From Alphaproteobacteria bacterium (GTDB lineage Bacteria; Pseudomonadota; Alphaproteobacteria; RF32; CAG-239): a stretch of DNA of 64,000 bases. Positions 1-64,000 of this stretch are shown here, piece by piece. A program made the position numbers and the translations under genes. The DNA lies in NCBI GenBank assembly GCA_900769705.1, contig CAAGHP010000020.1, forward strand, positions 94,974 through 158,973. Direction: 5' to 3'. Every line of letters begins with the position of its first letter. Positions within the stretch are counted from its first letter, which is position 1. The notes beneath the pieces were generated by a model that saw only the letters and a list, made by a program, of their open reading frames with translations, had not been told where the DNA came from and made no database searches.

Positions 1-260
1 CACATGTAGCTCAATCTAATCTTGATTACAAAGATTTTCCCGAAATGGAAGAAATGTTCAGTCACCGCTTAAACTACCTGCAAAACTATGCTGATACATA
101 TTCTGCAACTCCTCTGGAAATGGTTACTTATAATCTTGAACAGGAATTTTGCGAACAAATGAATAAACGCCTAAAACTTAAAGTACGAGACTATTCTTAT
201 AATAATGAATATAACGTAGCAAAACAATATATTCAAAAAGCCATGCACAGAGCCTTTTAA
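1..260 (+). CDS. Hypothetical protein, C-terminal fragment. The reading frame is open back to base 3, so the gene starts upstream of the window.
   Basis: The ORF-track frame starting at 45 has no stop back to the window edge. No motif recognised. Confidence 0.3.
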   Translation, partial: HVAQSNLDYKDFPEMEEMFSHRLNYLQNYADTYSATPLEMVTYNLEQEFCEQMNKRLKLKVRDYSYNNEYNVAKQYIQKAMHRAF

Positions 261-793
261 ATTTCTTTATTACGGCGCAATAAAATATATAACGCCCCGT
301 TACCGCCCATTTTTTCAGACGGATGTTTATAAATCAAAATCATAGCTCTGAGGCGCGCCATATTCAGCCATTGCGGTACTTGCTTGCGCAAAACGCCTTT
401 AGCTGCAAAAATATCCTCATCCGGATGAACACGGATTCCCTTTCCGGTTATAATCATCACACAGCGGCGACCTAAAGCGTAACTTTGCGGAATAAAACTG
501 TCTACTTTGGCAAAAGCCTCATCTTCATTAAGACCGTGCAAATCCAAAATAGCCTCAACTCTGAATTCTTCGCGTTTAAATCTACGTAGAGTTGACTTAT
601 CTATTCCGCCGTTTTCAAAATCGTCTAAAAATTTGGAATAGGTGGAAAATTCCTGCTTTACGGCATAATATGTTTTTTCTTTTGGTATAATTTGACATGG
701 TTTAGCAACGGATACAAGCTGATTTGACGCCGTTTTTTTAATATCTTTAACCGCATCCCGCCAAAATTCTTCATCTTCGCTTTGCGGTGTCAT
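257..793 (-). CDS. Smr domain protein (MutS2 C-terminal-like endonuclease domain)
   Basis: LDLHGLNEDEA...VMIITGKG matches the Smr signature (LDLHG...ITGKG). Confidence 0.7.
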   Translation of the reverse strand: MTPQSEDEEFWRDAVKDIKKTASNQLVSVAKPCQIIPKEKTYYAVKQEFSTYSKFLDDFENGGIDKSTLRRFKREEFRVEAILDLHGLNEDEAFAKVDSFIPQSYALGRRCVMIITGKGIRVHPDEDIFAAKGVLRKQVPQWLNMARLRAMILIYKHPSEKMGGNGALYILLRRNKEI

Positions 794-2001
794 CAGTTCA
801 CCTTCGGAGAAGAATATTTAGGCGCCAGCAAATAATACTTGCCGGCAGAGTTCATCCGTCCGGCTTCTGCCAGGGCTTCTTCGCCGTGTCCCCAAAAATA
901 ATCGCCGCGCACCACACCTTTAATCGCACTGCCTATATCCTGAGCAAACACCACTTTTTCTATTTTTCCGTTATCCGGATTTACTGTATCCAGCCACAAC
1001 ATAGCTCCCAGCGGTATAAAACGATTGTCCACCGCCATACTGCGTCCGGCGGTTAAAGATAAACCATAAGCTCCGACCGGACCGTCGGCATCAACCACAC
1101 GCTGAAAAATAAACCTCTCGTTTTCCGCCATAACTTCTGCTGCTTTTTGTGGATTTTTACGCAGCCAATCACGGATTTTTGTCATAGACGCCTCACTTGG
1201 CTTAATCAGACCTTTTTGCAGTAAAATAGAGCCGATTCCCTTAAATTTGCGCCCATTGCTGTCGGCAAAACCGATTCTCAGTTCTGAACCGTCTTCCATA
1301 ATGGCAATCGCTGAACCTTGAATCTGCATAAAATGTATATCCACCAAATCATCGCCCCACATCAAAACCGGAGCTTTCACACCGTTTTGTTCAATTTGAC
1401 GGCGGTTATAGTATGGAATAAACTTACTGCCTTCCACTCTGCCGACTAAACGGGTATTCGGCAATGAACTGTCAAAATCTTTCAAATTTATTTCAATCAA
1501 ATCATTCGGCTTGCCATAAATCGGAAATCTGTATTTAGCGCTTTTTTCAAAAGAAGCATGAATTGTCGCCTCATAATAAGAAGTGAATTTACCTATTGTA
1601 TTGCCGTCAGCCGAAACTTCATACGGCGTAAACTCGCTCTCTAAAAACTTTTTCATCTGTGCAACGCTGTTTATTCCGGCATCAGCAAATTTTTTACAGG
1701 CTTTTTGATAATCAGTAGTTTTTATTTTTATAGCCGAATTGTATAAATAGGTATTTTTATTTTTCAAAACATTTTTGCAGTTTTTAGCAAACACCGGAAT
1801 AACCTCGCCGAAATCATCGCGATTCCATCCGGATAGTTGCGAAAAGCTTACCTTTTTTAACACAGCATTGCTTTCTTCTGCCGATGGAACGCCGGATTCC
1901 TCCCTAAAGCATCCGTTAAGCAGCAATACTAAAGCCAACGATAAAACAAAATTAAGCTGTTTTTTTAGTGGAAACCAGCACCCAATTATTGTTTTTTGCA
2001 T
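793..2001 (-). CDS. mltA: Membrane-bound lytic murein transglycosylase A (MltA-like lipoprotein)
   Basis: Signal peptide with lipobox LLNGC. C-terminal 3D-domain-like block ...GSAIKG.VRGDYFWGHGEEA...AG.MN..G.YYLL. The annotated start overlaps the upstream gene by 50 bp, so the true start is probably a downstream alternative codon. Confidence 0.7.
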   Translation of the reverse strand: MQKTIIGCWFPLKKQLNFVLSLALVLLLNGCFREESGVPSAEESNAVLKKVSFSQLSGWNRDDFGEVIPVFAKNCKNVLKNKNTYLYNSAIKIKTTDYQKACKKFADAGINSVAQMKKFLESEFTPYEVSADGNTIGKFTSYYEATIHASFEKSAKYRFPIYGKPNDLIEINLKDFDSSLPNTRLVGRVEGSKFIPYYNRRQIEQNGVKAPVLMWGDDLVDIHFMQIQGSAIAIMEDGSELRIGFADSNGRKFKGIGSILLQKGLIKPSEASMTKIRDWLRKNPQKAAEVMAENERFIFQRVVDADGPVGAYGLSLTAGRSMAVDNRFIPLGAMLWLDTVNPDNGKIEKVVFAQDIGSAIKGVVRGDYFWGHGEEALAEAGRMNSAGKYYLLAPKYSSPKVN

Positions 2002-2572
2002 TTACTATTCTTTCAAAAGTCCAAACATCGGTAATTTTCTGCACAAAGTTTTCATCGCCTTCAACAACTTCGCCTTGCGCGTTGCGCAGCAGATTAACCT
2101 GCTCGCTTACAAATTCCACCACAACTTTAATGCTATTTTTCAAAAATCTGACGTCTTTAATTTCTTTCTTATCAAAACATATAAAATCTACTTCAGATGT
2201 CATATTATTTTCTTTACGTTCCGCCAAAGTATTGTTAAAAGCTTCAAAAACTTTTTTACTGATTAAATCTTTAACCGGCTGCAAATCGCCTTTACTGAAA
2301 GCTTGTAAAACCAATTCAAAAACTTTTCCGGCCCCCTGTAAAAACATTTCTTTATTAAATTCTTCTGAGGATTCAGCTTTTACGGTAGCGTTATCCACAG
2401 CTTCCTTAGCCTTTACAATCTGCACCACATTATCAACAACCGCTTCATCATTTTTATTCACCGGTTTCAAAACAACATGTACGCTTTTATCATCGTTTTC
2501 CTTGCCTAAAACGCTGTAAAGACGCATTGCCACAAAAGCTACCAACACAAATAAAAAAATTAAATCAGTCAT
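1952..2572 (-). CDS. Tim44-like domain protein (alphaproteobacterial TimA)
   Basis: N-terminal TM anchor and a C-terminal DVWTFER...NNWVLV block typical of the Tim44-like domain. Conserved neighbourhood between secB and mltA. Confidence 0.6.
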   Translation of the reverse strand: MTDLIFLFVLVAFVAMRLYSVLGKENDDKSVHVVLKPVNKNDEAVVDNVVQIVKAKEAVDNATVKAESSEEFNKEMFLQGAGKVFELVLQAFSKGDLQPVKDLISKKVFEAFNNTLAERKENNMTSEVDFICFDKKEIKDVRFLKNSIKVVVEFVSEQVNLLRNAQGEVVEGDENFVQKITDVWTFERIVNAKNNNWVLVSTKKTA

Positions 2573-2689
2573 AAATCTCTTTTAACCTCTCCAAACATAC
2601 TATAATAATATAAAACAAATAAAATTTTTATCAATATAAATATTTGACGATTAGCTTTTTTAGTATTATTTCTTAATAAAGAAAAATTT

Positions 2690-3172
2690 ATGGAGAAAAA
2701 AATGGAAAATACTCAAAATAATAATCAACAGCCTGCAGGAATTATGATTCACAGCCAATATATCAAAGACATGTCTTTGGAAATTCCTTTGGCTCCGGAA
2801 ATATTTAAGGAAATGAACAAAAATCCTAATGTTAATGTAGACATGGGAATGAACAGCAAAAAAATGGAAGATGGCAACTACAATGTTACTTTGACCGCTA
2901 AAATGAATGCCGATATTGAAGGCAAAACTTTATTCATTGTTGAATTGTCTTATGCTGCCGTAGTTTCCGTAAATGTTCCGGAAGAGCATTTAGAGCCTGT
3001 CTTGTACATTGAAATGCCGCGCTTGCTGTTCCCGTTTGTCCGTAGTATTATCGCCAACAGCTTGTCTGCAGCCGGTTTGCCTCCGATGCTGCTGAGTCCG
3101 GTTGATTTTGTGGCTTTATATAACGCTAAAAAAGCCAAAGAAGCCGAAGAAGCTGCTAAAAAATCTGCTTAA
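2690..3172 (+). CDS. secB: Protein-export chaperone SecB
   Basis: IHSQYIKDMSLE.P.AP..F ... LYIEMPRLLFPFVRSIIANSL...P.MLLSPVDFVALY matches the SecB fold signature. About 160 aa. Confidence 0.8.
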   Translation: MEKKMENTQNNNQQPAGIMIHSQYIKDMSLEIPLAPEIFKEMNKNPNVNVDMGMNSKKMEDGNYNVTLTAKMNADIEGKTLFIVELSYAAVVSVNVPEEHLEPVLYIEMPRLLFPFVRSIIANSLSAAGLPPMLLSPVDFVALYNAKKAKEAEEAAKKSA

Positions 3173-3191
3173 TCCAAAGAAAGTACCAAAC

Positions 3192-3668
3192 ATGCGCTTA
3201 GCTTTATATCAGCCTGATATTCCGCAAAATACCGGAACTCTTTTACGATTGGGTGCCTGCCTTAATCTTGAGTTGGATATTATTGAACCTTGCGGATTCA
3301 TTTTTAATGAAAAAGCTATGCGCCGTGCCGGTATGGACTATTTAGACCTGGTACATTGCCGCCGCCATAACAGCTGGACTGATTTTATGGAATACCGTGC
3401 GCAGCATCCGGAAGAATACGGACGTTTGGTACTGATGACAACTCACAGCGCAGATTCGTTTTTAGATTTTGAGTTTAAGCCTAACGATATAATTTTAATG
3501 GGACGCGAAAGCGCCGGTGTGCCTGAAGAAATACACGAATTAGCAGACGCGCAGCTGCTGATTCCTATGTCGCCGCAAGCCCGTTCAATCAATATGGCTG
3601 TTTCTGCCGCCATGGCTTTAACTGAAGCGCTCAGACAAACAAGATTATTTCCAAAAATTAAAAAATAG
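3192..3668 (+). CDS. trmL: tRNA (cytidine/uridine34-2'-O)-methyltransferase TrmL (SpoU family)
   Basis: LYQPDIPQNTG...RAGMDYLD...LMGRESAGVPEE...IPM.P.ARSINM..AAM..TEALRQ. Start moved to the ATG at 3192, because the ORF-track start at 3102 overlaps secB. Confidence 0.7.
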   Translation: MRLALYQPDIPQNTGTLLRLGACLNLELDIIEPCGFIFNEKAMRRAGMDYLDLVHCRRHNSWTDFMEYRAQHPEEYGRLVLMTTHSADSFLDFEFKPNDIILMGRESAGVPEEIHELADAQLLIPMSPQARSINMAVSAAMALTEALRQTRLFPKIKK

Positions 3669-3765
3669 TGAAAAATTTTCAAAATTTTACATTTTTACTC
3701 TGGATTTAACCCGAAAAATGTGATATATTCACTAATGTTTTCGTGATAAATTTTATTTTTCTGGA

Positions 3766-4278
3766 GTGAACATGAGTATTAAAAAATTACCATCACTAAC
3801 TTTTAACGCCGGCGAATATGTAGTTTATCCAACACATGGTGTGGGTAAAGTTGCTGACGTGACCAAACAAAATATTGCCGGTTCCGAGCTTGAGCTTCTG
3901 GTGGTAAATTTTGACAAGGATAAAATGACTCTGCGCATTCCGACTTCCAAAATTCAGCATGTAGGCCTGCGTAAAATCTCTGATGACAAAACAATGAACG
4001 AAGCTTTTGCAACCCTCAAAGGCAAAGCTAAAATCCGCAAAATTATGTGGTCTCGCCGCGCTCAGGAATATGAAAATAAAATCAATTCCGGTAATCCTGT
4101 AGCTATCGCCGAAGTCATTCGCGATTTATACCGCAATGAAAATATCGCCGAACAATCTTACAGCGAACGCCAAATCTATGAACAGGCTGTCAGCCGTCTG
4201 GCTAGTGAAGTTTCTGTTTATAGCAACTGTTCAATTGAAGAAGCTAACAAAAAATTACTGGATATCTTGTCCAAATAA
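3766..4278 (+). CDS. CarD/CdnL family transcriptional regulator
   Basis: F..GEYVVYPTHGVGKV ... RR.MWSRRAQEY..K..SG....AEVIRDL.R......SYSERQIYE.A is the RNAP-interacting CarD family pattern. Confidence 0.7.
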   Translation: MNMSIKKLPSLTFNAGEYVVYPTHGVGKVADVTKQNIAGSELELLVVNFDKDKMTLRIPTSKIQHVGLRKISDDKTMNEAFATLKGKAKIRKIMWSRRAQEYENKINSGNPVAIAEVIRDLYRNENIAEQSYSERQIYEQAVSRLASEVSVYSNCSIEEANKKLLDILSK

Positions 4279-4301
4279 AGGCTAAAAAAGAGTATTTTTA
4301 A

Positions 4302-4337
4302 AAAGGTTGTTTCTGTTTGTACAACCTTTTTATTTTT
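4302..4337 (+). terminator. Intrinsic terminator after carD (stem aggttgt/acaacct plus T-run)
   Basis: aggttgtttctgtttgtacaacct followed by ttttattttt. Confidence 0.5.
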
Positions 4338-4515
4338 GCGTAAAAATAAGCAATTATGTCCATATTTTTTTCCCGAAAAATGCAATATTTTGCTTGAAGT
4401 CTGACGTTTTGTGTTATACATTCTAGGCAAATTGAAGTTTTTTAATTTTAGTTATGGCTCGTTTGCGGGCTGTAACTTCGTTTTAACAAAATAGCTAATA
4501 GGAGCTTAAATAACC

Positions 4516-7194
4516 ATGAGTAAATGGGTATATACATTTGGAAATGGCAAAGCCGAAGGCGATGCCAACATGCGTAATCTCCTGGGCGGTAAAGGTGCTA
4601 ACTTGGCAGAAATGAACAAAGTTGGCTTGCCTGTTCCTCCTGGATTCACCGTTACAACAGACGTTTGCACATATTACTATGCAAACAACAACACATACCC
4701 TGCTGACTTGAAAGACCAAGTTAAAGCAGCTGTTGCCGGTGTTGAAGCCATTATGGGTAAAAAATTTGCTGATCCTGAAAATCCGCTTTTGTTCTCTGTT
4801 CGTTCCGGCGCCAGAATTTCTATGCCTGGTATGATGGACACCGTTTTGAACCTCGGTTTGAACGATGAAAGCGTTAAAGGTTTGGCTAAAGTTTCTGGCA
4901 ACGAAAGATTCGCTTATGACTCTTACCGCCGTTTTATCCAAATGTTCTCTGATGTAGTTTTGGGTGCAGACCTTGATGAATACGAAGGCGCTCTTGAAGC
5001 TATGAAAAAAGCCAAAGGTTACAAATCTGATACAGATATGACAACCGAAGACTTGAAAGAATTGGTAAACGAATATAAAGAAATTGGTAAAAAATTGGGC
5101 AAAGTTGTTCCACAAGATCCTTGGGAACAATTGTGGCTTGGTATTGGCGCCGTATTTGGTTCTTGGAACGCTGCCCGCGCTATCACTTATCGTAAATTGA
5201 ACAACATCCCTGGTGATTGGGGTACAGCTTGTAACGTTCAAACCATGGTATTCGGTAATGCCGGTAACGATTCTGCAACCGGTGTATGCTTCTCTCGTGA
5301 CCCTGCTACCGGTGAAAACAAATATTACGGTGAATACTTAATCAACGCTCAAGGTGAAGACGTTGTTGCTGGTATTCGTACTCCGCAGCCTATGGGTTCT
5401 GAAGGCAAAGGCAACTCTTTGGAAGAATTGTGGCCTGATTTGTACAAACAGCTTGTAGATGTTCGTAACGCTTTGGAAGCACACTACAAAGATATGCAAG
5501 ATATGGAATTTACCATTGAGCATAAAAAATTGTGGATGTTGCAATGCCGTAACGGTAAAAGAACTGCCGCTGCAGCTGTAAGAATGGCTGTTGAAATGGT
5601 TAACGAAGGTTTGTTGACCAAAGAAGAAGCTATTATGCGCGTTGGTGCTGACCAATTAGACCAATTGTTGCACCCAATGTTGGACCCTAAAGCCAACAAA
5701 AAAGTAATTGCTACCGGTTTGCCGGCATCTCCTGGTGCTGCTGTTGGCCGTGCCGTATTCTGCGCCGAAGATGCAGAAGCTTGGGCTGCAAAAGGTGAAA
5801 AAGTTATCCTTATCCGTAACGAAACTTCTCCTGAAGATATTGGCGGTATGCACGCTTCTCAAGGTGTGATTACTGCTCGCGGCGGTATGACTTCTCACGC
5901 TGCTGTGGTTGCTCGCGGTATGGGTACTCCTTGCGTATCCGGTTCTACAGACATCACCATCGACTACAAAACTAAAACAATGTCTACAAAATCAGGCGTT
6001 GTAATTAAAGAAGGCGACTGGGTATCTTTGGATGGTGCTAAAGGTCAAATTATTGAAGGTGAAATTCCGACTGTTAGCGCATCTATGACCGGTAACTTCG
6101 GTACATTTATGGGCTGGGTTGATGAAATCCGCACTATGAGTGTTCGCGCCAACGCCGAAACTCCTGCTGACGCTAAACAAGCTTTGGCATTTGGTGCCGA
6201 AGGTATTGGTTTGGCTCGTACCGAACACATGTTCTTTGACACTAAAAGAATTTCTGATATGCGCACAATGATTTTGTCTGATGACGAAGCCGGCCGCCGT
6301 GCTGCTTTGGCTAAATTGTTGCCATACCAAAAAGAAGACTTCAAAGAATTGTACAGAACCATGAACGGTTTCCCTGTAGTTATTCGTTTGTTGGACCCAC
6401 CGCTCCATGAATTTTTGCCTCACACAGATGCAGAAATGCAGGAATTGGCTGATAAAATGGGCAAAACTTTAGCCGAAGTTAAAAACCGCGCTAACTCTTT
6501 GCACGAAATGAACCCTATGTTGGGTCACCGCGGCTGCCGTTTGCCGATTACCTATCCGGAAATCTGCGAAATGCAAACCCGCGCTATCTTGGAAGCTGCT
6601 TTGGAATGCCGCGATGAAGGCGTTAAAGTTACACCAGAAATCGAAGTTCCATTGGTTGGTTCTAAGAAAGAATTGGATATTGTTAAAAACATAATTGATA
6701 CAACTGCTAAAGCTTTGTTTGCTGAAAAAGGCAAATCTATTGAATATGAAGTTGGTACCATGATTGAATTGCCAAGAGCCGCTTTGATGGCTGAAGAAAT
6801 CGCTGCTTCTGCTGCATTCTTTGGTTTTGGTACAAACGACTTGACTCAAACAACTTTGGGTATGAGCCGTGATGATACCGGTGCTATCTTGGATTGCTAC
6901 CGCGCTAAAGGCATTTATGTTGCAGATCCGTTTGCTTCTATTGATGTTGAAGGTGTTGGTAAATTGGTTAAACGCGCTTGCGAATACGGCCGTCAAACTA
7001 ACCCGGATTTGTTGTTGGGTGTTTGCGGTGAACATGGTGGTGACCCTAAATCTATCGAGTTCTTCCAACAGTGTGGTTTAGACTATGTGTCTTGCTCACC
7101 GTTCCGTGTACCGGTAGCTCGTTTGGCTGCTGCTCAAGCTGCTATCAAATACGGTAAAACTCAAAAAGACCACGCAGAAAAGAAAGCTGCTTAA
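4516..7194 (+). CDS. ppdK: Pyruvate, phosphate dikinase
   Basis: 892 aa. PEP-utilising enzyme motifs (GGMTSHAAVVARGMG, catalytic His region) and the characteristic N-terminal ATP-grasp region MSKWVY.FG.G.AEG...MRNLLGGKGANLAEM. Confidence 0.95.
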   Translation: MSKWVYTFGNGKAEGDANMRNLLGGKGANLAEMNKVGLPVPPGFTVTTDVCTYYYANNNTYPADLKDQVKAAVAGVEAIMGKKFADPENPLLFSVRSGARISMPGMMDTVLNLGLNDESVKGLAKVSGNERFAYDSYRRFIQMFSDVVLGADLDEYEGALEAMKKAKGYKSDTDMTTEDLKELVNEYKEIGKKLGKVVPQDPWEQLWLGIGAVFGSWNAARAITYRKLNNIPGDWGTACNVQTMVFGNAGNDSATGVCFSRDPATGENKYYGEYLINAQGEDVVAGIRTPQPMGSEGKGNSLEELWPDLYKQLVDVRNALEAHYKDMQDMEFTIEHKKLWMLQCRNGKRTAAAAVRMAVEMVNEGLLTKEEAIMRVGADQLDQLLHPMLDPKANKKVIATGLPASPGAAVGRAVFCAEDAEAWAAKGEKVILIRNETSPEDIGGMHASQGVITARGGMTSHAAVVARGMGTPCVSGSTDITIDYKTKTMSTKSGVVIKEGDWVSLDGAKGQIIEGEIPTVSASMTGNFGTFMGWVDEIRTMSVRANAETPADAKQALAFGAEGIGLARTEHMFFDTKRISDMRTMILSDDEAGRRAALAKLLPYQKEDFKELYRTMNGFPVVIRLLDPPLHEFLPHTDAEMQELADKMGKTLAEVKNRANSLHEMNPMLGHRGCRLPITYPEICEMQTRAILEAALECRDEGVKVTPEIEVPLVGSKKELDIVKNIIDTTAKALFAEKGKSIEYEVGTMIELPRAALMAEEIAASAAFFGFGTNDLTQTTLGMSRDDTGAILDCYRAKGIYVADPFASIDVEGVGKLVKRACEYGRQTNPDLLLGVCGEHGGDPKSIEFFQQCGLDYVSCSPFRVPVARLAAAQAAIKYGKTQKDHAEKKAA

Positions 7195-7218
7195 TCTTTA
7201 GAGATTGACTACAAAATT

Positions 7219-7252
7219 CTCCCCGTTATTAACTTAGCGGGGAGTTTTTTTT
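7219..7252 (+). terminator. Intrinsic terminator after ppdK
   Basis: ctccccgttattaacttagcggggag plus tttttttt. Confidence 0.6.
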
Positions 7253-7386
7253 AATACGGCAATAATGGCTAATACACCGAGCATTTCTATCATCGAACGG
7301 CCAACACAATTACCCGTTCCGCTTGGCTTTGAGAGTAGCGTAGAAAAGAACAGACAATAGTTTATTCTATTTTTAAACTTATTCAT
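7234..7386 (-). CDS. Unannotated 50-aa ORF (MNKFKNRINYCLFFSTLLSKPSGTGNCVGRSMIEMLGVLAIIAVLKKTPR) with a prepilin-like G-xxxxE-hydrophobic N-terminal motif. Possible gene remnant.
   Basis: Found by hand translation of the minus strand. GAGG Shine-Dalgarno 10 nt upstream. The IEMLGVLAIIAVL segment resembles the type IV/Flp pilin processing region. Too short to be a full pilin. Confidence 0.2.
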   Translation of the reverse strand: MNKFKNRINYCLFFSTLLSKPSGTGNCVGRSMIEMLGVLAIIAVLKKTPR

Positions 7387-7687
7387 GTTTCCAAACCTCA
7401 TTTTTTATATAAAAACAAAACCCGCTGTTAAAAAGCGGGCGGATGTTCAGAAACCGTACAATAGGAAACGGCTCGACTTATTCAGCACATAGCCTTATTT
7501 AGCCGACATCCGCTCTTGGCAGAAATCGGCATATAAATCAAGTCAATATGCAATGACTCCTATTGAAAAGGGTTTCTGACGCCCTGCATTTTGCAATGCA
7601 GATTCAGTATAGCTTATCGTCGTTAAAATAAGCAAGGAAAATTTTAAGTTATATTTACAGTAAATATAACATTAAAAATGTGATAAA

Positions 7688-7742
7688 TAAAATAGAGAAA
7701 ATTTTAGCGTACACAGAAGTACGTAAATTTTCTCTATTTTGC
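7688..7742 (-). terminator. Long palindromic hairpin downstream of rho, U-rich on both sides. Probable rho and bidirectional terminator.
   Basis: aatagagaaaatttt-agcgtac-acagaa-gtacgt-aaaattttctctatt is a near-perfect 20-bp stem. Confidence 0.4.
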
Positions 7743-7799
7743 AGTTTTGATATAAACTCTCAGAAACTCGGACAGCGTATGTAAATGCGACGCATACAA

Positions 7800-9053
7800 C
7801 TATGAATTCATATTTTGGAAAAAGTCCGCATTATTTTTTGTCTGTCTGAGCTTATCCAAAAGAAATTCCATACCGTCGGTCATACCCATTTGCATTAAGA
7901 CACGGCGCAGCACCCACATTTTAGTCAGAGTTGCACGGTCAACCAGCATTTCTTCTTTACGAGTGCCGGAACGAGTAATATCTATAGTCGGGAACAAACG
8001 CTTATCGGTAAGTTTTCTATCCAAAATGATTTCAGAGTTACCTGTACCCTTAAACTCTTCAAAAATCACTTCATCCATGCGTGAACCTGTATCAATCAAA
8101 GCAGTGGCTATAATGGTTAAAGAACCGCCTTCTTCTACATTGCGGGCTGCACCTAAAAGGCGCTTAGGACGCTGTAGAGCGTTGGCATCAACACCGCCGG
8201 TAAGTACCTTACCAGATGAAGGAACAACCGCATTATAGGCGCGTCCAAGACGAGTTATTGAATCCAAAAGAATTACCACATCTTTTTTGTTTTCTACCAA
8301 ACGCTTAGCCTTTTCTATACACATTTCAGCAACTTGAACATGACGTGTAGCAGGTTCATCAAATGTAGAAGATATAACTTCACCTTTAACAGAGCGCGTC
8401 ATATCTGTAACTTCTTCAGGACGTTCATCAATAAGCAGCACCATTAAATATACTTCCGGATGATTTGTAGAAATAGCGTGAGCAATATTCTGCAGCATAA
8501 CTGTTTTACCTGTGCGAGGTGGTGCCACAATCAAGCCGCGCTGACCTTTGCCTTGCGGAGCTATTAAATCAATCACGCGAGTTGTATAGTCTTTGTCGCC
8601 GCAAATAATGTCAAAATTCAGCTTTTTAGTCGGATACAGCGGCGTTAAGTTATCAAAATTCACACGCAGCTTAGATTTTTCCGGATCATCAAAGTTAATT
8701 GCATTTACTTTTGTTAAAGCAAAATAACGTTCATTGTCTTTAGGTGCGCGGATTTCGCCTTCAACCGTATCTCCGGTGCGCAATCCAAATTTTTTAACCT
8801 GAGCAGGAGAAACGTATATATCATCAGGACTTGCTAAAAAGTTAGACTTTGAAGAACGTAAAAAACCAAATCCATCTTGCAAAACTTCTATTACACCGTC
8901 GCCACAGATAACTGTATCTACCTCAGCTAATTTTTTCATAATGGCAAAAATCAAATCCTGAACACGCATAGAAGACGCGTCTTCAACTCCCAAATCCTCA
9001 GCCTGAGTCAACAACTCTGTTGGAGATTTTTCCTTTAATTCCTTTAAATGCAT
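7800..9053 (-). CDS. rho: Transcription termination factor Rho
   Basis: N-terminal [15 protein letters not shown]...LGV, RNA-binding OB region, Walker A GKTVMLQ, Q/R loops. 417 aa. Confidence 0.95.
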
Positions 9054-9153
9054 ACTAACCTTAAATTTTTGTGATAGTTAAAAATTGAGTAATAAACATT
9101 GAAATGTTTGTTGCTATGCTTATATAAAATATGTAAGCAAAAGTCAATTGTTT

Positions 9154-9162
9154 TTATACACA
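9154..9162. promoter_or_regulatory. DnaA-box-like 9-mer TTATACACA (one mismatch to TTATCCACA)
   Basis: Direct sequence read. Confidence 0.3.
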
Positions 9163-9224
9163 AAAAATTTCCCCTTTTAAAATTTAAAAAATAAATAATT
9201 ATTGTTATTTATCCCTGCGCAAAA

Positions 9225-9246
9225 TGTGGATAAGATTCTATCCACA
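9225..9246. promoter_or_regulatory. Inverted pair of DnaA boxes, TGTGGATAA-gattc-TATCCACA
   Basis: Perfect TTATCCACA on the minus strand, plus a partner reading cTATCCACA on the plus strand (the 8-mer TATCCACA is exact; the ninth base is c, not t). Confidence 0.5.
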
Positions 9247-9279
9247 GACTTACTAACATTAACAAATTATTTAATATGG

Positions 9280-9321
9280 TTAATAAAAAGTTAATGATTC
9301 AAGAAGTTAAAAAATAGTTAA
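9280..9321. promoter_or_regulatory. Two TTAA-N7-TTAA motifs of CtrA half-site type (9280-9294 and 9307-9321)
   Basis: ttaataaaaagttaa and ttaaaaaatagttaa. These could also be chance hits in AT-rich DNA. Confidence 0.3.
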
Positions 9322-9450
9322 TAAATATTTTCAACATATCTTAATAAAAATGTTTAGATGTTAATAAGTTTGTTTAACGTTTTTACAAAAAGTGAATACT
9401 TTGTTAAAAACTTTATATAAGCTAAACTTATGCACATTTAAAGGCGTTAT

Positions 9451-9459
9451 TGTGGATAA
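9451..9459. promoter_or_regulatory. DnaA box TGTGGATAA, inside a 14-mer tgtggataagattc that is repeated identically at 9225
   Basis: Direct sequence read. Lies 31 bp upstream of the coaE start. Confidence 0.5.
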
Positions 9460-9489
9460 GATTCACAAGTTTTTGATATAAGGCAAAAG

Positions 9490-10077
9490 ATGAAAATTAT
9501 AGCGATTACTGGTTCCATAGGCTGCGGTAAATCTTTTTTGGCAAATATTATACGAAGTCTCGGATATGTGGTTTATGATGCCGACAAGTGGGTTAAATAT
9601 TTGTACTATCGTCCGGCGTTTTTAAAAGTTATTAAGCAAAATTTTCCTGAAGTTTTTGATGCAAACGGAACTTTTAATAAACGAAAATTAAGAAATTTGG
9701 TGTTTAATAATAATCAAGAGTTAAAACGGCTTGAAAAGTTAGTTCACCCCTTTTTAAAGCAAAAATTATTAAATGTTATCCGTAAAAATTCACAGACAAA
9801 CCGAGTTTTCTTTTTTGATGCGGCTTTACTGTTTGAAATGAAGTGGAATATTTATTGTCAGTCGGTTATTTTAGCTGATGTTGATAAAAATATTCAAAAA
9901 CAGCGTGTTATGATTCGCGATAATATAAGCGCTGCTGATTTTGAAAAAATTGTATCGGTGCAAATCGATAATGAGCAAAAAAAGCAATTTGTCAATGCTG
10001 TTATAAACACTGACAAGACTGAAAATTTATTGAAGATAGAATTGATTAAAATTATAGAAGAGTTAGTAAATGCGTGA
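9490..10077 (+). CDS. coaE: Dephospho-CoA kinase
   Basis: IIAITGSIGCGKS P-loop. About 195 aa. Conserved coaE–dnaQ pairing. Confidence 0.85.
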   Translation: MKIIAITGSIGCGKSFLANIIRSLGYVVYDADKWVKYLYYRPAFLKVIKQNFPEVFDANGTFNKRKLRNLVFNNNQELKRLEKLVHPFLKQKLLNVIRKNSQTNRVFFFDAALLFEMKWNIYCQSVILADVDKNIQKQRVMIRDNISAADFEKIVSVQIDNEQKKQFVNAVINTDKTENLLKIELIKIIEELVNA

Positions 10078-10786
10078 GATATGTTTTGATACTGAAACAA
10101 CAGGTTTTGATCCTGATACCGGCGATAGATTGGTGGAAATAGGCGCGGTTGAACTTATTAACCATTTGCCGACGGGTAAAATTTATCATGAATATATCAA
10201 TCCGGAACGTGATGTGCCGGAAGAAGTTGTAAAAGTCCATGGTTTGGATAATGAATTTTTGAAAGATAAGCCTATATTCAGCAAAATAGCACAGTCTTGG
10301 GTTGATTTTATAGGTGATGACGGAATTTTGGTGGCGCATAACGCCGCATTCGACTTAAAATTTATTAACTTTGAACTCAAGAGATGCGGATTTCAAACTT
10401 ATGATTGGGATAGGGTTGTTGATACATTAGCTATTGCAAAAAATGAATTTCCCGGGGCCAGAAATAATTTGGATGCTTTGTGCCGTCGTTTTAATATAGA
10501 TAATTCAGCACGTACTTTTCACGGTGCTTTACTAGATGCTCAGCTGCTGGCAGAAGTATATCTGCAGCTTTTGGGCGGTGATGAACCTAGTATAAATTTT
10601 GTTAAAGCGTCGGAAGAAACGGCTAATAAGCATACTGAAAATATCAGTTTTGCGGCAGAAAATGTGCAAAAGCGCAGTTTTCCTTTATCTGCCGAAGAAC
10701 AGCAGGCTCACATTGATTTTTTAAGTAAAAGCATAAAAAATGCTTTGTGGTTGCAAGAAACCGAAAGTGATGCTGAAAATGTTTAA
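10070..10786 (+). CDS. dnaQ: DNA polymerase III epsilon subunit (3'-5' exonuclease)
   Basis: Exo I motif FDTETTG, Exo II HNAAFD, Exo III YLQL region. Confidence 0.9.
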   Translation: MREICFDTETTGFDPDTGDRLVEIGAVELINHLPTGKIYHEYINPERDVPEEVVKVHGLDNEFLKDKPIFSKIAQSWVDFIGDDGILVAHNAAFDLKFINFELKRCGFQTYDWDRVVDTLAIAKNEFPGARNNLDALCRRFNIDNSARTFHGALLDAQLLAEVYLQLLGGDEPSINFVKASEETANKHTENISFAAENVQKRSFPLSAEEQQAHIDFLSKSIKNALWLQETESDAENV

Positions 10787-12047
10787 ACAGTTTGGTTATG
10801 TCTATAATACTTATATAAATAAAAGAATGCTAATTCTGCTTGCATTAGGTTTTACCAGCGGCTTTCCTTTTTTATTAGTGTTCGGTACACTCAGCTTTTG
10901 GCTTAAAGATTTAGACATATCATACACTTTAATTGGGGCTTTTTCCTTGGTTAAAATTCCCTACTCCTTAAAATGGGCATGGTCGCCGTTGCTTGATAAT
11001 ATTAAGTTGCCTATTTTATATAAACTTGGCCGTCGCCGTTCTTGGGCTGTTTTTATTCAATTTTTGCTATTTAGCTCTTTGGCGGCAATGGCTTTTACAA
11101 ATCCGGAAATTCATACGCTGCACATGGCTTTATTTGCATTTATAGCTAGTTTTTTATCAGCATCGCAGGATATTGTTTTAGATGCTTACCGTGTGGAAAG
11201 TTTTGAAGATGAACCTGAAAAACAGGCATCAGGTGTAGCTATATATGTGCTAGGCTATCGTTTGGGATTGATTTTTTCCGGAGCCGGAGCAATTTATATG
11301 GCTTCAGTTTTAAGCTGGTCTGAAGTTTATTTGATTATGGCTTGCGGCTTGTTTGTAGGTTTTGCGGCGATTCTCTTGGCTAAAGAGCCGCAAAAATATC
11401 AATATAAAAAATATAAATTAAAACTTAAAGACAGTATGGAGTTTGTTAAAAATTCTATAGTAAATCCATTTAAAGATTTTGCAAAGCGTCGGCATTGGTA
11501 TTGGATTTTATTGTTTATTTTTACATATCGTTTGAGTAATGCTTATTTTGCGCCTATGAGTTTTCCTTTTTATGTTGATTTAGGATTTTCAAAAGCCGAA
11601 ATTGCTTCGGTTATTAAAATTTATGGTATGATTGCCGCTATTTTAGGTGGTTTAAGCGGTGGTCTAATTGTTATGAAATTTGGTTTGAAAAACAGTTTGC
11701 TGCTGTTTGGTATGACACAGTGCCTGACTACTTTTTTGTTTGCCGTTCAAGCTAAATACGGACATAATATGCCTCTGTTTATAACTATAATTACTTTAGA
11801 AAACTTTTCTTCCGGTTTGGCTACAACAGCATTGGTGGCATATATTTCATCATTGTGTAATAAATTGTATACGGCAACGCAGTATGCACTTTTATCATCG
11901 GTTATGAGTTTGTCGCGCGATATATTCTCTTCAACCAGCGGATTGCTTGCTCAATATGTTTCTTGGAATGTATTTTTTATAATCAGCGGATGTTTAAGCC
12001 TGCCGAGCTTAATTATTGTTTGGTTTTGCCTGAAAAAGGATAAATAG
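10770..12047 (+). CDS. ampG: MFS transporter, AmpG family (muropeptide permease-like)
   Basis: GF.SGFPF.L..GTL..WL...DISYT.IG.FSLV..PY.LK..WSPL.D...LP..G.RRSW matches the AmpG N-terminus. About 12 TM segments. Start chosen at MLKMFKQF, overlapping the dnaQ end. Confidence 0.7.
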   Translation: MLKMFKQFGYVYNTYINKRMLILLALGFTSGFPFLLVFGTLSFWLKDLDISYTLIGAFSLVKIPYSLKWAWSPLLDNIKLPILYKLGRRRSWAVFIQFLLFSSLAAMAFTNPEIHTLHMALFAFIASFLSASQDIVLDAYRVESFEDEPEKQASGVAIYVLGYRLGLIFSGAGAIYMASVLSWSEVYLIMACGLFVGFAAILLAKEPQKYQYKKYKLKLKDSMEFVKNSIVNPFKDFAKRRHWYWILLFIFTYRLSNAYFAPMSFPFYVDLGFSKAEIASVIKIYGMIAAILGGLSGGLIVMKFGLKNSLLLFGMTQCLTTFLFAVQAKYGHNMPLFITIITLENFSSGLATTALVAYISSLCNKLYTATQYALLSSVMSLSRDIFSSTSGLLAQYVSWNVFFIISGCLSLPSLIIVWFCLKKDK

Positions 12048-12050
12048 CAA

Positions 12051-12079
12051 TTGTAAAAATTGAAAAAATGCGTTATAAT
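12051..12079 (+). promoter_or_regulatory. Sigma70-like promoter (TTGTAA-17 nt-TATAAT) upstream of the pentapeptide-repeat operon
   Basis: -35 TTGTAA at 12051-12056, a 17-nt spacer, -10 TATAAT at 12074-12079. Confidence 0.35.
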
Positions 12080-12110
12080 GATAATGTTTTTTATGTGAAA
12101 GATTTAAGCA

Positions 12111-13265
12111 ATGGCCGATGAAAGTAAAAATAAATCTTCTAATATTAAAGAAGCTGAAAAATATTATCAAAAACATCGCAATAACGAAGTTGATGAAGTT
12201 TTAAATCGTAGTGAATCTTGGCAGGCTATTGCTAAGCAAATAGATAAATTTGCCGAAAATACGGAAAGCGGACATATTGTCAATGATATAGTTTTTTCTG
12301 GAAAAATGCTGCAAGGAGGCAATTTTAACGGTGAAAATTTTGAAAACGCCGATTTTAGCGGCAGTAATATGCAGGAGGGCAGCTTTAAAAATGCCAATAT
12401 GCAAAATGCCAATTTTACCGGAGCAGATTTAAGCGGTGCCGACTTCAGCGGAGCAAATCTTGATGGTGCAATTTTTATCGGTGCGCAGCTTATAGGTACA
12501 AACTTTACCGGCGCTCACATGCACGGCGTGAAATTTCAAAATGCTAATTTACAAGATGCTATTTTACTTGACGCTGATTTAGATAATCTTTCTATTGAAG
12601 AGCTACAGGAACTTGTTGAATATTTAGCAAAATATTATCCGCATAAACTGAATTTAACCCGTTTGAATTTAACCATGCTTGATTTGAAACGCATTGATTT
12701 AACTCAGGTTAATCTGCGCGGCGTTGATTTTACGGGATGCGATTTTACCGGCGTAAATATTTATGAGTTGGATTTAAGTGAATGTATTATATCTCCGGCT
12801 CAAATTGAGCAGGCTATCGGCCACATACCTACAGCATTGGAATTGAAAAAAATTCTGGCGCCGAAAAACAAGAAAAAGTCTCAAAAGATGAAAGGTATAG
12901 ATTTTGAAGATTTTTTTACCGGTGGAAAAGGCAGTTTTGATTTGGATACGACAAATATGTATTTAGATGTGAATGCTATCGGTAAAAAGGGTAAAGAAAT
13001 ATTTAAGTCTTTTAAAAAACAAGATTCTGATGATAAAATTATAGAAAAGTTTAGTAAGGAAAAAGAAAATCATCAGTCGGATAAAAAAGAAAGTAATATT
13101 GAAGAACTGCGTAAGACAATAGAACAGCATAAAAAAGAAGTTTTGGAACATCGGCAGGAAATGCAGGAGCGCGAAAATAAAGAAAAAATGCGCGAGCAGA
13201 TAAAAGAAAAAATTAAAGAAAATAAAGCTATGCTTTTACAAGCTCATTCTTCTAGGGAAAGATAA
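12111..13265 (+). CDS. Pentapeptide-repeat protein with a C-terminal Lys/Glu-rich coiled-coil tail
   Basis: About 25 tandem A(D/N)LxG-type pentapeptides (NFENADFSGSNMQEGSFKNANMQNANFTGADLSGADFSGANLDGAIF...). The tail reads ...KKEVLEHRQEMQERENKEKMREQIKEKIKENK. Confidence 0.75.
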   Translation: MADESKNKSSNIKEAEKYYQKHRNNEVDEVLNRSESWQAIAKQIDKFAENTESGHIVNDIVFSGKMLQGGNFNGENFENADFSGSNMQEGSFKNANMQNANFTGADLSGADFSGANLDGAIFIGAQLIGTNFTGAHMHGVKFQNANLQDAILLDADLDNLSIEELQELVEYLAKYYPHKLNLTRLNLTMLDLKRIDLTQVNLRGVDFTGCDFTGVNIYELDLSECIISPAQIEQAIGHIPTALELKKILAPKNKKKSQKMKGIDFEDFFTGGKGSFDLDTTNMYLDVNAIGKKGKEIFKSFKKQDSDDKIIEKFSKEKENHQSDKKESNIEELRKTIEQHKKEVLEHRQEMQERENKEKMREQIKEKIKENKAMLLQAHSSRER

Positions 13266-14584
13266 TGGAAGATACGCTTTTTTCAAACAAAGTTAAACGT
13301 CCTTTGGCAGATAGATTGCGTCCGGCTAAATTAGAAGAAGTTGTCGGTCAGAATCAAATTGTCGGTGCAAATGCTCCACTCGGCCGTATGCTGAAATCCG
13401 GTAAAATAAGCTCATTTATTTTATGGGGTCCTCCGGGGTGCGGAAAAACGACCATTGCTCGTTTAATTGCGGAATATACAAACCTTTACTTTGAACAAAT
13501 TTCTGCGGTTTTTTCCGGTGTTGCTGATTTGAAGCGGGTTTTTCAATATGCTCAAGAACGTAGAGCCAATCAAGGTAAAGGCACATTGCTTTTTGTAGAT
13601 GAAATTCATCGCTTTAATAAATCGCAGCAAGACGGATTTTTACCATATGTAGAAGATGGTACGGTTATTTTGGTCGGTGCCACTACCGAAAATCCTTCTT
13701 TTGAACTTAATTCAGCTTTGCTTTCACGCTGTCAGGTTTTTGTGCTCAATCGCTTAACTCCTGATGATTTTGAAATTTTACTGCAGCGTGCAGAAAAAGA
13801 AGAAGGACAAAAATTGCCGATTGATGAAGAGGCTAGAGATTTTATTAAAGAAATTGCCGACGGCGACGGACGCTATATTTTGAATATTGCCGAAAATATT
13901 TGGTCATATGCTCAAAATGGCGAAACTTTTAACAAAGAGCAGATTTTAAATATTATTCGCTCTCGAGCGCCTATATATGACAAAGGCAGAGACGGTCACT
14001 ATAATTTAATTTCCGCCGTGCATAAATCTTTGCGCGGCTCAGATGTCGATGCAGCGTTATATTGGGTAGCGCGTATGTTGGTGGCCGGAGAAGATCCGCG
14101 CTATATTTTGCGCCGTTTGTTAAGATTTTCTGTTGAAGATGTTTCTTTAGCCGACCCTAACGCTGTCAATCAAGCGATTGCTTGCAGTGAAACTTATGAA
14201 CGCTTGGGTTCGCCAGAAGGAGAACTGGCTATAATGCAATTAACCGCTTATTTGGCAACAGCTCCTAAATCTGCAAGTGTATATAAGGCAATGCATAAAG
14301 CATTTGACGCCGCCCGCCAAACAGGTTCATTGATGCCGCCAAAGCATATTTTGAACGCTCCTACTAAATTGATGAAAGATTTGGGATATAAAAAAGACTA
14401 TATATATGATCAGGATTTGGAAGACGGCTTCTCTGGACAGAATTATTTTCCTGACGGTATGAGCCGAGCTAAATATTATAATCCTGTAGATCGTGGTTTT
14501 GAACGTGAAATTAAAAAGCGTATAGAATATTTTGATAGGCTGCGTAAAGAAAAACAAGCTAAAATGAAAGAAAAAAATGACTGA
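13265..14584 (+). CDS. rarA: Replication-associated recombination protein A (RarA/MgsA AAA+ ATPase)
   Basis: LADRLRP..L.EVVGQ..I.G...PL.R.L.......ILWGPPGCGKTTIARLIA, Walker B LFVDEIHRFNK, and the C-terminal MgsA helix-bundle region. Confidence 0.85.
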   Translation: MEDTLFSNKVKRPLADRLRPAKLEEVVGQNQIVGANAPLGRMLKSGKISSFILWGPPGCGKTTIARLIAEYTNLYFEQISAVFSGVADLKRVFQYAQERRANQGKGTLLFVDEIHRFNKSQQDGFLPYVEDGTVILVGATTENPSFELNSALLSRCQVFVLNRLTPDDFEILLQRAEKEEGQKLPIDEEARDFIKEIADGDGRYILNIAENIWSYAQNGETFNKEQILNIIRSRAPIYDKGRDGHYNLISAVHKSLRGSDVDAALYWVARMLVAGEDPRYILRRLLRFSVEDVSLADPNAVNQAIACSETYERLGSPEGELAIMQLTAYLATAPKSASVYKAMHKAFDAARQTGSLMPPKHILNAPTKLMKDLGYKKDYIYDQDLEDGFSGQNYFPDGMSRAKYYNPVDRGFEREIKKRIEYFDRLRKEKQAKMKEKND

Positions 14585-14954
14585 TTATATATATAAAATA
14601 TGCGTTAGCTATAAAGTTTTTTGCAAGCTGCAGGAATGTGATATTATTCCAAGTCTTGAAGAAAATCATGTAGGGCTGGAAATTCATATTTCTAAAGAAG
14701 ATTATAAAAAATTATCTGATGAGGAAAAGAAAAAATTAAAGCAGTATGAAGTTGTAAATTCTCCATTGCCAAAACAGCGTAAAATTGAACCGCTGTTTGA
14801 TGAAATGAAAGTCGAAGATTTAAATGGTGCTGCTGAAAAAATTAAGTGTAAAATGAAAATACCGGATTTAGAAAAACCTAAAAATATAAAACAAAAGTAT
14901 TATATTTCCAGAACAATAGGCAAAGTTAACACAAAAAAAAAAGGTGGTAGATAA
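14577..14954 (+). CDS. Hypothetical small protein (125 aa, Lys-rich C-terminus)
   Basis: ORF translationally coupled to rarA (8-nt overlap). No confident family. Confidence 0.35.
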   Translation: MTDYIYKICVSYKVFCKLQECDIIPSLEENHVGLEIHISKEDYKKLSDEEKKKLKQYEVVNSPLPKQRKIEPLFDEMKVEDLNGAAEKIKCKMKIPDLEKPKNIKQKYYISRTIGKVNTKKKGGR

Positions 14955-15885
14955 AATGTCAGGCGTAACAATAGTTAAAATAAAAGCAGAAGACGACGGT
15001 ATACGGCTTAATCGTTGGTTTTTGCGTGAATATCCTTCTTTGAGTTTAGGGCGTTTGCAAAAATTACTGCGTACCAAGCAGATAAAGGTTGACGGTAAAA
15101 AAGCGGAAACTTCTACCCGATTAACTGCCGGTCAAGAGCTGCGTTTGCCGCCTTTGGATAATGAAAAAGCCATTAAAACAGCCGATAATATCAGTAAAAA
15201 TGATGCGGATTATATAATGTCTTTAGTTATTTATAAGGATAAAGATATTATAGCGCTTAATAAGCCGTCAGGCTTGGCAGTGCAAGGCGGAACCAATACC
15301 ACGCGGCATATTGACGGATTTTTAGAGGCTTTAAAATTTGAAAATAAGGAGAAGCCTAAGCTGGTGCATCGCATTGATAAAGAAACCAGCGGTATTTTAT
15401 TGCTGGCGCGCAACCGTAAATCGGCAGAAGTTTTAACCAAAGCTTTTCGCGAGCACAGCTTGCAAAAAACATATTTAGCTTTAGTTCGCGGCTGTCCGCA
15501 GCAACTAAGCGGAGAAATAAACCTGCCTTTAGAAAAGATAGGTGAAAAAATGGAAGTTGTTAAAGGCGGTAAAAAAGCGGTTACAACTTATAAAGTTTTA
15601 GATAATGCTGCTAAAAAATACGCTTTATTGGCAGCTTCTCCATTAACTGGACGTACTCATCAGATTCGCGCTCATTTGGAAGCATTGGGATGTCCTATAT
15701 TGGGAGATAATAAATATTATGGAAATGAACGCGTCCGTTTAAAAGAAGTTGCTGATAAATTATATTTACATGCGTATAAAATAGATTTATCGGTTATATA
15801 TGGAAAAAAGACGGTAATTTGTGCCGAATTACCAAAGTATTATAAAGAAGCTTGTGAATTTTTTGGATTGGAGTATAAAAAATGA
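14944..15885 (+). CDS. 23S rRNA pseudouridine synthase, RluA superfamily (RluC/RluD-like)
   Basis: N-terminal S4-like region. IALNKPSGLAVQ ... HRIDKETSGILLLARN catalytic-Asp motif. KTYLALVRG. Confidence 0.8.
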   Translation: MVDKMSGVTIVKIKAEDDGIRLNRWFLREYPSLSLGRLQKLLRTKQIKVDGKKAETSTRLTAGQELRLPPLDNEKAIKTADNISKNDADYIMSLVIYKDKDIIALNKPSGLAVQGGTNTTRHIDGFLEALKFENKEKPKLVHRIDKETSGILLLARNRKSAEVLTKAFREHSLQKTYLALVRGCPQQLSGEINLPLEKIGEKMEVVKGGKKAVTTYKVLDNAAKKYALLAASPLTGRTHQIRAHLEALGCPILGDNKYYGNERVRLKEVADKLYLHAYKIDLSVIYGKKTVICAELPKYYKEACEFFGLEYKK

Positions 15886-17696
15886 AAAAATTTTTAATAT
15901 TTTTAGCAATAATCATTTTTGTTCCGTTGATTGGCTTGATTACCTTTTTGAAATTAGCCAATTTTAACAACTATAAGCCGCAAATTGAAGCTCTGGCGCT
16001 GAAATATGCTAATATGATTGTTAAAATCAACGGTGATTTAAAAATCGGTGTTTCACTCAAACCAAGCATTGAGTTGAACGATGTTTCTGTTGCTCAGGCT
16101 GAAAATAATCAGCCGGTGGCACAAATCGGTCAGGCTCAGGTGCAATTTTCTTTGCTGCCGCTTTTGAAAAAAGAAATTGTGGTTGATACGGTTAAAACTT
16201 CGGATACTAATGTTTTTTACAGCGATAAGGACAGTGTTGAAATTAAAGATTTGGCTGTAGGTATGGATAGTTTTGATGCGCCGATTAACTTAAATTTTGA
16301 TACTGTGGTTTCTGGTATTCAGATTACCGGCAAAGGTACAACCTCTTCCTTTAAATCAATTCAGGATTCTGAATATAATGATATTGACGCCAAACTGCAG
16401 GTAAATGCTTTAGGATATACTTTGAATTATGAAGGCGGGGTTAAAGGAATTACCAAAGGTCTGACTTCTGACGGTGCTTATGAAATTATTTATAAATCCA
16501 ACAAAATAAACGGCAATATTTCTGCTGATTTAACTGGTAAAACACCATATTTAAAGCTGAATGTTGCTAGTGATAATTTAAATGTATATGAATTCAGCGA
16601 AGCTAAAAAAGCAGAAAACAACTGGTTAATTTCAGAAGCACAAGCAAATGAGCTGATTAAAAATACACCGATTCCTTACGATGCTCTTAAAGCCGCAAAT
16701 GCTGATGTTAATATTGATTTGAAAACCGTTAATATTACACCAGATATGGCTTTAACAAATGTTTTGACTGATTTAATTCTGAAAAACGGTGTATTTAAAG
16801 TTGATATAAAGAATATAAGTGGCGGTGACGGTGTTATTAAAGGCAGTTCAACACTGAATTCCAATGCTAAAAATATGAGTCTTGATTTGAACGGTAGTGG
16901 TATTATATTACAAAAATTAAATAAAGCTTTTGCAGATACAGGCAATGAAGCTTTGTATATTAAAAACGGCGGTAAAACCGATTTTAACATTAAACTTAAT
17001 ACTTTCGGTGTCAACACAGACCAATATTTAGCTAATATGGATGGTCAAGTTGTTGCTGTTATTGATCCGTCTGTGATGAATATTAAAAGTTTGGAACGCT
17101 TGCAGGGTAATATTATTGTTCAGATTTTGAATAATTTGAAATTGAATATTGTTAATAAGGATATGAACTTAAATTGCGCGGTGGTTCGTAGCGATATTAA
17201 AAATGGCGTGGCAGAATTTCCTAAAGGCATAGCGTTTGATGCCAACGATTTTTATGTTGTTGCTGACGGCAGTGTCAATCTGTATAATGAAAAAATTGAT
17301 TTGGGTTTACAGCCGTTCTCAGGACGCATTACCGATACTAACGTTTCTTCAGTTTTAGGTTCTTTATTGAGTATTAGCGGTACTATTTCTAATCCTAGTG
17401 TCGGTCTAAATAAAACTCAAACCGCAAAAGCTGTTGTCGGTATTATTGCCACAGGTGGTCTGTATAATGCCGGAGATATGTTGCTGAGCGCAGATTCTTC
17501 TCCATGCTACACAGCATTGCAAGGAACAGCTTATGCTAATCATTTCAAGGCAGCAGAGGGCGGAGTCAAAAATGATGCGTCTAAAACCTATTCCGATACT
17601 AAAGATGCGGTTAAAAAATCTTTGACTGGTACTAAAGATGCCGTAAAAGATTTAGGCAATCAAGCCGGCAGTCTTTTGAAAGGTTTGGTAAAATAA
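15882..17696 (+). CDS. AsmA family protein (inner-membrane anchored, periplasmic)
   Basis: Single N-terminal TM, then the repetitive beta-rich AsmA-like N-domain (LKIGVSLKPSIELNDVSV). 604 aa. Confidence 0.55.
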   Translation: MKKFLIFLAIIIFVPLIGLITFLKLANFNNYKPQIEALALKYANMIVKINGDLKIGVSLKPSIELNDVSVAQAENNQPVAQIGQAQVQFSLLPLLKKEIVVDTVKTSDTNVFYSDKDSVEIKDLAVGMDSFDAPINLNFDTVVSGIQITGKGTTSSFKSIQDSEYNDIDAKLQVNALGYTLNYEGGVKGITKGLTSDGAYEIIYKSNKINGNISADLTGKTPYLKLNVASDNLNVYEFSEAKKAENNWLISEAQANELIKNTPIPYDALKAANADVNIDLKTVNITPDMALTNVLTDLILKNGVFKVDIKNISGGDGVIKGSSTLNSNAKNMSLDLNGSGIILQKLNKAFADTGNEALYIKNGGKTDFNIKLNTFGVNTDQYLANMDGQVVAVIDPSVMNIKSLERLQGNIIVQILNNLKLNIVNKDMNLNCAVVRSDIKNGVAEFPKGIAFDANDFYVVADGSVNLYNEKIDLGLQPFSGRITDTNVSSVLGSLLSISGTISNPSVGLNKTQTAKAVVGIIATGGLYNAGDMLLSADSSPCYTALQGTAYANHFKAAEGGVKNDASKTYSDTKDAVKKSLTGTKDAVKDLGNQAGSLLKGLVK

Positions 17697-18196
17697 TGCT
17701 GGATTTTAAACAAGCTGAAAGCGATATAAAGGAACATCGCTCTGAAGTTATAGAAAAACTGGTGGAATTTTCTTTTACGGATGTTATTTTGTTTTGGAGC
17801 GCTAATGATGATATTAAAGCTCTGCAAACCGAAAAATGGCTACCTGTTTTGAAATGGCTGAACAGCCGTTTTAAAATAACCTTAAAAGAAACCTCAGGTT
17901 TAATTCCTCCACCGCAAAATGAAAATAACCGCGCCGGTTTTACGGAGATTTTAGAAAAAATGAGCCTTAAAACCTTAACGGCCTATTATTTGGCCGCAGT
18001 GCGCTTAAAATCTCCTTTACTGGCTCTTGCTTTTGCCGAAAAGAAAATAACTGCTTCTGAGGCTTTTGAACTGGCTTATTTAGAAGAATTATATCAAAGT
18101 AAGTCGTGGGGAGTGGATGAAGAGGCGGAGCAAGGCCGTCAATGCGTGAAAAATGAACTTTTAGAAATAGAAGAATTTTTGCACGGTAAAAAATAA
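17696..18196 (+). CDS. ATP12 family F1-ATP synthase assembly chaperone
   Basis: C-terminal pattern ...SEAFELAYLEELYQ...WGVDEEAEQGRQ... typical of ATP12/Atp12p orthologues in alphaproteobacteria. Confidence 0.55.
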   Translation: MLDFKQAESDIKEHRSEVIEKLVEFSFTDVILFWSANDDIKALQTEKWLPVLKWLNSRFKITLKETSGLIPPPQNENNRAGFTEILEKMSLKTLTAYYLAAVRLKSPLLALAFAEKKITASEAFELAYLEELYQSKSWGVDEEAEQGRQCVKNELLEIEEFLHGKK

Positions 18197-18477
18197 TGTT
18201 AAAATGCTTTTTAATCAGCGGCAGGGTTCAGGGCGTCGGTTTTCGCTTTTGGACCCTGCGCCGCGTTTCTGAGATTGGCGGAATTTCCGGTTATGTCTGT
18301 AATCTATCCAGTGGAGATGTGTTGGTTTTGACAGAAGGTGCCGAAGATAAGCTGCGGCAGTTGGAAATTTCTTTATATAAAGGTCCGTTATTTGCACGGG
18401 TAGATAGCGTAAAAAATTCACCGGAGCTTATTTCATATTTTCCACCGGTGGAAAACGGTGTATTTAAACGTCTCTAA
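18196..18477 (+). CDS. acyP: Acylphosphatase
   Basis: GRVQGVGFR.W motif. 93 aa. Confidence 0.8.
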   Translation: MLKCFLISGRVQGVGFRFWTLRRVSEIGGISGYVCNLSSGDVLVLTEGAEDKLRQLEISLYKGPLFARVDSVKNSPELISYFPPVENGVFKRL

Positions 18478-18547
18478 AACTACAGAACAGGTTGTATCAG
18501 TATGCTTTGTGTATATATTTTATTCTGAATAAAAAAAGGAGACAGAT

Positions 18548-18829
18548 ATGCAAAAAGTAGATAAAACCACTGAAAATATTAAGTTGTGCCGCTGTATGAC
18601 TTGTCCGTCATATACTGAACATTGCAAGCTGAAAAACGCGCCGGAGAATTTTTTAAAGTCACTGGAAAATTTACAAAATATGCAGCACTATGAAAAACTT
18701 TATTGCGCATTTGAAAAGAGTAACTGTATTTATCAGGATAAAGGTTGTGTGTGCAGCGAATGTGAGGTTTATAAAAATTATAATCTGCAGAATCATGACT
18801 ATTGCTTGCATACAGGCGGAGTTATATAA
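18548..18829 (+). CDS. Cysteine-rich small protein (C-x-C-x2-CPSY ... C-x-C-x2-C pattern, possibly DUF2769-like)
   Basis: LCRCMTCPSYTEHC ... KGCVCSECEVY. 93 aa. Confidence 0.4.
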   Translation: MQKVDKTTENIKLCRCMTCPSYTEHCKLKNAPENFLKSLENLQNMQHYEKLYCAFEKSNCIYQDKGCVCSECEVYKNYNLQNHDYCLHTGGVI

Positions 18830-18830
18830 T

Positions 18831-18895
18831 AAAAAAAGACCTCAAAATGAACTGTACAACGAAGATTTGACAGTAAAAAAGAGGTCTTTTTTTTA
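18831..18895. terminator. Bidirectional terminator-like hairpin between the Cys-rich gene and pssA
   Basis: aaaaaagacctc...gaggtctttttttt, a 12-bp A/T-extended stem with a large loop. Confidence 0.4.
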
Positions 18896-18905
18896 AAATT
18901 AAAGC

Positions 18906-19748
18906 TTATTCTTTATTTTCTTTAGTTATAGCTAGATTTTTCTCGTAAGCGCGCTTATCGTGCAAAAATTTGATGACCGTAAAAGGTATTGTCATTAAAT
19001 AAGCCAGTGTAAACAAGCCTAAAGTCAGCCAAGGCTGAGTTAAAAGACAGCTTACGAATAAAGCGAACAACACCATTAAAGGCAAAAAGTAATCTGCGTT
19101 AATGCGGGTTTTTTTGAGCGACAGTGTCGGAATACGACTAACCATTAAGTAAGCAACTAAAATGATTATAACGCTGCACAGATATTTGTTGCGCAAAATA
19201 AAATCATATTCCGGATAGGCAAATGAAATCAGCAACGGCATAACAGCTATAGCTGCAGCCATCGGAGCCGGAACGCCGACAAAATAGTGCGACCAATATT
19301 CCGGAACGGTTGCATCTTCCAGCATAGTATTAAAACGAGCCAGACGCATAGCCATACCGGCTGAAAACATCAGGGTAAAAATCCAGCCCCAATGCGGAAT
19401 ACCGTTTAAGCACCATTGATACATCAGTACCGCAGGAGCTACACCGAAACTTACAAAATCTGAAAGTGAGTCTAATTCAGCACCAAATTTTGATGAGGCT
19501 TTGAGTTTGCGGGCGACACGGCCATCCAGACCATCGAATATGCAGGCTAAAAACAGGCATACTATTGCATATGTCCAGTTTTGCATAATTGCGAATTTAA
19601 TGGTGGTAACGCCAGAGCATAAAGCCATAAGAGTTACAATATTAGGCGCCATTTTACGAAACGGCACTTCTTTAAATTTGCCGATTGCTTTCTTTTTTAT
19701 ACCGCTGTGTGCGGTTGATGAGCGGTTGTTTTGATATGTTTTAGCCAT
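18906..19748 (-). CDS. pssA: CDP-diacylglycerol–serine O-phosphatidyltransferase
   Basis: CDP-alcohol phosphatidyltransferase motif DG.DGR.AR......FGAELDSL.D. Confidence 0.85.
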   Translation of the reverse strand: MAKTYQNNRSSTAHSGIKKKAIGKFKEVPFRKMAPNIVTLMALCSGVTTIKFAIMQNWTYAIVCLFLACIFDGLDGRVARKLKASSKFGAELDSLSDFVSFGVAPAVLMYQWCLNGIPHWGWIFTLMFSAGMAMRLARFNTMLEDATVPEYWSHYFVGVPAPMAAAIAVMPLLISFAYPEYDFILRNKYLCSVIIILVAYLMVSRIPTLSLKKTRINADYFLPLMVLFALFVSCLLTQPWLTLGLFTLAYLMTIPFTVIKFLHDKRAYEKNLAITKENKE

Positions 19749-29251: not shown

Positions 29252-29662
29252 TTAGTAGCATAGAAACGCTACAATCGCACTGGCCAGCGAGATAATTCCA
29301 AAGAATATACTGGCTGTCTTTGTCCGATCAGAATGATTGGCGTTGACGCCAAATGACACCGCAATCAGCAGGCATAAAACCGTAAGAGATGAAAACATTG
29401 CGAAAAAGGTGTGACTCTTTTCCTCTTTTTTAGGCTCATCCGGTTTATCAATAACCTGAGGTTCGCTGATTTCCTCTTTTTTAACCAGTTGAATGGTTTC
29501 TGCGGAGGTTGCTGCGGCTGTCTGAGGCTGAGCTTCTAAAACAAATTCTTTAGCAACCGCTTTCGCTTCATTCTGCAAGAAGTATTTTTGTACCACAATC
29601 ACACAGCCGATACCAAAAACTACTCCCAAAATAAATACGATTAAAAAATAAAAATTCTTCAT
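29252..29662 (-). CDS. Hypothetical membrane protein (N- and C-terminal TM helices, acidic/Pro linker)
   Basis: ORF plus hydropathy read by eye. Confidence 0.4.
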   Translation of the reverse strand: MKNFYFLIVFILGVVFGIGCVIVVQKYFLQNEAKAVAKEFVLEAQPQTAAATSAETIQLVKKEEISEPQVIDKPDEPKKEEKSHTFFAMFSSLTVLCLLIAVSFGVNANHSDRTKTASIFFGIISLASAIVAFLCY

Positions 29663-29857
29663 AAGAATAAAAATTAGTTCAAAATAATTTTAAATGTAAA
29701 AATATTGTATCTGTTTTTTGTCAAAATGTCAACAAAAACAGACTTATTTTTGGATAAATCCGTAAAAATACCCAAATAAGATAACTTTTCATTTTTACTT
29801 TAGCTATTGATTAAAGCAAAAAAATAAATTATCTTGGCGACAAGAAAAGGAGGAGTT

Positions 29858-31660
29858 ATGTCAGATTTAAGTTTAATCCGCAATTTTGCCATTATTGCCC
29901 ATATTGACCATGGCAAATCCACTATTGCCGACCGTCTGATTGAATATTGTGGCGGTTTGCAGCACCGTGAGATGACGGAGCAGGTTTTGGATTCTATGGA
30001 TATTGAAAAAGAGCGTGGCATTACTATTAAGGCGCAGACTGTACGTTTGAACTATCATGCAAAAGACGGAAAAACTTATCAGCTTAATTTGATTGACACT
30101 CCGGGGCACGTTGACTTTACATACGAAGTTTCCCGTTCGCTGGCTTCATGTGAAGGTTCGGTTTTAGTGGTAGATGCCACACAAGGGGTAGAAGCCCAGA
30201 CATTGGCAAATGTTTATCTGGCGCTGGATAATAATCATGAAATTGTTGTGGCTCTTAACAAAATAGATTTGCCGTCAGCTGAGCCGGAAAAAGTAAAGCA
30301 GCAAATAGAAGATGTGATTGGATTAGATGCTTCCGACGCGGTGGAAGTTTCAGGTAAAACTGGTTTTGGCATTGATAATTTGCTGGAAGAAATTGTACAT
30401 AAGCTTCCCGCTCCGACAGGCGATGAAAATGCGCCGCTTAAAGCTTTACTGATTGACAGTTGGTATGATTCTTATTTGGGTGTGATTATTTTGGTGCGGG
30501 TTAAAGACGGTGTGCTGCGTAAAAAGCAAAACATCCGCATGATGTCGCACGGTACAGATTATGTGATTGATAAAATTGGTGTTTTTACCCCAAAAATGAA
30601 AGATGTTGATGCTATTTATCCGGGGGAAGTCGGTTTTATTACCGCCAGCATTAAAAGTGTTGAAGACTGTAAAGTCGGCGATACAATTACAGATAATAAA
30701 ATGCCGTGTGCAGAGCCTCTTGCCGGCTTTAAGCCATCGGTTTCGGTAGTGTTCTGTTCTATTTTCCCTGTGGACAGCAGCCAATACGGAGCCTTGAAAG
30801 ACGCGTTGGCAAAGCTGAAATTAAATGACGCCAGCATTAACTATCAGCCGGAAAATTCCACCGCTTTGGGATTGGGATTTCGCTGCGGATTTTTAGGTTT
30901 GCTGCATATGGATATTATCCAGGAGAGAATCGGTAGGGAATTTGATTTAGATATTATTACAACAGCTCCGTCTGTGGCGTATAAAATATATTTGACCAAT
31001 GGCACGCAGATTATGTTGCACAATCCTGCCGATATGCCTGATGTATCAACAATTAAAATGATTGAAGAGCCGATGGTGCTAGCCACAATTATGGTGCCGG
31101 ATACTTATTTAGGTTCTGTTTTGAAACTTTGCACCGAACGCCGCGGCGAACAGGAAGATTTAACATACGTCGGAAACCGCGCTATGGTAGTCTATAAAAT
31201 TCCGCTCAGTGAGATTGTTTTTGATTTTTATGACCGCTTAAAGTCTATTACCAGCGGTTATGCCAGCTTTAATTATGAATTAGTCGGTTATGCGCCGTCT
31301 GATTTAGTAAAAGTACAGATTTTGATTAACGAAGAGCCTGTTGACGCTTTGTCTTTTTTGTGCCACCGTTCTGAAGCTGAAGCCCGCGGGCGCCAGATTT
31401 GCGGACGCTTGAAAGATTTGATACCGAAGCATTTGTTTAAGATTCCGCTGCAGGCCGCTATTGGCGGACGAATTGTGGCGCGCGAAACAATTTCGGCTTT
31501 GCGTAAAGACGTGACGGCTAAATGTTACGGTGGCGATATTACTCGTAAGCGCAAATTGCTGGATAATCAAAAGAAAGGCAAGCAGCGTATGCGTCAGTTT
31601 GGTAAAGTTGAAGTACCTCAGTCAGCTTTTATTGAAGCCTTGCGAATCGGCGATAATTAA
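29858..31660 (+). CDS. lepA: Translation elongation factor 4 (LepA)
   Basis: [21 protein letters not shown] ... DTPGHVDF, and the LepA-specific C-terminal domain. Start placed at MSDLSL, 7 nt after an AGGAGG SD. Confidence 0.95.
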
Positions 31661-31661
31661 A

Positions 31662-32321
31662 CTATTTGACCGAAAAAGATATTTTATGCTCTTGATTTTT
31701 GAAATCTGCCAACATTTTTTGTAAGCGCGGATTAAATCCGGTTTTTCCTTCAGCAATGGCTTGCAAATCTGCATCATATTCTTCAAAGCTTTGTGTATAC
31801 GCATTTTGCTCCGGAGTATTTGTTTTTGTTTTTTCATTGATTATCGGTGTGTTTTGGGCAATCATAGGCGGCGTCTGCATAGTTTCAAACTGGTTCTTTT
31901 TTATTTTTGTGGAACTTTTTTCTGGCAACAAAGGTGTTATCGGTAAATTTTCTGTTGTTTCAGTAGCTTTTAGCGGATTCGGTGCTATATTTTCTGCTGA
32001 ATTAACATTTTCAGCTTTTGCAGGATTTTCAACTGCAGTTTGTATTTGCGGAGCTGAATTTTTTTTAGATTCTGCCTGCTTTATCGGCTTTTTAGGTGTT
32101 TGAGTTTTTAAATTGTTTTTAGAAATCTGCGGAGCTTTGTTTTGTGCCGGTTTTTGCCGTATTGTCTGCCGCGGCAGAGCAATAGGTTTATTAACGGTAT
32201 CCCGCATAGCTCCGGCCGGCATAAAAAAATTAGGCTGTTTCTGATGTCTTTGATAAGCCGCATGCACGGTGGCAATACCGGTTAGAAAACACAAAATAAA
32301 AATTGTTATCAATTTTTTCAT
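31662..32321 (-). CDS. Hypothetical secreted protein, Pro/Lys/Gln/Thr-rich low-complexity
   Basis: Signal peptide MKKLITIFILCFLTGIATVHA. The remainder is compositionally biased. Confidence 0.45.
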   Translation of the reverse strand: MKKLITIFILCFLTGIATVHAAYQRHQKQPNFFMPAGAMRDTVNKPIALPRQTIRQKPAQNKAPQISKNNLKTQTPKKPIKQAESKKNSAPQIQTAVENPAKAENVNSAENIAPNPLKATETTENLPITPLLPEKSSTKIKKNQFETMQTPPMIAQNTPIINEKTKTNTPEQNAYTQSFEEYDADLQAIAEGKTGFNPRLQKMLADFKNQEHKISFSVK

Positions 32322-32404
32322 TTTAACTCCTGCTTTCTAATTTATATTAAAAACATTTTTTTTGTATTAACGCGGGTTTAATAATTTTTTGCTATTTTAT
32401 AATT

Positions 32405-33094
32405 ATGAAGAGAATATGGCAAAAATTTTTTATTATTCTGATAGCAGTGAGTTTTGTGCCGGTTTGCGCTGACGCTGCTTCTCGTTATTATTGGAAACGC
32501 CGCTGTTTGGAATATATGAACGCAAATCCGGCCGAGATAGAAATATCTTATAATTTTGGGCAGCTGCAATATAACAACACTCTTTCGTCAAAAGATATTC
32601 AAAAAAAAGTTACGCCGAATGATTCTGTTCAAGCCGGAACCAAATATATGGGGCTTACATTGATGAATCATTATAATAAGGTATATGTTATGTCTTCCGT
32701 ACCTCAGGAATTGGGAGACGGCTACTATTGCACTTATCCGATACGCGTGCAGGTAATAACCGGATATGCCGAGCCTACTGTCTATTTGGCTAATTCAATG
32801 AAAAAAAATAGCTGCTTATACCGCAAAACTTTGCGGCATGAGTATCAACATGTTGATAATGCTCATATATATTTAAATTTATATGTACAAGCTTTAGAAA
32901 AGAAAATTCCCAAGATGATAAAAGATATCGGTCCGCTTTTAAGCACCGAAGAAAATCCAGAACAAAATTTGTTTTCTTTATATAAAAAACAAATAGATAC
33001 GGTTTACGAACATTATTTTAATGAGTATCGCGAAAAAAATCAAAAGATGGATACTCTCCAAAATTATGAAAAAGAAAGCCTTTTATGCCACTGA
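32405..33094 (+). CDS. Hypothetical secreted protein with an HExxH motif (HEYQH). Possibly a DUF922-like Zn-peptidase fold.
   Basis: Signal peptide MKRIWQKFFIILIAVSFVPVCADA. TLRHEYQHVDNAHIY. Confidence 0.4.
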   Translation: MKRIWQKFFIILIAVSFVPVCADAASRYYWKRRCLEYMNANPAEIEISYNFGQLQYNNTLSSKDIQKKVTPNDSVQAGTKYMGLTLMNHYNKVYVMSSVPQELGDGYYCTYPIRVQVITGYAEPTVYLANSMKKNSCLYRKTLRHEYQHVDNAHIYLNLYVQALEKKIPKMIKDIGPLLSTEENPEQNLFSLYKKQIDTVYEHYFNEYREKNQKMDTLQNYEKESLLCH

Positions 33095-33096
33095 TT

Positions 33097-33771
33097 TTAT
33101 TCAGCGCTGCAAAAGTTCTTTTCTAAATAATCCAGACATTCGTTTATATTATCAACGGCAATGTCAATATATTCACTGCATTTATCGTTTGGTTTACCAT
33201 GGCACAGGCGCATTGTTGACATACCGGCTTTTTTAGCAAATTCCAAATTAGAATAGCTGTCGTCAATAAACAGACAATCTTCAGGTTTATAGCCGATTGC
33301 GGCGCAGAATTTCAAATATACATCCGAGCTTTCATTTTTTTTGTAGCAATCAAATTCTTCTACAGAATAAAATTTGGCGGCAAAAAAGTCATATAAGCCA
33401 ATGTGCTTCAAAATAGCCTCGCAAGCATCATGCGAGCTGGTTGAAAGAATAAATTGAGGACACGGCAGTTTTTCAATATGCTGCAAAAGCCCTTCATAAG
33501 GAACAATCGGATGCAAATTCATTTCTTTGCGTTTGTGGTAAGCCTCAAACATATCTTTGGGAGAAATACCAAATTTCTGCACAAAAATTTCTCCACCGTC
33601 ACGATAAGTGCGGTAAGATTCGGTTACCATTGCTTTAGCTGTTTGAAAATCTAACGGCAATTTTAAATCTTCTATTGCGGCTTTTGCGGTAATTTCATCC
33701 AGCAAATCGTGAAATTCCGGTGTTTCGCGGTATAATGTGTTGTCTAAATCCCAAACAATTACTTTTTGCAT
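33097..33771 (-). CDS. HAD-superfamily hydrolase, pyrimidine 5'-nucleotidase-like (subfamily IA)
   Basis: Motif I VWDLDNTLY. Later HAD motifs are present. Confidence 0.65.
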   Translation of the reverse strand: MQKVIVWDLDNTLYRETPEFHDLLDEITAKAAIEDLKLPLDFQTAKAMVTESYRTYRDGGEIFVQKFGISPKDMFEAYHKRKEMNLHPIVPYEGLLQHIEKLPCPQFILSTSSHDACEAILKHIGLYDFFAAKFYSVEEFDCYKKNESSDVYLKFCAAIGYKPEDCLFIDDSYSNLEFAKKAGMSTMRLCHGKPNDKCSEYIDIAVDNINECLDYLEKNFCSAE

Positions 33772-33890
33772 TTTTTATTCCTCATAATTTTACTCATAGA
33801 AAATAACACAATTTGCAACGAGGTCAAGCTGAAATCTTAAAACTTTAAACCAAAAAATTTGCACATATATAATAAAGTAAGGAGACAAAA

Positions 33891-34172
33891 ATGAATAAAA
33901 GAAAGTTAGCGCTCATAAGTATTTGGACGACTGTTTCAGTTTTCAGCTACAATGATTTTTCTCCGGCCGAAAGCCAGACGCATAAAAATAATCCGTATCA
34001 ATTTGAAGCTGATTCCGGCAGTTTGGGAGCAGAAGTTGCACCTTTATATATAAATGCAAAAGATGAAGATGTGCCCTATTCATCTTCATCTCCGCAAAAC
34101 AAAGAACAAAATTATGAAAAATCTATTTTGCCGCCAATTCAGCCAATTTTTTATCAATCAACGGAACAATAA
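33891..34172 (+). CDS. Hypothetical small secreted protein
   Basis: ORF with a signal-like N-terminus. Overlaps the 3' end of cmk on the opposite strand. Confidence 0.3.
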   Translation: MNKRKLALISIWTTVSVFSYNDFSPAESQTHKNNPYQFEADSGSLGAEVAPLYINAKDEDVPYSSSSPQNKEQNYEKSILPPIQPIFYQSTEQ

Positions 34173-34797
34173 CATTAAGCGAATCTTTCAGTTGAAAATT
34201 TGATGTGTCAACAATAATTGCATCAGGAGCCGGTTTCAGAGGCGCGGTGCTGCGGTTTAAATCGCGGTCGTCGCGGGCTTTCATATCGGCATAAACCTGT
34301 TCAAACGTAATATTATGTCCGGCGGCATTCAAATCGGCGCAGCGGCGTTTAGCGCGGATGGCTAAATCGGCGATAACATAAAATTTTAAGTCTGCTTGCG
34401 GACAAATTACCGTGCCGGTGTCGCGTCCGTCATAAATAGCTCCTTCAGCCGGTGTTCCGTCAGCAAAAACCGGATTAAGCGCAAAATTTTTCTGCATATC
34501 CAAAAGAGCCGACCGTACACTTGGATAGGCTGAAATAACCGATGCGGCCTTGCTTCCGACATCAGAGCGGAAATCTTTGTTTTCGGCCAATTTCATCATT
34601 TGCGGAAAACTCATGGATTCGGCAATGGACGCCGCTTTTGTTTCATCGCTCAAGTCATAGCCGTTTAAAACCATTTGCAGCCCGACAGCACGGTATACCA
34701 TGCCTGTATCAAAATATGCCATTTTATATTTTTTGGCCAAAGCGGCCGCAATTGTTCCTTTGCCTGAACCGGCAGGACCGTCTATGGTAATAATCAT
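34123..34797 (-). CDS. cmk: Cytidylate kinase
   Basis: IITIDGPAGSGKGT P-loop. About 224 aa. Confidence 0.9.
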   Translation of the reverse strand: MIITIDGPAGSGKGTIAAALAKKYKMAYFDTGMVYRAVGLQMVLNGYDLSDETKAASIAESMSFPQMMKLAENKDFRSDVGSKAASVISAYPSVRSALLDMQKNFALNPVFADGTPAEGAIYDGRDTGTVICPQADLKFYVIADLAIRAKRRCADLNAAGHNITFEQVYADMKARDDRDLNRSTAPLKPAPDAIIVDTSNFQLKDSLNVIVPLIDKKLAELAAK

Positions 34798-34895
34798 TTT
34801 TCCTCCGCTAAAAATTATATTATAGAATAATTAACATATATGCCGTATACTTACAAAATAAAAGTGTATTTAATACAATGTTTTTTTGGCGGTAA

Positions 34896-35612
34896 ATGTT
34901 AGTACGTTTGTATATAAAAGATAAATTGGAAAAAAAAGGGCAAATTATTTGTCTGGATGAAAAACAGTCGCATTATTTGGTAAATGTGCTGCGGTTGCGC
35001 GTCGGCGATGAATTTTTTGTGTTTGACGGCAGCAGTGGCGAATATAAAGCTGAAATTACAGACTTAAATAAACGAGCGGTTACAGCACTTTTGACTGAAA
35101 AAGTATGTGAAATGCAGAAATCACCGGATATTTGGCTGTTGTTTGCTCCGCTTAAAAAAGACAAGACGGATATCGTTGTTCAAAAAGCAACGGAATTGGG
35201 AGTCCGTAAAATAATACCGGTGCAAACCGCTTATACCAATGCTGAAAAAGTAAGAACCGAACGTTTTGAGTTGCAGGCAGCCGAGGCAGCTGAACAATGC
35301 CGTAGATTGGATATTCCGGATATTTCAGCCGCTTTATCTTTGGATAAGGCTTTAGAAAATTGGGATAATGAGCGGACGCTTTTCTTTTTGGACGAGCGAG
35401 GTCTGGGGAAAAAAGTTCGCGAAACAATGCTGAATTCTCCCAAAGCCGCGGTTTTAGTCGGGCCGGAAGGTGGTTTCAGCTTAGCCGAAGCCGAAAAGTT
35501 GCGTAAGCTGCCGTTTGTTAAAAGCATTTCTTTAGGTTCAAGAATTTTGCGGGCAGAAACCGCAGTGATTGCTGCTCTTTCCTGCTGGCAATCAATAAAT
35601 GGAGATTGGTGA
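34896..35612 (+). CDS. rsmE: 16S rRNA (uracil1498-N3)-methyltransferase RsmE
   Basis: N-terminal PUA-like fold (H.L.VLRL..GDEF.VFDG.G.EY.AEI), C-terminal SPOUT fold (LVGPEGGFS..E...L, SLG.RILRAETA). Confidence 0.8.
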   Translation: MLVRLYIKDKLEKKGQIICLDEKQSHYLVNVLRLRVGDEFFVFDGSSGEYKAEITDLNKRAVTALLTEKVCEMQKSPDIWLLFAPLKKDKTDIVVQKATELGVRKIIPVQTAYTNAEKVRTERFELQAAEAAEQCRRLDIPDISAALSLDKALENWDNERTLFFLDERGLGKKVRETMLNSPKAAVLVGPEGGFSLAEAEKLRKLPFVKSISLGSRILRAETAVIAALSCWQSINGDW

Positions 35613-36286
35613 GGATGAAATTTTTAATTGCAGATGACCATGAATTATTTTTACAAGGTTTGGAATTTATTTTGAAAAAACAATATCCGCAGACTGAGAT
35701 AGTTTTGACTAACAGTTATACCGGTATTTTTGAAATTTTGGAAAAGCAAAAGGATTTTGATTTAATAATAACTGATTTGGCAATGCCCGGGGCTAATTGG
35801 CTGGAAGCTATCGGCCGCATTCACTCGACTTGTCCGGAAGTGCCGATAATTATTATTTCTGCCGTCTTTGATCCGGAAATTTTGCAAAAAACTTTTGATA
35901 TTGGTGTATCCGGATATGTTTCAAAGGCTTTTCCTAACAATATTATAATGAGTGCAATAAATTTGGTTATAGCCGGAGGCATGTATATTCCGCCGGAGTT
36001 GTTGCAGCTTAATCTGCAAAACCGAACTTTGCCGATACGCGAACTGATTGCTGATTTGAATGACAATAAAAAGCCTGTAAAAGAAAATAATGTTCTGACT
36101 CCGCGCCAAACCGAAGTTGTGCAATGCTTGTCCGAAGGGCTTTCGAACAAACAAATTGCCTATAAGCTTGGTTTGAGTGAAGGAACTGTTAAAATTCATA
36201 TAACACTGCTAATGCGGGCTTTAGATGTCAGCAATCGTGTGCAGGCCGTGAATGAAGCTCGCCGCCGCGGCTTATTGAAAGAATAG
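35606..36286 (+). CDS. Two-component response regulator, NarL/FixJ (LuxR-type HTH) family
   Basis: Receiver domain (FLIADDH...D at the phospho-acceptor site) and a LuxR HTH: LTPRQTEVVQCLSEGLSNKQIAYKLGLSEGTVKIH. Confidence 0.8.
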   Translation: MVRMKFLIADDHELFLQGLEFILKKQYPQTEIVLTNSYTGIFEILEKQKDFDLIITDLAMPGANWLEAIGRIHSTCPEVPIIIISAVFDPEILQKTFDIGVSGYVSKAFPNNIIMSAINLVIAGGMYIPPELLQLNLQNRTLPIRELIADLNDNKKPVKENNVLTPRQTEVVQCLSEGLSNKQIAYKLGLSEGTVKIHITLLMRALDVSNRVQAVNEARRRGLLKE

Positions 36287-36301
36287 AACAGGACTGAAAA
36301 T

Positions 36302-37018
36302 ATGAGTGAATTAAACAGTTTGCCTCCGTATATGCGGATATTATATAACAAAATTTATGCTGAAAAGAACATTTCCGGTCTTTTAGATGATGAAAGAATT
36401 GTCAAGCTGTTTCATTTTGGTTTGAAGAAAAAAATTATGAAAGATTTGCTGCGGGATATTTCAAAAAATGCTCATGTTCTGCAAATAGGTCTGACTTTCG
36501 GCGATGAGATTGAATGTATATATCAAAAAATCCGCAAGCAGGGTAAGCTTGATATTTTTGACGTTTCGGAAAAGCAGATTTCACGCGCTAAAGAAAAATA
36601 TGCCCGCAAAAACATTGAGGTTATCAATTATAATGCTGCTTTGCCTTGGGATGAAAAATATGATGTGGTTATTTGCTATAATCTTTTGCATGAGCTGCCG
36701 CTCAAAACCCGCAGGCAGGTCATGGATAATGTTTTGGCTGGTTTGACTACCGGCGGCAAGGCGATTTTTATTGACTACGCAAAACCGCTGTGGTGGCAGA
36801 TTTTACGTTATCCGCTTTTTATTTTTAACCGTTTATATAAGCCTTTTGCTGAAAGTCTATGGCAGCAGCCTTTGGAAAGTTTCTGCTCCAAAAAAGATGA
36901 ATTTCGCTGGCAGCATACCTATTATGGCGGCAAGCTTTGGCAAAAAACTATTGCTGTGCCGAAAATTTTAAGTAATGAAGATGTCAAAAAGCTGACTAAG
37001 CTATTCAGAAACAAATAG
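36302..37018 (+). CDS. Class I SAM-dependent methyltransferase
   Basis: VLQIGLTFGDE (motif I-like) ... DVVICYNLLHELP. Confidence 0.55.
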   Translation: MSELNSLPPYMRILYNKIYAEKNISGLLDDERIVKLFHFGLKKKIMKDLLRDISKNAHVLQIGLTFGDEIECIYQKIRKQGKLDIFDVSEKQISRAKEKYARKNIEVINYNAALPWDEKYDVVICYNLLHELPLKTRRQVMDNVLAGLTTGGKAIFIDYAKPLWWQILRYPLFIFNRLYKPFAESLWQQPLESFCSKKDEFRWQHTYYGGKLWQKTIAVPKILSNEDVKKLTKLFRNK

Positions 37019-37029
37019 CCGAAATCTTT

Positions 37030-38316
37030 TTATTTGCTATTGCCTTTTTGCTGCTGTAAAAACAACTGCAAGTCAAAAGTTTTGTGCGGATGCTCTGAAT
37101 TATCAAGTTGCATTTGCATTTCAGCATCTTTTTTATGGTCTTTAATCGCGTCAGGCTTTTGAGTTAAGTCCGGAGTAGTTATTTTGCGGACAACTTCTGC
37201 AACATGTTGCTTATCTTTATCAACTTCATTCAAAAAGCTTTTATACATACCATCTGCACCGTCTATGCCGGCCAAGGCAAGCTGACGGGCTGCTTCTACA
37301 GTTATATAGTCGCATTCATTCACTTTTTTTGCTTTATTCAATACTTTTGACTCTTTCAGTACCTCTTCGGAGTTACAGCCGCGGGCGATAGATGAAGAGA
37401 GGTAAAGGCCTGTTTCGCCCAAAGGCAGGCAAGAGGCATCTCTGCAACCTTTTCTTGCAGCCGATTTTCTTGCATTTTTTGCCATTTTATTGGTTGTTCC
37501 GCTATATAGAGGGTACATTGCTACAGCAAATTCTCTTTCTGCATTCATAACTTCATTATAATGATTTTTAGAAAATGCTTTAAAATTATTTACAAAGTTA
37601 GTAGAAAATTTTGTTGGTGCGCCAATTCCGGAAACGGTTATTTTTCCTAAATCTTTCAAGGCTTTCTGGCGCTGTAGTTCTGCTGCTTTGCCGGTTTTAA
37701 GATTGCCGTTTTCATCATATAAAGCTTCTTGCACTTTGACCATTAACGCTTTGTTTTGCGGAGTGTTAGGTATATACTTAGCTGCAAAATCATGCAAATC
37801 TTTATCTTTAGAACAATACATATAAGCAACCAAATCACGCCCAAGCGGAGATGGAAAACTTTGGAAAATAAATAAACGCTTGTTGCCCGGGCTTGCATTT
37901 ACCACGTCTCCGTTATTGTTGCCTTCACGACATTGCATTACGGTAGTCAAGTCATGGCATTCTATTTGTTCTCTGTTGGCTCGTTTAATATTAACAGTTC
38001 CGTTTTTCTTCCAATCTTCAACCGACATTACATATTCTACTTTTTTAGGAAACAGTCCCGGCGGCAGTTCCTCTATTTTGCTGAACTTAGAGGTTTTTCC
38101 TGTCGGCTCTTTATAATCATATTTATCGGCTAAATCAGCATCGGTTATATGAATTTCTTTGTCTGGAGTTTGTATAACTTCGGTTTTCTGCTTTTGATTG
38201 TCGTCATCATTGTTGCTTTTTTGTGCCGGAGTGCCCATGGCATTTCCGGAAACAACAAGCCCCATTGTCATTAACTTTAATCTGTTTAGCATTGTTTCTT
38301 TTTTTGGACTAGCCAT
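37030..38316 (-). CDS. Hypothetical secreted protein (428 aa), no recognisable family
   Basis: Signal peptide at the internal Met (MLNRLKLMTMGLVVSGNAMG). Eight or more Cys residues. Charged C-terminal tail. Confidence 0.5.
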   Translation of the reverse strand: MASPKKETMLNRLKLMTMGLVVSGNAMGTPAQKSNNDDDNQKQKTEVIQTPDKEIHITDADLADKYDYKEPTGKTSKFSKIEELPPGLFPKKVEYVMSVEDWKKNGTVNIKRANREQIECHDLTTVMQCREGNNNGDVVNASPGNKRLFIFQSFPSPLGRDLVAYMYCSKDKDLHDFAAKYIPNTPQNKALMVKVQEALYDENGNLKTGKAAELQRQKALKDLGKITVSGIGAPTKFSTNFVNNFKAFSKNHYNEVMNAEREFAVAMYPLYSGTTNKMAKNARKSAARKGCRDASCLPLGETGLYLSSSIARGCNSEEVLKESKVLNKAKKVNECDYITVEAARQLALAGIDGADGMYKSFLNEVDKDKQHVAEVVRKITTPDLTQKPDAIKDHKKDAEMQMQLDNSEHPHKTFDLQLFLQQQKGNSK

Positions 38317-38455
38317 AATCTTTTCTCCACATTTATCTAATATCTGTCTGATTGTAGCATATTTATAACTTAAATTCCAGTTTTTTATTGAAAAAAAAAT
38401 CAGCCGCGTTTATAGTCGGTAATAGTTTAGAATTTATTGAATTGGGATATATAAA

Positions 38456-39928
38456 ATGGCAAATGAAACTAATATTCACAGAGAATCCAGATTGGCAAAA
38501 TTGAGAACTTTGCAGGAAAAAGGTTATAATCCTTATCCTTATAAATTTGTTCCGACTATTTGTGCCGCAGAATTACAGGAAAAATATAAAGACTTGGAAG
38601 CAGGTACGGATACCGAAGACCGTGTTACCGTAGCCGGCCGCGCTATGGCTGTGCGCAACAGCGGCATGTTTGTGGATATTAAAGATAAAAGCGGTAAAGT
38701 TCAGGCTTTTTGCTATAAAAAGATTTTACCGGAAAGCGATATGGAATTGTTAAAATGCTTGGATGTGGGCGACATGGTCGGTGTCAGCGGCTTTGTGCGC
38801 CGCACCCCGCGCGGAGAATTAACAATAGCTGCCGAAAAATTTGATATTATTGCCAAATCATTACAGCCGCTACCGGAAAAATTTCACGGTTTAACCGATG
38901 TTGATGCACGTTATCGCCAGCGTTATGTAGATTTTATAATGAATGATGACAGCAAAGAAATCTTCAAAAAGCGCTGCCGCATTACCTCTGCTGTCCGTCG
39001 CTTTTTTGAACAACATGAGTTTTTGGAAGTAGAAACTCCGATGCTGCATCCGATTATGGGCGGCGCTAACGCAAAGCCTTTTATCACACATCATAACGCT
39101 TTGGATATGGATTTATATCTGCGCATTGCTCCGGAACTTTATTTGAAAAAGCTTGTTGTCGGTGGCTTTGATCGCGTGTTTGAAATAGGTCGTAACTTCA
39201 GAAATGAAGGTATAGATAAAAACCATAATCCGGAATTTACTGGACTGGAAGCTTATCAGGCTTATGCCGACTATAACGATATGGCTGATTTAATTCAAGA
39301 TTTGCTGCGTTTTGTGGCTCAGGAAGTTTTGGGGACGCAAATCCTGACTATCGGCGATAAAGAAGTTGATTTGGCAAAACCGTTTGTCCGCAAATCTATT
39401 GTTGACCTTATCAAAGACAAAACCGGTATTGATTTGCTGCAGGCCGAAACTTTGGCGCAAGCTAAAGAAATGGCTGCATCAATTGGTGTTGATGCCGGCG
39501 CTTGCAGTTGCTGGGGCAAGGTGGTTCAAGAAGTGTTTGATGAGAAAGTTGAAGCATCTTTGATTGAGCCAACATTCGTTATGGATATGCCGAGAGATAT
39601 TTCTCCTTTGGCAAAAACTCACCGTTCAAATCCGCGCTTGGTAGAACATTTTGACGCTTATCTAGGCGGTATGGAAATCGGCTGCGCTTATTCTGAACTT
39701 TCTAATCCGCTGGAACAGCGAGAGCGTTTTGAGGCCGAAGTTGCCGCTCGCGAAAACGGCGATGACGAAGCTCAGATGCTGGATGAAGACTTTATTAACG
39801 CTTTGGAAAACGGTTTTCCTCCGTCCGGCGGCATGGGCATGGGTATTGATCGCTTGGCTATTTTATTTACCGGAGCCGAAACCATTCGTGATGTAATTGC
39901 TTTTCCGACTTTGAGAAAGAAAGATTAA
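38456..39928 (+). CDS. lysS: Lysine–tRNA ligase (class II)
   Basis: OB anticodon-binding domain. Class II motifs: [20 protein letters not shown], and the GMGIDRL motif 3. Confidence 0.95.
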
Positions 39929-39929
39929 A

Positions 39930-41033
39930 ATGAAAAAATTCAGACGTATTTGGATTGTAGCCTTAATTTTATTAGGTATTGCTCTGATTGAAGGCTTAAT
40001 AGTGGCTTATGATTTGCTGAGGCCAAATCCGGAAAACTTTCAGCTGGCAACGGCAAGCATTGAATTGCCGGCTCGCGAAATCAAAATCAGACCTTTTGTT
40101 TTTGAGGAGCATAACACGCCGCTTATGCAGCAAAAATTGAATAATATAAAAGCACAGATGACGGATTCTTTGCTGAATATTATTATCAATCAATCCGCGG
40201 TAAATATCAAGCCGGAAGCGGTATCAGATTCGGAAAGTGCAAATGCAGAAACCAAAGAAAAAACTGTAGAAGATAAACAGTTAAAAACTGAAAAAAAAAC
40301 TGAAAATATTGTAAAAAGCCGTGAACAAAAACAGGTTAAAATCATTACAGGCGGGCCTGTGATGATTGCGGTTGTGATTGATGACATGGGTGTAAGCATT
40401 CCTCATACACGCGATATTTTGAGTTTAGAAAAGCCTGTAACAGCATCTTTTTTGACATATGGCGCAGCTAATCGCAAACAAGTGAGAGAGGCTAAAGAAA
40501 AAGGCTTTGAAGTTATGCTGCATGTGCCGATGATGCCGCATGCCAAAGCAGATTTAGCGCCGATTACTTTATCGCCGAATATGACTGAAGATGAAATTAA
40601 AAATAATTTTGTGCAAATGCTCGACCGCTATAAAGGTTTAGGGATGAAAGGCATAAATAACCACATGGGCAGTCTTTTCACCGAAAATGAAAAAAGCCTG
40701 GGCTATGTTATGCAGATTTTAAAAGACCGTAATTTGTTCTTTTTGGATTCTAAAACTACGGCTAAATCAGTTGGTGCCAAAGTTGCGGCAGAATACGGCG
40801 TGCCGTATATTGCCAGAGATGTATTTTTAGATAATGAAAATGATTATAACTATATTATGAAACAGCTTCGCCAAACCGAAAAAATAGCGCATATGCGCGG
40901 CTATGCTGTGGCTATCGGCCATCCGCGTACGCAGACATATTTGGCTCTGCGCGATTGGATGAAGGAATTGTCGAAGCATAAAATACGTTTGGTACGTTTA
41001 GGAGATTTAGTTCGGGAAGTGAATAAAAAGTAA
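39930..41033 (+). CDS. Divergent polysaccharide deacetylase family protein (YibQ-like)
   Basis: IAVVIDDMG ... HMGS ... FLDSKTT..S. N-terminal TM anchor. Confidence 0.65.
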   Translation: MKKFRRIWIVALILLGIALIEGLIVAYDLLRPNPENFQLATASIELPAREIKIRPFVFEEHNTPLMQQKLNNIKAQMTDSLLNIIINQSAVNIKPEAVSDSESANAETKEKTVEDKQLKTEKKTENIVKSREQKQVKIITGGPVMIAVVIDDMGVSIPHTRDILSLEKPVTASFLTYGAANRKQVREAKEKGFEVMLHVPMMPHAKADLAPITLSPNMTEDEIKNNFVQMLDRYKGLGMKGINNHMGSLFTENEKSLGYVMQILKDRNLFFLDSKTTAKSVGAKVAAEYGVPYIARDVFLDNENDYNYIMKQLRQTEKIAHMRGYAVAIGHPRTQTYLALRDWMKELSKHKIRLVRLGDLVREVNKK

Positions 41034-41118
41034 GAAAATTAAAAAAAATTTGATTTTATGTAAAAAAGTTCTTGACCTTAACGAAAAATACAAGTATATA
41101 TACGCTTGTTCTTAATGT

Positions 41119-41193
41119 GGTCCCATCGTCTAATGGTTAGGACATCACCCTTTCACGGTGGCAATATGGGTTCGAGTCCCGTTGGGATCACCA
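41119..41193 (+). tRNA. tRNA-Glu (anticodon TTC)
   Basis: ggtccca acceptor, D-loop aatggtta, anticodon loop ctTTCac, T-loop ttcgagt, ends ACCA. The ORF-track entry 41158-41463 overlapping it is spurious. Confidence 0.85.
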
Positions 41194-41200
41194 ATACAAA

Positions 41201-41232
41201 CAGCAGGCAGTAAAAAGCCTGCTTTTTCTTTT
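41201..41232 (+). terminator. Terminator after tRNA-Glu
   Basis: cagcaggcagtaaaaagcctgct plus ttttctttt. Confidence 0.55.
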
Positions 41233-41869
41233 ATTTTCAAGTACTTATGCGATTTCGGATGTTGTATTTTCAAAAACTGCGATTTTGGAAAATTTTACGA
41301 ACTCGTTTATGCAAAAGTCTTTATTTTTCAATGTCTTGAGCGAGCTGGAATCTCGTTAGGTCTTTGGGATACTTTTTTATCATCAATCAGATTAGAAACC
41401 AGCCTAAAGGAAAAGTTTTTGACATTGACGACAAGTTATTCTTTATATTCTATCGCGTTATAGTTCGGAAAACGCGAGGTAAGCATCATCAATACACAAA
41501 AGCTCTATTATAAAGGCAGTTTTTTTATATATTATTAGATAATAAAATAATAAAAATCCCTTGTAAAAACAAGGGATTAAGAAATGGTGCGCGATACTAT
41601 GCGCGTATCGGACTAAAGAGTATGGGGATTTTAAGCGATTAGCAAATAAAATTGAACTTCTTATGGAAAGTCTTTCAATGCTACGGTCTTATCTTTAACA
41701 TTCTTGCGGATAAAGGCTTTAAGGCAGAGAATATCAATGTTTCGCCGAAACAATATTATAAAATATCTTATTTCCATTGTGGTTCTTGTGAAGTTATTTC
41801 TTTACTTTTTCCTCAATTTCATTTAGTCTGAACTCAAAATTAAGCGGCTGATTTAATAAGGAGTATGCA

Positions 41870-42499
41870 ATGCGGAAATTGTTTTTAATTCTAAGTGTTT
41901 GCTTGACTTTGGTGGGATGCGCGTTTCCGCAAACGCCGAATGAGAGCGATCTGTTGCGTGCCAGCCGTCAGTTTCGTCCCGCATTGTTTAACAGCGGCGC
42001 CCGCGGAGTGGTCATTACCTCTTTATCGGACAATGTGTCCGATGATGGGTTCTTTGGCGCCAATTATAACGATATTGTCGCTTTCAAAAATATAAAAACA
42101 AATGAAGTTTTTTATATGAGTACCATCTTGGACGGCAACAAATATGATACGGCGATGCTGCCGATAGGGGTATACGAGGTAACCAACCTTTATTTGCAAT
42201 ATATCTATACAACGACCGAACAGTATGGCAATACCCAAGTCGTCCGCACGGTGGTAGAAACAGATGAACATTATGAGGGCAACAGCAAAATCAGATTTAC
42301 GGTGCGCCCGCAGGAAGTGACCTATATCGGACATTTTGCATTGACAAAAACGGATAATGAGGTTTCAGCAGACGGACATATTAAGGCGAATTCTTTCAGC
42401 ATAACGGACAAATCTGATGAAATTTCAGATAAGCAGAAAATGGATTGGCAAAAAGAATTCGGCCAAAATTTTGTTGTCAGATTGGCAAAAGTTCAATAG
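41870..42499 (+). CDS. Hypothetical lipoprotein
   Basis: Signal peptide with lipobox LVGC. No family recognised. Confidence 0.5.
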   Translation: MRKLFLILSVCLTLVGCAFPQTPNESDLLRASRQFRPALFNSGARGVVITSLSDNVSDDGFFGANYNDIVAFKNIKTNEVFYMSTILDGNKYDTAMLPIGVYEVTNLYLQYIYTTTEQYGNTQVVRTVVETDEHYEGNSKIRFTVRPQEVTYIGHFALTKTDNEVSADGHIKANSFSITDKSDEISDKQKMDWQKEFGQNFVVRLAKVQ

Positions 42500-42509
42500 G
42501 AGAGCGCAG

Positions 42510-42878
42510 ATGAAAAAAGTCTTATTAGTAATTGCGATGATTGTTCTGACATCTTGCAGCACCACTATCGGAAATGAAAAATTGGCAGACAGCCGCATCA
42601 GTATAGAAAACCAAATGGTCGGCGTTTCTTCTAAAACAGACGCAAGAGAAAAATTCGGAACGCCGAATCTTGTGTTTCAGAAAAACAATTTGGAATATTA
42701 TGAATATCGAAAAATATATGGTGCCGGAAGATACCATTGGTTGATACCGCTCATTGGCTGGGTTATGTCATGGTTCCAAGATAATTATACTTTTGAGGAA
42801 ACAAATCTGTTTATAGGATTTGATAAATCTGGCAAAGTCGTTGATTATGATATTATCCAATCCGGCGGCACAATGTAA
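42510..42878 (+). CDS. Small lipoprotein, possibly BamE (SmpA/OmlA)-like
   Basis: Lipobox LTSC after MKKVLLVIAMIV. The pattern ...GVSSKTDAREKFGTPN...TNLFIGFDKSGKVVDY resembles BamE family beta-strands. Start moved to 42510 (SD ggagag). Confidence 0.4.
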   Translation: MKKVLLVIAMIVLTSCSTTIGNEKLADSRISIENQMVGVSSKTDAREKFGTPNLVFQKNNLEYYEYRKIYGAGRYHWLIPLIGWVMSWFQDNYTFEETNLFIGFDKSGKVVDYDIIQSGGTM

Positions 42879-43071
42879 AAGCCCAACAGAACGGTAAATA
42901 GAAATTTCAACATTGGAGCTTTAATTTATCAGACTGCTTGATTTTATTGGCTTTTGCTTAAAAAGTCCGATAGAAAATGAAAAAATGGTATTTTAGGGAA
43001 CGGAATTATCGGACTTTACGAGAGTCCGTTATACTAACAAAAAAAGCACCTCAAAAGGTGCTTATCATAAA

Positions 43072-43146
43072 TGGTGCCATTAGCAAGAATCGGACTTGCG
43101 ACCCCGTCATTACCAATGACGTGCTCTACCACTGAGCTATAATGGC
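43072..43146 (-). tRNA. tRNA-Thr (anticodon GGT)
   Basis: The minus strand reads GCCATTATAGCTCAGTGGTAGAGCACGTCATTGGTAATGACGGGGTCGCAAGTCCGATTCTTGCTAATGGCACCA. Perfect 7-bp acceptor. Anticodon loop ttGGTaa. Confidence 0.85.
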
Positions 43147-43305
43147 GTGACTATACTAAAACATAATACTTAACAGATGACGGGGTCTGCTCCCCCGCTT
43201 GTCGGTCTAGGCTCGCCGCGGTCGTTTACACTTTCCTTGCTTGCCAAGCCCTTCCAAGGCGTTACAGACAAAAATAACAAAAAATTGTTATTTTTGCTTA
43301 GCCGC

Positions 43306-43341
43306 TACCAATGACGTGCTCTACCACTGAGCTATAATGGC
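43306..43341 (-). repeat. 36-nt direct repeat identical to positions 1-36 (5' end through the anticodon) of the adjacent tRNA-Thr. Partial tRNA duplication, possible attachment-site scar.
   Basis: Exact match to 43111-43146. The sequence diverges immediately after the anticodon. Confidence 0.8.
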
Positions 43342-43520
43342 AACGGTAAAAACTCATTAACTGTAATATCTCAGCAACAAATTTCATATAACAACATACA
43401 GATATGATTTTAAAAATCAATGTATTTTTTTATAAAAGTGCAAAATTTATGCAAAATTTTTACCATTTACCGAATATAGTAACCGATGATTATTGTAAAA
43501 ATAAAGAGTTAGAGGGAAAA

Positions 43521-45629
43521 ATGAGCGCTAAAAATCCTGAAAAAAAAATAAAAAAAACCGATAAAACCGAAAATTTCGCTTTGTCTGAGCAGCCGGAAAG
43601 CTGGTTTGCTAATGGATTGCATCGTTTTATGATTGTTTTTAGCGTGATGTGGTTTGGTATTGTGGCTGTTTATATTACGGAGTTTTTCGGCTGGGATAAT
43701 CTTTTTTCTATGGTGCCGAATGAATTTAGCGGTTTTATGGCCGGTATGACACTGCCTTTGGCTATTGTTTGGGTGGTAATGGCGTATATTGACCGCGGCA
43801 GCAGTTTTAGAAACGAGACACAGATGCTGCGTGATTCGCTGAATCGGGTAATTTTTCCGGATTCTAACGGCAGCGATGCTACTAAAATGATTGCTGATGC
43901 CATAAAAGCACAGGTTTCCGACTTAAAAGAAACTACCCGCGATGTTTGCGCTCAGGCCGATGTGATTAAACGCGATTTAAGCGATCGTATTGCCGAGATG
44001 AAATCGCTTGCCGGAGAATTGGATACCTACTCTTCGCAAACAATGCAGGAACTGAATTCGGAAATTAAAAAATTGGTTGAAAATTTTACGTTTGTGGCCG
44101 AAAAAGCCGCTTCCACGACTGCTGATTTTAGGGTTAATACCATGCAGATACGCGAAGACAGCGAACAGCTTTCCAATATTATGAAACCTATGGTTAATGA
44201 AATGGTTACAGCTGCCGAAAATATTAAAGAGGTTGTTAATGTAAACAATGAAAATATAGAAAAAGCCCAAGCTCAGCTCAATAATTATTCTGAATCCAGC
44301 CAGTTGGCGATTGGACGGATTATAGAATCATGGGCTGAAAAAGGCGAGAATCTGGAAAAAACATTTTTGCGGACGGCCGAAAATTGCGAAGAGCTGTTTC
44401 ATCGTTTGGATTCTGGAATATCGCATATTGAAACCAGCATAAATGAACAAAAAAACGTAGTTGAACAGCAGTCGGCTATTTTGGATAAAAACTCAGGCTA
44501 TTTGGATAAAAAACTCGGCGAATACGGCAAGCTGATAAGTTTGGAAGTAGAAGCCATGATTGAGCGTTCAAATACTTTGGAACAAAATATTCAAACTCAG
44601 ATGAAAAATATGCGCGAAGCCTCTACTCAAACTGAAGAAATTTTTGGCCGTTTAGGCTCTGATATAGCTAATAAACGCCAGCTGCTTGAAACTGAAGGCA
44701 GCCGAATGATTAACAATATTCATTTGACTATAGGTACACTGGGCGATGAAGTGTCGCGTTTGCAGGATTTTTATAAAAATACGCAGGATAAAAACAGTGA
44801 GCTTGGCAAAGTTTTTTCTTCTATTGCTCAAACTTTAAAAGAAATGGAGGACGGCTTGCTTGCCAGTGTTAATAATTTCAGTACCAAAGCCGGCGGCGTG
44901 GTTGATAAATTTAATGAAGTTAATAGTCTTGTTTCCGGAAATATCGGTAAATTATCGGAAACCGCCGACAGTATTGCCAGCCAAAGCAAAACTAACGCCG
45001 GATTGCTGATAGAACAAGATGAATATGTCAACAAAGCTCTTGGCAGTTTAAAGCAAATCAGCACGCAGATTTCTGCTTTGAATAAAGATATGTCGGCATC
45101 TGCCGGTAATATCGGCAAAACATTATCTGTATATGAAAATAAAATGTCGGCGTTCAGCAAAGTTTTAGGCGAGCATTTAACTGATTTGAACGAAAATTAT
45201 GATAAAACTCAAAAGCAATATGATGAATTTAATCAAAAATTTAAGGTGGCGAGTATTGATACGTTTATGAAAAATTCCGCCGATATTATTAGTGAATTAG
45301 AGACCATTTCCATTGATATCAACAGTATCTTTAATAAAACCGGCGATGATGAAGTTTTATGGAAAAAGTATTATGAAGGTGACCACAGTGTGTTTGTGCG
45401 CTATCTTTCTAAGAATATGACCAAAAAAGAAGTGATAGCTGTGCGTGAAGATTACGAAAAAAAACCGGATTTTCGTGTTGTGGTTGACAAGTATCTGGAT
45501 GATTTTAACAGCCTGATAGAAGCAGCCCGCAGCAATAACCGCGCCAGTACATTGCTTGCTTTGATTTCCGGTTCGGATATCGGTAAAGTTTATTATATTT
45601 TGTCCCGCGCTTTAGGAAAGGTAAACTAG
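43521..45629 (+). CDS. Membrane-anchored protein with two N-terminal TM helices and a ~550-aa coiled-coil-rich region. No family recognised.
   Basis: TM segments FMIVFSVMWFGIVAVYITEFF and MAGMTLPLAIVWVVMAYI, then a heptad-like, Q/E/K/N-rich sequence. Start placed at MSAKNPEKK (SD gagggaaaa). Confidence 0.5.
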   Translation: MSAKNPEKKIKKTDKTENFALSEQPESWFANGLHRFMIVFSVMWFGIVAVYITEFFGWDNLFSMVPNEFSGFMAGMTLPLAIVWVVMAYIDRGSSFRNETQMLRDSLNRVIFPDSNGSDATKMIADAIKAQVSDLKETTRDVCAQADVIKRDLSDRIAEMKSLAGELDTYSSQTMQELNSEIKKLVENFTFVAEKAASTTADFRVNTMQIREDSEQLSNIMKPMVNEMVTAAENIKEVVNVNNENIEKAQAQLNNYSESSQLAIGRIIESWAEKGENLEKTFLRTAENCEELFHRLDSGISHIETSINEQKNVVEQQSAILDKNSGYLDKKLGEYGKLISLEVEAMIERSNTLEQNIQTQMKNMREASTQTEEIFGRLGSDIANKRQLLETEGSRMINNIHLTIGTLGDEVSRLQDFYKNTQDKNSELGKVFSSIAQTLKEMEDGLLASVNNFSTKAGGVVDKFNEVNSLVSGNIGKLSETADSIASQSKTNAGLLIEQDEYVNKALGSLKQISTQISALNKDMSASAGNIGKTLSVYENKMSAFSKVLGEHLTDLNENYDKTQKQYDEFNQKFKVASIDTFMKNSADIISELETISIDINSIFNKTGDDEVLWKKYYEGDHSVFVRYLSKNMTKKEVIAVREDYEKKPDFRVVVDKYLDDFNSLIEAARSNNRASTLLALISGSDIGKVYYILSRALGKVN

Positions 45630-45632
45630 CCT

Positions 45633-46592
45633 ATGACTTTCGGCGGATTCAACAGTCCGGTGTTTTTAGCGCCAATGGCCGGAGTTACGGACAGACCGTT
45701 CCGGCAGATTTTGACATCCTGCGGCCAAGGCAATATGTATGCAGAAATGGCGGCAATAAATGCTTTACAGCGCAAGAATCCTAAAAGCTGGCAAATTGCC
45801 GATGTGCGCTCCGAAAATTATCCGGTAGTGGTTCAGCTGGTGGGTAATGACGCTGGTTTGTTTGCCGAAGCGGCAAAATTAGTAGCTGATTTGGGCGCGC
45901 GTTCTTTGGATATTAACATGGGCTGTCCTGTTAAAAAAATTGTCAATAATGAGTCCGGTTCGGCATTGATGAAAGATATGCCTCGCGCCGCTGAAATTAT
46001 TGAAGCCGTGGTAAAAGCTACTTCACTCACCGTTAGTGTAAAATTCCGCAAAGGCTGGGATAATGAGCATATAAACGCTGTTGAGTTTGCCAAGATGTGC
46101 GAAGAAAGCGGTGCTTCATATATTACTGTGCATGGGCGCACGCGGGCGCAGGGCTATAGCGGCGAAGCGGATTGGAATATCATTAAAGCCGTAAAAGAAA
46201 GCGTCAGAATACCGGTTATCGGCAACGGAGACATCGATTCGCCGCAAAAAGCTAAACAGCGAATGGCTGAAAGCGGAGTTGATGGAGTTATGATTGGCCG
46301 AGCCGTGCTGGGCAATCCGTGGTTGTTAAATCAAACGCATAAATATTTGCTGCATGGCATACTGCCTGCTGAGCCGTCAGTGCGACAAATCAAAGAAATT
46401 TTGCTGAAGCATTTGCGTATGCTTGTGGATTATTACGGCGAAAAAGCCGGAATTGCCGTATCGCGCAAGCATGTAGGCTGGTATGTGCGCAGTTTGTACG
46501 AGGCCAAAAAGTTTCGCGAGCAATATACAAAGCTTACAGATTTTGGAACAGCTGAAAAGCTGATAAATGATTATTTTGCGGGGTTGGAATAA
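45633..46592 (+). CDS. dusB: tRNA-dihydrouridine synthase (DusB/NifR3-like)
   Basis: LAPMAGVTD.PFR TIM-barrel flavoenzyme motif. NMGCP. C-terminal helical domain. Confidence 0.85.
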   Translation: MTFGGFNSPVFLAPMAGVTDRPFRQILTSCGQGNMYAEMAAINALQRKNPKSWQIADVRSENYPVVVQLVGNDAGLFAEAAKLVADLGARSLDINMGCPVKKIVNNESGSALMKDMPRAAEIIEAVVKATSLTVSVKFRKGWDNEHINAVEFAKMCEESGASYITVHGRTRAQGYSGEADWNIIKAVKESVRIPVIGNGDIDSPQKAKQRMAESGVDGVMIGRAVLGNPWLLNQTHKYLLHGILPAEPSVRQIKEILLKHLRMLVDYYGEKAGIAVSRKHVGWYVRSLYEAKKFREQYTKLTDFGTAEKLINDYFAGLE

Positions 46593-47959
46593 TGAAAATT
46601 GTTATCGGCGGCGCTTCAAGCGTCGGTAAAAGTTTAGTCGGATATTTAAGTTTGGGCAACAATGATATTGTTGTTGTGGATGAAGATGCCGCAAAACTGG
46701 ATGATATTGCTAAAGAATATGATATCCAGCCGGTTACCGGGTCTATATCTAATCCGGATGTTCAAGAAGCCGTTGGTATGAAAAAAGCCGATATGCTGAT
46801 TGCTGTGACTGAAAATGACGAGGTTAATCTGGTGTCTTGTCAGGTGGCATATACTTTGTTCGGCGTGCCGCGTAAAATTGCCCGTGTGGATTCGCAATAT
46901 TTTTTGAATCCGCTTTGGAATAAGCTTTATAATGAAAAAAGCCTGCCGGTAGATTTAGTAATCACTCCGGATATTGAAATAGCCAAGTTCTTGCTCGGAT
47001 TGTTTAAATTACCGGGAAGTATGGCTGTTTATCCGTTTTTGAATGATGAATTAAATCTTTTTTGTTTCCGCCAAAAAGATACGGATATTCCGTTTATGAA
47101 ATTTTCGCTGAATCATATCAACAGCAAATTATCCGAACTTTCGGCAGCTGTGGTAATGATTTTGCGTGGAAATCACCGTATTTTAGCCGGAGCTGAGGAC
47201 ATATATCTGCAGCGTAACGATATTATTTATATTGCCTGTCCACCGGAACGCAACATTGATGTGATGCGGCTGTTCGGGGTAGATCATAATCCTTATGAAA
47301 AAACGGTAATTTTTGGAGCAAACGCCATTTCTTATTATTTGGCCTCTCAGCTGGAAAGCGATGAAAACGTTATAAGCTGCAGTATTGTTGAAAATGACAC
47401 GGCTAAAGCGCATCGTTTGGCCGAAAAATTGAATAAAGCATCGGTTATTGCCGGAGAAATGATGAGCGACCGTATTTTAGAAGACGCAGGGTTTGCAGCG
47501 GCAGATGTCAGCGTGGCGGTTACCGAAAAAGATAAAGATAACCTTTTAATTTCGCTGTTGGCTTCCAAAAATAAAGATACTCAAGCTGTGTCGCTGGTAA
47601 ATTCCCGCGAATATAATTTGCTGGCCACAAATATCCGCAACAATACGATTATAGACCGTTCGGTTATTACGGTTTCCGGAATTTTGCAATATCTGCGCCG
47701 CGCCCGTATCAATGAAGCGTATGCACTTGGGCGTGAAATGGGAGAAATTTGGGAGATTCGCTTGGGAGAAGACAGCAGTAATGCCGGACAAACCATTTTG
47801 GAACTGAAATTGCCGGAAAACAGTGCTGTTTTAGCAGTGGCAAGCGATGATAAATTTATCTTTCATCCGGCGGAATATAAATTAAAGGAAAATGACAAAT
47901 TGATTGTCTATGTGTCTCCTGCCGATATTCGGGCGATTGAACGTATATTTTATCGATAA
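46592..47959 (+). CDS. trkA: Trk system potassium uptake protein TrkA (two RCK_N plus two RCK_C domains)
   Basis: MKIVIGGASSVGKSL Rossmann start. 455 aa with a duplicated domain architecture. Confidence 0.75.
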   Translation: MKIVIGGASSVGKSLVGYLSLGNNDIVVVDEDAAKLDDIAKEYDIQPVTGSISNPDVQEAVGMKKADMLIAVTENDEVNLVSCQVAYTLFGVPRKIARVDSQYFLNPLWNKLYNEKSLPVDLVITPDIEIAKFLLGLFKLPGSMAVYPFLNDELNLFCFRQKDTDIPFMKFSLNHINSKLSELSAAVVMILRGNHRILAGAEDIYLQRNDIIYIACPPERNIDVMRLFGVDHNPYEKTVIFGANAISYYLASQLESDENVISCSIVENDTAKAHRLAEKLNKASVIAGEMMSDRILEDAGFAAADVSVAVTEKDKDNLLISLLASKNKDTQAVSLVNSREYNLLATNIRNNTIIDRSVITVSGILQYLRRARINEAYALGREMGEIWEIRLGEDSSNAGQTILELKLPENSAVLAVASDDKFIFHPAEYKLKENDKLIVYVSPADIRAIERIFYR

Positions 47960-48089
47960 ATGCTTAGAAATAAAGCTAAAAACTCTTGAAATTTAAAAAA
48001 AATGCGCTATTGTTAGGCAACTTTAAGCACGTGGTATGTATTTTCCGCGCAGCTTTTTTGTGGAGATTTTATAAAAGGAAAATTTAATA

Positions 48090-49913
48090 ATGAGTATGAG
48101 AAACATTGCCATCATCGCCCACGTTGACCACGGTAAAACTACTTTGGTAGACGGGCTGTTGCGCCAAAGCGGTACATTCCGCGATAATCAAAAAGTAGCT
48201 GACTGCGTTATGGATAGTAACGCTTTGGAGCGTGAAAGAGGTATTACCATTCTTTCTAAATGTACTTCTGTTGATTGGCATGGTACTCACATAAATATTG
48301 TAGATACTCCGGGACACGCAGATTTTGGCGGCGAAGTAGAACGTATTTTATCAATGGTTGATGGAGTTGTTTTGCTGGTTGATGCTTCCGAAGGCCCAAT
48401 GCCGCAAACCAAGTTCGTTTTAGGCAAGGCTTTGAAAATTGGCTTAAAACCGATTGTGGTTATTAACAAAGCCGATAAGCCTGATGCCCGTCCGGACGAA
48501 GTTTTGAATGAAATCTTTGATTTGTTTGTTAGCTTGAATGCTAATGATGAACAGCTGGATTTTCCTATTTTGTACGCTTCTGGCCGCAATGGCTGGGCTG
48601 TACGCGATTTAGCAGATGAACACAAGGATTTAACGCCGCTGTTTGAAACTATTTTGTCCTATGTCAGCGAACCGGTCTGCGAACCTGATAAACCTTTCAG
48701 AATGTTGGCGACAACTTTGGAATCAGATAAATTTGTCGGACGTATTCTGACCGGTAAAATCCAGAGCGGCAGCGTAAAAGTAAACGATGCTGTAAAAGTC
48801 ATCAACGAACATGGTGAAGTTGAACGCGCAAAAATTACAAAAATTATGGCCTATAAAGGCTTGGATAGAGTAGCTTTGGATTCGGCTCATGCCGGCGATA
48901 TTGTGGCTGTAGCCGGTATTGTTAAAGGTACGGTTGCCGATACTATCTGCGCTCCGGAAGTAGATGTAAAAGATTATATTAAGGCTCAGCCGATTGATCC
49001 TCCGACATTGGCTATGACCTTTTCGGTAAATGATTCTCCGCTGGCTGGCAAAGAAGGCGACAAAGTTACTTCCCGTGTGATTTGGGCGCGTCTGGAAAAA
49101 GAAGCAGAAGGAAATATCGCTTTGAAAATTTCCCGCACCGATAATTCTGATACTTTTGAAGTTGCCGGACGCGGCGAGTTGCAGCTCGGTGTTTTGATTG
49201 AAACTATGCGCCGTGAAGGCTTTGAACTTTCTATTTCTCGTCCGCGCGTTATTATGAAACGTGATGAAAACGGTCAGCTTTTAGAGCCGGTTGAAGAAGT
49301 TGTTGTGGATGTAGATGAAGAATTTTCAGGCGCTGTAGTTGAAAAATTGAGCAAGCGCCGTGCTGAATTGGTGGAAATGATTCCATCGCAGGTTGGCAAT
49401 AAAGTTCGTTTGATTTTCCATGCACCTTCACGTGGCTTAATCGGTTATCACTCTGAATTTTTGACAGATACCCGCGGTACCGGTGTTATGAACCGTATTT
49501 TCTACGCTTTTGAGCCATATAAAGGCGAGATTGAAGACCGCCGCAACGGTGTGATGATTTCCAGCGAAAACGGACAGGCTATTGCATATTCTTTATGGAA
49601 ACTGCAAGACCGCGGCCCGATGTTTGTTGAACACAATAGTCCGGTTTATGTCGGCATGATTATCGGCGAGCATACAAAATACAATGATATTGAAGTAAAC
49701 CCGACAAAATCTAAGCAGCTGACCAATATTCGCGCTGCCGGTAAAGATGAGGCGATTGACCTTATTCCGCCGCGTAAAATGAGTTTGGAACAGGCTTTGG
49801 CTTATATTCAATCTGATGAGCTTTTAGAGGTTACTCCTAAGTCTTTGCGCCTGCGTAAGCGTATTTTGGATCCGATTGCCCGCAAACGTGCCAAACCGGA
49901 AACTGTAGAATAA
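48090..49913 (+). CDS. typA: Translational GTPase TypA/BipA
   Basis: [17 protein letters not shown] ... [14 protein letters not shown] ... NKAD. Confidence 0.95.
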
Positions 49914-49918
49914 AAATA

Positions 49919-49946
49919 AAGCGCCCTAGCGGCGCTTTTCTTTATT
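49919..49946 (+). terminator. Intrinsic terminator after typA
   Basis: agcgccctagcggcgct plus tttctttatt. Confidence 0.55.
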
Positions 49947-49994
49947 GAATTTTAAGCATTTTTGCGCTACTCTGAAAGCATTGAGGAGAAAATT

Positions 49995-64000: not shown

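Follow-up and report, generated by a model that had tools for sequence, protein, structure and literature searches.

An AT-rich spacer between rho and coaE as the probable DnaA-dependent chromosomal origin of an uncultured gut alphaproteobacterium

The window, by which we mean the whole 64 kb stretch of DNA that was analyzed, contains a 436-bp gap between rho and the divergently oriented coaE-dnaQ pair, in which GC content falls to 22% compared with ~39% for the window. The identities of rho, coaE and dnaQ were established from scores that in each case lie over the NCBIfam equivalog cut-off, and an Rfam scan of the window returned three tRNAs only, with no match inside the spacer. The genes framing the spacer and the segregation block farther to the right are the following:

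7800..9053, minus strand: rho (TIGR00767, 683 bits), flanking the spacer on the left and anchoring that side of the alphaproteobacterial origin cluster
9054..9489, unstranded: rho/coaE intergenic region, candidate oriC, with predicted divergent promoters of both neighbours
9490-10077, plus strand: coaE (TIGR00152), right flank of the spacer
10070-10786, plus strand: dnaQ (TIGR01406), which together with coaE (9490..10786) forms the right anchor of the origin cluster
52705..59242, plus strand: mnmE-mnmG-(PHP phosphatase)-rsmG-parA-parB, an origin-proximal segregation block
57563-59242, plus strand: parA/parB, within the segregation block

The spacer contains a cluster of putative DnaA boxes:

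9154..9162, plus strand: box 1, TTATACACA, which fits the TTATNCACA consensus and lies just upstream of the predicted rho -35 element
9225..9233, minus strand: box 2, a perfect TTATCCACA, reading TGTGGATAA on the top strand
9238..9246, plus strand: box 3, CTATCCACA, paired in inverted orientation with box 2, 4 bp apart
9359..9367, minus strand: weak box 6, TTATTAACA (TGTTAATAA on the top strand), one mismatch from TTATNCACA
9428..9436, plus strand: box 4, TTATGCACA
9451..9459, minus strand: box 5, a perfect TTATCCACA, 14 bp from its partner, box 4, and inside the predicted coaE leader

An earlier note on this DNA had reported boxes, a repeated 14-mer and TTAA motifs in the spacer, and all of these features lie at the positions it gave, but the perfect boxes number two and not three, and boxes 4 and 6 were absent from its list. 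The 14-mer, TGTGGATAAGATTC, is found at 9225 and again at 9451. Chance expectations for spacer motifs were obtained from dinucleotide-preserving shuffles of the spacer itself. By this measure five 9-mers of the spacer match TTATCCACA with no more than one mismatch, where 0.14 would be expected (five or more in 0 of 5000 shuffles), and the two perfect boxes compare with an expectation of 0.004. Matches to TTATNCACA with up to two mismatches are also enriched (22 versus 10.9 expected; 3 of 3000 shuffles). Across the whole window there are 32 boxes with at most one mismatch against 15.8 expected, two of the three perfect ones fall in the spacer, and no other intergenic gap contains more than one DnaA box.

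The rho-coaE junction is retained in 21 relatives, all uncultured gut and rumen alphaproteobacterial MAGs, with CoaE identity ranging from 96 to 52%. For the earlier note, boxes missing from the relatives would have counted against an origin; orthologous box positions are in fact occupied in 20 of the 21 examined, the single degenerate exception being L012, whose spacer has zero exact matches to TTATNCACA and retains one one-mismatch box at an orthologous position together with a second elsewhere. The boxes form conserved islands, at 0.87-1.00 against 0.59-0.80 for their surroundings in near relatives and at 0.79-0.97 against 0.12-0.5 in distant ones, and within boxes that keep their positions the fifth base varies, which yields the consensus TTATNCACA. 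Box 1 scores 0.87 compared with 0.78 in the adjoining AT-rich stretch, near relatives differing only at position 5 (A/G), and box 3 scores 0.93 in near relatives. In near and distant sets, respectively, conservation is 0.92 and 0.90 for box 2 (distant-set flanks 0.45-0.53), 0.93 and 0.97 for box 4 (distant-set flanks 0.12-0.47) and 0.96 and 0.79 for box 5, while the weak box 6 is invariant in the near set at 1.00 and scores 0.90 in the distant one. Within the 12-20 kb loci recovered from relatives, exact TTATNCACA sites cluster in the rho/coaE spacer, and every other 500-bp window has at most one.

Between and beside the boxes lie two low-stability segments, either of which may serve for duplex unwinding, and the second of these carries a pair of motifs of the CtrA type:

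9163..9213, unstranded: AT-rich candidate DNA unwinding element, ending in the T-rich TTATTGTTATTTAT (9197-9213)
9251..9350, unstranded: second low-stability region, with GTTAA repeats at 9279, 9290, 9306 and 9317 (spacing 11, 16 and 11 bp)
9279..9294, minus strand: CtrA-type motif a, TTAACTTTTTATTAAC (TTAA-N7-TTAAC), conservation 0.89
9306..9321, minus strand: CtrA-type motif b, TTAACTATTTTTTAAC (TTAA-N7-TTAAC), conservation 0.90 in near relatives

The first segment is followed by the GC-rich spacer CCCTGCGC (9214-9224) and then by box 2; its 40-mer at 9174 is among the least stable of the window, and its core, TTGTTATTT.TTTAT, is kept throughout the clade. In the second segment the 100-mer from 9268 is the second least stable in the window, the least stable starting at 2593. 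GTTAA/TTAAC occurs nine times in the spacer against 3.1 expected. A scan of the spacer for the IHF consensus gave one match only, an unconvincing one beside the coaE ribosome-binding site that we did not count, and inspection by eye for a DnaA-trio array next to box 3 found scattered trios and no convincing array.

The TTAA-N7-TTAA elements that the earlier note had placed in the spacer are real, and both fit the fuller TTAA-N7-TTAAC. The shorter pattern, at 9280 and 9307, is weak when taken alone (two observed versus 0.35 expected; 259 of 5000 shuffles), and the fuller pattern on the minus strand is rarer by chance (two versus 0.09 expected; 24 of 3000 shuffles, p about 0.008), with only three such sites in the entire 64 kb. 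Both motifs are present only in a near subclade (L001-L010 and L013). They were not found in L012 or L014, and the L015-L022 alignments show no TTAA-N7-TTAA at the place of motif a or of motif b, the matches that L017, L018 and L022 do have being located downstream of these positions. No ctrA was found in the 74 kb made up of the window and a left extension.

We give somewhat less than an even chance to the alternative that the GTTAA repeats are phased low-affinity DnaA sites, or repeats of an AT-rich unwinding element, and not CtrA sites. Arrays of low-affinity DnaA sites are a feature of Escherichia coli oriC, and the orientation and spacing of the GTTAA repeats recall them. The nGTTAATAA sequence is two or three positions off TGTGGATAA, the repeats share the orientation of boxes 2 and 5 and lie 11 bp apart within each pair, they fall in a 100-bp stretch that ranks among the least stable of the window, and the enrichment of two-mismatch TTATNCACA matches is consistent with such sites. 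At the position of motif b the distant relatives L015-L022 carry an aligned pair of true DnaA-like boxes. The ctrA gene is missing from some alphaproteobacteria, and the CtrA of Brucella does not bind the Brucella origin (PMC2877005). Against this alternative, both motifs fit the full 9-base CtrA consensus at a frequency well over expectation, and near relatives keep the TTAA half-sites unchanged (those of motif a throughout L001-L010 and L013), whereas the spacers and the bases past the fourth GTTAA vary; because of this pattern a dimeric direct-repeat site fits better than a contiguous 9-mer. The spacer also holds three GANTC (CcrM) sites against about 0.8 expected. GANTC was dropped as a CcrM signal, its genome-wide observed/expected ratio of 0.79 being in line with that of other palindromes.

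Sequences resembling promoters of both flanking genes, and a conserved hairpin, are embedded among the boxes:

9120..9148, minus strand: predicted rho promoter, -35 TTGACT (9148-9143), 17-nt spacer, -10 TATAAG (9125-9120)
9382..9410, plus strand: predicted coaE-dnaQ promoter, -35 TTTACA (9382-9387), 17-nt spacer, extended -10 TGtTAAAAA (9402-9410)
9094..9109, minus strand: conserved hairpin of five base pairs, close to the 5' end of the predicted rho leader

In near relatives the two rho hexamers are conserved at 0.96 and 1.00 and the coaE-dnaQ elements at 1.00 and 0.97; the L022 counterpart of the latter reads TTGGCT-17-TGtTAATGA. From these elements rho and coaE transcripts would be predicted to begin close to 9113 and 9417, respectively. 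A sigma-70 consensus scan of the spacer was uninformative (seven sites versus 8.8 expected), and it missed the conserved hexamers of the predicted rho promoter because it demands T at position 6 of the -10 element. The hairpin is paired in 91.9% of cells, both sides change in three of its five pairs, and its covariation score of 0.295 compares with 0.097 in shuffles (0 of 500); we assign it to the rho mRNA rather than to the origin machinery.

To remove the effect of the coding strand, strand composition was evaluated gene by gene as top-strand GC skew at third codon positions (GC3), and the window was lengthened by 9.7 kb leftward using the identical ENA contig L033, giving a total of 74 kb, to which the test is confined. 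Within these 74 kb GC3 skew changes from -0.20 to +0.17 precisely between rho and coaE, where the earlier note had proposed looking for a skew switch, and it does so independently of gene strand: values are -0.18 for plus-strand and -0.23 for minus-strand genes on the left, and +0.16 and +0.22, respectively, on the right. Skew is negative in 17 of 18 left genes and positive in 37 of 42 right genes (Mann-Whitney p = 6e-8), and the maximum-likelihood change-point falls between rho and coaE with a log-likelihood gain of 50.3 in the window and 103.2 after the left extension. The change runs from negative to positive, the polarity of an origin rather than a terminus. A positive-ward shift recurs in the 20 relatives that have called genes to the left and to the right, whatever the flanking genes, the left-arm GC3 skew of the most distant relatives being near zero rather than clearly negative.

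The flanking genes themselves belong to a published neighbourhood. In Azospirillum B510 and Magnetospirillum the origin cluster runs rho-hyp-hemH-hemE-(ori)-hyp-maf-aroE-coaE-dnaQ, with parAB downstream of dnaQ (PMC2818188), and Cori sits between hemE and COG1806/DUF299 (PMC1914354). At the present locus rho and coaE-dnaQ, the outer anchors of that cluster, remain, and mnmE-gidAB-parAB lies nearby; neither hemE nor COG1806 (DUF299) flanks the spacer. The six inner genes are missing, and therefore rho and coaE abut the candidate origin; hemE, hemH, DUF299, maf and aroE are all absent from the annotated genes of the window and its left extension (74 kb), and no dnaA was found in the same 74 kb. 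Three perfect parS sites (52872, 55702 and 56948) accompany parA/parB, and dnaE is another origin-proximal marker. The distance of ~43 kb that the earlier note had given for the parS/parAB cluster is correct. The mnmE-gidAB-parAB block occupies opposite sides of the spacer in different lineages: in the window it is 43 kb to the right on the plus strand, whereas in L022, with the order parB-parA-rsmG-mnmG-mnmE-rho(-)/spacer/coaE-dnaQ, it adjoins rho on the left and is encoded on the minus strand. An origin-spanning inversion would yield exactly such a pattern.

Taken together, the box cluster, its conservation, the GC3 switch, the synteny and the rearrangement pattern support the reading that the rho/coaE spacer is very probably the DnaA-dependent chromosomal oriC of this uncultured gut alphaproteobacterium. 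The earlier note had offered, as an alternative, that the sites are operators controlling the flanking genes. The conserved promoter-like elements inside the spacer lend substance to that suggestion, which does not exclude an origin, and since the divergent promoters of both genes would lie within the spacer, some of the boxes probably also affect transcription of rho and coaE-dnaQ.

In its exclusive form, in which the cluster is only a DnaA operator region for the two divergent promoters and replication starts elsewhere, we consider the operator explanation very improbable. DnaA is a known transcription factor, the promoter-like hexamers of both genes are conserved within the spacer, boxes 4 and 5 lie in the predicted coaE leader, box 1 abuts the rho -35 element, and the stretch covered is 74 kb that include neither dnaA nor the rest of the chromosome. 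An operator-only site, however, would not make strand composition switch precisely here, with the polarity of an origin, in genes of both strands and in the relatives as well; nor would it coincide with the origin locus typical of the class or with the pivot of an inversion that moves the parAB block.

Plain GC skew has two local minima, at 2.7 and 9.2 kb, of which the former, at the Tim44/secB junction (~2756), and not the latter is the cumulative minimum. As an origin locator plain skew is dominated by coding-strand bias and was replaced by per-gene GC3 skew. Eleven of the 18 left-arm genes run head-on, which is unusual and mildly unexpected for a left replichore, and it is because of these genes that we attribute the minimum at 2.7 kb to coding-strand bias. 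An origin near but outside the spacer, for example at the Tim44/secB divergent junction (2573-2689), is hardly credible: the plain-skew minimum and the least stable 100-mer of the window do fall there, with boxes close by at 2391 (perfect) and 2430 (one mismatch), but the gap of about 117 bp has no DnaA box and both nearby boxes are inside the Tim44 coding sequence. In addition, GC3 skew is of the lagging type in the plus-strand genes at 3.7-7.2 kb, namely CarD-like (-0.32) and ppdK (-0.24), and of the leading type in rho, which places the switch to the right of CarD-like and ppdK, and in many relatives the Tim44/secB block is not beside rho while the skew shift at rho/coaE persists.

If the spacer is the origin, DnaA would occupy the strong boxes, namely the inverted pairs 9225/9238 and 9428/9451 and the single boxes 9154 and 9359, and would then oligomerize over the weaker sites of the highly AT-rich interval that separates the two pairs. 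The duplex would open in one of the two low-stability segments, the preferred candidate being 9163-9213 because TGTGGATAA comes after a T-rich strand and a short GC spacer there, as in the 13-mer R/R1 geometry of E. coli, and replication would run bidirectionally from the opened duplex. Boxes 4 and 5 in the coaE leader and box 1 abutting the rho -35 element would probably modulate flanking transcription, and the two TTAA-N7-TTAAC sites of the near subclade, located in the segment that melts most readily, could allow initiation to be blocked by a regulator of the CtrA type. A more ambitious reading, which we advance tentatively and regard as unlikely, is that of a compacted hybrid origin combining strong E. 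coli-type boxes, a DUE-spacer-R1 geometry, a lineage-specific CtrA-type pair within the meltable core and overlapping rho and coaE-dnaQ promoters; were it true, initiation would be mechanically coupled to expression of the transcription terminator and the Pol III proofreading subunit through occupancy by DnaA and possibly CtrA.

The spacer shares with E. coli oriC the TTATNCACA box consensus, the 13-mer R/R1 order, in which an AT-rich and T-rich segment is separated from TGTGGATAA by a short GC-rich spacer, and candidate phased weak sites between strong anchor boxes. Unlike E. coli oriC it lacks GATC clusters, its boxes stand in inverted pairs and its flanks differ (mnmG/mioC in E. coli), and the resemblance is one of layout only, which does not speak for homology. 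The DnaA boxes of Caulobacter crescentus Cori are weaker variants of the consensus, whereas those described here are near-perfect to the E. coli-type consensus, in an origin predicted from sequence. Like Cori and the predicted origins of Rickettsia and Wolbachia, the spacer is an AT-rich intergenic region of ~400 bp; unlike Cori-type origins, it has neither a convincing IHF site nor, in the 74 kb examined, hemE or a DUF299/COG1806 gene nearby. With these origins it shares several DnaA boxes, TTAA-N7-TTAAC motifs (two CtrA-type motifs here versus five in Cori), a gene promoter embedded in the origin and a neighbourhood in which rho...parAB and coaE-dnaQ lie to either side (PMC1914354, PMC2818188). 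The outer anchors, rho on the left and coaE-dnaQ on the right, and a nearby parAB are found also at the predicted oriC of Azospirillum sp. B510, A. baldaniorum Sp245 and Magnetospirillum AMB-1, which for Azospirillum and Magnetospirillum was assigned from GC skew and DnaA boxes (PMC2818188). There, six genes (hyp, hemH, hemE, hyp/yqfL, maf and aroE) separate the anchors from the origin, whereas here the anchors flank it directly, and parAB lies about 48 kb from the spacer compared with about 12 kb in Azospirillum.

Because the spacer sits at the usual origin location of the class, the result is a useful annotation rather than a surprise, and it leaves the understanding of how origins work unchanged. 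For a widespread, uncultured clade of gut and rumen Alphaproteobacteria it pins down the probable origin, and so provides a point from which genome coordinates can be counted, a reference for peak-to-trough growth-rate estimates from metagenomic coverage and a frame for origin-centred rearrangements between lineages. Origin finders that rely on hemE would miss the rho/coaE origin, and in this clade the class-typical origin locus outlives the loss of its textbook markers, hemE and DUF299.

The spacer between rho and coaE spans 436 bp (9054-9489) at 22% GC, against a window average of ~39%, and it carries every element that the earlier note had named when proposing this AT-rich region, which divides rho from coaE-dnaQ, as a candidate oriC or else as a set of DnaA and CtrA operator sites. 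These are an inverted pair of DnaA boxes (TGTGGATAA / CTATCCACA, 9225-9246), a perfect box at 9451-9459 within a repeated 14-mer (TGTGGATAAGATTC), a further box at 9154 (TTATACACA) and TTAA-N7-TTAA at 9280 and 9307. To them we add a box at 9428 (TTATGCACA) and a weak box at 9359-9367 (TGTTAATAA). The three flanking genes score above their NCBIfam equivalog cut-offs.

Features of the rho-coaE junction, from left to right
7800-9053, - strand: rho, left of the spacer
9094-9109, - strand: 5-bp hairpin AAACA-TTGAAA-TGTTT in the rho leader, with compensatory changes among relatives
9120-9148, - strand: putative rho promoter TTGACT-17-TATAAG, hexamer conservation 0.96-1.00
9154: box 1, between the putative rho promoter and the AT-rich stretch
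9163-9213: AT-rich stretch ending in TTATTGTTATTTAT
9214-9224: GC-rich spacer CCCTGCGC
9225 and 9238: boxes 2 and 3, the inverted pair
9251-9350: 100-bp low-stability region with GTTAA at 9279, 9290, 9306 and 9317, forming two putative CtrA-type sites
9359: box 6, weak and invariant
9382-9410: putative coaE promoter TTTACA-17-TGtTAAAAA, conservation 0.97-1.00
9428 and 9451: boxes 4 and 5, a pair in the coaE leader
9490-10077, + strand: coaE, right of the spacer
10070-10786, + strand: dnaQ, right of the spacer

Chance expectations were taken from dinucleotide-preserving shuffles of the spacer itself, which allows for its AT-richness. Five boxes with at most one mismatch were observed where 0.14 are expected, and two perfect boxes where 0.004 are expected; none of 5000 shuffles reached either count. 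Across the whole window, 32 boxes have no more than one mismatch (15.8 expected), two of its three perfect boxes fall in the spacer, and no other intergenic gap of at least 150 bp in the window has more than one box. The spacer also contains three GANTC sites, all GATTC (9234-9238, 9296-9300 and 9460-9464; ~0.8 expected), two of which directly adjoin perfect DnaA boxes; the third is located between the CtrA-type motifs. The depletion of GANTC across the genome is not distinctive, so a link to CcrM is no more than a possibility.

The divergent junction is retained in 21 relatives, with spacers of 412-528 bp and 15-27% GC. The CoaE relatives (identity 96-52%) are found in MAGs of uncultured Alphaproteobacteria from ruminants and from the human gut (Hadza, Nepal); Bartonella, which the GC content had suggested, was therefore rejected as the source of the window. 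Their boxes occupy the same positions as those in the window and differ mainly at base five, which may be C, G, A or T and is also where the classical TTATNCACA consensus is degenerate. The boxes are islands of conservation, at 0.87-1.00 versus 0.59-0.80 for flanks in near relatives, and at 0.79-0.97 (boxes 2, 4, 5 and 6) versus 0.12-0.5 in distant ones. Exact TTATNCACA sites in the relatives' 12-20 kb loci cluster in the spacer, with at most one per 500 bp elsewhere. The orthologous intergenic regions, whose lack of boxes the earlier note would have counted against an origin, thus keep them, with the sole exception of one relative (L012) that has a spacer of 15% GC and degenerate boxes.

Plain cumulative GC skew was ambiguous, with minima at ~2.7 kb and ~9.2 kb, because many left-arm genes lie on the + strand and coding-strand bias hides the replication bias. 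We removed this masking by computing GC skew per gene at third codon positions (GC3 skew), expressed on the top strand, and lengthened the left arm by 9.7 kb with a 199,990-bp ENA metagenome contig that is identical to the window over a 10.8-kb overlap. Left of the spacer the GC3 skew is -0.18 for + genes and -0.23 for - genes; right of it, +0.16 and +0.22, respectively. It is negative in 17 of 18 left genes and positive in 37 of 42 right genes (Mann-Whitney p = 6e-8), and the maximum-likelihood change-point among the 60 genes falls exactly at rho|coaE, where the log-likelihood rises by 103 (by 50 for the window alone). The switch runs from negative to positive, as at an origin and unlike at a terminus. 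The skew switch that the earlier note had asked for at the spacer is therefore found there over the 74 kb. Genes were called on both sides in 20 relatives, and in all of these the skew moves towards positive at the orthologous spacer, though the genes left of rho vary; in the most distant, the left-arm skew is near zero and not clearly negative.

In the left arm (-9700 to 9053; L033, the ENA contig, 10538-20537 plus window 1-9053), 11 of 18 genes are head-on to the proposed replication from the spacer and 7 co-oriented. The head-on genes include ppdK, a CarD-like gene and trmL (secB, + strand, is outside the counted set), an unusual orientation for presumably well-expressed genes; their GC3 skew is fully of lagging-strand type, and the arrangement is therefore old. 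The window's most extreme coding-strand GC3 skew (-0.46) belongs to a lagging-strand autotransporter gene (21148-26289, - strand, 1713 aa).

The DUF299/COG1806 gene encodes the PPDK regulatory protein; this classical flank of alphaproteobacterial origins is absent from a locus that retains ppdK (window 4516-7194, + strand; 12201-14900 in the distant relative L022), which lies near the origin in all lineages examined. The convergent ppdK/rho gap (7195-7799, 605 bp; ~1.3 kb in the near relative L001) holds a called ORF of 50 aa (7234-7386, - strand) and three hairpins that resemble terminators. The origins of Caulobacter and Rickettsia are flanked by hemE on one side and the COG1806/DUF299 gene on the other (PMC1914354). 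The gene order rho-hyp-hemH-hemE-[ori]-hyp-maf-aroE-coaE-dnaQ is that of Azospirillum B510 and Magnetospirillum, where dnaQ has parAB downstream (PMC2818188). Compared with the latter locus, the window retains the outer anchors rho and coaE-dnaQ, but the six genes inside them are missing and were found nowhere in the 74 kb; we therefore read the spacer as the class-typical origin locus in collapsed form. An RquA-like methyltransferase of rhodoquinone biosynthesis (36302-37018, + strand; 168.9 bits, just under the equivalog cut-off of 175) would suit anaerobic life in the gut and perhaps also an origin locus without hemE and hemH.

The canonical arrangement is that of L022, where parB-parA-rsmG-mnmG-mnmE (50-7112) and then rho, all on the - strand, precede the spacer and coaE-dnaQ-pgeF-ppdK. 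In the window the block mnmE-mnmG-rsmG-parA-parB (52705-59242, + strand) lies 43-50 kb right of the spacer, with three perfect parS sites (TGTTTCACGTGAAACA) at 52872-52887, 55702-55717 and 56948-56963, within the coding regions of mnmE, mnmG and rsmG. A single inversion with ends just left of rho and ~43 kb right of the spacer explains this position. Origin-spanning inversions leave genes co-oriented with replication, and the proposed inversion preserves that co-orientation. ppdK also switches sides between the window and L022, and both moves fit origin-spanning inversions. A one-mismatch parS copy (26337-26352) sits between the autotransporter and Hsp20 genes, only 17 kb from the spacer.

The TTAA-N7-TTAA elements are candidate sites of the CtrA type. 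Their plain excess is marginal (2 observed, 0.35 expected; 259 of 5000 shuffles reach 2), but both copies match the fuller 9-base consensus TTAA-N7-TTAAC on the - strand, which is improbable by chance (2 observed, 0.09 expected; 24 of 3000 shuffles) and occurs only three times in the whole window. The invariance of the TTAA half-sites in near relatives, where the intervening spacers vary, also counts for CtrA. Against it, L012 and L014 lack the sites, and the eight distant relatives (L015-L022) have no TTAA-N7-TTAA aligned at either position, with DnaA-like boxes in place of the right-hand motif (9306-9321). Alternatively, the GTTAA repeats could be helically phased DnaA boxes with two or three mismatches. 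Some Alphaproteobacteria lack ctrA, and the CtrA of Brucella does not bind that organism's origin (PMC2877005). The odds that these are CtrA sites appear roughly even.

The T-rich stretch, GC spacer and TGTGGATAA resemble the 13-mer R, GC spacer and R1 of E. coli oriC, and because the layout mirrors 13-mer R/R1 we prefer 9163-9213 as the candidate unwinding element. Neither a convincing IHF site nor a convincing DnaA-trio array was found in the spacer. DnaA would occupy the strong boxes, spread to weak sites and melt the adjacent AT-rich segment, whereupon helicase could be loaded; the same occupancy may modulate both embedded putative promoters. The rho-leader hairpin, in which three of five pairs are changed on both sides and whose covariation score exceeds all 500 shuffles, probably forms where the rho mRNA has its 5' end and may serve stability or autoregulation.

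The box cluster, GC3-skew switch, conservation, synteny and rearrangement pattern together support the origin interpretation, and the spacer is, with high probability, the chromosomal oriC. dnaA was not seen in the 74 kb examined. These data support an alphaproteobacterial DnaA-box origin of a well-known kind at a conserved locus, its one small peculiarity being the loss of the markers hemE and DUF299.

Follow-up and report, generated by a model that had tools for sequence, protein, structure and literature searches.

The closest analogue of the locus described here is the tyrT-tyrV region of E. coli, whose 178-bp repeats encode RttR (rtT; Rfam RF00391), a small RNA processed from the tRNA transcript. 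In E. coli K-12, tyrT, tyrV and rttR occur together with three 178-bp repeats, the last of which overlaps the 3' end of tyrV, and the copy number of the tyrT repeat changes by unequal recombination. Group I introns occupy the anticodon loop of bacterial tRNAs in cyanobacterial tRNA-Leu, Azoarcus tRNA-Ile and Agrobacterium tRNA-Arg, and Alphaproteobacteria are known hosts of group I introns. Engineered tRNA scaffolds carry a foreign structured RNA in their anticodon region and use the tRNA signals for its expression and processing (Ponchon and Dardel, PMC3753655).

We analysed a locus in a 64-kb stretch of alphaproteobacterial DNA (hereafter the window) in which a tRNA-Thr gene is preceded by a 195-nt unit made of its own 5' half and a structured module, X. 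This unit shares with tyrT/RttR an organization of ~180-200-nt tandem repeat units beside a tRNA gene, with a fragment of that tRNA in every unit: the units are 195-196 nt long, with 0 or 1 copy firmly established and apparently 2 copies in two short-read assemblies. The E. coli repeats lie 3' of the tRNA and contain its last ~19 nt, whereas the window unit lies 5', contains positions 1-37 and is joined at the anticodon loop; and whereas RttR is processed from the tRNA transcript, such a release is predicted for the window unit. RttR and X have no sequence or Rfam likeness, no Rfam match to RttR (RF00391) was found on the window locus, and RttR holds a small ORF (tpr) whereas X contains no conserved ORF. 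The window unit is thus a candidate mirror image of tyrT/RttR that would carry an unrelated, non-Rfam RNA and may represent a new RNA family, and it would be the second natural case, after E. coli tyrT/RttR, of a small RNA in tRNA-fragment repeats.

The remaining comparisons are partial. Like tRNA-targeting islands and the cis-mobilisable elements (CIMEs) that derive from them by deletion, the locus has direct repeats of a tRNA fragment, a regenerated tRNA and coexisting occupied and empty alleles; unlike them, it has no integrase, its insert is 159 nt of structured non-coding sequence, it is the 5' half of the tRNA that is duplicated, and the arrangement is inherited vertically across species. 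Anticodon-loop group I introns resemble X in being GC-rich structured RNAs with GNRA loops that start in the anticodon loop after a U, but X is followed by a second 5' half instead of a 3' exon, is 108 nt long, lacks a P3-P9 core and has no Rfam match. The join at the anticodon loop recalls an engineered tRNA scaffold as well as an intron site, but the window unit keeps only the 5' half, with the 3' half a decayed trace at best, making a full scaffold impossible. Our literature searches found no description of this arrangement of a tRNA half and X.

The tRNA-Thr gene and its 5'-half copy

The arrangement at the gene consists of the following features:

43072-43146, minus strand: intact tRNA-Thr(GGT) with encoded CCA (ARAGORN)
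43306-43341, minus strand: E1(up), exact copy of tRNA positions 1-36 (repeat search; alignment of 10 same-species contigs)
43044-43063, minus strand: intrinsic terminator 3' of tRNA-Thr, an 8-bp stem followed by a T run (terminator scan)

An initial annotation of this DNA had proposed a complete minus-strand tRNA-Thr and an exact 36-nt copy of its 5' half that diverges past the anticodon plus one base. ARAGORN and the Rfam tRNA model (70.3 bits on 43075-43146) agree on the gene, and the repeat search and direct reading of the sequence both recover the copy. It forms the single exact 36-nt direct repeat in the window (43111-43146 and 43306-43341, at a spacing of 195 nt), and we estimate that ~1e-13 such repeats would be expected by chance in 64 kb. 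Because the D-loop is one base short, linear positions 1-36 correspond to canonical positions 1-37 (anticodon GGT plus A37), and the sequences part directly after A37, where the half copy has G and the tRNA has A. In an alignment of 10 same-species contigs, E1(up) occupies the position that the tRNA itself holds in 'empty' strains. The 159 nt (43147-43305) between the half copy and tRNA-Thr do include a GC-rich stretch, as originally noted, but this spacer is not uniformly GC-rich, with an A/U hairpin at its start and an AU-rich linker at its end. The unit therefore consists of a tRNA 5' half joined at the anticodon loop to X (~108 nt), followed by a GC hairpin and the AU-rich linker.

The neighbours are housekeeping genes. 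They encode a class II aminoacyl-tRNA synthetase, a YibQ-type deacetylase, tRNA-Glu and two small hypothetical products; beyond tRNA-Thr lie a gene for a 702-aa coiled-coil protein and dusB, trkA, typA, mnmE and gidA. Relatives retrieved with DusB are uncultured gut and rumen Alphaproteobacteria MAGs. The best DusB match is filed under '[Ruminococcus] gnavus', evidently a binning error.

Structure and conservation of module X

The spacer downstream of the half copy contains these structural features:

43197-43305, minus strand: X core, a structured RNA module of ~108 nt directly after A37 of the half copy (covariance model R1)
43269-43296, minus strand: H1, a 12-bp A/U hairpin (CAAAAAUAACAA/UUGUUAUUUUUG) of 28 nt of pure A/U (fold and alignment)
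43198-43258, minus strand: long irregular hairpin H2a/H2b/H3 with purine-rich internal loops (single-sequence folds, in agreement across clades)
43226-43229, minus strand: GUAA tetraloop capping the long hairpin

Covariance model R1, built on the first ~108 nt of the spacer, scored 121 bits at 43197-43305 with no other match in the window, and 72 bits on the copy in L033, whose DusB is 59% identical to that of the window. Homologues of X were found in L019, L033, L104-L118 and L126-L128, and X is far better conserved than the neighbouring leader. Single-sequence folds run independently reach one shared architecture in both clades. H1 varies between 10 and 12 bp across aligned units, with compensatory changes in 6 of its 12 pairs in the wider set, and in L033 its sequence is wholly different with pairing retained. 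H2 is fully compensatory in L126 and L033, where H2a in the latter reads CUUCGG/CCGAAG. The purine-rich internal loops of the long hairpin are conserved, while its apical pair is U-A, C-G or G-C among relatives. The loop above that pair is a GNRA tetraloop in the window clade and most relatives and U-rich (UUU) or other in some; the GNRA variants (GUAA, GUGA and GCAA) are seen on the tRNA-sense strand only, which marks this strand as the functional one.

We quantified pairing in an alignment of 15 non-redundant units (A1), using RNAalifold and a hand-refined structure. In A1, which like the other alignments represents ~8 independent lineages and has H2 columns inconsistently aligned between clades, 92.8% of cells were paired, versus 38-52% after sliding the 3' partners; 8 pairs were changed on both sides, and none of 500 shuffles reached the observed covariation score. 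In a model-fitted alignment (A3), 99.6% of cells were paired and 9 of 18 modelled pairs were compensatory, with 0 of 500 shuffles scoring as high, but A3 is biased towards the model, so the slid-partner control is the fairer comparison. These comparisons show the spacer to be a structured, RNA-like module whose base pairing has been kept through compensatory changes. They support an alternative raised in the initial annotation, that an unrecognised small structured RNA lies at the tRNA half: structure and compensatory changes are seen in at least 8 lineages, and no Rfam family covers them. Rfam 15, queried at gathering and E<=10 settings, returned chance-level matches only on the window spacer and the L126 copy (E<=10) and tRNA and chance-level matches only on L116; on L127 (E<=1) the best match was sRNA-Xcc1, at 24.6 bits versus a gathering score of 53. 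X would thus be a candidate RNA family, well supported by comparison, from gut and rumen Alphaproteobacteria that are uncultured and in which we know of no characterised non-coding RNA.

Several other identities for X were considered and rejected. As a coding sequence, X offers only short ORFs that are not conserved and are broken by 1-2-nt indels between strains. SRP RNA, 6S RNA, tmRNA, RNase P, HDV-like and hammerhead RNAs, compared by eye, had no Rfam support and the wrong strand order of motifs. A guide RNA of OMEGA-like type, with the 16-17 nt before X as its guide, was rejected on two counts: L033 has lost precisely these bases, and the neighbourhood contains no IscB/TnpB-like gene.

Distribution and age of the unit

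Among ten contigs that encode an identical DusB protein, taken as a same-species set, five have the arrangement of the window. In the remaining five, one intact tRNA occupies the exact site of the upstream half, and the two forms differ by exactly 195 nt. An identical split between occupied and empty loci is found in a clade with a 93% identical neighbour protein. The comparison with relatives proposed at the outset thus reveals a polymorphism, and a precise one. Several contigs of the 93%-identity clade stop inside the half copy, as assembly-graph branching at a repeat predicts. One further stretch of the leader varies between strains:

43343-43373, minus strand: 31-nt leader segment, missing in some strains

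The segment and the unit assort independently, both being missing from L001 and L008, while L011 lacks the segment and has the unit.

We extended the comparison to contigs encoding graded homologues of the 702-aa neighbour. One unit is present at the matching locus in L019, L104, L105, L107, L108, L118 and L033, in which DusB is 59-90% identical, with ~71-74% identity to the window's DusB in L019, L104, L105, L107, L108 and L118; in L033, at 59%, the unit is present with its half copy shortened to 20 nt. The unit is missing from L018, L114, L116, L120-125, L132, L022 and L025, and all that is left in L020 and L027 is a GTCATTGGTAGC-like remnant, 13-28 nt ahead of the tRNA. An apparent tandem pair of units is seen in two contigs of related species, L111 (period 196) and L117, both short-read assemblies, the latter with an N gap, such that the two-copy arrays could be assembly errors. 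The unit always lies directly upstream of the tRNA in a shared orientation, nothing larger than one or two 195-nt units is ever found between the repeats, and many strains and whole lineages do without it, indicating that it is dispensable. The 702-aa protein had been put forward as possible cargo of an element; it and dusB-trkA-typA occur, syntenic, both with and without the unit, and the protein is therefore not cargo.

The upstream half has its own history in these species. In L019, L105, L107 and L108 it takes the form of a common variant, GCUUUAGUWUAGAGC, in which the D-stem is held by a U-G pair and the GG of the D-loop is gone. In L111 this diverged variant makes up the first half copy, and the middle copy is exact, a pattern predicted by unequal crossing-over between the variant and the tRNA. 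Across L019, L105, L107 and L108, half copies show 0-2 differences in 36 nt, compared to 10-19% divergence of X, making the half ~3x better conserved. Pairwise identity of X follows that of DusB (Spearman 0.89, 36 pairs), and this divergence in step with the host at one conserved locus indicates that the unit is old, vertically inherited and repeatedly lost, with no recent insertion. Taken over all loci compared, the alignments show that the unit is conserved at the tRNA-Thr locus in gut and rumen Alphaproteobacteria that form a family- or order-level clade. Its 0, 1 or apparently 2 copies among co-occurring strains provide a natural series for studying both the function of the RNA and the evolution of repeats at a tRNA gene.

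The initial annotation had first proposed an att-site scar left by an element at the anticodon region. In its most specific form, the unit would be the remnant of a mini-element that targets the tRNA-Thr anticodon loop, with an attP containing the 5' half, and would be gained, lost and tandemly stacked through a tyrosine or serine recombinase acting in trans. Direct repeats of a tRNA fragment that end in the anticodon loop, together with a regenerated functional tRNA, are what site-specific integration gives, and the precise occupied/empty polymorphism and apparent tandem stacking also suit this reading. In addition, a second small insert, Y, lies on the opposite side of the same tRNA-Thr gene in L116 and L132, between 13-15-nt repeats of the tRNA 3' end (L105 has the start of Y), which hints that recombinases may act at this gene, and 3' of the tRNA lies a hypervariable island that contains a large serine recombinase in L117 and L118. 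That recombinase is confined to the 3' side, however, and none adjoins the unit in ~40 loci. The Pfam scan of the window neighbours likewise found no integrase-like gene, in keeping with the original remark that no integrase was visible. Nothing longer than the unit has been found between the repeats, and it is the 5' half that is duplicated, whereas integrases normally regenerate the 3' part of a tRNA; a 195-bp circle is also a poor recombination substrate. Scans of viral contigs found neither junction nor core. Where a patchy, horizontally acquired distribution with variable cargo would be expected, all occupied species share homologous content, and the tRNA plus partial copy with that content is kept in L019, L104, L105, L107, L108, L118 and L033, contrary to an island scar. 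Finally, X co-diverges with the host and the upstream half has decayed in place in several species, both of which point to long residence and argue against turnover. We consider an origin as such a mini-element unlikely. For island-finding pipelines the lesson is one of caution: occupied and empty alleles at a repeated tRNA half do not necessarily signal an integrative element.

The segment between X and the tRNA

Downstream of X the unit continues with a hairpin, a linker and a sequence complementary to the tRNA:

43181-43197, minus strand: H4, GC hairpin CGGGG-loop-CCCCG (fold and alignment)
43147-43180, minus strand: AU-rich linker of 34 nt to the tRNA 5' end
43177-43187, minus strand: GACCCCGUCAU, exact reverse complement of tRNA positions 37-47 (AUGACGGGGUC) (direct reading)

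H4 is the CGGGG...CCCCG hairpin that had already been recognized in the spacer; its stem is invariant, with a loop of 5-9 nt depending on species. We compared H4 and the following ~20 nt to the tRNA 3' half in an ungapped alignment and found 20 of 35 positions matching at the expected offset (p ~0.003-0.006) in three related rumen-clade lineages, while in the window clade the same comparison was not significant. H4 and the linker are thus possibly the decayed 3' half of a former upstream tRNA-Thr that was split by X at 37/38.

This possibility is central to a reading in which the unit is a functionless pseudogene, the dead remains of an upstream tRNA-Thr that was interrupted at 37/38 (or 36/37) when X, as an intron-like or mobile sequence of possible group I ancestry, inserted there; the unit would be retained by linkage alone and lost by deletion. 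The junction in the anticodon loop after U36-A37, with a possible P1-like pairing UUGGU/GCUAA that includes a U-G wobble, is consistent with such an origin, as are the possible decayed 3' half and the frequent loss of the unit. Copies of X at unrelated sites, including one in L127 that looks inserted into one of three repeat units, also fit a mobile X. Decay is hard to reconcile with the compensatory changes and GNRA loops kept after duplication and with conservation of X far above that of the adjacent leader, and the match to a 3' half is modest and missing in the window clade. Nor does X look like a group I intron: neither the window locus nor the longer L126 copy matched Rfam Intron_gpI or a group II model at E<=10, a group I core would not fit into 108 nt, and there is no terminal G beside a 3' exon. 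X is followed by H4, the linker and a second 5' half, and the base before the real 3' half is U36/A37; we rejected X as a group I intron on the missing Intron_gpI match, the small size and the lack of a contiguous 3' exon. A dead relic appears to us quite unlikely.

The GACCCCGUCAU segment overlaps the 3' arm of H4, and its CCCGTCAT core is invariant in A1. Its complementarity to the tRNA could reflect a regulatory pairing or a mere trace of descent from tRNA sequence. In a cis-acting leader, GACCCCGUCAU(UA) would pair with the 3' strand of the tRNA anticodon stem and the variable loop and would block cloverleaf formation and RNase P processing unless sequestered in H4, with X serving as a sensor or platform. 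Minimum free energy (MFE) folds of unit plus tRNA pair GACCCCGUCAU with its tRNA complement in all 8 lineages tested, the 11-14-nt complementarity is invariant, and the constant position of the unit just upstream of the tRNA, in one orientation, also fits a cis-acting element. But MFE predictions for tRNAs are unreliable, the duplex between spacer and tRNA is, over its whole length, no better in energy than shuffled sequence, and the complementarity may simply follow from descent of H4 from tRNA sequence. X also exists elsewhere without a tRNA, the data point to no ligand or factor, and strains with and without the unit coexist. Regulation of the tRNA in cis is therefore, in our judgement, rather unlikely.

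Copies of X away from tRNA genes

A blastn search of a phage collection identified X in two scaffolds from human faeces labelled 'UNVERIFIED Bacteriophage sp.' (L126 and L127). L126 (MT838567.1) contains two copies, and its longer counterpart L128, which contains three, is a chromosomal contig of an Alphaproteobacteria MAG with MacAB-TolC-type efflux genes and dxs. The L128 copies are intergenic and separate repeated modules coding for small secreted proteins and for lysozyme proteins of the VgrG3-like_C type. In the copies of L126 and L128, H2a is CUUGGG/CCCAAG and H2b CAUCU/AGAUG, fully compensatory with respect to the window, and X is followed by ~85 nt of further structure. L127 contains three ~255-nt structured units in tandem; X is found in the second and resembles an insertion there because the other two units lack it. 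No tRNA or tRNA fragment lies beside the X copies of L126, L127 or L128. Viral contigs were scanned for the cores of H4 and H3 and for the E1/X junction, with 0 matches each, and a plasmid search matched tRNA-like fragments only.

These copies bear on whether X acts as DNA, for example as a non-autonomous transposon of MITE/PATE-like type or a recombination site whose hairpins function as single-stranded DNA. X does contain two hairpin-forming palindromic segments, and its copies occur in three unrelated contexts, always within tandemly repeated modules. Yet neither terminal inverted repeats nor target-site duplications are seen at the L127 insertion, only a single copy occurs at each alphaproteobacterial locus examined, and the GNRA loops are strand-specific; the arms moreover covary, where transposase binding sites would be expected to conserve them. 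We regard a DNA-level element as highly improbable. This comparison draws on a count of one X within the 64 kb of the window and a single locus on each related contig.

The same distribution could also be produced by a living element: X may be a new small intron-like or mobile structured RNA, of neither group I nor group II, that resides in a tRNA anticodon loop at 37/38 or stands free, with tRNA halves as its scaffold for expression and processing. We hold this to be improbable; if true, the amplification and loss of X would be its life cycle and would go beyond passive recombination. In addition to this tRNA-Thr locus, a metagenome 20-mer scan retrieved L012, L014 and L017, in which ~21 nt are shared as the arm of an unrelated long inverted repeat, and these we judged to be chance matches.

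Proposed transcription, processing and function

Expression of the unit would depend on a single upstream element:

43393-43420, minus strand: putative promoter of the tRNA unit, TTGATT (43415-43420), 16 nt, TATGTT (43393-43398)

The position of TTGATT-16-TATGTT is conserved in nearly all related loci, and its score is under the threshold of the consensus scanner. On the tRNA strand the scanner predicted neither a sigma-70-type promoter nor a terminator within the spacer, the only terminator being the one after the tRNA, and from these observations TTGATT-16-TATGTT appears to be the only plausible promoter of the tRNA transcription unit. We propose that one transcript from this conserved promoter would contain, in order, the leader, E1, X, H4, the linker and the tRNA. 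RNase P cleaves tRNA precursors at the tRNA 5' end, and a cut there would leave a stable upstream RNA of ~240 nt that contains X. Co-transcription with the tRNA, release by RNase P and stability of the unit RNA are each predicted from the sequence comparisons. Copy number would shift as the direct repeats, 36 nt or 195 nt long, undergo RecA-type unequal recombination or slippage, with no need for a dedicated recombinase.

On balance, we think it fairly probable that the locus is a tRNA-Thr(GGU) transcription unit whose leader carries 0, 1 or apparently 2 copies of a small-RNA unit. Within this transcription unit, we favour X as a trans-acting or protein-binding small RNA that would use the tRNA gene for its expression and processing. 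In lineages that have clearly long been free of gene conversion, the half copy is ~3x better conserved than X, suggesting that the half belongs to the functional RNA. Strong consensus promoter matches do occur at the locus; they lie on the opposite strand only, inside the tRNA-half copies.

Variation on the 3′ side of tRNA-Thr

The tRNA-Glu and tRNA-Thr genes are convergent, and comparison of the interval that separates them (window 41194-43071) with the equivalent stretches of L001, L003, L004, L099-L101 and L117-L125 showed hypervariability, with both terminators and gene content differing from strain to strain. Among the products encoded there are MarR together with a metallo-beta-lactamase-fold protein, a DNA methylase, an N6-methyltransferase, a member of the endonuclease/exonuclease/phosphatase family (weak match to Pfam Exo_endo_phos) and, in L117 and L118, a large serine recombinase. 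The 3′ side of tRNA-Thr has the look of a hotspot for integration or defence. Directly downstream of the tRNA-Thr terminator lies an inverted repeat, AAAGTCCGATAAT...ATTATCGGACTTT (window 42963-43016, also 43010-43028), which is kept in nearly all related loci, borders the variable region and may serve as a site of recombination or protein binding.

In other species, a second non-coding insert, Y, lies 3′ of this tRNA-Thr; it is GC-rich, contains GNRA and spans about 160-195 nt.

Insert Y
L116 883-1077, minus strand, Y
L132 1198-1358, minus strand, Y

Y follows a first terminator and precedes a second, and 13-15 nt of the tRNA 3′ end (TTCAGCGGCACCA) recur as a direct repeat on its two sides. 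Its sequence is kept between L116 and L132, and L105 has the start of the element; Y is absent from the window and matched no Rfam family. This layout resembles the E. coli tRNA-Tyr operon tyrT/rtT even more closely than does the 195-nt unit upstream of tRNA-Thr.

Leader and half copies of the tRNA

Some strains (L001, L008 and L011) bear a 31-nt deletion in the tRNA leader (window 43343-43373), which has GTTGC microhomology at its borders and occurs independently of the 195-nt unit. On the antisense of each tRNA 5′-half copy we observed a sequence matching the sigma-70 consensus at 10 of 12 positions (ATGACG-16-TATAAT).

Antisense sigma-70-like sequences in the window
43116-43143, plus strand, 10/12 consensus match
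43311-43338, plus strand, 10/12 consensus match

The promoter predicted in the upstream half copy is directed towards the 702-aa coiled-coil protein gene, and that predicted in the other would drive an antisense transcript across X, the conserved structured RNA module of the spacer.

The upstream half copy of L104 (~1089-1124, minus strand; GCCATTATAGCGCAG...) agrees with the tRNA of the window clade and not with L104's own tRNA (GCCGTTGTAGCTCAG...). The promoter and leader of L104 differ as well. This pattern suggests recombinational replacement with a breakpoint in or near the half copy.

Occurrences of X and H4 sequence elsewhere

An Alphaproteobacteria MAG chromosome, represented by L128 (the longer counterpart of L126), has three copies of X at intervals of about 1.8-2.0 kb.

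Copies of X away from tRNA genes
L128 20-131, minus strand, X
L128 2072-2183, minus strand, X
L128 3891-4002, minus strand, X
L126 1644-1755, plus strand, X
L126 3463-3574, plus strand, X

Around these copies are repeated genes for VgrG3-like_C lysozymes and genes for small secreted proteins, between which X sits, with one copy lying 5′ of a 148-aa secreted-protein gene on the same strand. At one end of contig L127 (MT835910.1) are three highly structured tandem units of ~255 nt each (89-811), one of which contains X; these units show a weak, sub-threshold likeness (24.6 bits, E=0.16) to sRNA-Xcc1, an integron-cassette small RNA.

A 21-nt string of H4, the GC hairpin after X, recurs in three environmental contigs.

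Environmental contigs with the H4 string
L012 ~4400-4640
L014 ~520-765
L017 1-50

There a long inverted repeat, with the string as its 3′ arm, closes a ~190-nt GC-rich structure, which had no Rfam match and is probably unrelated to the tRNA-Thr locus.

Other observations

L018 (CAVEOB010000028.1) is labelled '[Ruminococcus] gnavus' yet shows the alphaproteobacterial synteny of tRNA-Thr, the 702-aa gene and dusB, and its DusB is 89% identical; the bin is likely contaminated. Finally, a 16-bp palindrome, TGTTTCACGTGAAACA, occurs four times in the window at intergenic-looking positions, with one copy degenerate, and is probably a transcription-factor operator.

Palindrome TGTTTCACGTGAAACA in the window
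26336-26352
52871-52887
55701-55717
56947-56963
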